NCBI RefSeq assembly: GCF_964204645.1
Contig: NC_134025.1
Coordinates: 23,974,299-24,038,298 of the forward strand
Direction of reading: 5' to 3'
DNA from: Tubulanus polymorphus
Taxonomy: Eukaryota; Animalia; Nemertea
Length of the DNA stretch: 64,000 bases
Under the pieces are notes generated by a model. The model saw only the letters and a list, made by a program, of their open reading frames with translations. It was not told the DNA's origin and made no database searches. This document shows, piece by piece, positions 1 through 64,000 of this stretch. How positions within the stretch are numbered: the first letter of the stretch is position 1; every line of letters begins with the position of its first letter. The position numbers were made by a program, and so were the translations under genes.

Positions 1-91
1 CCATAACCTTTAGAAAACAGTCATCAGAATGACAATTTTTTGTTCTCAGAAAACTCATCAATTAATACAACACATGTAAGCTAGACCTCAC

Positions 92-3000
92 CAGACCAGA
101 AAAATCTAGAGAATGACCACCATTACTATACAGCACAATGTCCAATGCTTGAATCTTTCCCATTTTAGTGAATGCAACCTAAAAATATGAACTACGGTAA
201 TCTATTCTAGTATTATTGTGTCAAAAAGGTCTAATCTTGAGTCTTTTTCACTGGGTCATTAATGCATTGATGAACTGTAGTAAATATAATCTGTACCTTA
301 TACTTTCCTAAAAACGGATGACGTCTGCCAGTAATTCTTAAATCTTCAACTCTTTCCAGCGAACTACGCACAGGACATTGTAATCTGTTGAGAAAACATC
401 GAAATTGTTTACCCTGTATCAAATTTCAATTTGGATGCCTTGAAACACATGATAAGTAAGCAAATGTACTAAATTTAGTAGGTGCATTTACGATACACTT
501 ACTTATTAGCTGCAACCGCTGCAGTTAAACAAACAAGCGCATCTCTCGTTTGCTTGCCTCCAAAACCTCCGCCTGAAAAACATATTGGCAAATGCATTTT
601 TCAAAGAAATACAAAGGCTTACTGGTACTGATATCCAGTTATTATCAACTGATAATTCGTTTGTGACTGACCTATTCGTTTGTGTTTTACAGCAACTTTG
701 TTTGACATCAAACCCAAAGCATGACAGATATCAGCCTGAAGTATTGCACAGTACATAGATTATAGTTCCATAACTACTTTTGAAGACAAGTTATATACTA
801 TATTCACTTCGGATAGAACTGGAATATATAGTATAACAACAATGGATAAAATGTCACCAAACCTGTGCACGGCGTAAGTCTTGAGTTGTCGTATAGATAA
901 TCATTTCATCGTTTTCTTTCACTGGCACAGCAACTGTGGCATTCGTTTCCATGTAGAAATGTTCTTGACTACCAGTGTGAAGTTCTCCTTCAACGATATG
1001 ATCTGCATCGGCAAATGCTGCATCAACATCTCCTCTGTTCACTTTGATAACTGGATCAAAGAATGAATCAGCTTCAATAGCGTCCTGTAGAGAACAAGAG
1101 AAGTTATTATTAAGTTTAGAAACAGGTACATTAATTCATGTAATTGCATTTAACCGGGACATTTAATGTCTCTGAACAAGTTTGTCCATATTACAAACAT
1201 ACCTGAATGGTAATTATTGGTTTTAGCACTTCATATTCCACTTTTACTAACTTTGCAGCTTTTCGTGCAATATCCCTATTTTCAGCAGCCACGGCACCGA
1301 TAATTTGTCCGCAACAAGTTACAAGCTTTGTAGCAAAGAGTTCCTCATCTTTGACAAGAGGGCCAAAATAATTTGATGAAGGAACATCGTTGTGATCAAT
1401 GTATGAAACCACACCATCAACTTTGAGTGCCTCAGATGGATCTACACTGACTATTTTTGCACGGGCATGTTTACTATACACATAGGCGATGAATAATTCA
1501 TCTGGAGGAAAAATTCAATTAAACATTTCAAATGCGAATTTAACTGGCAATGAATAACAATGTATGTGCAGATTAGTCCTTACTACTGTATGTAGGAATA
1601 TCGTCAATGTATATGGTCTCCCCAGTCGCATGGCAAGGATTCATAATTTGTGGTAGGGGTTTTCCAATTGTGTCATGCGCGGGCACATCAACTTTTTCAA
1701 ATACTTGACTCGCTTTCAATGGTTCAAACGGCAGGTCGTATACTGCACTTGCTAAACTGCTTGATTCCTGTATAAATAGATGATCAAAAAGATCTTAGTA
1801 TAAAATGTCCCTATTGATGTTAATGTACAATCAGACTTCATTGACTTCAATAACTAACCATGTTCTTATTGATTTTCATCTGCATAGATAGATAGAATTT
1901 AAAGAAGAATCCGAGTATAAGCGAACGACGATATTGAACGGCTCCACCAGTATTATCTGTACATGGTTTAATCTCATCAGTCAAGATTTTACTCAAACTC
2001 GACACAACTGAGTCACACAACTGCCTAAAATCATCAAAATATCAATCAAAACAATTATCATATGCAGGTAATATAAACAGAAATGTTATTTACTAAATTC
2101 TATCTAGTGATAAATCTATGCTTAGACTTACTTTCCTACAGCCTCTTTCATAGTTTCACTGGCCAATTTGATTCTTCCATCTAAACCACTAGATATTATA
2201 CAGAGTTCCTGAATAATACTGGTATCTTTCTCCAGAACCATGCGAAAAACTGATGCCACTTGCACGGAGTTTGATGTGTAGACTTCAAGAAACTCATTCT
2301 GAAAAAATAAAAACGGTACTGGATGGATATGGTTTAGGAATAAGGAATCTTTTTAAATCAAGATAATTTTTGATAGTTATATCTCATACCTTAGTAACTG
2401 TATCTGTATAAAAAAATTGTAAGATTCAACGTTCTATGCATTTGCCTTTACCTCATTTCCGTGTGGAATGAATATCGATTTAATGATTTCCTTTTGTTTC
2501 AGCACAGAATTTTCCTTAGACAAAATTTTCTCATCAAATGGAACCTGCCTTATTCCCCCTATAACAAAAAATATAATGCAGATAAATAGAAGTCCATATC
2601 AAGGCCGACTATTGTTTTCGACATTATTCATTTACAACTTTCCTTCACACAATACATACCTGATGAAACAACTGTCATTGTGCAGCCACATGCCACAAGA
2701 ATAGGAATCAATTCCGATTTATTTCTACATGAGATTATGTGACCACCAATAGTCTATAAAAGTGTGAAACAGTTAGTGCAGAAGCGAACTTCTCAATACA
2801 TTATCATGTTCCCATACTGAGGTACTGGCAACTTGGTTTAAAATTGCAAGCGCTACTCACCGTGACATTTCTCATTTGTTGATTTACAGAACCCAGCATC
2901 TTCTGTATAGCAATAAACGACTGTTTTCCCTCTACAAAAGAAAAGACAGTTACTCAAAACTAAAAGTATTTACCATCATTTTATCATAACTCTAAAAAAG

Positions 3001-5433
3001 TGCATACAACTGTATGTACCTGGAGACTTGTCGATAGAGGATGAAAGAGCTGTAGAAAGCATTCCCAGTGAACACGCTGCTCCTATGTGCATACCACCAT
3101 CAGTAAACATAAATCCACATAAATCTTGTATGTGCGATAGGGTTACAAGTTGAATGACTGACTTGTTAGGGTAGATCTTATTCTTTCCTATAGAAAATAC
3201 AAAATTTTTTCAACTGCTTTCTACTAAGTGAAATTGTGTACAATTTGCACCTAGAGCCATCGTTCTTATCGCAGGTGGTTCACTATATACCGGTACACCC
3301 TAGACTTGAAAAAAATGGAAGACAGTACAAATACATACTGATATAAAGCCCCCCTCCAATGACTGAAGCATCCGGAAACATGTCTTTGATTTTGAAGAGT
3401 TCACTCAGTGATGTTGGCCTGTACCAGTCAATCTGTTTTCCTTTACAGTGAAAAAGATCTCGCTCAAGAACATCAGATAACTGTAAAATCAAGTAACATA
3501 GCTAGGCATCATATCATATCCATTTCAGTCAAGGAGACGTTCATCAGAAACTTCCAAGCCCCACATATCACTTCAACATCCTTGATGACACTGTACCTGA
3601 AGCTCATTTGGGAATATAAGTTCTTGGTCTGGATTATACGGTTGCAGTGTACCTTCTGTTAAGTTAGTTGCCATCTGAAATGAATACCGGTACGTCCCAT
3701 TGAAAGTCTCAAATCAGAATCCATTATACTTGTTGTTGTCATTTATGATGAATGAAATTTCACAGCTTACCTCATCGTTTACAGTTTTATTTTTACAGCA
3801 CTGGTCACCCATCCCACAATCGAAATCCTAGAAAAATATGTGTGATGAAAATTTCAGGAAGTGTATGAAATACACATGAAAAGTGTAATTAAATTTCATG
3901 TAATTTTAAATTTCATGTAATTTCAAAATATTCACACCTTATCAGCAAAAGTGGCAAATCCTTGGTAGATAGGTCTGTATCCAGTACAACGACACAGATT
4001 TCCTTGCATTGCATTTTCTATCTCAGAGATGGAAGGATTTGGATTATTCCTGAGTAATGTATACATTGACATAACCATACCAGGAGTACAGAATCCACAT
4101 TGACTGCCATGGTATTTGGCTATGCGTTCCTGCAGCAAAAGACCGTAACAAATCAAGCAGCCTGATATCATTTCATCAAGAAATTATATCATTACGAAAT
4201 TCCTAGTTAAACATACCTGTATTGGATGGAGTTTTTTACGGTTACCAACTCCTTCCACCGTAGTAACTGCCATCCCATGCACTGAACCAATGAAAACTAC
4301 ACATGCTGGGACGGCTGAATGACTGAATATTTCATAAGAATTCAAATCATATTTGTTGTTTAATTGGAGTAGAGTAGTTCACTGGTCGAATTTAAGATAA
4401 CCATTTATGAATATTCTAAGTAACACAGGATGTTAATATCTACAAATTTCCATAAAAAACAAAACCTCAGAGAAAGGATACACAATTTTCTTTTGATGTC
4501 GATCATATTTGGATACCATCACAGTACAGGCACCACATCCTGCTTGTCCACAAGCGAGTTTTGCCCCGGTCAGTAATACTGGATTTTATAGTCAAGGATT
4601 CAAATGATAGCAAATAATTGAAATAAATGAGACACAAACAAAGTTATCAGCAGAAATTTTATCCTCGAAGTATGTAAATATCTATGACTAAAGTTGTCGT
4701 GATATAGGACTTCGCAATTTCGCGAAAAGGTATATTCTTGTTTAGTTATCGGAATGATGAATGTCTGATTTGGGAAATTCATTCTTTTCTGATTTGAAAT
4801 AGATTTTAGATTTATAACAATTTTATAATTCATATATATAACACGCAACGTTGCGAAATGAACTGCTAAAGTGACAGGCATTCCATGAATTTCATGATGG
4901 GATGAATTATATGTAAAACTTTAATACTATCTCATCGTTTTTTTAGGGTCATGACCTAAAGGTTATTAAATTTGTGCCAAACTGGTTCTATACTAGTTGT
5001 ATACCGTTTACGCCCATAACCATAAAAATGTTGAAAAATGCATGTTTATACAAAAGCATAATGCTTATGATTTTTCTGGGTATATCAAGAATATATCAAT
5101 AGCTATAGCGTTAAAATGATTTCCAAATGAAATGGAATTTCATCCTGTGTATGATAGAATTATCATTGCAAATGCAATTTTTCGCCTAAAAGCTTTTCGT
5201 TTTCTCATGAAAGTTAATTCAATTTTAGAAAGGATACAATTATTTCTCAGGTACTGCAACAATGTCCATTCAGGGTCAACATCCTTTTCAGTTATCTATT
5301 GATGTAATCAAAATTCCCGATTGATTTGCAAAGATTATATATCCATAATGAAAAATTACTACTATATATATACCGGTACCTTTTTGCCATTGACAAAAAA
5401 CACCAACTTTTGGGTAGCATCAAGAGCAGCCAT
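92..5433 (-). CDS. Xanthine dehydrogenase/aldehyde oxidase family molybdo-flavoenzyme, multi-exon, 5' half only (continues past left edge)
   Basis: Spliced translation [60 protein letters not shown] (Fe-S cluster), [17 protein letters not shown]...[12 protein letters not shown] (second Fe-S cluster), Moco-domain motifs [26 protein letters not shown]; GT-AG boundaries with consistent phases. Exons 1-3: 5380-5433, 5238-5295, 4482-4578. Confidence 0.93.
4323..4481 (-). other. U12-type GT-AG intron, intron 3 of XDH/AOX-like gene
   Basis: Donor GTATCCTTTC; degenerate branch-point-like TTCTTATGA just upstream of the CAG acceptor. Confidence 0.75.
4579..5237 (-). other. U12-type (minor spliceosome) GT-AG intron, intron 2 of XDH/AOX-like gene
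   Basis: Donor GTATCCTTTC; branch point TCCTTGAC (4591-4598) about 14 nt from the CAG acceptor; no long pyrimidine tract. Confidence 0.9.
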
Positions 5434-7036
5434 CTTCAAGAATATGACTTCTGACTCCTAAAAACCTACAATTCTGAATTCTGTTATCATGTCCTCTGTA
5501 CATGGTTTTACTTAAAATTATGCACTACATGTATATGCTTACTATATTCCAGTGTATCAAGAGATAATTATGCTGTATTACCGCAGCAGCAGTCGCTATA
5601 GAAAAGAGATCATGATCATTTTAAGAGAGACGGACATGAAAATAGGCAAAGTATGTACATCAAATTTAGCTGATTGTCAGCCTCCTCTGCCCAAGTAAGA
5701 AATCTTGAGCATTATGGATTATGAGGCAATTTTTGGTTCTAAATGCGCGATACGTGCTTGGTTTTACAGATTATACAATAATCGAGTGGGATGTTACTAT
5801 AGTATAGAATGAAAATGAGAGTTATATAAACCGTACTCACCACTAATGTTTTATTACTAGGTATCTAATCAATCACCATTAGTCCTGGGCAAGTGAACTC
5901 TTAATCCTTTTCGTACAATACTCGAAGCTCAAATAGTTCACATTATTGCAAACCTGTGCGCATTGTCAACTGGCAGCTCAAAGTCTGCTATATAAAGCTA
6001 TTCATTAAAAGCAGACATTCTGCGAATCAATGGTGAACAGTGTGCGACAACATATAGCCACCATAAGCCAAGCTTTAGGGCAATAGATAATTCGGTCATT
6101 ATAACTGAGTTTGTTATTATATCTCATAAGAAATAAGCAAATTTCTAACTTGAATCAATCATTTTTGTTTGATAGAACTAAACCGACAAAAAAATCCTTG
6201 TATCCGAATCGTCATAATGAGGTTCCACTCTTCTAAGAAAACTATCGACCTTTATCATAGTGGTAGATATCATAATCATATAGGCGTTGCCAGCAGGGTG
6301 TGGAAACTCCTCCTTTCATGAATTGAAGTTCCAGCTTCGCTTGTAGTGAATTCATTTCCTTAAGATTTGTTGAGGTGGTAAATAATGATAATTCTACGGT
6401 AAAATGAGAACCCCTTCAGCACAGAGTAAAGCTGGTCTATGCAAATCGCCCCCCCCCCCCCCTTAGGAAATGCTCATGAGAATGGCTTCTTTCCTTCAAA
6501 TTAGAAACAAGAAGCAACCGACTGGAAGCAGGGGTGCACTTAGAGGGGGTTTTCTGACCTTTTTTTGCAGATATTCGCCCTTTTGAAAATCACTAGGTGA
6601 AAAATTGCACCTGACGTTAATCTATGACGAAAGTCCACGGTACTGCTTAAAGCAGTAATATGCAATAAAATGGCATAAACATGTACCTAAATATTAAAAT
6701 TTGTTCTCGCCCAGACTCCCCCAAAAGCTTCAATGTTTGCTAACATGCCTGCCACAACCTTAAGTTGTGAAATGAACCCCCCATTCTCCCAGCCTGGATC
6801 CATCCCGGTAGAAGGTGGAGAATCTCAATCAAAAACAAAACAGTTTTTCATATGATCATACATGTAATATACATACATATAATTTTATTAACGAAGATTA
6901 ATCACTATAATACAAAACATGTTAAATAATAAATTCATTTAGTTTCTCATCCAGACTTAAGAACAATGAGTAAGATATTTTTGACTAGCAGCTTGATGTA
7001 TGGCCATTCACAAAGATCAATTTATCGGTTCAACGT

Positions 7037-10000
7037 TCATCGATTAGTAAACTGAGATGAAACCCATGCCAGACCCCATTTCAAATTCGTCAGCACAAAT
7101 TTCAACGCTTTAGTCCACTGTTCCTCGGAATTGAATTGAATCCTGAAATGACGAAAACATATTTTGACATTCCCGCATTTTATTTTTGATGAAAATGTAC
7201 CTATTTAGGCAATAAAATCAACAGTAATAGAAATAGAAACAATCGAGATGATGACAGGGCTCCAACAGATCAGTCAATCATAGATATAAGGAGTTTTTAA
7301 GGAGTTTTAAAGGAGAAAATGTCAATTTTTGAGGAAGCATCTGCATCACTTTCAAATCCCAATTACAGTCTCTTTCGAAATCTGTACTAAAAAAGTAGAT
7401 ACCTTGCTTCTCATCTCGGCTGTGCTTAAAAGTTGACCCGGACAGCTGCCTGTATACATTACTTTTTTAAAATCATGATCGAGCTAACAATAACAGACCT
7501 GGCAGCTATTGAAATGAACTGATAACAAATTTCATCGAAGTTTACAAAGTGACCTGGCCGATTAGGAGAAACGAGGTATCATTTTATTTTAGCCTTATCA
7601 TGATAAACCATTATTTCGGTTTTGTATGCAAATTCCTATCATTTCTTATTCGGTAACTGCCTAATTTGGTAACAAATCCTGGTCCTAGCTGTATCAATTA
7701 AGGCTTACCGGTAAGTCTATTTACTTCACAGCTTCTAAAATTTCTAATTGGCTATTTATAAAAAGTTTTGAAGGAGTTTTAAAGGAGTTTCAAGCACCTT
7801 TGAAAATAGTTTTCTGGTATTATGCTCAAAGTAATCGAGTTTCAAGCACCATTAAGAGCAGTTTCAAGCACCTTTAGAAGGAGGAGGGACCCTGAATGAG
7901 CACTATCCACCTACTTTATGGAATATGAAGTACCAGTACTGGGATCTTCAATTCGTCCTTTCTCCATTTTATACGGCAAACAAAATCCGGAGTCTCCTTT
8001 TTCAACTTCTTCTTTAAACTGATAAGGGAAAATAATGATTTATTGTTAATGAACTATTCAAAATACTTTAATCGCTTCTATAATTACTGGTCACCGGTAC
8101 AGTGATAATTAGGAAGAATTTCCTCATTAGAATACACACCTGTTGCAAGCAATCCAAGAATGCAACCATCGCTTGATCAAATCTGAAAGATCAATTCCAT
8201 ACTCTTATAAATCAGGTGGGAATTAATTTTATTTTTGATATTGCCATCTCTGAAATTAAAAACTTACTTAGTATCCCAAAAAAATCTTATTCCTCCAGAT
8301 CCATACAGCGGAAGCTCTTTTGATTTATCAGTCAGGGATTCAAGAAATGAATGGCTACCATAAGGCACTAGTCTATACCTAAATAAACAAAGTATTATTC
8401 TTTATACACCAACAAAAATATAACAAAAAAACATTGCTAGCCACTAGTCTCTCGATCTATGTTCCCGTCTGACTTAAAACATTTTTTTACTGTTGCATAC
8501 CTCTGAAATGTTAAGTTCATTTTCTTTGCTAGTGAGTGCAACAATAACACAGTCTGTCCCCAAGCAGCATTGATTTCATTCCAGTCAACCTACATCATAT
8601 GAAAATAAAATATCAGAAAAACCTATACCCGGTTTTTTGATTATTGAATAAAGATGATTGGAATGAACATTTACTGGATTATTCGGCAGTCGACCGAGTC
8701 GGAAATTATTGATTGTTCCAAAGTGACCACTGTGCCTAAAAGATCAATTAGATGATTGAAATTAGCTCTTATGCGAAAACACCTGTTGCAAAATGATAAA
8801 TTGTCATAAGCATAGGTTCAATGGTATGTAGAAATACTTACCAAATATGGAATGTTGCATTGAACACATTAGTTTTCTTCAGTTTATCAAGTTGAGCCTG
8901 GGCGTACTTTAACTGGTTATCAACACTGTAATATCATATAAATAGGTAGATGTTGTATATTGTCACTGCTTGAAATTGAAACAATTCATAAAAGGATATT
9001 GTACGTACCTTCTCTGACTGTCCTCGTGCTCAAGCAGTTGTCTTTTATATTCATTATATTCCTTCCAATAACTATAAAAGAAACATTGACCAGTTCACAG
9101 AACAATAATTCTTTAATAACCAAATTTGAATAACTGAATTTAGTCACCAAAGTAACTTTGGTGGAATTCAATCTGTCATTGGAATACCTCGCTTCATCCT
9201 CATCAAGTTTCCGAGCCTCCTCTTTCTCCTGTCTCAACTGATCGGCGAGATGTTGCCGTTCTGATTCAATGCTTTGAAGTTGTTCCAACAATGCCGACTC
9301 TTCAGCACGTAACTATAAAATAAATTAATTAATGATGTTCTTTATAGAGACAACAGAGAAAATCAACAAGTGGATGTGTTAAAATACCTGTCCGAGTTCA
9401 GAATCAAGCGCTTTCTCATCGACAGTTATTTCGCTGCTCTCACCTAGTTTCTCTAGAAAATCTCTGAAATAGCATTCAATACTTCCTATAAGTGTCAAAA
9501 CAAACTACTCATGATGTCTGAATGTTCAGAACAAGCATAACCTACCTGTAATCTTTGCCCTCTTCTTCAGTTATCATCAATTGTTGATCAAGTTGCTCAA
9601 GAAGATTATCAGTGCACTCCTATGAAACAAGAACAGAAGAGTCAAATATTCTAAGGAAGTAATGACATATCAGAATGGCATTGAGCAGCAAACGCTGGTA
9701 TACACTGTATTCTACAATGTAATCATACCTCACACAGTGGATGATCTATTTCGGACTGTCCGGACATAATATCAAACAGATAACTGTTCACCTATGATGG
9801 AATGAGAATAAAAAATAGAATCGTGAAATTCACCATGTCTACTGAAGATGAAGCAAAACTGTAGGCTACATACCTTCAGTCTATGGCTCAAATTCTCCAT
9901 ATTACCAGAATCTGACTCTCCAAGCAATGTAAAATCATTGCCACTGTCAACCGATACTAATCTGCAAGATATTTTGATGCACGAATGTACACTACTTTTG

Positions 10001-10812
10001 CATATAATGCTATAAATCATTACATCTATCTCATAGCCTTGTTCATATGATTATAAAAGTCCAAACCCACCGAAGAGGTTTAATGATTTTTCTTGATACA
10101 TCATCACCACCAATAGCTTCAGACTGAAACAATCAAAACATACAAAAAACCATCCATGGATAGAACTTCATTGAAAAGATGAATGATGTTTGCTGTTTTC
10201 TATTCTGACTCAGTGAAAAAAAAATCGACGTACCGATGACGGTTCTTTGAAAATCATAAGAGGCTCCTCAGAATCCACTTGTGTTGTCAAAGGTGCTGAA
10301 AATTGATTTTTTGTATGGTCAACTACCGGTAAGTATAACGTAGACCTATCAAAATCATAGGATAGACCCGTTTTTCCACACCACTGACACCCTCTAGGAA
10401 TGGTGTAGCCTACTTAGGGTTGTGATGTGGGAACCTCGTGTCTGATCACCTCTTTAATCATATTGGTTTACAATGGAGGTTGCCAGATCTTTGAGTACCG
10501 CACTGTGGATGCATATTGTCCCATTTTTCAAAACAGATATGATTTAAATCGATTTATTAACACCGTGATGCAATCGTTGATGAGAAAAGTGACTGCAAAT
10601 CATGAGGAAAATGTTTCAAAAAATGTTTCATTCTGACAATATCTCTTAATGAATAAGCTTATTGTCCACTATTTACCTGTAAATTCATTGAAGACCTGTT
10701 TGTCAATGCTGTTGAACGAGTGATCTAGTTTAAGAGGCTGGTTACATCGCTGACAAGAGAAGCTGACCTGCGTGGAGCCAGCCTTTCCATTATCAGGTCG
10801 TGTATTAGCCAT
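7037..10812 (-). CDS. BECN1: Beclin 1 (Atg6/Vps30), complete multi-exon CDS
   Basis: Spliced motifs [34 protein letters not shown] (BH3 region), [19 protein letters not shown], coiled coil, [40 protein letters not shown]-terminal [27 protein letters not shown]. Confidence 0.96.
7255..7894. mobile_element. Non-autonomous TIR element in last BECN1 intron (CAGGG...CCCTG termini)
   Basis: Starts CAGGGCTCC, ends GGGACCCTG; flanks GATGA/AATGA (degenerate 5-bp TSD); internal repeats of AGTTTCAAGCACC, also present at about 20893. Confidence 0.55.
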
Positions 10813-11495
10813 ATTGGTCGACGACACTTGTCTACTGCTGTCGTGTAAACTAAAGCACAAATCAAATCACAATTAATGCCGGTATACAGGATGAAAGCAT
10901 TCTCATTTTAATTGTTAAAATCAATGAATTCTATGAATGTATTAGGTTTAGGTCTATCTCTAGGAGTTAGGGTTTCGATAGTTAGTTACCTAATCGTTGG
11001 TGGTAAGCTTTTTATAATCGGATGGGCTTATACCAAAACGGGCTTGTGGATGGGCTTGTCTTACTCGACTTAGTGGTTTGTGAAAATATCCGATCGTGAA
11101 ACTAACTCACAACCACAGGCTGCAGGTTACTGACTAATTAACTAATTTACCAACAAGTTGGGATAGACATTAGCATAACTCAATCAATTTTGGTAAAATG
11201 TACCTCTAACACTAGGACTCACAGGGCTCGGTTCTGTGTTGATGGTACTGCAAAATATTACTTGAATTTTAGGGCCGAATGTGGGTTTAAGTCGCGACGA
11301 CCTTGACGAACAGGTTTGAGTACAGTAATAAAATCCGGCTGCGACCACTGGAAAAATCCAGTTCCGTGTTTTAGCTTTAACTCGTTTCCGGGTTTACAAA
11401 TTTTGTGCATGTGTGTCTTAAAAGTATCGACTATTCCTGCACTTCGAAGGGCTGACATTCCTTGTTGATATTATATTCTATTCCTGCATAAGTCT

Positions 11496-14400
11496 ATGAT
11501 ACCCCGATTATTTTTAAGAGGTGAGTTTCACTCTCAATTCGATAAATTAATGGAGAAAATCCCCTTTCATTTGGTCAATATATGCGCAATTCAAATCAAA
11601 TGATATTTATTCAATTTTTTTTTCGGAGAACCTATAAATACTCTTTCGGTGTTTTTCTGTGTGTATTGTTAATTTAATCTCTCCTTCGGCCTAATCTTTG
11701 CCACGAATCCAAACATCATAAATTCATGTGCACTGTCAGACATTGATTCCGACTTGGGCCTATTGGAGTTTTTGCTCTTATTGTTGTTGGTTCATTTGTC
11801 CCGAGCTTGTGTATTTGCATGATGAACCCTATAGGCTATATACACACCTTGCTTCAGCAGCTAATTTATATCTTATTTTTTCAGGAGTTTTTTTGTATAA
11901 ATCCGTTGTTACTTCAAATTTAACAGGTAGGCTTAATTCACAGCTCGATTATAATTTTTCATCTTAAACTATCCATGGGTATGGAGAATTGTGATATCAG
12001 TCACGCTAAAAGGTACTGATTAGATAACCTCAAAGGCTGGCCTAGATGTAAGATAAATGAAACAAAAATGATTATTGTGATATACAAAATATAATTGTCT
12101 TATAAAATATAATTGTCTTATAAAAGAAACTTCATAGGCCGATGACAGGCCACCCCGTTCTTTATTGAACAAGGATATTATATTTCTGCAATTGAGCTTG
12201 TGGGAATGTCATCTTTGTCTCAGTATCATTCAAAATCGAGTAGGCCCACCAATTCAAGCATTTACACAATTTTTCTAGTTTTTGATAATGGCCCAAGTGT
12301 GGCTAAGTAGTCTTGAACATACTTGCACTGGATAATGCTTTGATTTCTGTATTGTAGAAAATTGTAATTACTTCTATTCATTGATGTCTATTGTAGACTT
12401 GAATTTCATTTTAAGCAGCGCGAATACTTCAATATGAGAACGAAAGAGTTATTCTCATTAGCAATAACTTCCGTGTGCGTTTAACTGTCGCCTAGCAACG
12501 TGTATCAACTCTATACTCATATATGTGATATGTGATATCGTATTAAACAATAAGATACATGTAACTTAAGGCTTTATCTTAGATCTCTACCTACTCCTCG
12601 ATATCATCTTCAATAGCATAAATATGTGAAAGCGATTGTTCTGTCTATTTGAACAACACTTTTCCGCTGAAATAGAAAAAATTAGTTTTGCTGAGCTACT
12701 TGACTTGAGCTATGGTATTTTCATTGAATTTAAAATTGAACACGAGTTATCTCACAGTAGATGAGAATATAATGGGTTATTACCAGGGGCAGCTCTAGGT
12801 GCAGACTTTGACAGAAGCAGAAAAAAAATGAAAAAGGCAAGAATATTATCCATACAAAGCAAGTATGTGCTCCCATCCAAAGCTCAATGTCCCATCCAAC
12901 ACTCGAGCCTATGTTAATTGCGGAAAATCAATTTCATCATCTGTTTTGCTGTATACGGTCATTTCATGTATGTGCCCATATATCTTTCTAATGAGTATCT
13001 CCATTGGCAATTAAGCCTTTCAGTTTCTTTAGTTCGTTGCCAATTATGGTCATCACGTGAATACTGTTACTTAATTGTTATTGGCTGTAGTAAGATACTC
13101 GGGGGGGGGGAGTGGTTATTCATATTAACCATCAGGGGTATTCTATATATATATATATATTGAGGTGGGAAAATATTTCCTTGCTTAATTCAGAGAATTA
13201 CTGATCACTGTCTGTTTTCAGAGCACAGATTGGTATGTAAGTATAACTAATTTATGTATACTCATTCTAATGAACTGTATTTAGTTATTCTGACCTATGG
13301 AGAAAAATGACCAGTTATAAGTTAGCGCTTAAAATTCTGCAAGGTATTTGATTAGAGAAATGTAAATAGTTTTTAATAGAAAAACTGGTCTTTTTGTCTA
13401 TCGGTAAAATATGCTGTACACTAATACATTTTCGGTAGATAGAAGAGCTATAACTCAAAAAACTTAACTCAATGCTCAAAATGAAGGTAGAGCTAGTATT
13501 AGGTTTACTGAAAAAAGGTTTTCTTATCTTTAAAACTTTTTACAGGTTTCATTAAATGATTTGTTAATAAATGATTATTGATGAATGATTTATTAATAAA
13601 TGAATTTATGTCTAAGCATGTGTATGATGAAAGGATTACGTTTGATGCTAATAACAATGCTACTATTAATGCTTGTAAAGCATGTGAAGGTTTTCAAACG
13701 AGAATAAGACGAATCCCCCTTTGCTTAGACTGGAATGATCTTTCTATTCACAAGAACAAACATATCCATTATAGAATTGAATACCTTAGATCATACCTCA
13801 GACCATAGACGTATAAACTAGATCTAGTTTATACGTCCATGCTCAGACCTTTATGAGCATAGAAATGTCTTTCTCTAGCGTATTGAAGCGGGTTTGTGAC
13901 CAAGTGCTTATACTCTCAATCTCCTTATTCTGTATGGTTGTGGGAAAGGTATCGGTTGCACAACAGCTGCTTTCCTATGCTGGGAAGAGCCCACTCTTGG
14001 AGAATATAATCAATTTCTATTTTTTGGAGTACCACGTATTGAAAACGACAATAAAACACTGATATATGTCATGTATATAAACCAGCTTTTTCACGAGCCA
14101 CCTCTATTGCTCCAATTCCTTTCAGTTCCAGAATAATTTCGTGTAAGAAAGATTGAACTGAAAAATAACCAGTTTGCGATGAACTATATATTTAACTTTT
14201 TCAGCGGGTATATCACAAAACGCTTCAAAACTCCTCCAAAGCCTGATCATGTCGACAGTTCGTCCGGTTGTATTCAGCGGACCGTCGGGAAGTGGAAAAA
14301 GCACCCTAGTCAAAAAACTAATGAAACAATATGACGGACTATTTGCTTTCAGTATTTCACGTGAGTATCTTGATTAGTTTCGTATTAATAATTAAAACTT

Positions 14401-16411
14401 CATTAATAGGCATTGATTAGTAACGTTATCTGTTAGATAATTGATAGCATGCTATACGTGATGTGCCGTCAGTAAGAAATCTGTGTATGGTAATTACGGT
14501 ATTCGTTTTGCGGGGCGAGTTTCATTGATCTGTCTTGATGAAGTATTATCTCTTAATGTTTTTCTAGATACCACTCGAGCACCGAGACCCGGTGAAAAAG
14601 AAGATGTAGGTACGTTAATTAACATGTGTTCTTCGTGCTTGACAAAAAAAAACCAAATACGCAGATTCCCTACGACTACTTATTCCTTTAAAATTCCTTC
14701 TAAATGGAAAATGCTTTTCAAGGTGTTTGAAACTCATTTGATTTGAGCAAAATGCCCAAGACTCCTTTAAAACTTCTTCAATTTTGAGAAATAGGCAATT
14801 TGAAATGTTTGTAGTTGTACAATAAACTATATCTGAAATGATACAGTTGGACCTAGGATTTTTTTTTTACTCAATTAGGTGGTTACCCAATTAGAAACTG
14901 ACTTAAGGTAGTGTGTTAGATAGAAATTTGCTTACAAAGCCACCGGATTAACGGTTTAACGAGATAAACAGTACCAATTTAGGAGGAATTTACTCTAATT
15001 GATAATTTCAAAATGACCTGTATATGATACTGTAATCATTCAGTGTATGAAATGTTGTGAATATGTAATTAATCTTTGTTTCATCACTATTATCTTTAGA
15101 TTATCATTATGTTAAAAGAGAATATATGGAAGCTGCCATTGAGAAAGGAGAGTTCATAGAACATGCTGAATTTTCAGGGAATATGTATGGAACTAGGTAT
15201 TAAATATTGTAGACAGTTATATACCGTATGTACATTCTCCAGTTCTCTCATTTTATCGGGCTGATGAGTTTTCTTAAATTTCTCTTCAGCAAAAAAGCGG
15301 TAGAAGATGTAGCCGCAACTGGTCAAATATGTATATTAGATATAGATATGCAAGGTGTAAAAAATATAAAAAAGACTGATCTAAATCCATTGTATGTATT
15401 CGTGAAGCCTCCAAGTATGGAGAAATTGGTAAGGATTTTCGCTGTTGAATTTATTATCTGAAAATACCCACTAACTCGAATTTACTCGAAATGTATACGG
15501 TAAGGTTATTAACTTTCAAACTCTGGTGGCGATGTGACTTACCCTTTGAAAATCAATATATTTACTATGGCTAGTACTGCAATTAGTACATATCCTAATG
15601 AGGTTTGTGGAATTACTGGTATTATGTATAAGTCGATAGGCTATAGAACAGTAAGCTAACAAGTTCCTCACATGTATCAATCGATAGAACACTATTTACA
15701 CACTGTTGTACTATACTGAGATATATCATTGAATACATCATGTGTTAATGATCGATTTTACTCTGCTGCCAGATTGTAATAAGATCAAGTTTAATTTCTA
15801 CCAGGCTCTAATTACTAGAATGATGCCATATGTCTTGTCTGGCCCAGATTTTTCCTTATCAGATAAGATTCTTGTGTTTTGTTTTGATAAATTTTTCTAA
15901 CAAAATATTGAGTTATTCCTAGAATATTTGAGCTATATTTACTTGTACTAATGGTAGTTCATGTCATTACTCCTTTATAGGAGGAAAGATTGCGTGGCAG
16001 AGGTACAGAATCAGAAGATGCGATACAACTAAGATTATCTAGTGCCAAATCAGAATTAGCTTATTGTAGGTATCAATGAAACATGGCTTCCTTGAAAAAA
16101 GTTTGTCTTACATATGTTTCTATGGTATGCACTGTTCATTTGTACAGCTGAAGAAGTGGGATCATATGACCATATCATCATAAATGACAATCTAGATGAA
16201 GCATTTACTAAACTTGTAGACATCCTAAGACCAGTAAGTATCATATCATGTACCTATATTGGATCCAATAGATGAATTTGAAAAAATGATATTCCAAAAT
16301 ATAGAATAGAAACCTGGTTTGCAATATATGAGAAAACATTTCAGGCAGTGAATGAACATTATTTTGTATTTTCAGTTGATGGATGAAATGATAAAAGCCA
16401 ATCATAATTAA
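11496..16411 (+). CDS. GUK1: Guanylate kinase; core starts at ATG 14249, putative long isoform from ATG 11496
   Basis: [19 protein letters not shown] (P-loop), [77 protein letters not shown]. Exons 11496-11520, 14205-14360, 14568-14609, 15100-15196, 15290-15428, ~15981-16065, ~16148-16233, 16376-16411 (last exon less certain). Confidence 0.93.
12487..12499. promoter_or_regulatory. RFX X-box consensus match in GUK1 intron 1
   Basis: GTCGCCTAGCAAC fits GTNRCC-N0-3-RGYAAC exactly; function unproven. Confidence 0.4.
13804..13841. mobile_element. 38-bp palindromic mini-element with 7-bp target-site duplication
   Basis: CATAGACGTATAAACTAGATCTAGTTTATACGTCCATG is self-complementary except one pair; flanked by CTCAGAC on both sides (13797-13803, 13842-13848). 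Confidence 0.8.
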
Positions 16412-16923
16412 TATCGCATTCATCTAGGGATATTTTAATACTTCCAAATGCCTCCTTCCATGGTTGTTCACGTTTGAATGATGGAAAAAGAAATATTGAT
16501 CAAATCTTCTTTAAAGCTAGTCATGTCTTAGGCAAGTTTGCTATATGCAGGTTGGCAAATTTCAAGGGCAACCTGCAGTTTCGTTGTTATATCATAATTG
16601 TTAATGATTATTGATGTAATCGTGAATCCATGTCAGAGATCTTACTGTCGTGTGTGTAATTTTTGTATGGGACTGTAGCTATTTGTAAATGTATAGTTTA
16701 CCATGATTGAAACAGAAGTTAAGTCTGTGATAAGTAACTCATGTAGTACTAGAAATATATTTACAGAAATATCTCTAATCCCATTGACTTTCTATGTTTT
16801 AAAGAATGTGTTATTTTAGGATCACTATTATACACCCATGTACATACCCTACTTCAATTTATATTATCAGTATTGCTGGGATTTACCCGGTTATTGCGTA
16901 CTTAAAAATCACTGCGGTAGATT

Positions 16924-17063
16924 CCATCCTCCCTTGGCAGGGATTTGAACCCGATTGTATCGCAATCTATGCCACGAAACCCTGTTAGGGGCTAGTGTAG
17001 TATGGTTTCGTACGGTGGCGAGTCTCGATTCCAATAGGTTCAAAACCCTGCTGGGCAAGATGG
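16924..17063. repeat. Long imperfect inverted repeat of two head-to-head tRNA/SINE-like B-box units
   Basis: Left arm CCATC..CTTGGCAGGGATTTGAACC..GCCACGAAACC pairs with right arm GGTTTCG..GTGGC..GGTTCAAAACCCTGCTGGG..GATGG; A-box-like TAGTGTAGTATGG near the loop. Confidence 0.6.
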
Positions 17064-20000
17064 TACATCCAGATAGTGAGGAGGAATTCAGGTCAAAATA
17101 TCTTTATCAAGTTCATCCAGTAGGATGCAGAGGTTACCAGTGATCAAATGTGTGATGGAGACATTTGCCTTTAGTCATAAAATATTAACTAGTGGAAATG
17201 AATAATTGTCCAGATGGAGAATCTGGTTAAATCTTATAAGCTGGATAAATAGCTTTGACTAAGTATCACATTCATGTGCTCAGGGCTTTTGCCATCAATT
17301 TCCTAAACGAAAAAATCAAATGTCATCTCATGTGAATGCAGAAAATTCCACAAAGCCGCCACGTGTTTACTTGTATTACTTTTTATTACGCATTATTCTG
17401 ATACATATTGTATATCTATACGAATGATATGTTATAAACCATATCAAGGAGAATTGATTTAAATGAAACTTATTAAAATGCATCGGCTCATTGAAGATTA
17501 ACTTTCAATCTTATGCAATTATATTTTCACTGCCGTTATTTTTCATGTTAGCTGTTGGCTGGTTGCAGGCAACTTAATCAATAGCAATGTGTGTAAAATT
17601 AAAGAAAATTGTAGACGCAAGCACAGAAAATTGTTGAGGATAATTACTTATTAGTTTCTATGTGAGAGTACCGTATAATAGATTCCAGATAGATTCGAGT
17701 GAGGAATTTACCGCAAGAAACATCATTACGCATTAGTTATGGTAGATTCTACCACTAAAGCCATTTGAGTGCTGGAAGTTGACAAGCAATAAGCATAACT
17801 AATCTGCTGCGGTCAGAATCAGGTGACATTTATTCTGAAGTCAGACCAAATTTGTGGACACTCCTATTGTCTTTGACTATGCTCTAAAAATAATTTTTCT
17901 TCCAGTGGTTGATGGCTGAATATCATAATTGAATTGCAGCTTACCGGTATGAAATATTAATGTCTTATACAATTTTATATATTTGTGACAATGTAGGATA
18001 GATCTCTGAATTGTTAGAAATTGTGAATCTTCCAAGATTCTACTAGCCTAATTGAATGGAATCCATTTGTTTTATAATGTGCTACCACAATCATTTGTTG
18101 GAAATTCTAAAACATTTGTTGCCTGGATTTACCAGTAATGTTTTATTTGAATTTTATGGTGAGTGAACAGTGCAAGATTTTGTCTAAGTTTTGATTCAGT
18201 GGAATTTCAAAATGACAAACTTCAAGGGACCAGAAAATCTGTTAGTTACCAGTTTAGCTGAAAGTTCATTATTAAGTTCAGTGTGAAATTAATTGAATTG
18301 CTATAATAACTTAGGATAAAATTCTAAGTTTGTCATATTTGACTTTCCACTTGAATTGTAGTAATATTTGATGTTACTGTTACATTATCAGTTTGCATTT
18401 TAGGAGAGTTCAATTTACATATCAAGGTACACAATTGAGTCTGGAGGTGAACATCGAGTAAATGAAACGAACAAAAAAATTATGATAGCATTAATGAATT
18501 AATGTATTTGATGTCACTTCTTTTTCTGTGTGGGGCTCACATTTTTCACGATGTTTAAAATTATAACTAGATAAATGTTGACCTCTGGTGTTGTGGCATT
18601 TTAAATATTTGAATAATAAATGAAGTTTATCTAAAATCTGTTGCATTTCTGTTTTTGTGAAAAAACTTTGTATATGCAGTAAGCGATACAACACCTTCTT
18701 CCAAGAGATAAATGGCATCAACATGGGTAGGGAATGAATCCCCTTCTTAGTGAAATTCACTGCTAGAATTTGTGACAAGTCTTTCAATATGTTTCACTCG
18801 CAGGTCATTTTAAAATAAGGCAAATGTCTGGGCTAATTTTTACTGCTTTGCCATTTAAAAAGGGGCACATTCACTACAAATCTATTGCACTGATGGGCTG
18901 CCCTATAAGATAATGGATCCTAAAGCCTAGGGTGAAATCCTCAAATAGAAGGTACTATTCTGTAGCAACAGGACAACAGTTACAGCTGATGTTATGGAAA
19001 GATACATTTTTCTTCTATCCATTCCTAGTAAATGAGAAAAGGAATCATGCTAACACACTTCACTTCCAATATACAAATCATTTATTATTTTTCTTTGGAA
19101 ATATTTAATTTCACTACATTATACATGTAAATTGACAGGCTAAATAGTCATATAAAACGCAAAAATAAAGATCCTTCTTATGGATTTTAAAAATTCTATT
19201 AAAAGCAAGCATGTTCCATGGCAGTGACAAATAACTTAGGATACCATTCCACATTTGCAAATTAGATTTCGCTCTCTAATAACTGACTCCCAGTTATCAT
19301 TTTCAGTTAATCTAATACTCATAGTTGTGGAAATGGGCTAAGAATACTTAAAAACGTCTAAGAATTCCCTTAAAAATTGATATAAATAAAACTAATCATC
19401 AGATTAAATAAATTAATCAAAATTATTAATTAGAGTGAATCTAATCTAAAATGCGAAAACTAGTCGGCCAAGAATAATTCTAACAGCTAAGTATCATGAA
19501 AATTTCGATAACAGTTTTTCTCATCATACTTCTTATCATAATAAAATAAATTGTGTATATATTATTTTCCACGCACCGCATGAATCATCATCACAATCAA
19601 TGTGTCGGTAACATTTGATCACAATTTACAAGTCTAGTATGATAGTAAATTGACACACAAAAATAATTATCAGCAGAATAATTTCATCAACGACTAATTC
19701 ATTCAATTTACGCGAGCATTCGACCAGCAAATTATTCTCACGATATTCACGCTCCACTAAGTCTTAAAACAATCTCACTTTGGTTATGTAATAACAATAT
19801 AGGAGCTCACCTCTACCTAAGATATATAAAACTATATTTACACTATTCATAAGTAGACAAAGGAACGATTGTTATGATAATATATGTACATGTTTGGCAG
19901 TCTAGTAGTCACAGTATTGGAATTGAAATATAGCCACAGCAGTACCAAAAAGACATATCTCGTACAAATTCATATTACAATGTCATATTTTTACATTTAG

Positions 20001-20077
20001 ATTTAATTCCTCTATTCAGAGGACAGCACTAAGACCGACAAAGCACTTTTAGTAGAAAATCCGTCTATAAGTTTGCG

Positions 20078-21685
20078 TTACTTTATTGGGCTACGCGAGA
20101 AGTTTCGACGATATTCTGTGTCCCAGTTAGCGGTCTCGCGGTTCATCAATTCGTCGAATAGATTTTGGGTTCGTTTGCTGACACGCGCCGATGTTTTCGA
20201 GGTGCGATCTTTCTTCTGTTTGAGTTCTTGTCGGCGTTTAGCGGCGCGCAAAGCGTTTGGGTGAACCTACCGCGAAAATAAGGTTAAATTCAATAATCAA
20301 TGCAAATTACAGACTCTCAGAGGCAATAGACTCGAAATGGTCCCGTATATTCGGTCATAAACATCAGGAACGATGAACTTACTTCTACTGGACACCTGAC
20401 GTTGTACGTTTTCTTATCTCCGACCACATATTCCTGATCACCAGCTCCCCACGCAACGAACAACGGCTTCTCATTCTCGATTTCGGTTTTCTTCGATCGA
20501 CTAGGCGGGGCTGTCGAGGGTCTCGCCTTCGGAATTTTCTTGTACAAATACGGTCGTCTAGGCTTCATGGTGACGTGGATTTTCTTCTGCTTGATCTTCT
20601 TCGTTGATTTCGCGACTTCTTTTGGTCTTTCTTCTTCTTCATCTACCTCTGCTGTGTCTTCTTCCACTAAAAACAAATTCAGAATCTCAGTAAACCATTA
20701 ATTTGGTGGTTTTCTGTGCAAAATTTATTTCCTTACACCAACCAAACCCTGCTTCTAATTTGGTAACCGCTTGATCGGCAAAAAAATCCTGTTCCCAAAC
20801 TGTACCGGTTAAAGGCTTAGTTTTCTGTACAATTACAAACATTTATTGCCTATTTCTCAAAGATTGGAGTTTTGGGTATTCTGCTCAAATTAAAGGAGTT
20901 TCAAGCACCTTAAAAGCATTTTCTGTATAGGAGCAGTCTTAAAGGAATCACGAAATGGTAGTGAGCCTGAGTATATACAGGCATTTCTTTAAGCTTTGTA
21001 GCCTTTTAGCTGCTTATTTCACTTTTATACATGTATAATATAAATAGGTCGTGTTTTAATTGAACATAAAATTACTGGTACCAAATTACGAAAATTTTCT
21101 CTTACCATTAAGTTTTTCTACGGGACACAGCCGATATGTATCTTCAGTTTTCTGGACGTGGTCTTCTTCGTTTTTATCTCCAACTTCGTCTTCATTCAAT
21201 TCCAAATTTTCGATACGGAGATCTCCCTCGTCCTCTGGCTCGGAAAAATCATCAACCTGCACAGCTCGTTCGATTACCGGTTTGCATACCAATTTGACTT
21301 CTTCTTGAACTGGCTTCGCGTCTTTTTTCGCGATAACTTTTCCCGCCTTTTTATCTTTTATTTCTTGTTTCTCTTCACGTTTTTCTTCGACTTGCTGTTT
21401 TTGTTTTTCCGCCCAATACTTCTGAAACGCTTTGAACTTCTGAATATGCGGCGGATCGATATACGCTTTACGAGACGAGGCGGGAACTCGCGGTGAAGGA
21501 ATCACGAATTCGGAGCCGGCTTCGCTGCTCGCCGTACTCAGCGTGTCCCAATCGATCGAATGATGTTGATGCTCGACTTGTCGGCGAAACGAACGATAGT
21601 CGTACTTTTGTTCGAAATCTTCGCTTAGATATTTAGTCGGTGATCGTAAGAAAGATCTTCGGTATTCTGATCGCTGGTAAACCAT
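20078..21685 (-). CDS. CCSAP: Centriole, cilia and spindle-associated protein, 3 coding exons
   Basis: N-terminus RSEYRRSF...YDYRSFRRQVEHQHHSIDWD and C-terminus PLFVAWGAGD..GDKKTYNV..VHPNALRAAKRR...WDTEYRRNFS match the recalled conserved CCSAP termini (KSEYMKRY / FALYGWG..KTHNV..IHESALRAK..WMTEYMRCYS). Confidence 0.85.
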
Positions 21686-22001
21686 GATGATTAAGTATAT
21701 TCGGATTATTTAGACGAAACTCGAACTCGCAAACTCGATGAAAAATGGCGACCTGTTCAAAATTAGAAGCGATTAAAGTTCAGTTTTCCTAACCCGAATG
21801 GCTCGAAATGCGGTCAGTCCCGATATAGTAACTATCTCAACAGATCTACTTTTGCTCCAGACTTATTAAAGTTGGTTTTGGCAGTGCCTAATTAGTGCAA
21901 TTAGTGATTTAATTACGAATGAGTACTACTCACTTGATGAGAAACAAACGTTGAGTCGCTGTTGGCACACGTGACCAAGCTTTGAAATTGCCATGTTTAC
22001 A

Positions 22002-22018
22002 CCAGTAGATGGCGCCAC
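22002..22018 (+). promoter_or_regulatory. CTCF-like motif upstream of CCSAP
   Basis: CCAGTAGATGGCGCCAC closely matches the CTCF core consensus; lies in a CpG-rich patch. Confidence 0.5.
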
Positions 22019-22908
22019 TTGACGGCACTGCCTCGAGGATGCGTTTTTAAGCGGCGCGCGGGTGCAACTGACCACTGTCCGATAGCGAAATGGCGAAAAA
22101 AGGAATTATTTTCATTCGTCTGGGAGAAGAAAATCGCAAATAATTTACGAAAAAGAATATTGATTGAAAACGGATTTTCTGTGTAAGGAAAGCTCGACCC
22201 GATGCCCGATTCAGTCTTGCCAGGCGGGCACCACGGCCGGGCACAGCTGCTGAGCAGGGTGTCTCAATGTGTTACCTAAAATTTATAATTGACCATTAAT
22301 CATCAATAATATTAACTAATTTTTGGGAGGTTAGGTTGGTTGACAAAAAGTACATAAGAATGGCCATTTTTCAAGAACAAAAAGCAAGAATTCTCAAAAT
22401 TCTAGCAATAAAACTGCAACTTGAACTGTGCAATGAACTCTTTCGACGCAATAAATTCTTAGGTAGGCCTAAATTATTATAATTAAATTTAGTGTTTTAG
22501 AATTAATGAACTTTTTATTTTATCAGTAATATTCTTAAACTCAAACTGGAATATGTTTTGGACTGTGAACTCTTAACCTTGGTTTTTACAGTTCCCCCCA
22601 TAGCCATTCAAAAAAACGGTAGTGCTCAGCCATGCATGGGTTATCACTGCATTTCAATGTTCCATCCTTGAGCGACATCCAGGTCTACCAACCTTACCAC
22701 CCAAAAAGTTTTCAATTATAGTTTATGAATGATTAATCTTAAGCTTTGGTAACACATTTGCTGAGGTATATCTTTCCTTTCCTCGACATGAACTGAAAAA
22801 ACCTATTTTCCCAAATAAGTGAAGCTGCACCGAAGATCTACTATTAAACAATTAAAACAACTAAACATTAGTCTTTGATAATGTTTGTATTCTATCCGAC
22901 CAAAATGA

Positions 22909-23997
22909 TTAGTAAGTACGGAACATCATAAGTTTAGACGCCTCTTTAGCCCAGAGATTTGGCTGGATTATTGTATCAATGTCTTGTCTTGGCCACACTT
23001 TTGCTACGTGAAAATCGCCCGGTTTATTCAGGACTCTAAAACGTAACTTTTCTACGGACGTACCTTCTCTGTCTAACGCGGTTGCAACAGGGTGTACATT
23101 TTTCATGACACTTCCGTACGAACGATTGGGCCAAGATTTTCTCAAATGGGAAAAATTATCCTGGTTTGTGGAGAGTGCCCATTTGTAGCCCATACCTGGG
23201 TCAGTCGTCTCGGCACCGGGTAGAATCGATGTTTTGGCGCGGTTATACAGAGGTCGAATCGAATAGTGATCAAAAGGCACTTTTGGTGCTTTCGCTTTCT
23301 TGGGTCCGATGTATGGCTCGTCGTAACATAGGTCTTCATCAATAGCATCACCAGTTTTAGAAGCCGAGGTGGCGTTTATATCAGCAGCTACACAAGTTTC
23401 ACCAGTTTGTTTCGTAGAGCTTGATTTGGGGTGCTTAGATTTTGACTGGCCACCTTGCGTTAAGCGTGATGTTGAAGCTGACTTAACGGTTTTTACGCCA
23501 TCGCTTATTTCCCAATCTTCTAATTCGATTTTCGTGAAACTCTTCGGCGCCCGTTTCTTTTTATAACCTCCACTGTCTTCGCTAGAGCTAAATGAAGTCG
23601 AAGACACTTCTGAAATATTTGTATTTGACACATCGCCTGCGATAGCATTTCGGTGGCCCCTCATTCGCTGGAAGTTTCTTTTATTCAAATTCGTCGATCG
23701 AAATAGATTTTTCTGCTGACATTTCGCCGGATTGTCCCATTTGAACAACGACCGATCAGGACGGATACCAGCCTTAAATAACTGCCTTTCAAGAATATCG
23801 AGGCGGACTTTGTCCTTTTCGGTATCTCTGTGTTTCATGCGCGCATCCTGCGGATCTCCACGAAGTTTCATCGATATGCTGTTGACCAAAACGTTTTTAC
23901 GGATGCTCGGAACGCTACCGTTGGCAGCTATTAATGCATCCATGCCGTCCCTACTTCTCCAGGCTGAACTTTCCGAATCTATACTGGTCCTATCCAT
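22909..23997 (-). CDS. Uncharacterised 362-aa basic, Ser-rich protein, single coding exon
   Basis: 1089-nt ORF in AT-rich DNA with elevated GC; in-frame stop a few codons upstream of the ATG; acceptor near 24088 and donor (AAG|GTAAGT) near 24876 suggest a 5'UTR exon. No family recognised. Confidence 0.75.
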   Translation of the reverse strand: MDRTSIDSESSAWRSRDGMDALIAANGSVPSIRKNVLVNSISMKLRGDPQDARMKHRDTEKDKVRLDILERQLFKAGIRPDRSLFKWDNPAKCQQKNLFRSTNLNKRNFQRMRGHRNAIAGDVSNTNISEVSSTSFSSSEDSGGYKKKRAPKSFTKIELEDWEISDGVKTVKSASTSRLTQGGQSKSKHPKSSSTKQTGETCVAADINATSASKTGDAIDEDLCYDEPYIGPKKAKAPKVPFDHYSIRPLYNRAKTSILPGAETTDPGMGYKWALSTNQDNFSHLRKSWPNRSYGSVMKNVHPVATALDREGTSVEKLRFRVLNKPGDFHVAKVWPRQDIDTIIQPNLWAKEASKLMMFRTY

Positions 23998-25170
23998 ATT
24001 TGGATCGGCGTATATTCAAATGAAAGTCACCCAATCGTAGAACCGCGTGAGCCAACAATAAGCTCCAGTATCTCCGGTATCCAATCCTTTAAAATATCGA
24101 AAAAACAATGCACTCTTTTTGAAATATTAACTACATATCTAAAAAAAAAGTGGAATTGTACAGATGACATTGATCAAAAGTTTAAAAAATCCCTCAGTTG
24201 ATAGATATCTTTGAAAATCGAAAGAAAATCGCTGAATTCAACTCACTTATCAAGATGGTCCTGTTGCGATTACAGAGAACTGTCCCCAGTTACGATAACA
24301 TATTCTACAGGTCAAACAGACACCGGACACCTATAATAACCACAACCAACTGTACAGTACTGGTGTATCGAAATTACAGAGCGTAACAGTTCATTATGGG
24401 AAATGGAATTTCCTATGTTATTCGCAACAGCACAATATGTTTAGAAGTCACACTTCGTAATTTTCCCACGACAAAACCATTAAATTGATAAAATTTCTTA
24501 GAGAAATAACGATGACTATATGCAATAACATGTTCGCGTGTGGGGACTTCAAAAGTATATACACTCGTTGATAAGTCTCTATCATATTGATGGGGACAAA
24601 GTATATATATATATTTACCCTAGATTTTACAAGAAAAGTGTGTTAGTATGTAAATGCCGTTTTATTTCATGCAGTAAACGTAAAAAGGTTTTATACATCG
24701 AAACGCAGCGATAATTCCAAGACGTAGATCGTTTCTTTTTTACATTTGTATAACCGTTCTAAATGAGATTGAATTGAAAATATTCGCTTTTTTAAGAGCT
24801 CCATCGTTCTGTATAGTTTTATGCATCATAATTCGAAAGCTAATCCCCCGGACTCCGGTTGCGATTTCAACTTACCTTGTGCGTCTCTGTACTGCAGGCA
24901 GAATAAGCTTCGTCAATATGCTATGATCAGCCGCCTCCAGAAAGGTAATCAAATCACCGGCATACGTGATGTGGCGTAATGGGATTATAAACTTATCCGG
25001 ACCGTGGCAACACTAATGCACTGCTATCAACATCGTATCACGAAAAATCCAATTAGATTCGGATTACAACCGAGTGTTTGAGACATTAATTATGATATAT
25101 AGTATTTTCAAATGATAATACGATAGGCTACAACGATATTCGCATTCCATGGAAGCAGGTCCACGGTTAA

Positions 25171-25434
25171 ATGAAATGTCCCGACTTAGAACGTACTCCG
25201 AGGCGCAGAAATTTGTTCGTAAAAAAAGACAAAGGCTTTGCGGAGGAGACAGAGAATGGCGAAGCTAAACGACGGTTTAACATCGATTTCAATGAAGCCA
25301 TTGAAGTCGAGCAAAAACGCCTTGTCCTAGAAAAGCAGATACTGATATCGAGGAGGCTTGGCTGGATGTGGAAAACTAGCGACAGTATACGTGCATTCGG
25401 AACTGATAATCAACCAATCTTCTCAATCCTGTAA
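25171..25434 (+). CDS. Candidate small 87-aa protein
   Basis: Charged, coding-like composition (KRRFNIDFNEAIEVEQKRLVLEKQ), GC-richer than flanks, AATAAA shortly downstream; no homology recognised. Confidence 0.3.
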   Translation: MKCPDLERTPRRRNLFVKKDKGFAEETENGEAKRRFNIDFNEAIEVEQKRLVLEKQILISRRLGWMWKTSDSIRAFGTDNQPIFSIL

Positions 25435-26293
25435 CTGTAAATATTGTTATGTTGTACATGTTCTTTTCTATGTAATAAATGGACCACAACATCCGGGGGA
25501 TGGACTTTCTTAACTTGAGATAATTTCTAAAATTTTTGTGCCTTTCCAAGAAGGGAATTTCTGATTTTTTTGAGTGCCTGACGTGAGCCACATGTATCCT
25601 AAATCGGGCACTGCTGATCGAATATATTACAATCCATCCTCGTTAATAAATGTCACCAACATCACCAAGATACAACACAGTATAAGAGTATAATCGTGAA
25701 TAATTCAATTTATTCAACAACAACAAATAATACATTGTCGTAGAAAATAGTTTATAAAAATACATCTTCTCGTGTATATACATTATAATCTATATAAAGT
25801 GAAATTTTCATTCCCAACAATTAGTTCATGTACTAACAAAACAATATGTGATATGCGAAAATTAAACATTCATACTTAACAAAATTTTGGCAAGACAGGA
25901 TTTTGTATTAGTAAGATTCACTATAATTCTATTCAAAATATTTTAAAAAAGGAAATAATAACAATGCACTTATGGTTCTAATATGGCCACTATATTTCGT
26001 TTGATAAAGGGTTTGCGTATAGCTCGAGGACTAAGACTTTGATATACTATCTGGTGATAAAAAAGCCATACATTTATTCGTTTCATCAATGTGGGAAGGT
26101 AACTTCTTTTGAGAAGTATAAAATACACATATTTTCAATGGCAGTATTATTGAATTTGACACAAAATATCCATTTGAGAAAAGTGTGCAGGATCTTTCTG
26201 GAATAAAGCCCTAACTTCTAAAAAAACCCCACCGCTAATTTGGTCGCACTAGCCAGTGCTATCTGAAGTAGAAATTATCTAACTAGTCTACCA

Positions 26294-29200
26294 TTATTGT
26301 CTGATACTCATAGGCTGGATAGATGGGACGAAAGCTGATCCATTTTCAGGAGGATGTCGCCAAGAGAACCACATATCCGTCTGTGCATCATATGGGTTTC
26401 TCTTCTTGTATCGTATCTTTTCCTGGTATTCGTCAGGAGTCACGAACACGAGTTCAGCCCTTGGTCGGCTGCTACCATCAAACCGTGGCGAAAACGAAGC
26501 TGAAATATATAAATACCCCTAATCAAATACATCAATAGAAATACTAAACATCAACACACGAAACAGTAATTTTGCAAGCAGAAAATATGGAATATGTTTT
26601 TTGTGAGTGAAAAAGTTTGAATAAAACTTGCTTTTTTGAAATTTGAATCTCATGCTTATGCAAAGCACATGAAAACTTTATGCGTGATTAAAAGTTATCA
26701 GAATAGCTTGAAATCTAAGTGATGTGATTGTGATATTTTGAGGGATTACTACCTCATTTTTTCATCTATTCATTAATGATTGCAATCAACAGAATATTGC
26801 AAATCCCTTTTTATTTGATCGCGTAAATTCATAGTGGCTTCATAACATAGAAAAATCACTCACAGTACAAGCATAATGTACTAAAACATGAAATCTGCAG
26901 CCATTCATTATTAGTGTCTACCACCATTATCTATAAAAAGAAAAACAAACACAAAAAAACGTAGATCGGTTATCACACACGGAGACGCACACGGGCACAC
27001 ATCAGAGAGTAAGAAATAAGAATTTTTGTTACGGATAATTAAGTCATTGCTTTGCAACTTTGATTAGACCACTCGAAATATGAACCCTAGTTGGTCATCC
27101 TAAAAATTTTTCATAGTACGGAGGGTGATGGGTGGCAAATTTTCCTTTAAATGTTCCATGAAATTTGATCATTTGATCATTTGATGACCTAAAAACCGTT
27201 TCCATGCTCATTTAAGGACTGAGTGAGGGTGCTTTTCATTTTCATTTAGCGATGCCAGCACCAAGACTGGACAATTATCTATTAAGTTCCACAGCACTTT
27301 TATTAAGGAACTCAGGCCATTCACACTGACATTCTTCACCACTGATACTTCACAACATAATAATCTGTGGAAAAGAATTTAAAACACAACTGCATAGTAG
27401 TTTGTGTATGCAAGCAGATTTTAATTTCCATAAAAAAGACGATCTGTTATTTCTTAGGCAGGCATTTAGGGATTTTCTTTCCATGAACGTATTGTAAGCG
27501 ACACGCACTGGTTTTCAGAATTGATGAGAAACTAGGAATCAATTTTGAGTGGCCTGACAATGATTAGATTTTTAACACAGAAGTAATAGCAATATTGCAG
27601 CTCAAAGGCAAAATAAATTTACTAAGAAACAAGATAAAAGTTATCTAACATATCAGTATGGAATATACATACCGGCCGGGTAATATACTTGAGTGAAGGA
27701 TCGTTATAATTGACCACACAAAAAAATATACACAATAACATAAAAGCGAAAGGTAATTAGTACCTGTTTAACTTCATCTAAACAATGGCTGCCCACAAAA
27801 AAACAATGAAAGCTCACTACTAATCATGTATTCTCCTTGAGCGGGTGTAAAAAACCTCAATAAAACGAAGAATTGACTTCACAGGGGAAAATAATTATTT
27901 TACTTTACACTAGGACCAATCATGAGACAAATGTAGATTTTTCTCCTAAATTATTGATTCTGCTAGTTCCTATGATTTACTACTTCGGTATATTCGACGG
28001 TGTGAGAAACAATGTGAGATAATGTAACGGAGAATAGTTGATGGAAAACTAACATAGTTGAATAAATATTACGTTTTGAGTTAGTACAACTGGTGTCATT
28101 GTGCTGGCGCAGACACTGATGATGATCGCGTGGTACGCAGTAACACATAAATCATACAACTGTGATGTTGCCGTGAATAAACAAACACACAAGAATCGAT
28201 AGTAACAATCATTTTTACCTGGTAATTTATCATTGTGGCTGCTGGATTTTGATGACTGTCGGGTATCAGTGTTATTACCTGTGGTGAAGATGAATTAATT
28301 GAGTACAAAGCCATTGAATTGATCAAAAGGATGGATTGATGAATAGTTTGCAAATCATTTATCATTCTAAATGTTGCATAATGGAAATGATAAATGATCA
28401 CCGATGAAGACTAAAATTGCAAATTTGAATAGCAACAACGAATCATTTATTTGGTCAGATTGATAGAATTTGTACCATGAGTACAAAAAGTAGCATTTCA
28501 TTTCTTTATGTATTTTCCATTTGTCTGATACTGAATATAGAGCTAAAACTGAAACACAACGTTTATACAAAGTACATCTGCTTTCAGAAATATAGATAGT
28601 GAAGAGTTTAGCAATAAATTATTTGGAAAAAAAGTACTTGAAAACTGAACAGGCATTATGAAATATTGAACATTGAAGCTACCAGTATTTGTCTTTCCTA
28701 TTGCATGAAATAGATATTTAAAAATGAAGAATAGGCATTTTTACTCACTCATTCCACTTTCAGGATGACTTCGAGGATATGACTGTGACTGCATTTTGTA
28801 CTGAGCAGGTGATAGCTTTCGTTCTGGCATAGCCACTGAATTGCTAGGTTTTGATGACTGCGCTCGTTTCTGATTCCCATTGATCTGAGGAAAACTACCA
28901 CTACTTTGTTGGCCTCGATTACCATAGCTTGATTTTGGTTTGCCTGTAGAATAAATGAGCAAAATCTCATATTTCATATATCTTACTCTACATAAATGTA
29001 AGCCATTTCGGTATCTTGGAGATGGTATCTTTGGCTTACCACTTGAACTATGCAGTTTATATGTGTTCTCAAAAACACCAGGTGGAAGCTGAGGTCTGTA
29101 CGCTTTGATCAAATTATCACTTTTCACCTTCATTCGTTGTGCACTGCCTTTTTTAGGATGACTATGTGTAAAAATTAACCTTGACCATTAAACAAGATCT

Positions 29201-32200
29201 ATTCCAATTACGCATTTTCTTTCAATCAACATTTATAACTATGATATTTATTATGGCAGACTTTTGAATTAACCCTTTCAGTGCAGACTAATTAATACCC
29301 TATAGTGCTGGAGATAATTGGAATATTTTAAAAAATTCCACCCTAGTGTGTTGAATAATGGGAATACCACTATAGTGCGTCTACACTGCGACGCAGTGTA
29401 TCGTTAGTTACTGTTTGACAGGAGCTGCCATTTTTCAAGAGAGATAATTACTAATTACTAATTACATCAATACACCGCAGTGCGGTGTACTAGCAAAATC
29501 AATCACTGATTTATACACCGCACTGCGGTGTACACGCACTGAAAGGGTTAAGCGGGACAGATAATATATACGGTATGATGTCTACAACCATGGTTACTTA
29601 TTATATGTACCTGGAGGGAGTGGATGATTTTTTGGAAGAAGTTGTATCTGGATCATTATTTGATGCACGAGCCTCCAGTAGTAATTCATCTGCTGTCTTA
29701 TTGGCATTATTGAATAAATTATCAGTTCGTTGAGCAATTTCGAGCATCTCTTTACCACTTTTTTCTTTTTTCTCGAGTGATGAATCTTCTTTTTCTTTGA
29801 ATTTTTTCCTTCGTCGATAATTTTCATCATTTTGCCTCTCATGAGCCTCATGTGCTTCTCGCTCAAACCTTCTCTGTTCATCCTCGAAAAATGCAATAAC
29901 ATTACTGGTAAAGTAAGACAATGTAATGTAGATTGCATATTTCATCAGGAATAAAGATCAACGTAAGACAGATTATAAAATCACCAACACCTCAAGCAGC
30001 TCCAAGCAATTAAGATAAGTTAAAGAGTCCCCACACATTATGCTTACTTTAGCCAATGGGCTTATATCCCTGAAAGCAGGTTTATCCTGTTGCAGATAGG
30101 TCAAGAATTTCAATTGTTCTGAAAGCAAATGCATTACGAAATGAATATAATGAACCATAGCTATCAACTTACATGCTTTCTTTGAGCTGGAAAATATGCA
30201 AATTACATGTACATCCAAAATGAAGGTGTATATCCATCATTTTCTACTGAAACATGGAGATTCTTAATATCTAAAAAAAAACTGAAAATTACCTCTGAGA
30301 TATCTTTCCCAATCGTCCATAGTATTGATCTGTGGATCATCACCATGAAGTTTACCATCTTTGCGATATTGTTCTATAAATCGTCGGATCACTACTATAT
30401 CTTGATTTCGATCTTTATGTATCTGAGCTTTTCGTAATCGATGCAGTTCTTTAACAACCATTCTGGTGTATTCAAAATTTCGTACACTATCCTGCACACT
30501 TTTAGCTATCTTACTCTTTCCAGAATGTGGGTTCCTTGGAGATTTCAAATTTGTAACATCATCTGAATGTTTAAGAGATGTTTTTGGCCGGCAGTTTTGA
30601 GGTTCAGGTTTTGCAGATCTTGGTGTCTTAGAACTGCGAACAGGTCGCAGTGCTTTCTGTTTTTCTTTAGTATCTTGCTGTGGATCTTTCTTGTAAAGAT
30701 GCTCAACACAAGCTTCGGGAGCAGCCTCGGCCTTTATATTAAGTCCCTCCTCTTCTTCTTGATCATCACTAACAGCTTCAATTTTCAAATCATTCGCTTC
30801 AATCACCTCTTCTTTCTCCTGGATTTCTTCAGGCTGATCTTTTTCAGAATATTTTGAGGACTTTCCATCATTTTCTAAGTCTTCATCACAGTCATCATCA
30901 TCATCATCATAAATATCATCTTTATCGCTACATCTCAAATCATTTTCTGCTGTCACTCTCGCCATCTGAGATTCATCATCAGTAATTTTCATATCTTTGT
31001 CATCAACATCCTGATTTGTTTGATTTTCTTGTTCCTCATCTTTTTCGACAAATTTACTAGTCTTTACTTCATCTTTATCATTTTTGCTGAAGCTATTATC
31101 AGCATCACTACTTCGCTGATCCTGATCAGATGCAGACTGTTGTTCACTTTCACTTGAATCTTCCTTTAGTTTGGGCTTCGCATCGTCATTCAAAATATCA
31201 CTTTCTGGCTCAGATTCCTGAGTGCTTTCAATTACTAAACCTGGCTGACTCTGATGGCATTCTTTTCCACTTTCACCCATGTCAATGGTTTTTCTATTTA
31301 CAGGTTTGTCCTCAATGAACTCTATTTCATAATCAGCTTCACATTTGTCAGCATTAATCTCTGCCTCAATCACATTTTCTCCTTTATCTAGTACCTCCAT
31401 AGAATTTCTATGAGAATTTTTCCGACTCTCTTTATTTCTATGGACTTTACGCAGATTCCTTTGTATTGTTTTTGCAGCATTACCAGTTACTTTTTGTCCA
31501 GTTGCGGCACCATGAGATTTCAGATATTCTGCACATTCCATATTCCCCTTTAATACTGCTGTATCATATGGTGTAAAGTATTCATTCTGAAATCAAAATA
31601 ATCAAATCAGCTGCTTCCCCGGCAAATGAACTAGAAAAAGGGATCTTTTACTTAAAACTTCAATATGTAAAATCTGCATATCATGATTCTCAATGATGTA
31701 GCATATGCTTGTTTGGGGATCAATTGAACAAAGAAAAGAAGAAAAATTCAACTAAGAAATTTTCACTTCAACAAGACATGATATAACAACGTAAAGGCAA
31801 AGTTTCCGATGTACATGAAATCTTAATTGACAATATGTACTGATCAAATTACATGCAGAACAAAACTAACATTATCATAACCTAGAAAATGATCAATATG
31901 AATCATAAAAGGTCAATTAAGGCTGTCATAAATCAATATTGTTTGATAATAGTAATGCTTATTGTGTTAACAGAATACTCCTCGACTCCCAATATCAAAT
32001 ATCCATATTTAGAAGTACCAGTAATCAGATGTCTAGTTAAGTTTCTGGGTCATATTTATATCCATTTTCATTGCATGGATTATAAAACGGAACTCACTTT
32101 TGATTTACTTTTCATGATGGCATTTATATTGGCTCCATTATCCAGGAGAAGTTTGATGAGTTCCAAATGATTCGTCATTGCGGCAACATGTAAACACGTG

Positions 32201-35200
32201 CGACCATCAGTATTCCCAGAACTCAGAACCTTTAGACCTTTATTGCCGGTTTTTTTCTTAGCGTCTTCTATCAGAAAGTTTACTGCATCTAAAAATGATA
32301 TTTGTGTTAACTAACTAAACAGTGTCTCGAGAATCTCCTTTTCATCAATCGCTCAAACAATATCGCTATAATTCATCATTCGTTATTTACCAGTGTGTCC
32401 TGCTTGTGCGCCTTCGTGTAAAGGATACTCTCCTCGATTGTTTTTCAACCACAGATTTGCATTCTTTTCTTCGAGTAGAGTCAGGCACGATACTAAGCCT
32501 TTAGCTGCAGCACAGTGGGCTGGACTAAATAAGAAAATTTGAATAATCTTAGATGGATACCGTGCATTGCGAACGGTGTTGAATAGGTTTATTACTTTTC
32601 CTATATTTCGCCGCCGCAAAACTCATTAAACAAAACAAATAACCGCCAGTCAGCATTTGTTGTCGTAGACATAAAACAACTGTTAATCGATTCCCCAAGA
32701 GATTTAAAACAGAGACAAGGTACACTTTGACATTATGCTATAAAGAACCACAAACCCATATTATCAACGTTCATGGCATCTCATTTTCCTTAGACAAATT
32801 AATATTGATAATGAATGATTAACTTTGTGAACATGGGTCATCCTGTCAAATTTTCATCTAGTTTTCATCTCGCTTTTCATTTTCAGGGCCCAGTAGTTTT
32901 GACTAAAGATGAAACAGGATCGATAGATAGGGCTGTAATAACCAACACAGCTAAGAGTGACATACCTTCTTCCCTTTTTATCTCGAAAACTGGGATTCGC
33001 GCCGAGTTCCAATAAACAAGATGTGCATTTCTCATGGTTCAACGTGATCGCATAAAAAAGCGGCGAACATTCATTCTTGTCTTTACAATCGATGGTAGCT
33101 TTATGTTCGACGAGTGTTTGAATACATTCCGGGTGTCCTCGACTAGCGGCACAGTGCAACGCTGTGAAAATAACAAACATATAATACAACGACTAAAAAT
33201 TTACCACATATTGGCAGACAGCATTCCATTCACGACTAGTAGTGACATCGTAAAATGAGACAAGGGTATTTGTTGTCGTAATGAAATTCAAGATTATTAA
33301 TGTGTGAACTAAAGAAAGTTTTAACTGATTACACATTTCCACCACCCAGTTAACAAAAGCGTTAAACAAATGACATGAAAAATTCATATATCTGCTGAAA
33401 ACTTGAAATACGGCTTTGTGGAAATATTCTCAAGCTAGTTTCGAAATGAGATGGACATATACCTGTGAGGCCATCTTTGTCAGCAGATTCCACCTTGGCT
33501 CCAGCATTGATCAATGCAAGACACGCATCACTACTACCTAGAATTGAGTAAGGTTAGATTCAAGTTTAGATTCGAACGAAGACATTAAAAAAAGTGTCCA
33601 TAGTAACATTACCTGCACTTGCGGCCCATAGTAATGGTTGTCGCTTGTCGTGGTCAGTCACATCAACGGGGATGCCTTTTGACAGTAATTTCTGTAATAT
33701 TTTCATGCCAACGCCAGGCTCCATTCCCTCAGCGTTCATGCCAGCCATTTGGGCGGCATAGTGAATAGGGTAAGCATCATGTATATCAGGTGTTGATAAA
33801 ACTGCTGATTTTCCCATTATGATATCGAGCAGTTTTATTTGGCCACAAACTGAAATCACGAGAACCATATCGTAAGTAACGGTAAAGTTTTAAACGAATG
33901 AATTTTTACCATTAACAATTACTAGTGCTTGAAATCCAGTTTTTAGGGCAGCCCTCCAAACCCTCTGTTTGATTGAATTCTTCTTAATTTCTAGATTCAA
34001 TATCAGACCCAGTCATCAAATTAGGCCTATAGCGTTTCTCAATTACATAGCCGAAACATCGATACCGGTACAGTCAGGGACTAGCGTAATTGATTCTGGC
34101 TCATTAGTGTGTGCTTGATAAACCTACTATCTCAAGAGCCCAGTCACACAAATCTCTTACCAGTGGCCCAATGAACGACCGTGTGTTTCTCATTATCCGT
34201 ACTATTGATATTTGCTCCTCGGTCGATCAGTAACTGCAATAATGCCGCGTTACCGGTGATCACAGATAAATGCAAACAACTATATCCATCTTTGTCCTGA
34301 GCGTTCAGAATTGATGAATCGTAGTCCAAAATCGCTGTTGCGCATCTAGTTTGTTTATTCTCTACGCAGTGATGAAGGGCTGTCTTACCGCTTCGATCAA
34401 CAGCCGTGATATCTCCCTAAAATGCAGAGAAAACTCCAATTTCTTTTTGTTTTCTTTTTCAGTTCAACTTGTGACTATTCATCAAATGCTATTTGAATTG
34501 TACACAGTTTTGGGATGATGGCCAATATAAAGCCATTTAAAATTTAAATTTGCTAGTGGGTAGAAGTCTATTCATCCCATAGAATTCAGAATATAGCATA
34601 AACACGTTTAGTTTAAACAGTTTAAATCAATCTCCCATCCCACTACAAGGAACACTAGCATGCTTTTTAGAATACTCACTCGTTTCTCTAAGAGGCTGTT
34701 TACATTGGTAATGTTTTCCGCTTGACAAGCCAACATAAGAGCCGTGCAGCCTGATTCATTGATCGATTCTGATGACATTTTATCTTCCGCCAACAATAAC
34801 TGCAAATATGAACTATTTACGTGCGACGCCGCTCGTTTGAATACTGTTTTACCACCGCCATCTTTAATATCTGCTTTAGCGCTGTGCCTGAAAATATTCA
34901 ACAATAAAACGTTGAAGGGAATTAACATATACCATTACCTTCCCTTATTTTCAGCAACTATCGTCAATTCATAAGCCCAAAATATTCTTTCTCTTTAGAA
35001 TGTAATTGTACTATTTTCAGGTTTTAAGTAAGGTTTTTTGGACATGATTTTTGATGTCAAAAACTTGACTTATACACCTGAGAATACGGTAGCCTCATAT
35101 TGTTTCATCGAAAATGACTAGAGACATTATTTGTTTTGGAGAAATTAATCTATGAACTTCTAGAGTAGACCTGCAGCTTATGCAAAGTTTACTGTATATG

Positions 35201-38200
35201 GAATTATAGGTGCACAGTTGAACAACTTTTCAGAAAAGCTATTGAATTTTTTAGGAATTTGACGAACACACCAGATATTCAATATCTCGAGTTTAATCTT
35301 AACTCAGCTGCCTTGAAAAGCCCATTAGCCAAATACCGTTCAACACCAGAGGTAAAACTGTGGTATGCATGTTCCACGGCGGTATGCATAGAGAACAGCT
35401 CGGTAATTGAATTTTGTAACTCATTGCCGTTGTTGTCATAGAAAATAACCCTGAAGCGGTGAGATTAATTGGAATGGATATATGAATAATAGATCCGTCA
35501 AATTAAATGTTCCTCTCGCGTGTGATGATTGTATTTCTAAAACCCTCATTGCAACGCGTGGTACACTGGAGTAATGATTTACTGATTCTTACACTGAATT
35601 TGAGAAAATGAAAGCTAAGGCTATAAAAAGATACATTGTTTCCTATCCTGTACAGGCACATTGGCAGCAATCTTTCATTGCCCCGGCCAATTGCCTATTT
35701 TTGACAGGTTCTAATATTGCCGTGGCGAATTGACTTCAATTTCATCAAAAACATGGTATAGAAAGAGAAAAACATTCAGTAAATTATTGCTGCAGATAGA
35801 CAGCTGGCCGAGTCGAACTTTAAATGAGAAACAAGGTATCAATTATATTTTTTAGTCTTATTCCTCAGTGTTAATTCAGTTTTGCAATCAAGTTTAGGTT
35901 GGAGCTTGTGGAGGAAGAAGGCAGTTCTTTCATTTTAGCTGCATCTCTACAAGGTCTACAGTCAATAGGGATGGGTATAAATTGGTTAAGAATGCTCATA
36001 GTCAGTAGCTACTCTTGATTAGTGAAAGATCCTTAGATCTACAAAATAGGATACGGATGATAGTTGATGCTTTCATTTATTCTATCCTAATTGATAGGTG
36101 AAATTCATCGCGGCCAAGACCAGACTTTGTTCAATAATTCAAAGCCAATTTAAGTCGCGGCGGGCGCCGTCGCTCAGTCGGAAGTTGTTGCCATGTTACT
36201 GCAAATATCGGCGCTACGAAGTTACGAACCCCTCAATCACAATAACAGCGGCAGATAAGCTGTCAAACAAAAGAAAATCACAGTTTGATGGTATAATGAT
36301 TTTCTAATATTCAAGGGCCTCTTCGCTTATGATATGAAACCGATTTGAATAGCTTATTATAAAAGCAACCGGCGAATTCAGATTTCATAATTTAATAGCT
36401 TGAATATTGACAATACACGCATACACACACACACACGTTTACTGCGAGTACTTTCTCTCACTTCAATTACTGATAATTGCTCTTCAAAGCAATTCCGCTT
36501 GCTTGAAAATTACACCTTAATGATAATGTCTGGCATTTACAGTGAACTACTGCCGAGAGATCCCCGAGGCCTACATTTCCTTGTCAAATTCCATAGGTTT
36601 GATATCTTTCAAATACGCCTGAAATAATTTTCTGTTTTTCTTCATTTGATTCCCCGCATTATAGAAAATCTAGATTCACTGTAGTCTTTTGTAATATACC
36701 CTTGCTGCGAGGAAAGGAAATACTTTTTTGGTTTTTCAAAAAAGAAAAAATTCCCCACAACTTTCAATTTTTCTATTCTGATAACGTTACTCGCTCGTTT
36801 GTATACATCAACAATCCTCAAAATTGAAAACCCTGAGCTCGTCTTAGCTTATTCAAAGCTTATTCATATACATGAATGATATCCCAAAACCGGCCCTTAT
36901 TACATGTATTGAAGATCTAGAAATACGGTTTGACAGATATTAATTCATGGTATTAACTGAACCTAAGCAACAGATGATCCCAAATACCTTTTCATATAAA
37001 CAAAAAACAACTGTAAAAAAATTATATGATCTATTTCTACACCATGGATATAGTAATTTTAAGCGATTCACCTTCTTATCGTTTAGAAATCCGAAACAGA
37101 AACAGAAATCATAATATCTCCATTCACCGTTTACTTTAGACCCAGCTACTGTATTATAACAGTTCTATAGTATATAAGCATTAGTACAGTACTGGCAGTC
37201 GTCGTTGCCCATGGAATCGCAGGAGACACCCATTCGTTAACGCGCATATATTAATGGCATGAACAATAAAATCTCTGACCGCGACAATAAACATCGGGGT
37301 AAAAGCTTTCATGAAAGGTCTACCGGATTTGATCCCGTCTGAATGGGACAGTTACGAATACGAAAAATTCACGCGTCTTTAACGACGACCTTTGTTTGCG
37401 CGGCCTATAAAAAAAGGGGGACACTTTTCTGTCGCAGGTTGACAACATTTATCGTCGACAATCAGACAATTTGCGGAAAGTTGATTTTATTCAATTCATA
37501 TCCACATTCTGAAAATAGATCAGCGCCCAGATCTTTCATTTCGAATGTGGTTATTTGTTTATATATGTTTACAGCTTAGAATATGGATTGGGATGATTTT
37601 GCGTTTATTTCTATCTACCGCAGTTTAAAGCAAAATATTAGGCTGATCTATTGTCTTTGATAATTTCCATTTCAAGGGCCAATTGTTGAAGAGCTGGTTA
37701 GAGCATTAATGTATGAACTAGTTTATATCCTAGTTTATATAACTAGTTTATATTTAGTCCATGATTAGAGTTAACCAGTGGATTGTTGACGTAGTGACAA
37801 TTAAAACTTCATTGTTTCTAAAGTATTTATCCAACTGTTATCTTTAACAAACTTTTGAGCAACTGGCCCCAGAATAATCATGACAACTCAAATATCATGA
37901 AACAACAAAGGAAGGAAACGTCGCGTAAATACCTACCTCAGAAGAAGTTCGAAAATACTGTACTTATCATGTTGAATAGCGATATGTAACGCGGTTCGTT
38001 TCGATTTGTTCCTTTCAATTACGTTTAGGTTGCAGTTGTTTTTAACGAATATTTTCACGATATCCGTTTTACCAAGCTCGACGGCGTACAACAACGGTGG
38101 AAGGCCAGTACACTCATCTAACAGCGTTTCCTAAACAGAAATATCGAATATATCATCCAAAAGGCAAATTAAGACGAACCACACAAGGATATACGGGGGG

Positions 38201-41200
38201 CGGATCTAGAAATTTGAGCAGAGGGGGTCAAGCGCAGTGTTTCCCAGATATAATCTTTTTTATATTTCAATGAAAAATGCATTCATAAAAATGTCTGCAT
38301 TTCCTTAAGTAATTTCTGGCAGACGCTGTATCAGCAATCGATAAAAGATTTGAATAATGGTTAGTTTCATTGTTAATATGATTGATATCGCTATCAGAAA
38401 ATCTTCGAACACAGAATGGCTAAGACCCCCTTGGATCTGCCCTTGATATATCAGCGATGCTAAGAAAATATACACTGGTAATCCATATGACACCTCGAGA
38501 TAAACTAGAAATTTTGGATATTCACGTAAATAACACTAGACTTAGAATTCATTCACTCTAAATAATTTGGTGGTTTATCAAAATGTTCATGTTACTATCT
38601 AATCGAACGATTACGGACTCAAAAATTTGTGTCATCACTGTGATAGATTGAAATTAAGGTCTTTGAAAAAAGCCAGAAAAAATAAGGCTTAGCTAACGAC
38701 TAGCACAGTAGTTCTAGCATTGAAAAATCATATCATTCCAACACAGAGGTCGAGGACAGTATCATTTACAAGGCCGAGTTACGATATCTGAAGGTGAAAT
38801 CGATTAACCAATTGCCTTTTCTAAACTAACAAAATGATTGCTAACACTGAAACAAGAGCTACGCCTCACCTTTCAAGAATAAATATCAATTAAGGGATAC
38901 TCCTGGCAATTACTAAGGATGGTACAACCAGCGGGGAAAAAGCTACCGGGGCCGGATTATCCATTCATGTTATTTCCATGGCAACCCAGTGATATGTAAT
39001 GTTTGGGGGCTGGCTATTATAGGAACACCATCTTTAGTTATAACGGGGCATAATGTTTCCTACCGCGCCGGATCGACTTCATATTTGGAAAAAATGTCTG
39101 TTAAGTGTGCATGAAAAGAAACCACTCACGACAAATTCAATTACACTGAAGTAGAGGGCGAATATGAATGGAAGATACAGCAGATGAAATCAGGTATAAT
39201 GTATGCAAATGTTTTAAAGGCCAGAAAGATTGTGTAGAAAAGCAGCAGTCAAACTTCTCTTTGTGGAATTATCGGTCACATTCTTTTAACATATCAGCCC
39301 ATTGTTATTTTGCATAAATGGCGAAAAATGAATAGAATTAATCACTTGAATACTCATACTGCTAAGATGTTCTAAAATACAAATAGATGAAGTAGAAGTT
39401 GATCACCTTTTCTTCCAAGTCGAAATGCCCTATTCAAGAAAAGGGGGTTCATGGGCCCTTCCTAGAACCTTCCTTGAACCCACCCCCAACAGTAGCATGT
39501 GCTTGATGTAAAAACATACAAATGAGTCGCTCAAGTGTACCGGTACTCGTTAATTTCAATCAGCCTTTAGTTAAACATTTCCGATACCCAAACGCATATC
39601 CTTGATGAATTAAACATGAAGTCAATTCATATGTAGCCATCAATATACATAGGCCTATATATATATATCAGAAGTAAATAACAGAATTTTTCCAATGTAG
39701 TATATTCAGGATCTACAAAATTGACTACCGACACATAGTTCAAACAATAGTTCAAAACAAGCATAGGTAGGCCTAATTCATTTCAGGGTCAGATTTAGGG
39801 ATGGTCTCGGGGGTCAGGACCCCTGCGTTCCTGAGGTGGCCCTTTTTGTCAAGTCAAAGATCATTAAAAACACCAAATTTTCAAGTCATCCTTCGGTAAG
39901 AGCAATTTTGGACATATTTCTTCAAAAACATCTGATACAGAGGGTGGGACCCCACTAATAGCCTAGGAAATGACTTTTTATCTGAAATATGCCTTTTCTC
40001 TTCTTCCGGATCCTGGCCTTTCAAATTTCCTAGATCTGTCCCTGCATTCATCATAGTTCCTCAGGATACGCATCTAGAAGCCTCAGATTTTTCAGGGACA
40101 AGCAGTGGTTCTTCCAGGGCTCGCAAAAGGGGCACACGGTACTGTTTAGAAATGATGTGCCCTGGGAAATTTCTCTTGAAAGAAATCCATATTGTTATTA
40201 CTTGATTATTCGAAGTTTGTCAATGCAACTACTAAGGGCGGATCAAAGAGGGGCCCATTTTTGAAGAGGCCACTTGATATTTTCAAGTATGTCCTTTTTA
40301 TTGGAGGCAAAGCCGATAGCCCAAGCACCACAGCCAAGATGCCCAATGAGGGGTTAATTGAATTTGCAGAAAAAAAGCTTTAAAATGTCTGTAAGGATAT
40401 CATCAGTGTTAGTTCTTAGCCCTACTTTTTATTGAACTTGGAAAATATGAAAATTAAAACTTTACAATAACATTTTCAATCCCATTCTTCGTGGATGGAG
40501 TGTTTCTAATGTCAATTTTGCAGTTATACTGGGTACCATGAATTAGAGTCAGAAAACTGAGTTTGTCCTGGACCATTGATGCTTTCATGTAACAGTTTTT
40601 AAACATCGCATCATACTGATGTTATTCAGTACTAAATGTTTTGTACTGCTCGGTGATAGCTGAAAAAAAATCATTCATTTGATGGCATATTTTATCATAA
40701 TCGTCGTACCGAAATCTTTGGTTGAAGTGTATATAAAGTATAAACTATTGTAATGAATAAATGAAGAAAAAAATTTAAAAGATAGCAGTGATATAAAGAC
40801 TCTGAAGGACAATTGGTAAAAAAATGGAGCATAAATCTGCCCTGACTACTATCATGCATGCCCCTGGATCAACCCTGACGAAGAATCCATTTTCTAAGAA
40901 GAATTTTTAGGAGGTATCTTTAATTTGAAGTATACCCACATTACATGGTTTCCACAGCTATATGAATTCAAAATTCCCAAGTTTTCCCCCCAAGTATTTC
41001 ATGGGTGATTTTTCAATTTTCCCAAATGGAAATGAACACATATCCTCATGCTACAGTCAACATTTTAGCGGTGACTGGTTGATAAAGGTGGAAGAAAATT
41101 GCCCTTGGGCTTGGCAAATGCGTTATGTGAATTGAAATGTAATGAAGTATTTCCCTGATTTGAGGAAAATTTTAAATTCCCAAATATTACCAAACCGGGA

Positions 41201-41764
41201 ATTATTATTTCAAAATTCCTAAGTTTTTCCCAATTTCCTTGTTCTGTGGGAACCATGACATTACAGCCTCAAAATCTGCAGTACTGTGTCATTTCAAATG
41301 ACAGTGAAGCTGGACACCAGTTTACTTACCCAATCAGCATCAACTTCACAAATACAGTTTATGGCGCCAATATTATCATTGTTCATGGCAAAGATCAAGC
41401 AGTTGTACCCGTCTTCATCTTGTATTTCTAAATCCGCACCGCTGTGTATGAATAATGATAACAGCGAAGCATTTTCGTAAAATACGGCCCAATGTACGGC
41501 TGTCCGTCTTTTTTGATCTTGTAAATCTAAATCAACGCCATGTTGCAACAACAATTCACAAACTTTTTCATGGTCTATACCGGTGTCTTCATTTTTCTTA
41601 TATTTTCTAGCTCCTTGCACGGCATGAATGAGAGCGGTGGCCTTATCCCTCGAGCGACAATTGATCTTGAAGTTAACTGACCGGGAATGTCTCGTTAAGA
41701 AATCCTTCAATTCTTCCCATTTGCCGGAAAAGGCGAGTTTCAGCAATTGTTTCGATACATCCAT
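26294..41764 (-). CDS. Inversin-like ankyrin-repeat protein with IQ-like motif and long acidic/low-complexity tail
   Basis: Many ankyrin repeats over successive exons (RTAVHWAV, RTALHIAI, GCTALMLAC, GYSCLHLSV, HTVVHWAT, YPIHYAA, QPLLWAAS, TALHCAAS, EYPLHEGA, RTCLHVAA), then AAKTIQRNLRK, an acidic 1.3-kb exon, and a terminal exon 26294-26499 in matching phase. 3' exon structure less certain. Confidence 0.85.
29273..29547. mobile_element. piggyBac-type MITE (275 bp)
   Basis: TTAA|CCCTTTCAGTGC ... GCACTGAAAGGG|TTAA: perfect 12-bp TIR, CCC/GGG ends, TTAA TSD; three internal 19-bp hairpin palindromes. Confidence 0.9.
37676..37870. mobile_element. MITE with GGGCCA.TTG TIRs containing a nested CAT...CATG mini-element (37704-37763)
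   Basis: Left GGGCCAATTGTTGAAGAG versus reverse complement of right end GGGCCAGTTGCTCAAAAG; nested insert with CTAGTTTATA repeats flanked by GTTAGAG/ATTAGAG. Confidence 0.6.
39784..40044. mobile_element. MITE with CAGGG..AGAT.TAGG TIRs
   Basis: CAGGGTCAGATTTAGG ... CCTAGATCTGTCCCTG; flanks CATTT/CATTC. Confidence 0.6.
40944..41257. mobile_element. MITE with 14-bp TIR and ACATTA TSD in intron 1 of the ankyrin gene
   Basis: ACATTA|CATGGTTTCCACAG ... CTGTGGGAACCATG|ACATTA. Confidence 0.8.
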
Positions 41765-41900
41765 GAGTGAACACAGTGTTAAAAGGCACGAATGGTTTCA
41801 CATGACAAATCACCGACAACGCCGACACGCCGGCCTTAACAACAACAAAACAATCGAAAAATGCCATGCTGTCAGATCCATGCATGATTTACTACGGGAG

Positions 41901-41913
41901 GTGGCGCCATCTA
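41901..41913 (-). promoter_or_regulatory. CTCF-like core upstream of the ankyrin gene
   Basis: Reverse strand TAGATGGCGCCAC, the same 13-mer as in the site at 22006-22018. Confidence 0.4.
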
Positions 41914-42330
41914 ACATTATTGCTTTAATCTACACATTTTGATCATAGAGTTTAGTTCTATCATTTATAAATCATACCCATAAAGGCAAAGCATAGCCTA
42001 CTTCAATGGACCAAAAATTGCTGATTATAGTTTTTCTTCCTCCACTGAATTTAGTTACTAAGACTAAGTGGCACAATGAATAAAATCGAATTGATCGGAC
42101 GATACTCTCAAACTCGCACCATTATTACTCGAAAACTGGATAAGTCTCGTACCGCGAGCTTCGCATGACAATCGATACACGATATGCGTGATCAGCTGTG
42201 ACGGTCGTTGAATTATCAGAATTCGTGCTCATTGGTCAAATATAATGGTAAGTATCAATATGGTCTATTTAAAGAGCTTATAAGATATGACTGATATTCG
42301 GAATGCTTTTACTTTTTTTCGTGCCGCAAT

Positions 42331-43212
42331 ATGTTCCACTTGACTGAGTGGTCATCCAGTTCGACTATTGTATATAAAGCATATCTTGAAAACATAACGT
42401 CCATGCACTCAACCCAGAACTGGTGCACAAGTCTCCACTCACTTCTGGAATGCCTCGACCTCTCAGGTGTTTGGTGCAATCAAGGGTCAAACCATCCAAA
42501 AAAGATAATTAATCTACTGCAGTCTAAAATAAAAGCTCTTTATTCTTCCATTTGGCTCAAAGAAATTATGACTCAAACAAAAACCCAAAACTCCGATCCT
42601 ACAAACTATTTAAATCACGCTTCATTATAGAAAATTATATTGTTGCCAACAACTTCACAAATCGCCGCGAATTCTCCAAATTACGCCTTGGGTCCCATCA
42701 TCTCCGTATTGAAACTGGACGACATCACAAACCTCCAATACCGGTTCCCGATAGGATCTGTCAATTTTGCTCAGATCAATCTGTTGACGATGAACTGCAT
42801 TTTCTGATCAACTGTTCATACTCCGACAGTGCCAGGTCTGATATTTTCACGTATTTGGACACTTTTACCGATTTCAGGACCATGTCTCACATTGATAAAT
42901 TCGCCTTTCTGATGTCTTACAATAACAACGATCCCGAAATTTCCACAATTGTTTGCGATTTGGTCAATAAACTGGTCAAGCTAAGACTCGACTCCATTTC
43001 ATAGTAATTCCTCAGCTTTGCGACTGAGGGCGCTTTTCTAATTATTTCTTGTATAAGTTCTTGTTTTTTGATTATGCTACTATGTATTATGTATTCTCTA
43101 TTTAATGTCATTCTTTAATGTTTTGTCCTGTAAATTTATTGCATGTCTTATCCTATGTATAAATGTTATATACGGCGCAATAAATATAAGTTCAAGTTCA
43201 AGTTCAAGGTCA
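42331..43212 (+). mobile_element. 5'-truncated, frameshifted non-LTR retrotransposon (LINE; RTE-X/CR1-like ORF2 C-terminus)
   Basis: KLRSYKLFK..ENYI..KLRLGSHHLRIETGRH...RICQFC..VDDELHFLINC (C-terminal CCHC-type motif); two overlapping ORFs indicate a frameshift near 42560; T-rich 3'UTR, AATAAA at 43179, then (AGTTCA)3 tandem tail. Confidence 0.85.
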
Positions 43213-44495
43213 TCCGGTCATCTACTAACTATCGATCGGCGACCCGATCTCGCGTATCAGTCGTCAGTCAGTAACCTGTCTGTGGTTGAGTTTCACAATA
43301 CTCCGATATATTTTCACAACAGCAAGCCCATCCGAATATAAAAGCTAACAACAGTATCCTCTGATTGAGTGCTGATCTGCTGATATGATAGTGCTGTTGA
43401 ATCTAAGCCCATTTGATTTACCACAATGATAGGTAACTTAACTAGCAAACTAATTAGCAAAAAAATTTTGAGTTCTCACTCGTTTTTATGATGAATAAAA
43501 AGTTTTCTCAATTTTATGTTTCTATTTACTTGAACTTTTTATTACCGGTAGGCCTAATCATGAATAGGGCCTAATTGAATAGAAATGTTGAGATAGGGGG
43601 GCCTAAATCAAATTATATTATCAAATGTAAATGATGTCCCCACAATCTTTTGACAAAAAATGGAATCATTTATTTCAAGAAGATTTTTCTGAATTTATGT
43701 CAAGTCAACACAGAACAAAGAAAACTTTTTGATAATCGCAAATGATTTGAGATATCTCGATATACTATCAAATTTTCATTTTTTCTAAATGAATTTAATT
43801 TTTCTGTACACTGAAGCAAGTTTAAGGACCATACTTTCAAAAGGCCAAAGTTATCATTTTAAAGAATTGCATCTGATAAAGCTTCATTCAGTGATTGTAG
43901 GGTAATTTTTACAGATCTATAATGAGGGGTTCAGCAATGAGGAATAGGGCCGCTAAAGAAAACTGCAAAAATGTATGCAAAAGAAATGTAATTGCTGCAA
44001 AGATGGTGTTAGATTTTATAAATAAAAATGTAAAAATAAAAATCCTATTTTTTAGATTTTTCATTTTTTAGAAAGCTTGGTCTCATTGCAGTGTGGTCAA
44101 AAATGAATTGTTGCTTGATTTTACAGTTCGGCTTGAACTTCAGCCAACATGATGCAAGCACCTTTGCCATAAAGTCTTGAGAAATAACTCATTAATTATT
44201 GATTATTGCTGAATTAACCTGTTATAATTGGCGTTATACATGAAGACTTTACTCATTCGATCTATTAAAAATGCATAACAATTCGCTTATAGATCTTTCT
44301 AACGGAATTCTGAATCAATGCAAATCAACCAGTGGTATATATACACGACTGCCACTGTGCGCGGCTATGTTTTTCACATCATTAGATTTTGTTTAGTGGC
44401 TTGCATTTATATGTTTTTCACAGGTACTGCGTGCAATATTGGAAAACTCTGGATGTTCTACTCTTGAGTTGACTGTTAGTGGTATATGACGTCCG

Positions 44496-47400
44496 ATGTC
44501 GCTGGCAAGCATGGCGGCTATTCGCTTCATCATCGGGAGTTTATTCGTAATTTCGGATATTTTTCTGGCAGAGGTGATCGCGCAAGGGAATTTTCCGCGA
44601 ATTTTCAACGTGGAATTATGGAAACCGATCACGACGACTCCTGTTCAAAGCACTTGCGGAATACCAACTCGGACAACATTTTGCCAAAGCGCAGCTGATG
44701 TAACCGCGACGACGAAAAACTGCCCGGGTGACGAATTTTGTATCCAGGATTGTCCGGTTCGCACGAATTTTCCTCCGTTTTCTTCCTTGCTGTCGGATAG
44801 TTCTTTGCCGACTTGTGCCATAAGAGACACCATCAATTTAAGACCTAATAGTATTCAAGGGGCGTATTCTATACATTTCCAACCCGCGCCCAGCGGTAAC
44901 AAGGTCTGTTCGTTGTCGCCGACATCGGCTGTAAGTTTAGGAGCAAACGCAGCTTTTACGATGAGTTTGTGGTTTCAGTTAGACAACTCAGCAGCTGGGT
45001 AAGTGATCAGTTTTTTATGACGATAAAATTTCAATTATTCCATTTTCGAACTAGTAAAACTTCAGGTATACGCTTTACATTTTATTGAATACTGGGAGAT
45101 AATTTATTTATCATTTGAATTCAGTGAAAAAAAGACTTGTTTCATCCCTGATATCGCGTAAGCTATACCTATATGTATATTGAGTTAAATAGGCCTATGG
45201 CTTAACGTCGACGCGATATAATCCGAAGTCAAAAATATTGACAACTTTGCGAATGATACTTACACTCGCGGAAAATCGATATGTGAAGGGTTGTTATAAT
45301 GACATTAACATGGCAGGTCTGATGATTAATTTTCTCTTCCCGCTGAATAATGCCTGACTACCAGTAATCAAACCCCACCTCGGCCCTTAGTTACCGGATG
45401 GTCGAGATGTTGTTCGTCGGTGGGTATTTTTCAAATTAAAGAATTCTCGAACAACGCGCTAGCCCCATTAGAATGTTGACCAATCTATCCCAAAATCCAA
45501 ATCTATCCCGAAAAAAGAAGGAAGATGCTTATAAGCCGGCTAATATTTAGTAGTTGGTCGACTACTTATTACAGATTATTTGAAAAAAATTAATGAATTA
45601 CTTGTTGCAAATATGATCATTTCTGATTTTTAGTTTCAGCTAAGATGAAACAGAAAATTCTATGAATTTTTATAGATAAATTTTTCTAATCAACTTCATT
45701 ATATTTCTTCCATTTTTCCTAACTCGTTAAGATATTTGATTCCGCTAATGGAAGTGTTTGAAATTTCAGAACGCTGATAGAGAAGACGTTGAGCGTATCC
45801 GGTGGATTGATATTTCGAGTGGTCGTAAATACTACGACGGTTACATTTTTCTACCGATCTTCGCAAGGCGAGAAATCAGCCTTACTGACTGAGACTATTA
45901 CTCCTAATACCTGGCATTATCTGGCCATACAGGTAAGCCTAATGTTGTCGATATAATGAGAATTATATTTCATCTTTACGAATATGTTTTCTCCCTAGAT
46001 AAAGATATGATACAATATATTTGTAGCCTTCTAGATAATGATGATTACACAGAAATCGGGGAAAAGTCATGGATTCTTTTTTTCTTTGAAAAAGTCAGAG
46101 AATAGTGAGGGAATTTTGTAAAAAAGCTAAATATCAAGGAAAAGTCAGGGAATGTTTTTTAGATTGCCAGATCACGCGTAAAATCAAAGTTTCCATCTTT
46201 ATCCTATGTATTTGTGTTAATTGAGCGGATTATTAGCAGATCAAGTCAGGGAAAACAGTGTGCATGTCAAGGAATAGTCAGGGAAAGAGCAACTCAAAAA
46301 AGGGCCACAGTTACAGTTATCAACCTATCCATTAGTGCCATTAGGCCTATAATGCTACGACAAATTTTTCCAAGATAGTGAGCAACTATCTTGGACTTAG
46401 GCCTATCCCAAGTGTGAGTTATTGATAGATTCATTCCATAAATTATTGATGATGTTTTGGCAGAAATTGCCTTATAATATGTTAAACAGACGTTGAGGTG
46501 TTGCTAATCTCAGACTTCTATGTAAGCGACAGATGTTGTTATATGTGCGACAGAAGGCTGTATAGATTCTCAGAATCAGACGTAGTTTTTGAATCTCTCG
46601 ATGACGCATTTTTATCGAAAGAAAGAACCATGTTCGTGACGAAATAAATGATATGTATGTCAATGTATGGTGAAGAGTAAATTGGAATCATGTTATTTGG
46701 TCTAGAACAGGGTTGCCACTGACCACTCAGGGAATCAGAAAAATCTGGGAAAACTCATGAATTTGACAATTTTTACTAAAAACCTGGAAAACTTGGATAA
46801 TGTTAATGACCACCTGTTTCTTTATGAGTATGCGATTCGATGGAAAATGAATGCGTTGTAACATTTTTAACCTAGAAATTTATCTGATTCACGCAGGGAA
46901 TTTTGTGTAATCGCGTGAAAAAATAGGGAAAACTCAAGGGATTTGTAAATGGGTGGAAAGTGGCCACCTTGTAGAATACAAAGTGTATTTTCAAAGACTG
47001 ATCGGTGTGAGTGAATATCTGCTTTCGAGTTGCTTTTCATTCCATCTATCAATAATGCCTGTGATGCATTGGATTGCACCAAAAAAGACTGCAAGAAAAT
47101 TTTCAATGGCTTCATCGGGCCATTAACATCGGGTCGTCTTAACTGGTCGAATCGGCTATTTTCACTGCGTAACAACCTTGGTTTTCTTATATAATGTCCA
47201 TAGCTATCTCGAACCTTTCATGTTTCTTAATCATGATCCACAGTTTTCCGAATTAACACCAATTTCCATACATAATGAATACAACACACGATCGCAAATA
47301 AGCAATTCGAAAAAAATCTATACCAATTTTGCCGTGCTGCCAGTATTGGCTACATGGCGGTATTATTTCATTACGCGAAGCATGGTTTCGTATTGTTGAT

Positions 47401-50400
47401 CGGCGTTTCGCACGCATGATCTTATTCGCGTACTACATCATTGCTTAATTACAGATCGACTTCGAAATATGCCCGTCACACTCATAAATATTGCATTACG
47501 TGTTATTGAACTTTCGTGGCGTTTATTAGCATGCGACTATTTGGTTATTTATTGTACTTTAACTCGAAGTGAACTTTTTTGAAAAAGAAAACTCGAACAA
47601 GAGAAAGATTTTTGAATTGGTTTAAGTCTTTATTTAGTAGCCTATGTAATGTTGATGTATCAAATGGTATCAAAATGGCAATGAAACTCTCCATACAGCA
47701 ACTGCTGCTATCAAGAGAAAGACGTAAACAGCAGAACCCGAAAGATGGAATGAGAATTACTTCCTATATAAACCTTGATTATTAGAAATTTTGTAATCTT
47801 TTGTTGGTTTGATTCGCAAACGTTTTAGAAAAGCATTTGAATTTTGTTGTTGAATTTTCAGTCATATCCATGAAATGATTCTTTTCATATTTGTTATATT
47901 CAGTTATTAGTAATGATTTGTCTTTTACCCATAGGTTTACAGTACATCGTGTAGTTTCTTTTTTAACGGGCTCCGCCCTGGCTTTGCTGCCACTCAAACT
48001 ATCACATTGCCTTTACCCATATTTGATGGACAAGGAACTGTAAAAGTTGCCAATAATGCTCAAGGTAATATTGACTTGGTGGAACGTGAAGTATTATTAG
48101 TAAAGTTCTGAATATTGTCGTTATTTATAGAATATCCTTATTGTTTATTTAAAAATCTTTCAGGCAATGGACAATTTTTCGGTCGTTTGCAAGACTTCAA
48201 ATTTTACTCGTACACATTGACGAATAGAGAAATTGGTGAACTTTATTCCGGTGTGTTTCCGTCCGTTCCCCTTCAATCGAATTGTCGATGTCCGGCTACC
48301 CATCCTCGAGTCCGTCCTCAAAGTAGCCGATACTGTATCAGAAATGGCGTCCCTAATGATAAAACTGGTAATTGCAATTTTACTGTAGTAGAATAGACAC
48401 TCTCTGACATGAAGAATAAATAATGAGTTTAAGTTAAAAAATATACAAAATTTTTAAGATAAAAACATCGTTTATGAAAAATTAAAATCAAAAGAGAGAA
48501 CATTTCGAGATCATCGTCTGGTGATAATTTGAAGTATTGTGTCTTTTGATTTAAATTCTTTCGATAAATAAGATTCGTTTTTAACCTTTTAACTTTTCTG
48601 TATTTTTCTGGATTTTGATATAAAATTTTACTGTCTTTTTTACATCTTAAAGTTTAGTTGTAAATTTGATAACTTACTTTCATTTCTGCTTTCAGCTGAT
48701 GAAGTTGTTCGTTTGAATAACTATTCTCATCCACTCGGTTATCTAAACGACGGAGACAGTTCAACATTTTGGGTATCGTCTGATCTCAATGAAGTGACAT
48801 TAACTGTTGATTTACTCGATCAGTTCCAGGTATAGACTTGATAATTAATAGTATCAGTTGTTTGAAGTTATTATTAAAAAACCTATTGTGTAGAAATTGT
48901 TCACTATTGTTTATGTCTTTAATGAAATTACTTTTTTGAAAAATGTTTACCAACTTCATACATTGATGCTAATCGTAATCCTGCTAATCCTGTATTCATT
49001 TCAGATATTCTACGTTGTGTTAACTTTCTACAGCCCGATGTCACAGTCGATAATCATTGAAAGAATGAAGGATAGTGCTAGCCCGTGGACAAGATGGCAA
49101 TTATATGCTACTGACTGTAAAAAGGAGTTCAACGTCGCCAATAATGGTCAACTAAATACACCGAATGCAGTAAACTGTATTCAGATCGGCAGGTAAGATG
49201 AGCATTGATGATTTTTTTTTGACGCCATGAAACCGTTACAAAAATGTTTTTATATTTCGGCTTAAAAGTGCCTCCTTTAGAGTTGTGAACCTGATATGAC
49301 AATATGATAGCTACTATCCATTTTTTGAGGGGTAATGTGTGAGTCAATGTGCACTACATCAGAATGTTAGGCCATTGTTATGTAGTTTGAATACCAGACA
49401 ACGCAGTGGTATGCTACACACTGTGCAGAAAGGGTTGAGTCCTGGAATGGTATTAGTTTGATTTCTTTTGGTTTCTGTGTGAGTGTGCACTATGTCATCG
49501 ATATGACTGGTTGCCGGTCAATTCAATTCAGTCGATATTCAAATCCAAAATAACTATTGGTCCTCAATATTATATAATTCCTATTATACTATTTATTGTC
49601 CACACTGTTAAGCAATATGTTATTTTCCAAGGCGTCAAACTTTCAAGTTTCTGTACATTGATATTCTTGGGCGTTTTCAATTACAGCCAATATGTACCGG
49701 CACTAATGAATCAAGGCAATGTAACGTTCAATCTGTTATCTCAATATCCCGGCGAACGCCCGGGCTATATGGATTTCTATAATACACCACAATTGAAAGA
49801 CTTTGTTCTCGCTGAAAAAGTTCGAGTCACGTTGAAAGGACATCTGTCGCAATTGTACTTGTATTACGGCCTCTTTCAGTACATAATCATTGGCAGGTAT
49901 GAAAAAAACCTTCACGTTATTTCTACCCATCTTTTTACTCAGCAATTAGTTCTGTATGCAAAAGTATAACTGATGATATTTTTCTCTGGTACATGCAGGT
50001 GTCAATGTAATGGGTACGCAAAATCATGCGACTTGTCTGCTTTACCGTATAAATGTCAATGCGATCCTCTCAGCAACACAGAAGGGAGTCGGGTTAGTAT
50101 GCGAATGCGATGAAATTGAAATAGAAATGTTTAAGAATTGAAATTTGCAAGTTTTGAATGTATTTATCGATCCTGTGATAAAACTATGGTTTCATGAAAT
50201 TTCAGTGCGATAGGTGCAAGCCGTTATTCAATGATAAACCATTTAAATCCGGCATGCAGGATAAGGCGTTCAACTGTAAACCCTGTCGATGTCACAATCA
50301 CGCCTCGAGTTGTAGATACGACGCGAGTTTAGATTCAGCACCCAACAATCACGATGCGGGTGGCGGCGGAGTTTGTATAAATTGTCAACACAATACTACC

Positions 50401-53400
50401 GGGCGGTTATGCGACGTATGCGTACGGCTGTATTATCGCGATTATGGAAAGTCGCTTGAACTTCAAAATGTTTGCACGTTATGCAACTGTTTTGCTCCAG
50501 GGGTTAATGGTTCAGATTTGGATTGCGAAAAGGTATAATAGCGAATTCCTTCTAAAACTCATTCACATGACAAAATTTTCAAAGTCTGTTTTTTTTTTTC
50601 ATTTCTACACATAGATTGGAGGCCAGTGTAGGTGTAAAGAAAATGTGGATCAGCGCCAATGTGACAAATGTAGAAATGGATTCTACAATTTACAAGCGTC
50701 TAAACCTTTAGGGTGTGATGCATGTGGCTGTCATGCACCAGGGACTATAAATGGAGATATATCCTGTCATGCTACTTCTGGACAATGTAATTGCAAAGCT
50801 AATGTCAGAGGTAAAATATCTTTTTAGATCCCTGTTTAGTCGTAGAATCTGAAACAAACTTCTTCCTTCCAACTTTCTTTATTACTGTACATGTAATGTT
50901 CATTTATGTTTGTATATATGATGTCTGATTCAGATCGACAGTGCAGTAGGTGCCAGTATGAATACTACAATCTTACTGAAATTAATCCTGATGGCTGTTC
51001 TCCGTGCGAATGCAACCCTTCGGGCTCGATGAATAGAAATTGTGATCCGTCGAATGGAAAATGCTTTTGTAAAGACCGAATCACTGGTCGCCAGTGTGAC
51101 CAATGCAAAGATGGCTTCTACAACTTCGCAAACGGTTGTTTGCCCTGCGGATGTGATACGAGTGGGTCTGTAGACAATGTTTGCGACAAAAAGACAGGAA
51201 TGTGCCGATGTAAGATAAACGTCGAAGGTTTGAAATGTGACCGATGTAAAGACACTTTCTACAATTTGAAAGCGACGAATCAGAATGGCTGCGATGCGTG
51301 TGGTTGTAACATAAATGGGACGATGAATAGTTCATTAGTTTGCGACAAGATGAACGGTTCATGTTCCTGTATGCAAAATGTTCAAGGGAGAACTTGTAAT
51401 CAGTGTAAAGGAAATACTTGGGGTCTAGGAATGAACAGTACTGTTGGATGTTCGCCGTGCGATTGCGATCCGTCGGGAACATTCCAGGGTGATCAAGTGG
51501 CTCCGTATCAACTTGCTTGTGATCAGAATAACGGACAGTGCGCCTGTCTCAGTAACAGAATCAATAGACGTTGTGACTCATGTGCAGTCAGTAAGTCTTT
51601 ATTCATTCATTTTTAATGTTTTTGGTTTTCAAAATCATGTTGAATTTCACATAAATGTACATGTGCATTTTGCTCTTAGGCCATTATAAGTTGGATTATA
51701 GATTTGATGGACTGTGATTGGAGAGGGGACAATTTTTCAAGATATTGAATTCATTACTAATTTAGTGATTGGAGAGGGGAATTTGAAAAGAAAAAATTTA
51801 GAATTCATGTGGAGGTGTTTTTGGAAAATGATACCGATATATTGCCTATTTTTTGCCTACACATAGCTGATGCCGCCATTTTTGTAAGTCACACAATTTA
51901 CTGAATGAACCCGACAAATATATTTTATTTGAGGGGTGCCGGGAAAAAAACTCATAGGCCTACCTAAAAACCAGAAATGTTTGTTGCAGATCCGTAATCC
52001 AACTTATAAAAAAAAAACAATCTTTTCTATTGCTATTTAATCTCTACTTGTTTAGATCATTATGTGTTGAACCAGCCGGGTCAGGGCTGTCAGCCGTGTA
52101 ACTGTGGACGTACTGGTGGTTCCTACATAAATGTTCCGTGTGATCCGAAAACGGGCCAATGTAGCTGTATCGCTGGGAGTGGACTGACAGGTCGCACATG
52201 CGATATCTGTGATAAAGAATACTACAGATTTGATTATAATGAGTAAGTTATAAACATATTTCATGTTTTCAGTTAGACTATATATATATATGTATGTGTG
52301 AGAGTGTGCACATTCGTTGAGTGAATTTGCATATCATTTGTATTTATATTGGCAACTATGCATATCTATAACCACAATCAATTTCGAAGTCATATATTAG
52401 TTATAGCTCTTGACATGGTCCATGATTTTGCTTGAGTTCTGAAGATATTGGTTTCTGTATCTGTTACAATCATCAAAATCAATCAATTGTTGTTAGATTG
52501 TCGATGTTGATGAGTATATTGGTACTTTTCCCGTCCCTGACTATAAGTTGGTCTTAGTAAACTTCTTAGTAGAAATAATGACTTTATTCTTGTTCCAATA
52601 TTTTGATATCATGAAATATTCTATTGACGCCACTCTAATTCTTTAAGATGTAGGAAGTGTAACTGTGATATGGCTGGAAGTGTTAACAAGACTTGTGAAA
52701 GAACTGATGGTCAGTGTCAGTGTAAACCATTTGTTTCTGGATTGAAATGTTCTGTATGCGTAGAAGGATCGAGTAATTTGGATGCTAACAACCCATATGG
52801 CTGTAGCAAGGGTAAGTGGTGATTTGGAAAATATGTGAAGAAGCTGATGGGATAATGTGAATGTTTTGCTTCCATTTATTTACTGTTGTGTGGAGATGTT
52901 ATTGTATCTTTTATGTATTATACTGAGTGGCTTGCACTAATTTTTCAAAGATTTTATGAAATTTTGAGACCAATCTAAACCGATCTGTTTCCAGCCCCCG
53001 ATCAGCAGCCTCCTCCGACATATGCCCATGTTAGTCCCACCCAGCTGCGTATTATGTGGGGCCCACCGGACAATAAAAATGGAGTCATCATTAAATACGC
53101 GTTGATGAGAAATGATAAGGAGATATATGTTTCAAGTATCAATGATACATCTCAAGCCAATACAATTGGTAAGTTGAAAAATCGTCATATAAACAGATAA
53201 GCATTTGTTCTCGGAATTCATTGAAGTCGAACCATTCAAATCATTAGTTTACATGTACAGGTATGTATAAAAAACATTGTTAGCTATGATTCTCTTTTGT
53301 AGTTCGATCTTATTTGGATACTGGTCTCGAACCATTTACTCAGTACTCGTACTTTGTAACGGCTTGGAATGTGAATGGAAGTGTGAGCAGCCCTACTGTA

Positions 53401-56400
53401 GTGGTCGAAACGCTCCCAGGACAGCCAAGCGGAGTATTCTTGCTGAACCTGACACGGATAATGCAAACGTCGGCCTCATTTGAATGGGCGCCGCCTTCAA
53501 AACCGAATGGATACCTCATCGGCTATACGCTTTATGGACGAGAGCAAGGAAAAACTGTTGCTTCGTCAATGTTATCGACAAACGATACAACTGCAACAGT
53601 CACTAATCTTGTGCCATTCATGAACTATACATTTGTTCTAGAAGCGTGCACTCATGGGGGTTGCTATAACAGCACACCAACGCAGGGTTTGACTCTCGGA
53701 GCTGCACCAGTGGGTCAGTCAGCTCCAAATATTACGGCTTTCAATAGTACTACGTTGTTTCTAAAATGGGGCCCACCAACGGAACCGAACGGTAATAATC
53801 CTTTAGTATCAAATGTAAAATATTAGCAAATCTATTTTAAATTCCTCATTGCTGAATCAATTTTTATATACATTCATATATAATGGAGGATGGCCTCGTT
53901 TCAGGGATTATCATCTTTTATGAATTATGGAAAAAGGACACCGCTACTGGAACTGCAGAACTGATATTTCATCCAGCTGGCCAATATAACCCACGTCCAT
54001 CAACCACCGATGAAAATGCGTTGCCGCCTCCGGCTACGAATTACACGGTGACTGGATTGAAACCATTCACCGAGTATCACTTCCAGATCCTTTCTCAGAA
54101 TGATAATGGCAAGGCTGCGAGTCCTTGGGTGACAGGGAGAACAGGAGAGGCCTGTAAGTTAGATACCTATAGACACAGTAATATTTATTAAGCAACCAAT
54201 CATCACTCGACTTATATGATACACTTTACAAAGTTAACAAAAAAGCATTATTTGACATACATTCTTTCAATTCTGATTTCCATGGCTGTTTGAATATGTT
54301 ATGTCAAAAATTCATAAAGACTATATCTATTTTTGGTATGGTTTTTATTGCAGCATTACATACACATTGTTGTCTTTTCTTTCATTTCAGTACCATTTTA
54401 CATGCCCATTCCAACCTCAATAGGCATCGATAGCTCGTCCTTACAGATCATATGGACTGCCCCATCAATAGCACAAGCAAATGGTATCATATTACATTTC
54501 AAACTGTTGGAATTTGTACCCAATAATAAAACTATAGATCCTTTCGGTAAAGATATCATTGAAAAGGTAAGAAGATTCCTTTGAATTTTGCATTAGGATT
54601 CATTCGGAATACCGCATTGTGCTTAACATGTATATGTGTTGTTCATATTTTCAAGCTTATCGCAACTGTGCCTGCTAATGTCACCAAGTATGAGGTTACT
54701 GGCTATAAGCCTTATAGCGTTCACAAATTCAAAGTCGATGCATGCAACTCAGTAGGTTGCGTGAGCAGTGCTGATTTTACTGGCCAGACCTTCCCATCGG
54801 GTAAGTGACCGGTGAAGAATGAAGTAATGATGAAATGAAATGTAAATGCAATTTGATTCTCATATTTTGCTCAATCATGTTTTCAGCCCCATCGGCTGTG
54901 ATGAAACCAGTTGCTACCGGTTATAATTACTCGACAATGCAGATCAATTGGCATCCGCCTTCAGTTCTGAATGGACCCGACCCATACTATCTAGTTGAAC
55001 GCATGACGATACCTTTTTCAAGTCCTCCACCAGCGGTGGTTCCCGGTACCAGATTTACCGGCGGAGGTTACTATCATTTCCCGAGAACAGTCCTTCCATT
55101 TGATGTCAGTTTCACTGGTAAGGCGCTCAACAGTATCTGCTTTTCATTGAATTTTTGATCAAATTACGTGAATGATTACGTGCAACATTTTGAAATCTAG
55201 GAATTCGCATGAAGTTTCGCACGACTGCTCAAAACGCGGCGCTTTTTTATGCATCCACTCAGCAACAAGATGAATTCGTCGTGATTCAGATACGCGACGG
55301 ACGAGTTTGGTTTCTATTCAATCCTCAAGGTAAGAACAAATCCAGTTTGTTTTGTAGATTTTCACCAGTAATCAAATGATATGATATGATATATGTGGTC
55401 ACATCATTTATACATTAAGAATAACACAAGTCGCGCCCGTCTTTAGTCAATCCAAGCGTTGAAGTAGTACCAAAAATCATGAAAATTAGAGAAAACAGAC
55501 TTACCTTTTTACATCATTTGCAGTATTTTTATTTCGATCACTGTCACCGAACACTTTTTGAATCATTCAGAGGCTTTTTATTTTTAGGTATCCGTATTTT
55601 CAGAAATCATTATCACAGAGATGTGTACATTGGCTTGTTTGTTTGATACGGTACTAATGAAGTGGTCACATATTTTGGTTTAAATCTTGCCTAAAAAACT
55701 AGCCTATCTCTGTTACAGGATTTTTTGAAATCATGATTTCGTTTTCATCAATTCATGAAAAATGAAAATATACTATTTATTTACTAAATGCATGAGAGCT
55801 ATAAAAAAGGCTAGAATACTTACGTTGAATACTGTTTGATTTAAGTTTAGAGGTATTGATTGTTCTGGGAACCTGACAGCAAAGACTTACTAACACATTT
55901 AACTAAGAAATGAATATTAGTAGAAAATTTGAATGTGAAGTGTTGCACCATATTTGTCATGTTAGGATGCAACACTGAAGTTGAGATTGATCCTGCAATT
56001 GATGGCAACAGAACATACTCTGACGGGCAATGGCACTCTGTCCAAGTATATCGGAAAGACTTTGATGGCCAGTTGATAGTTGATGATTTAAAAGGTTAGG
56101 CAATGAATGATGATGATCATGACGATTTCAACTAGAAAACCTTGAATTGCCATCATCTATATTCAATGCACCTGTTCTGATGTTGCTGTTCAACACTTGA
56201 TTGTGTGTGGTCGTGTGGTATACTGGACTGATTAGACTAGATTTGCCGCTTATGCCGCGCTTCGCTGTGATAGAAAAACGTTTTGCCGGTACATGATCGA
56301 TCTCTGCAAGAAGCAAAAACTTTGAAAATTTCGGAAAATCCGAATGAGAAATTGAAATTGATTTGACCGCTACCCAGCTTCTGTCGAGATCTCATGAAAG

Positions 56401-58287
56401 CCGCTGTTCGCTTGCTAAGTTGCCTTGTCTGGACCCAATTGCACAGTCATTGCATCTTGCTCATTTTGTTTCTAAGTTCCAATGGGAATTTAATAAAACT
56501 ATGGACTTCTGAGCTCATGACTTTGCAACTCGGCCCAAAGCGTTACTGATGTACTAGTACATGGTTAAGATTTTATTTCGCAATTTCGTTTCCGTAGATG
56601 TATATTCGTTTGATTTCAATCTCACCATTTTCTATACCCTAACAGTAGTTCAATTACACACCAAACTTTTCGTTCATAACATTTCTTCAGTAGGATTGAA
56701 GTTATGGTTTGTTTTATCACTTATTGATGAAGCCTTTAAGTTTCCTTGGTTTTGTTGAGATAGGTCATGATCGATTTTCAGTGCAAAACGACCGTACTGA
56801 AATGGAACGTGAATTTAATTATTGATTATAAACATAAATGCTTTAATCAAACTTTTAAATTCCAAATTTATTGACATTAAGATATGCTTCCCTATTAGAT
56901 ATTACTTTATTTGCGTTTGGGGACGCCTGCTGCGGAGGACTTTTAACACAAAAAATGTCTTGTTTATTGTCACCAAAAAAACAGGATGTGTTTCGTATCT
57001 TTCAATAACAAATGATGAGGGATCACCCCACAATAGTAACCAGTGGTTAGAACTAGAGGCTCGACGTAGTGGGAAACATGGAATAATTTATATGAACAAT
57101 TTCAATGGTATGATTTTTACAAGTGTCTAGGAACGTTTATGTGAAAAACCTTTTATTCCTCAGTTTTCTCCAACCTCATTGTACTAATATGAATCCAATA
57201 TTTTTGATATTCACCTCATTTTGCAAACTATTTAGTTTGCGCATCAATTAATCAAAAACTAATAACAAATTGTGTATGGATGTAATTTAAACTAGTTTCA
57301 AAATATGGTGCTTGTAATTAAAATACACATCGATGTCTATTTATGATTATATTTGTTTTTCATATTGAACTAACCACTGAAAGAATGATACATCTAATGC
57401 TGTTGTATGTACTGGTACATTTGTACTAGTTCCCTATGGCGGCCAGTGCTGGGAACTTGCTATTACTAACTAACTGCTTAAATATTGCGCATACTCTATC
57501 TATAATATCTATGCTTGCTTAGTGGAAATTTCCTTGATTTCATCGATTTCCTTGGAAACAAGATATATTTCCACTATTTGTACCTGCGTTCTTGAGTGTC
57601 ATATCTTATGGTCTAGCCGAATAAGTATGATTCGATTCTTTTGCCCGATGATCGGCTCTTAATTTTTCTCTGAAGTGACTACCATTAAGACTGAGTATAT
57701 GTTTGGGCTACTCAATCAGAATTCATGTAAGTTTAAGGACATAATATTTGTTTTTATCTATTTACCAATGATAATGATGGGCATTAATAGAGTCACTAGA
57801 TGAATGAAGCTAGACCATAAGAATAATACAGAACTTTACCTACTCAATTGGTTTCTAATTATGTTATGTCATGTTTCCTGACCAGGATGCGTTACCTTCA
57901 TCTCAACCACTGATGATGAAGGTTTACCTTATTCTGACAATGAATGGCACGATCTGTTTGCCTATCGAGATGGCAAATATGGTATCCTTAGACTAGATGA
58001 TCTTTGGACAGGTTTGAACATTTGATTCGGTTTGTCTAATCAATAGAATATAATATGCATATATGTGCGTCCGAAAGAGATCACCTCGGCTTCAAAAATT
58101 TCAATTTTACTGATAGAAATATATCATTCGAGTACTCCCTCTGAAAAGCCAGGCTGGACTCTCTGCAAGATCCTTTGCCTTGACCCACTTGTACTTTTGT
58201 GTGCGTGTGTGAGCAGTCTATCTTTGCACTTAAACGAAGCTTATGCAAAATCATTTCAGAGAAAAAAATATATAACATGTATATATC

Positions 58288-58321
<34 letters not shown>

Positions 58322-61300
58322 TGACAACGGAAGATATGATTTTGTATGAAGTTAGCACATCATATATATTTTGACACCGGTGGTATTGGCGTTAATACAT
58401 GTACATTCATTATTCATTTGTTTTGGTGATGGTTCTATTAAAAGGTTGGTGGTTCTATTCATTGTATATATGAAACCTATATGCAAACAATTAATCTGTT
58501 AATCAGCATAATGTATAATAATGTATTGATCCTTTCGTTCACATGTAATTTGATGGAAATGTCCATAAGACTTTGTTGTATCATTTCCCTTTTAACTTCG
58601 ATTCTTTGCGAAAAATATGAATATCCTTAAAGTAAACAACTGATTTTCATGCACATTTTGTCCATATAATTTTAACATTTTTTGAGAATGGATCGACTTT
58701 CTTCATTTAGGTACAAAAAATCTTTCTTGTACGAAGGGGAATCTTATCGGTGAAAGTACTGGTGTTTTTGTTGGTGGTATTCCAAATACTGTGGAATTAA
58801 AGCAAGACGCAAAGGACCGAAGAGCTCAGGTATTTATCATTCGAAATTCCGTGTTAACTGATACGAAAGTTCCGTGCCATTCATTGAAAAATTGAATTGT
58901 TTATATTCTGCTTTATTCAGATAATTAAAGATAGCTTTCACGGTTGCATCAAAGATATACAAATTCTTCAGCAAGAATCTCCGGTAAACGTGTGGAGAAC
59001 GCTAGACTGGAATTTAGCGATTGATCGAAGGCAGGCGATGCCTGCTTGGGAAGGCTGTCCCGGTATCATGAACATTTCTGCCGTACACTTTCTAGGAACA
59101 GGTAACCTGTCAAGGTATTTTTGGTGATTGTTAATTTTTTTCCTGACGGATACTGTAAGTCTTATTCATCTCTCTTCAATTTCAGGATATTTAACGATTG
59201 ACGTCGAGGCTTTTTCGCTAACTAATAAAAACTTTGTTTTGCGATGGCAAATTCGAACTACGCTTCACTCGTTTTTTGTTTTGTTTATGCATGGAGGTGA
59301 TGACCGGTTTCTTTATCTGCAAGTTAGACAGGGCGCAATGGAGTTTACTGCACGTGGTATCAACACGCCGTCACTGGAAAGTACCAGTCAAATCATTCAG
59401 CGGACGATCACGTGGAACAATTCAGCCGTCAACATCTGCGATGGTTACTGGCATACATTAGAAATCTTCAAATCTGGAGGCCAACTTAGAGCATCTGTCG
59501 ATGGCAAACATGAAGTGGCTGAAGGCAATCCGTCTGACTCCTTTCGGTTTGATATCAAGTCGAATATCTATGTTGGTGCAATCGATGAAAATGATGCTCT
59601 AATGCAAAGCTATCTGAAGAGGAATAATCTAATAGACAAATTCATGCCGCGTAAGTCATGTTAACCAATTATTGCTCATGAATTTCACTATGTAATGGCT
59701 ATTACTAATCAGAAAATTCGAAGAAAAACTCACATTTATCACGATACAAAATAGCTCATTTCCTGTTGATTTTCATGAATTACATGTTATTTTGTAGTAG
59801 ATAGTCAAGGCTTTCACATAGTATAAGATTTGATGAGATGGGCCGCCAAAATTGTGACCTTCTGACCCCCAAAATTCATCCTGACTTACTTAGATGGAGT
59901 GTTCAGTTTTGTCATGTTCATACCAAAAATACTCGAGAATTTCAAATAGAAAGATGTTGATTTCTGTACAGAATATTGATGCTTGGGTGTCTAGTTTACC
60001 TTAAACTAATGGGTTTGAATCCCACCGTAATCATTTTTGCTTAACACACAAAAAAATAGTCAGGGCGGATTTGGGCGGCTTGAGGAGTAATACTCAGGGC
60101 GGATTCGGACAGCTCGACGGCTAATAGGTTTATCTGTTAAGAAAACCTAGGTTAGGGCATATCAATATATTTGTCTAAAATCAGTTAATCTTGCTTTTAC
60201 CAGCTTTCGGCGGATGCATAAAAGACATGTTCTTGCGAAAGCCGTGGAATTTTGAGAGAATCGCTGCCATGCGAGATGTGAACATGGATGGTTGTCCTCT
60301 AGAATCTGTATTCAATCCCATTGGTTCATGCGAAAATTCCGTCAAAGTTCAAATAAGTAATACGACCAATAATCAGTCATTTGATTATGGACTTCCTGCA
60401 TTTTCAGGTAAGTGGTTTTACATCAAGAACACCGGAACTTGGAATTCTTGATATTTTTACCCTGTTCATTGAACGTCAATTAGATCATCTCTATACATCC
60501 ACTGATGTTTTTTATCTTGTATTTTCAGCATATAACTATCGGGTTGTTGCTAGAAATGCTGGAGGAGTATCATATAGTCCATGGACAAGTGGTCGAACGA
60601 AAGAAGGAGGTAAGTTCGTGTCAACAATTAGTTTATGTTTTTAGCTAAATAGTCCATTTTATGCAAACTTCATAAGATTGAATTCAAACCTTGTTTCCTT
60701 TTTGTAGCTCCTAGTGGCGTTTTTGCACCCGTATCAGCAATCTCGAAAACTGGCTACGTTGTTGCTGTTGAATGGAAACCCCCGGTTCGAAAGTCAGGAC
60801 TGCTCGCGTCCTATATTCTCAAGTCTTACAATAAAATCAATACATCAATTCCTGCGATTGAAACCGTATTTAAGAATACAGAAATCACGAAAGGGGATAT
60901 AACCAATGCTATTCCTGCTACTAATTACACAATAACTTTAACTGCTTGTACAAATGGTGGATGTACCGAAAGTGATCAAGGAATTGATGTACAAACAAAG
61001 ACTGAAGGTATATTGCTATAATCCTTGAATTTGGATTTTAGAATAGAGATTCCTGTTTTTATCTTCTCTGATGCATTTTTGTAGCCCCCGAAGATGTCCC
61101 AGCTCCTAGAGCGATCGTCGGCCCAACTTTTATGGAAGTTGTTTGGGATAAACCTGGAAAGCCAAATGGAGATATCATTGGCTACTTCTTATATAAAGAT
61201 AATGTTGAAGAATATGCTGGTACCATGCAGAAAAAAGTTCTAATTAATCTTCAGGTACTTATATATCTAAGTAGTGCATTGATCATCATCATCAAAAGTG

Positions 61301-64000
61301 TTACTAGAAAATGCAAATAATAACAAATTAATTTGATAAAACCTTTTCTATTTCAGGTTTACACTACTTATTCATTGTATGTAAAAGCTTGTACTGTTGT
61401 TGGCTGTACGAGCGGTCCAAAAGCCCCAATTACAACTAGTCAACTGCCCCCTGCAGAAATGCAGCCTCCAGTTTTGCAAGTTTTGGGTAAGTTTTCTCTA
61501 AAGCACAGCAAGTAGTCATGCCCTGGAAAGATGAATGCAAGATTTATGGAATTTTCTGATTTAAGGAACGAAAAGCATGCGTGTTGACTGGAAATTACCG
61601 AATCAACCTAATGGTGTTATTCAGCGCTATTTGATATATGCATCAACTAATCCCTCAGCGAATGGAACTGCACTTTACAATAGTACTGATGTAGCATTTC
61701 TTTTCTATGAATTAAAGACATTGATTGCAGGAACTAACTACTTTATTCGCATTGCGGTAAGCAATTTGCAATCTTTTCCTATAAAGATAGATACAATCTT
61801 TTTCACTGTCGATATTGGATGATTATGTATATTTAGGCTTGTACTGGAGGTGGTTGTACGATTAGTAATGCAAGTCAGGCAAGAACTGAAGAAAGTGCCC
61901 CTGAAGGAGTACAGGCACCAAATGTAACTTCCCCAAGTCCTCAGGAGCTGGTCGTTACATGGCGAGTACCAACTTTACCTAATGGTATGTGATAACTCTT
62001 GTCTATTGTTGTTTTTTTTTTTGTATTACGTAATGAACATGTGCTCACTTACCTCAATGACTGTACATAATCGACAATGAAAATTCTTTTCTTCAACAGG
62101 AAACGTTGTTAGGTATGAGCTCTATCACAATGGTAAGTTGGTGTACACAAACACACGAAGGTATTATCAGATTAGCAATTTGCAGCCTTGGAGCGTACAT
62201 CAATTTTACGTCAAAGCATGTACAGTGAAAGGATGCGGAACAAGTCCAACTACTACTGTCCGTACGCAAGAATCGGCACCTGATGGCAGTGTAGTTCTTA
62301 TCGCTTTAGTAAAAGATGCGCGATCGGTTACTGCCAGTTGGAATCGGCCTACAACTCCAAATGGCTTCATGAATTATAATGTAACATTTGAAGGTTTCTT
62401 CTACAAAGATCCAGGTAAGTGCATGGCAAGGAACTACATGTAGTTCTACCTAGACATTTAAGCCAATGTATGAACGTGCCAGTATATACTTATTCCTTTT
62501 TCTAGCAACATGGGATTATAGCATCATAACAGAAAAACGTGTGCTCTTGAATACAACTGAGGTTGGACAAAATGTTGTCATATCCGGGTTGATTCCATAT
62601 TCTACATATAGTGTTCAAGTTGTTGCTTATAACACAAAAGGATCCATTCCAAGCAATGTTGAGCGTCTTGTCATGCCAGAAGGAAGTAAGTACATGTAGT
62701 TAATTTTGTAAATGTATATTCTCTTATTGAAAGGTTATAGACATGATGTGCACTGACCGCAAACATGAAATTTCTTTTTAGCGCCAGATGGTGTAGCACC
62801 ACCTAATCTTGTCAGCGTCACATCGGAAGTAATTCAGGTAACTTGGACAAAGGTCGGAAGGGCCAATTCAGCAGATCAGCCATTATTTCAGTTGCAGTTT
62901 AAACAGAAAGGAGCAACCACTCCGGCAGTGAAGTAGGTTGAAGACATCATTAAAATAGCAATATAGAAATTCCTTCATTTTGCAAGTGTGATCATAGTTG
63001 TATTTTCTTTTTTCTCAATTGCAGCTTATTTAATCAACCAACCACTTCCAATTCGTATCTGAAAGATAAATTAGACCCATATACAGAATACGAATTCAGG
63101 TTGGGAGCAAAAAATAAATTGGGCTCAACTTGGTCCTTATGGTCGTCTGTTTATACGAAACAAGACAGTGAGTATATTTCACCTAAGTTCTTAGGAAAAT
63201 ATATTCTGTGGTGGTTGAGAGGATCTTCTTAACGGTATATTCTTTTTGTAGAACCAGCAATTTTGGATCCACCTCGAATGAAAGATGTTAAGCAAAGGGA
63301 AATAACCGTATTTTGGCTGAAACCGAGTAAGCCTAATGGAATAATCGAAAAGTACATTCTTGAGAAAAATAACAGCATATATGCACAGGTCTGTGGTTCA
63401 GTTTGATTAGGGAAACCTCTGAATTTTGAGCCTTTTATTGATATATTTCGATGTTCTAATTTGTTCTTCAACTGATCTCCCTTTTTCTTTCATTCGCATA
63501 TATACATAAGTATCTGTTTACTTTATTTTAGGTTGAAAGTAACACAACGTTGCTAATTGTGACTGGCTTAATACCCTATACTAACTATGTGTTCAGGGTA
63601 TCTGCATGTACTGGTGGTGGCTGTACAAAAAGTCAAGACTCCGATACTGTCAGGACATCATCTGCAGGTAATTGTTATGATAAGTTGATACATTTGCATT
63701 CAAATGATAGTTGTTATTTTGACTGAATTTCAAATGTTTTTTGTTTTCCTACAGCTCCTGAAGGTATTGCTGCTCCGACAGTTTCATCTCAAACGCCGAC
63801 ATCAGTTCTGGCTGTCTGGACAGCTCCCAAATTACCAAATGGTATTCTGACTAAATACACGCTTCAGCGAAGATTGAAAGATTCCAACAAAACAGTAGAC
63901 ATAAGACATGTGACTCCTAATGAAGCATTTACCTACCTCGATCAAGGTTCACCGTTACAGCCATATACTGCTTACCAATACCGTGTAGCAGTATCTACTG
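44496..64000 (+). CDS. USH2A: Usherin, 5' part (signal peptide, LamG-like, laminin N-terminal, 10 laminin-EGF, FN3 repeats, 2 LamG, further FN3); continues past right edge
   Basis: Signal peptide then QGNFPRIFNV..KPITTTPVQSTCGIP..FCQS; FFGRLQDFKFYSYTLTNREI; NCRCPATHPR; ten LE repeats; GTRFTGGGYYHFP, FHGCIKDI, WEGCP, FGGCIKDM; FN3 repeats with PNG and ACT..GC motifs. Domain order is characteristic of usherin. Confidence 0.96.
46708..46971. mobile_element. MITE in USH2A intron with 5-bp TSD
   Basis: TAGAA|CAGGGTTGCCAC ... GTGGCCACCTTG|TAGAA; internal (C/A)AGGGAA repeats, similar repeats also at about 46050-46300. Confidence 0.7.
55966..56094 (+). CDS. USH2A: USH2A LamG1 alternative exon A (129 nt, phase 1-1)
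   Basis: tag|GA TGC...AAA G|gttagg; GCNTEVEIDPAIDGNRTYSDGQWHSVQVYRKDFDGQLIVDDLKG. Confidence 0.88.
56985..57107 (+). CDS. USH2A: USH2A LamG1 alternative exon B (123 nt, phase 1-1)
   Basis: cag|GA TGT...AAT G|gtatga; GCVSYLSITNDEGSPHNSNQWLELEARRSGKHGIIYMNNFNG. Confidence 0.8.
57886..58011 (+). CDS. USH2A: USH2A LamG1 alternative exon C (126 nt, phase 1-1)
   Basis: cag|GA TGC...ACA G|gtttga; GCVTFISTTDDEGLPYSDNEWHDLFAYRDGKYGILRLDDLWTG. Confidence 0.88.
58288..58314. repeat. (TA)n microsatellite
   Basis: About 13 TA units. Confidence 0.9.

Follow-up and report, generated by a model that had tools for sequence, protein, structure and literature searches.

The window, by which we mean the whole 64,000-nt stretch of Tubulanus DNA that was analysed, holds a large part of an usherin gene that runs past the window end at position 64000. 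Usherin is a deaf-blindness gene. The translated part comprises a laminin N-terminal-like region, EGF-like repeats, FN3, two LamG domains and a run of FN3 domains, and the order FN3, two LamG, FN3 run matches that of usherin, the downstream FN3 being known from translation alone. Pfam detects fn3 at 53290-53790, LamG in the LamG1 exons and LamG2 with E = 2.1e-11. Named usherins are the best matches of the constitutive exons, whose 632 aa share 28-38% identity with them. In a tree built from these exons the Tubulanus gene falls into a group with Owenia and molluscs (SH-aLRT 99) but lies outside the bivalves plus gastropods. LamG2 was also used to search for homologues among proteins of 271-2000 aa, and none of 242 candidates qualified.

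The exon cluster in usherin LamG1

Between two constitutive exons of usherin LamG1 lie three intact homologous exons of phase 1-1, A, B and C, all coding for the middle strands of that domain (Table 1). A first, sequence-only reading had described them as stop-free and of phase 1-1, opening with AG/GATG and ending in G/GT, and all of this is confirmed, together with the translations it gave. That reading had also set the long introns of the cluster (636, 890, 778 and 699 nt) against shorter ones nearby; five of seven neighbouring introns do measure 83-91 nt, but others of 237 and 553 nt occur too, so greater length is not unique to the cluster. The 3' boundary of the upstream exon is the same in the relatives' loci L001, L006-L009, L014 and L018, and there is no fourth exon copy within the 64-kb window.

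Table 1. Exons, motifs and candidate intron helices of the usherin cluster, in window positions
Feature	Position	Strand	Evidence or remark
Constitutive upstream exon, LamG1 first strands, ends ...LFNPQ-G, phase 1	55201..55329	+	PF02210 positions 1-35, E 4.7e-6
Alternative exon A, 129 nt, long-loop type, starts Gly-Cys, DGQWH and N-glycosylation sequon	55966..56094	+	Best match Owenia, 19/39
N-R-T sequon codons in exon A, 8 residues ahead of the conserved Trp	56007..56015	+	Segment alignment
Candidate helix H1, 5' arm, would enclose B, near-palindrome	56544..56562	+	7/200 shuffles, 10/200 real segment pairs; post hoc
Candidate helix H2, 5' arm, would enclose B and C	56681..56703	+	7/200 shuffles, 9/200 real pairs; post hoc
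Alternative exon B, 123 nt, likely later C-type duplicate, degenerate motif NSNQWL, weak splice sites	56985..57107	+	Profiles, splice-site comparison
Candidate helix H1, 3' arm, near-palindrome	57407..57425	+	Would pair with 56544-56562
Candidate helix H3, 5' arm, would enclose C	57663..57678	+	1/200 shuffles, 2/200 real pairs; post hoc
Alternative exon C, 126 nt, short-loop type (TTDDEGLPYSDNEWH)	57886..58011	+	Best match Mercenaria, 20/41
Candidate helix H2, 3' arm	58097..58120	+	Would pair with 56681-56703
Candidate helix H3, 3' arm	58251..58266	+	Would pair with 57663-57678
Constitutive downstream LamG1 exon, holds Cys codon 58728-58730	58711..58829	+	Co-occurs with the Cys opening the alternative exons

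The proposed homology of the three exons is borne out by their BLOSUM scores, which 2000 shuffles reached 0 times for B-C, 0 times for A-C and twice for A-B, at identities of 17/40, 16/40 and 7/40 respectively. That they encode the same LamG segment, as had also been claimed, agrees with Pfam, where exons A and C both match PF02210 positions 47-74 (E = 2.8e-5 and 0.067). Exon B alone gives no Pfam LamG match, and a profile of 61 usherin segments scores it at 27.5 bits, whereas A reaches 48.1 and C 48.0. The sequences flanking the exons are no more alike than shuffles in five of six comparisons; the similarity upstream of A and B was reached by 4/200. Three sequencing runs behave as DNA, with no splice joints and with intron and exon pieces covered alike in two of them, and have no bearing on expression. 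One contig of a DNA-like run, possibly the window's own source, spans A, B and C with 7 substitutions, 0 of them inside the exons.

From this arrangement and from the comparisons below, we think it probable that each mRNA includes one of A, B and C, which would give three usherin forms differing in about 42 LamG1 residues.

Constraint and possible decay in exon B

That exactly one exon is used per mRNA had been claimed for all three copies alike. For A versus C the claim is well supported by relatives and by folding, but the use of B is less certain, since its acceptor (41% pyrimidine, against 47-88% at nine constitutive sites) and its donor (5/9 consensus matches) are the weakest and its DGxWH motif has no His. 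These features would suit an alternative in which A and C are mutually exclusive while B has recently fallen out of use and is an early pseudo-exon. The A-rich composition of the B acceptor, profile scores that are the lowest of the three copies, candidate helix H1, which would enclose B, and the fact that no examined relative has three copies all point the same way. Against it, B retains its frame, both splice dinucleotides and its starting Cys, and is unchanged in the contig of the DNA-like run.

The codon pattern also tells against such decay. Identity between B and C at the three codon positions is 0.53/0.72/0.30, a pattern that a neutral B reproduces in 0/14,000 simulations and a constrained B in up to 183/2000. 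Neutral evolution of B since its duplication is thus ruled out, and past purifying selection on B is shown, the pattern requiring constraint over most of its history. The sequence-only reading had named neutrally evolving extra copies as evidence against exclusive use; in these simulations B, over its history, is not such a copy. Selection on all copies is indicated, for B and C over their history by the codon pattern and for A and C by their being conserved among molluscs and in Owenia. A recent loss would be compatible with the retained features, the unchanged contig and the codon pattern alike, and we consider it unlikely; B is probably a minor form of a set in which each mRNA takes one exon.

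Use of the copies in relatives and their place in the fold

That A and C are used in a mutually exclusive way is well supported by gene models of relatives and by predicted folds. In Saccostrea cucullata two computed RefSeq models, XP_062584554.1 (X1, 4994 aa) and XP_062584555.1 (X2, 4993 aa), have a prefix of 1396 residues and a suffix of 3555 residues in common and differ only by the swap of an A-type for a C-type segment, at the exon boundaries of the window. The Mizuhopecten models XP_021347323.1 and OWF53397.1 are A-type and C-type respectively. Among lophotrochozoan models from 18 named species, the A-type is found in 8, the C-type in 6 and both in 4, and a single copy is present in 136/138 proteins having both flanks. 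None of 16 deuterostome species sets, each with at least two models, contains an alternative segment swap.

At the DNA level, locus L007 has the upstream exon, a long-loop copy, a C-type copy and the downstream exon in this order, with phase 1-1, and L018 has two tandem copies, also of phase 1-1. Between the flanks of loci L001-L003 and L006 there is just one copy, and 9 of the 22 relatives' loci (L004, L005, L010-L013 and L015-L017) stop ahead of the cluster.

LamG1 of the oyster protein with a single copy is modelled with a pLDDT of 92.7, and the exon supplies residues 71-113 of 200, i.e., three strands (74-77, 93-101 and 104-109) and the start of a fourth (112-117). Foldseek relates this model to laminin alpha2 LG4-5 (E ~1e-12), and also to pikachurin, perlecan, agrin and neurexin; among the PDB matches there is no solved usherin LamG structure. 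With two copies, about 30 residues fall under pLDDT 50 and only about 175/240 align to one LamG, a result that is partly circular because single-copy rows are gapped over the low-confidence part.

A different reading of the same models is that the copies are cassette exons often included together, LamG1 then carrying an extra looped-out segment. All eight combinations of A, B and C stay open in frame, and the two-copy model is still one LamG, with a mean pLDDT of 83.7. The A and C segments are moreover joined, in the order A then C, in the models of two of the four mollusc species having both types, cleanly in Saccostrea echinata and, in Pecten, separated by about 30 additional residues. However, the Saccostrea cucullata X1 and X2 models and both Mizuhopecten models have one copy each, as do nearly all proteins with both flanks, and each copy keeps a full core pattern that, we infer, would be needless in a looped-out segment. 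Frequent co-inclusion is on these grounds very unlikely.

If one exon is taken at a time, the forms would differ chiefly in one loop. A sequon lies at -8 or -9 from the Trp in 8/9 non-bivalve A-type segments, against 0/7 bivalve-type A, 0/17 C-type and 0/11 deuterostome segments. Form A is thus predicted to have a longer loop, likely N-glycosylated in non-bivalves, and B and C a short unglycosylated one. The Cys at the exon start and the downstream Cys are both present in 16/17 lophotrochozoan alignment rows and neither is present in the other 17 rows; the two would pair in all forms.

Age of the copies, exon choice and known systems

A recent lineage-specific triplication is ruled out, as AU tests reject A+B+C as a single clade (p = 0.010 and p = 0.038). 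Profiles of the A-type and C-type built without window sequences class the three exons by 24-41 bits: exon A scores 57.6 bits as A-type and 16.7 as C-type, exon B 40.3 as C-type and 16.6 as A-type, and exon C 56.9 as C-type and 30.8 as A-type. The same profiles cannot class the first copy of L018 or the L008 copy. The trees of exon segments are based on 43 columns. One of them gives the A group weak support (83/75), while in another that group is not one clade; the first L018 copy is placed among C-type segments (97/87), and an oyster A+C clade is not rejected (AU p = 0.082).

The triplication had been proposed for dating through relatives. What molluscs have in common with this gene is the A/C pair and not the set of three, B having likely arisen afterwards from the C type. 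Judged from these sequences, A and C seem to have diverged before the mollusc lineage arose; we infer that the A/C duplication predates the split from molluscs and probably also that from annelids. The annelid-mollusc split is dated to more than 500 million years ago, and the usherin exon swap is likely an old way of making alternative proteins. Separate duplications here and in molluscs, with splicing still mutually exclusive and the resemblance due to convergence or tree noise, could draw on the 43 columns, the poorly supported A group, the C-type placement of the first L018 copy, the oyster clade and the single-copy loci, but are most improbable given the rejected window triplet, the assignment of A to the A-type and of B and C to the C-type by window-free profiles, and the loop length, sequon position and long-loop-first order in common.

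As for how one exon would be chosen, exclusivity does not come from the reading frame, since all combinations are in frame, and a frame-enforced mechanism is ruled out; with introns of 778-890 nt a steric clash is unlikely. GCATG, an RBFOX-type motif, is enriched only in L018 (12 observed, about 2 expected), and it was dropped as a mechanism with 1 site in the window's four cluster introns. Most likely, weak competing splice sites would be steered by splicing factors, perhaps assisted by intron-intron helices looping out B and C. An energy-based duplex search found 0/6 intron pairs exceeding 12 shuffles per pair, and the score behind candidate helices H1-H3 was chosen after that search, so that their p values (~0.01-0.05) are post hoc. 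The three candidates are separate, without the common docker of a docker-selector layout, and L007 and L018 have no matching helix.

Dscam1, muscle myosin heavy chain and FGFR2 IIIb/IIIc are textbook cases of mutually exclusive exons (MXEs). For most MXE clusters, the main text of one survey states, neither spliceosome incompatibility nor steric clash nor frame is the explanation (Hatje et al. 2017, PMC5740500). The usherin cluster resembles those described there in its adjoining homologous exons of similar length and phase, from tandem exon duplication, all of which code for one and the same stretch of a folded domain and end in or beside secondary structure. It differs in its gene, 'USH2A' occurring 0 times in that main text, and in its pair, which appears common to the Tubulanus lineage and molluscs and to which the present gene adds a third copy. 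The class of splicing mechanism is already known; what is new is apparently usherin as its gene, notable for its age. As the sequence-only reading had supposed, we found no earlier description of mutually exclusive usherin exons in the open literature searched.

Vertebrate USH2A is the same gene, with the same domain order (in the translated part) and the same motifs flanking the LamG1 segment, but in deuterostome usherin the segment is present once and without both Cys. Vertebrate usherin also has a short inner-ear cassette exon. A long isoform B and a short isoform A of USH2A are described in PMC10258241. The known vertebrate isoforms differ by truncation or a cassette, whereas here the swap lies inside LamG1. 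Which ligands neurexin binds is governed by splice choices in its LNS domains (PMC4183798). Neurexin and agrin have the same LNS/LamG fold, but their variation comes from optional inserts; in the present gene homologous copies exchange a fifth of the domain, core strands included.

In the parts of the literature examined, no ligand of usherin LamG1 was found, and the first proposal, that ligand binding is tuned to different sensory or ciliated cells, is a guess. We offer only tentatively, as a possibility we rather doubt, that A/C is a lophotrochozoan-wide switch predating the annelid-mollusc split, in which a long N-glycosylated versus a short bare LamG1 loop sets the partner of usherin in ciliated or sensory cells, with B a third, neofunctionalised copy. 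If so, the switch would mark a ligand-binding surface of usherin LamG1, of relevance also to vertebrate USH2A. That two versions of the segment are kept in several lophotrochozoan lineages points to a surface where variation is useful, and gives a clade with few described MXEs an old pair. The oyster X1 and X2 forms, differing only there, are a ready comparison for binding and localisation. The cluster also offers a reason for the disagreement at this point among usherin models of close molluscs, annotation pipelines picking A, C or both.

The exon cluster in usherin LamG1

The three homologous exons that the sequence-only reading had described in usherin LamG1 lie where it placed them, open and bounded by AG/GATG and G/GT, with coordinates and translation in agreement for each. 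The exon cluster is a real feature. Its four introns are 636-890 nt long, against 83-91 nt for five of seven neighbouring introns and 237 and 553 nt for the remaining two.

Exons of the LamG1 cluster, positions in the window
Feature	Position	Boundaries
Exon A	55966-56094	stop-free, AG/GATG start, G/GT end
Exon B	56985-57107	stop-free, AG/GATG start, G/GT end
Exon C	57886-58011	stop-free, AG/GATG start, G/GT end
Constitutive flanks	55201-55329 and 58711-58829	

Exons B and C are identical at 17/40 positions, A and C at 16/40, and A and B at 7/40; these pairwise scores were reached by 0/2000, 0/2000 and 2/2000 shuffles respectively. Both A and C match Pfam LamG positions 47-74. Exon B alone gives no Pfam match, and scores 27.5 bits with a profile of the usherin segment versus 48 for A and C. 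No further copy of the exon was found in the 64-kb window. Three sequencing runs contain the stretch, none of them recorded as RNA, and no splice joint appears in any. A single contig from one of these, the DNA-like run X1, which may be the window's own source, covers all three exons with seven substitutions, all outside them.

Segment types in relatives and descent of the copies

Named usherin protein models from 18 lophotrochozoan species carry either a long-loop (A-type) or a short-loop (C-type) segment at this place: eight species have A-type models only (Owenia, Argopecten, three Haliotis, Gigantopelta, Babylonia, Batillaria), six C-type only (Mercenaria, Mya, Ylistrum, Pinctada, Lottia, Candidula) and four have both. 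Two RefSeq isoforms of Saccostrea cucullata (isoforms X1 and X2), already present as automatic models, share the 1396 residues that precede and the 3555 that follow a swapped segment of 43 or 42 residues, whose ends coincide with those of the window exons. In Mizuhopecten the RefSeq model is A-type and the GenBank model C-type, with differences at a few other places as well. Single models with A followed by C, cleanly joined in Saccostrea echinata and with about 30 extra residues between in Pecten maximus, speak against strict exclusivity if they are not artefacts of gene prediction; these are the only two-copy cases among 138 proteins with both flanks. An alternative segment was found in none of 16 deuterostome species sets. 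Batillaria attramentaria has two models on different scaffolds (P0142, P0144) with near-identical A-type LamG1, which may reflect duplication of the gene or a haplotype left uncollapsed.

That A and C are used in a mutually exclusive manner is very likely; a three-way cluster in which B is used as well is probable. Such a cluster belongs to a known class, mutually exclusive exons arising from tandem duplication, as treated in PMC5740500, and its interest lies in its age and its gene rather than in its mechanism. Searches of the open-access literature turned up no description of usherin exons used in this way; the USH2A variants described in PMC10258241 and PMC10018040, long and short isoforms and therapeutic skipping, differ from an exon swap within LamG1.

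A metagenome scan gave 22 loci, nine of which stop before the cluster. One that is bivalve-like by sequence (L007) runs from the upstream exon through a long-loop and a C-type copy to the downstream exon, and two copies are present in L018, of which the second shares 51% identity with window exon C. A long-loop copy comes first in L008 and L014, which then stop, and in L009 the first copy is C-type. A single C-type copy lies between the flanks in the near-identical L001-L003 and in L006 (L001:11744-13189, L006:7025-9733), where the pair appears to have been reduced to one exon, and L019-L022 (e.g. L020:1028-1756) have a single copy and no intron anywhere in the LamG1 region; the pair is thus not universal. 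L019-L022 also lack the position of the lophotrochozoan Cys pair. The first-copy loop reaches 61 residues in L018:1324-1509 and 53 in L014:1590-1751, compared with 42; the long-loop exon thus has one site at which sizeable insertions are tolerated, and the C type keeps to 40-43.

Segment profiles from which window sequences were excluded, based on types assigned beforehand by eye and partly by loop length, score exon A at 57.6 (A-type) versus 16.7 (C-type), exon C at 30.8 versus 56.9 and exon B at 16.6 versus 40.3; they could class neither first copy of L008 and L018. The exon trees rest on 43 columns and are weak: the C group has support of 93/70 with 35 rows, and with 44 rows 97/87 but including the long-branched first copy of L018, the remaining A group having 83/75. 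A single clade of window A, B and C is rejected by the AU test (p 0.010 with 35 rows, 0.038 with 44). The simplest reading is that A and C go back to a single old duplication, that losses followed in some lineages, and that B came from a later duplication of the C type. In a quick tree of 26 rows the constitutive exons cluster with Owenia and molluscs (SH-aLRT 99), outside the grouping of bivalves plus gastropods, which places the animal in a lophotrochozoan lineage other than those compared.

Exon B and C agree at 53, 72 and 30% of codon positions 1, 2 and 3 (pS 0.86, pN 0.37). Under a simple model without indels, this pattern arose in 0/14,000 simulations of a B neutral since duplication, at seven divergence levels, and in up to 183/2000 of a constrained B, which argues that B was under selection for most of its history. 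Its acceptor and donor are the weakest among 12 sites compared and NSNQWL stands where the conserved DGxWH motif is expected, so that B may be a minor form or one recently lost.

Predicted effect of the swap on the domain

In an AlphaFold2 model of a one-copy oyster LamG1 (mean pLDDT 92.7; 200 residues) the exon forms residues 71-113, which make up three strands and begin a fourth; among solved structures the fold is closest to laminin alpha2 LG4-5, pikachurin, perlecan, agrin and neurexin. Splice inserts control binding in neurexin LNS domains, according to PMC4183798. The two-copy S. echinata sequence also gave a single LamG in the model; pLDDT is near 46 over residues 81-110, and some 175 residues align to solved domains. 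This test is partly circular, because the alignment was gapped across the low-pLDDT stretch.

The conserved Trp lies 21 or more residues from the start of the exon in 16/16 A-type segments, at 18-19 in 16/17 C-type and at 19 in 11/11 deuterostome segments, a contrast that holds partly by definition. An N-glycosylation sequon, which played no part in assigning types, lies 8-9 residues before this Trp in 8/9 non-bivalve A-type segments, the window's A among them, and in none of 7 bivalve-type A, 17 C-type and 11 deuterostome segments. Cys at the exon start and in the downstream exon, which we infer to form a disulfide, occur together in 16/17 lophotrochozoan rows and 0/17 others.

Possible basis of the choice among the copies

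The reading frame is kept whichever of the copies are included, from none to all three, so the frame cannot enforce exclusivity. Steric clash between splice sites, for which PMC5740500 gives less than 50 nt from donor to branch point, is unlikely given the cluster intron lengths.

Pairing between introns is a lead only. An energy-based duplex search across the cluster introns found none above shuffles. With a contiguous-helix score picked afterwards, and hence post hoc, the candidate helix around C was equalled in 1/200 shuffles and 2/200 real segment pairs, that around B in 7/200 and 10/200, and that around B and C in 7/200 and 9/200. The three intron pairs involving the first intron scored no better than chance, the three candidates share no docking site, and none has a counterpart in L007 or L018. 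A 14-nt palindrome (56549-56562) and a one-mismatch copy (57407-57420) on either side of B may represent a binding site present twice, or the remnant of an element, instead of an RNA helix.

The three alternative donors match 5-6/9 consensus positions versus 7-9/9 for nine constitutive donors. The favoured explanation is that competing weak splice sites, steered by splicing factors, determine which copy is used, possibly assisted by the candidate helices. In L018:701-2826, 12 GCATG motifs fall in the three introns that border the two copies, where about 2 would be expected; some of them lie immediately upstream of the first copy and downstream of the second. Such a pattern would agree with control of the RBFOX type, which has GCATG as its motif. 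The window has a single GCATG, at 55789.

The 553-nt intron that follows the LamG2 exon is filled by a high-copy repeat (59740-60255), whose summed depth in run X1 is 1,400-1,900 versus 40. Upstream neighbours of usherin, seen as translations only, lie at 857-4183 (-), 8989-10050 (-), 15213-15458 (+), 30267-34934 (-), 41297-41797 (-) and 42528-43001 (+); they are presumably xanthine dehydrogenase-like, beclin-like and guanylate kinase-like genes, two ankyrin-repeat genes and a retrotransposon-like fragment.
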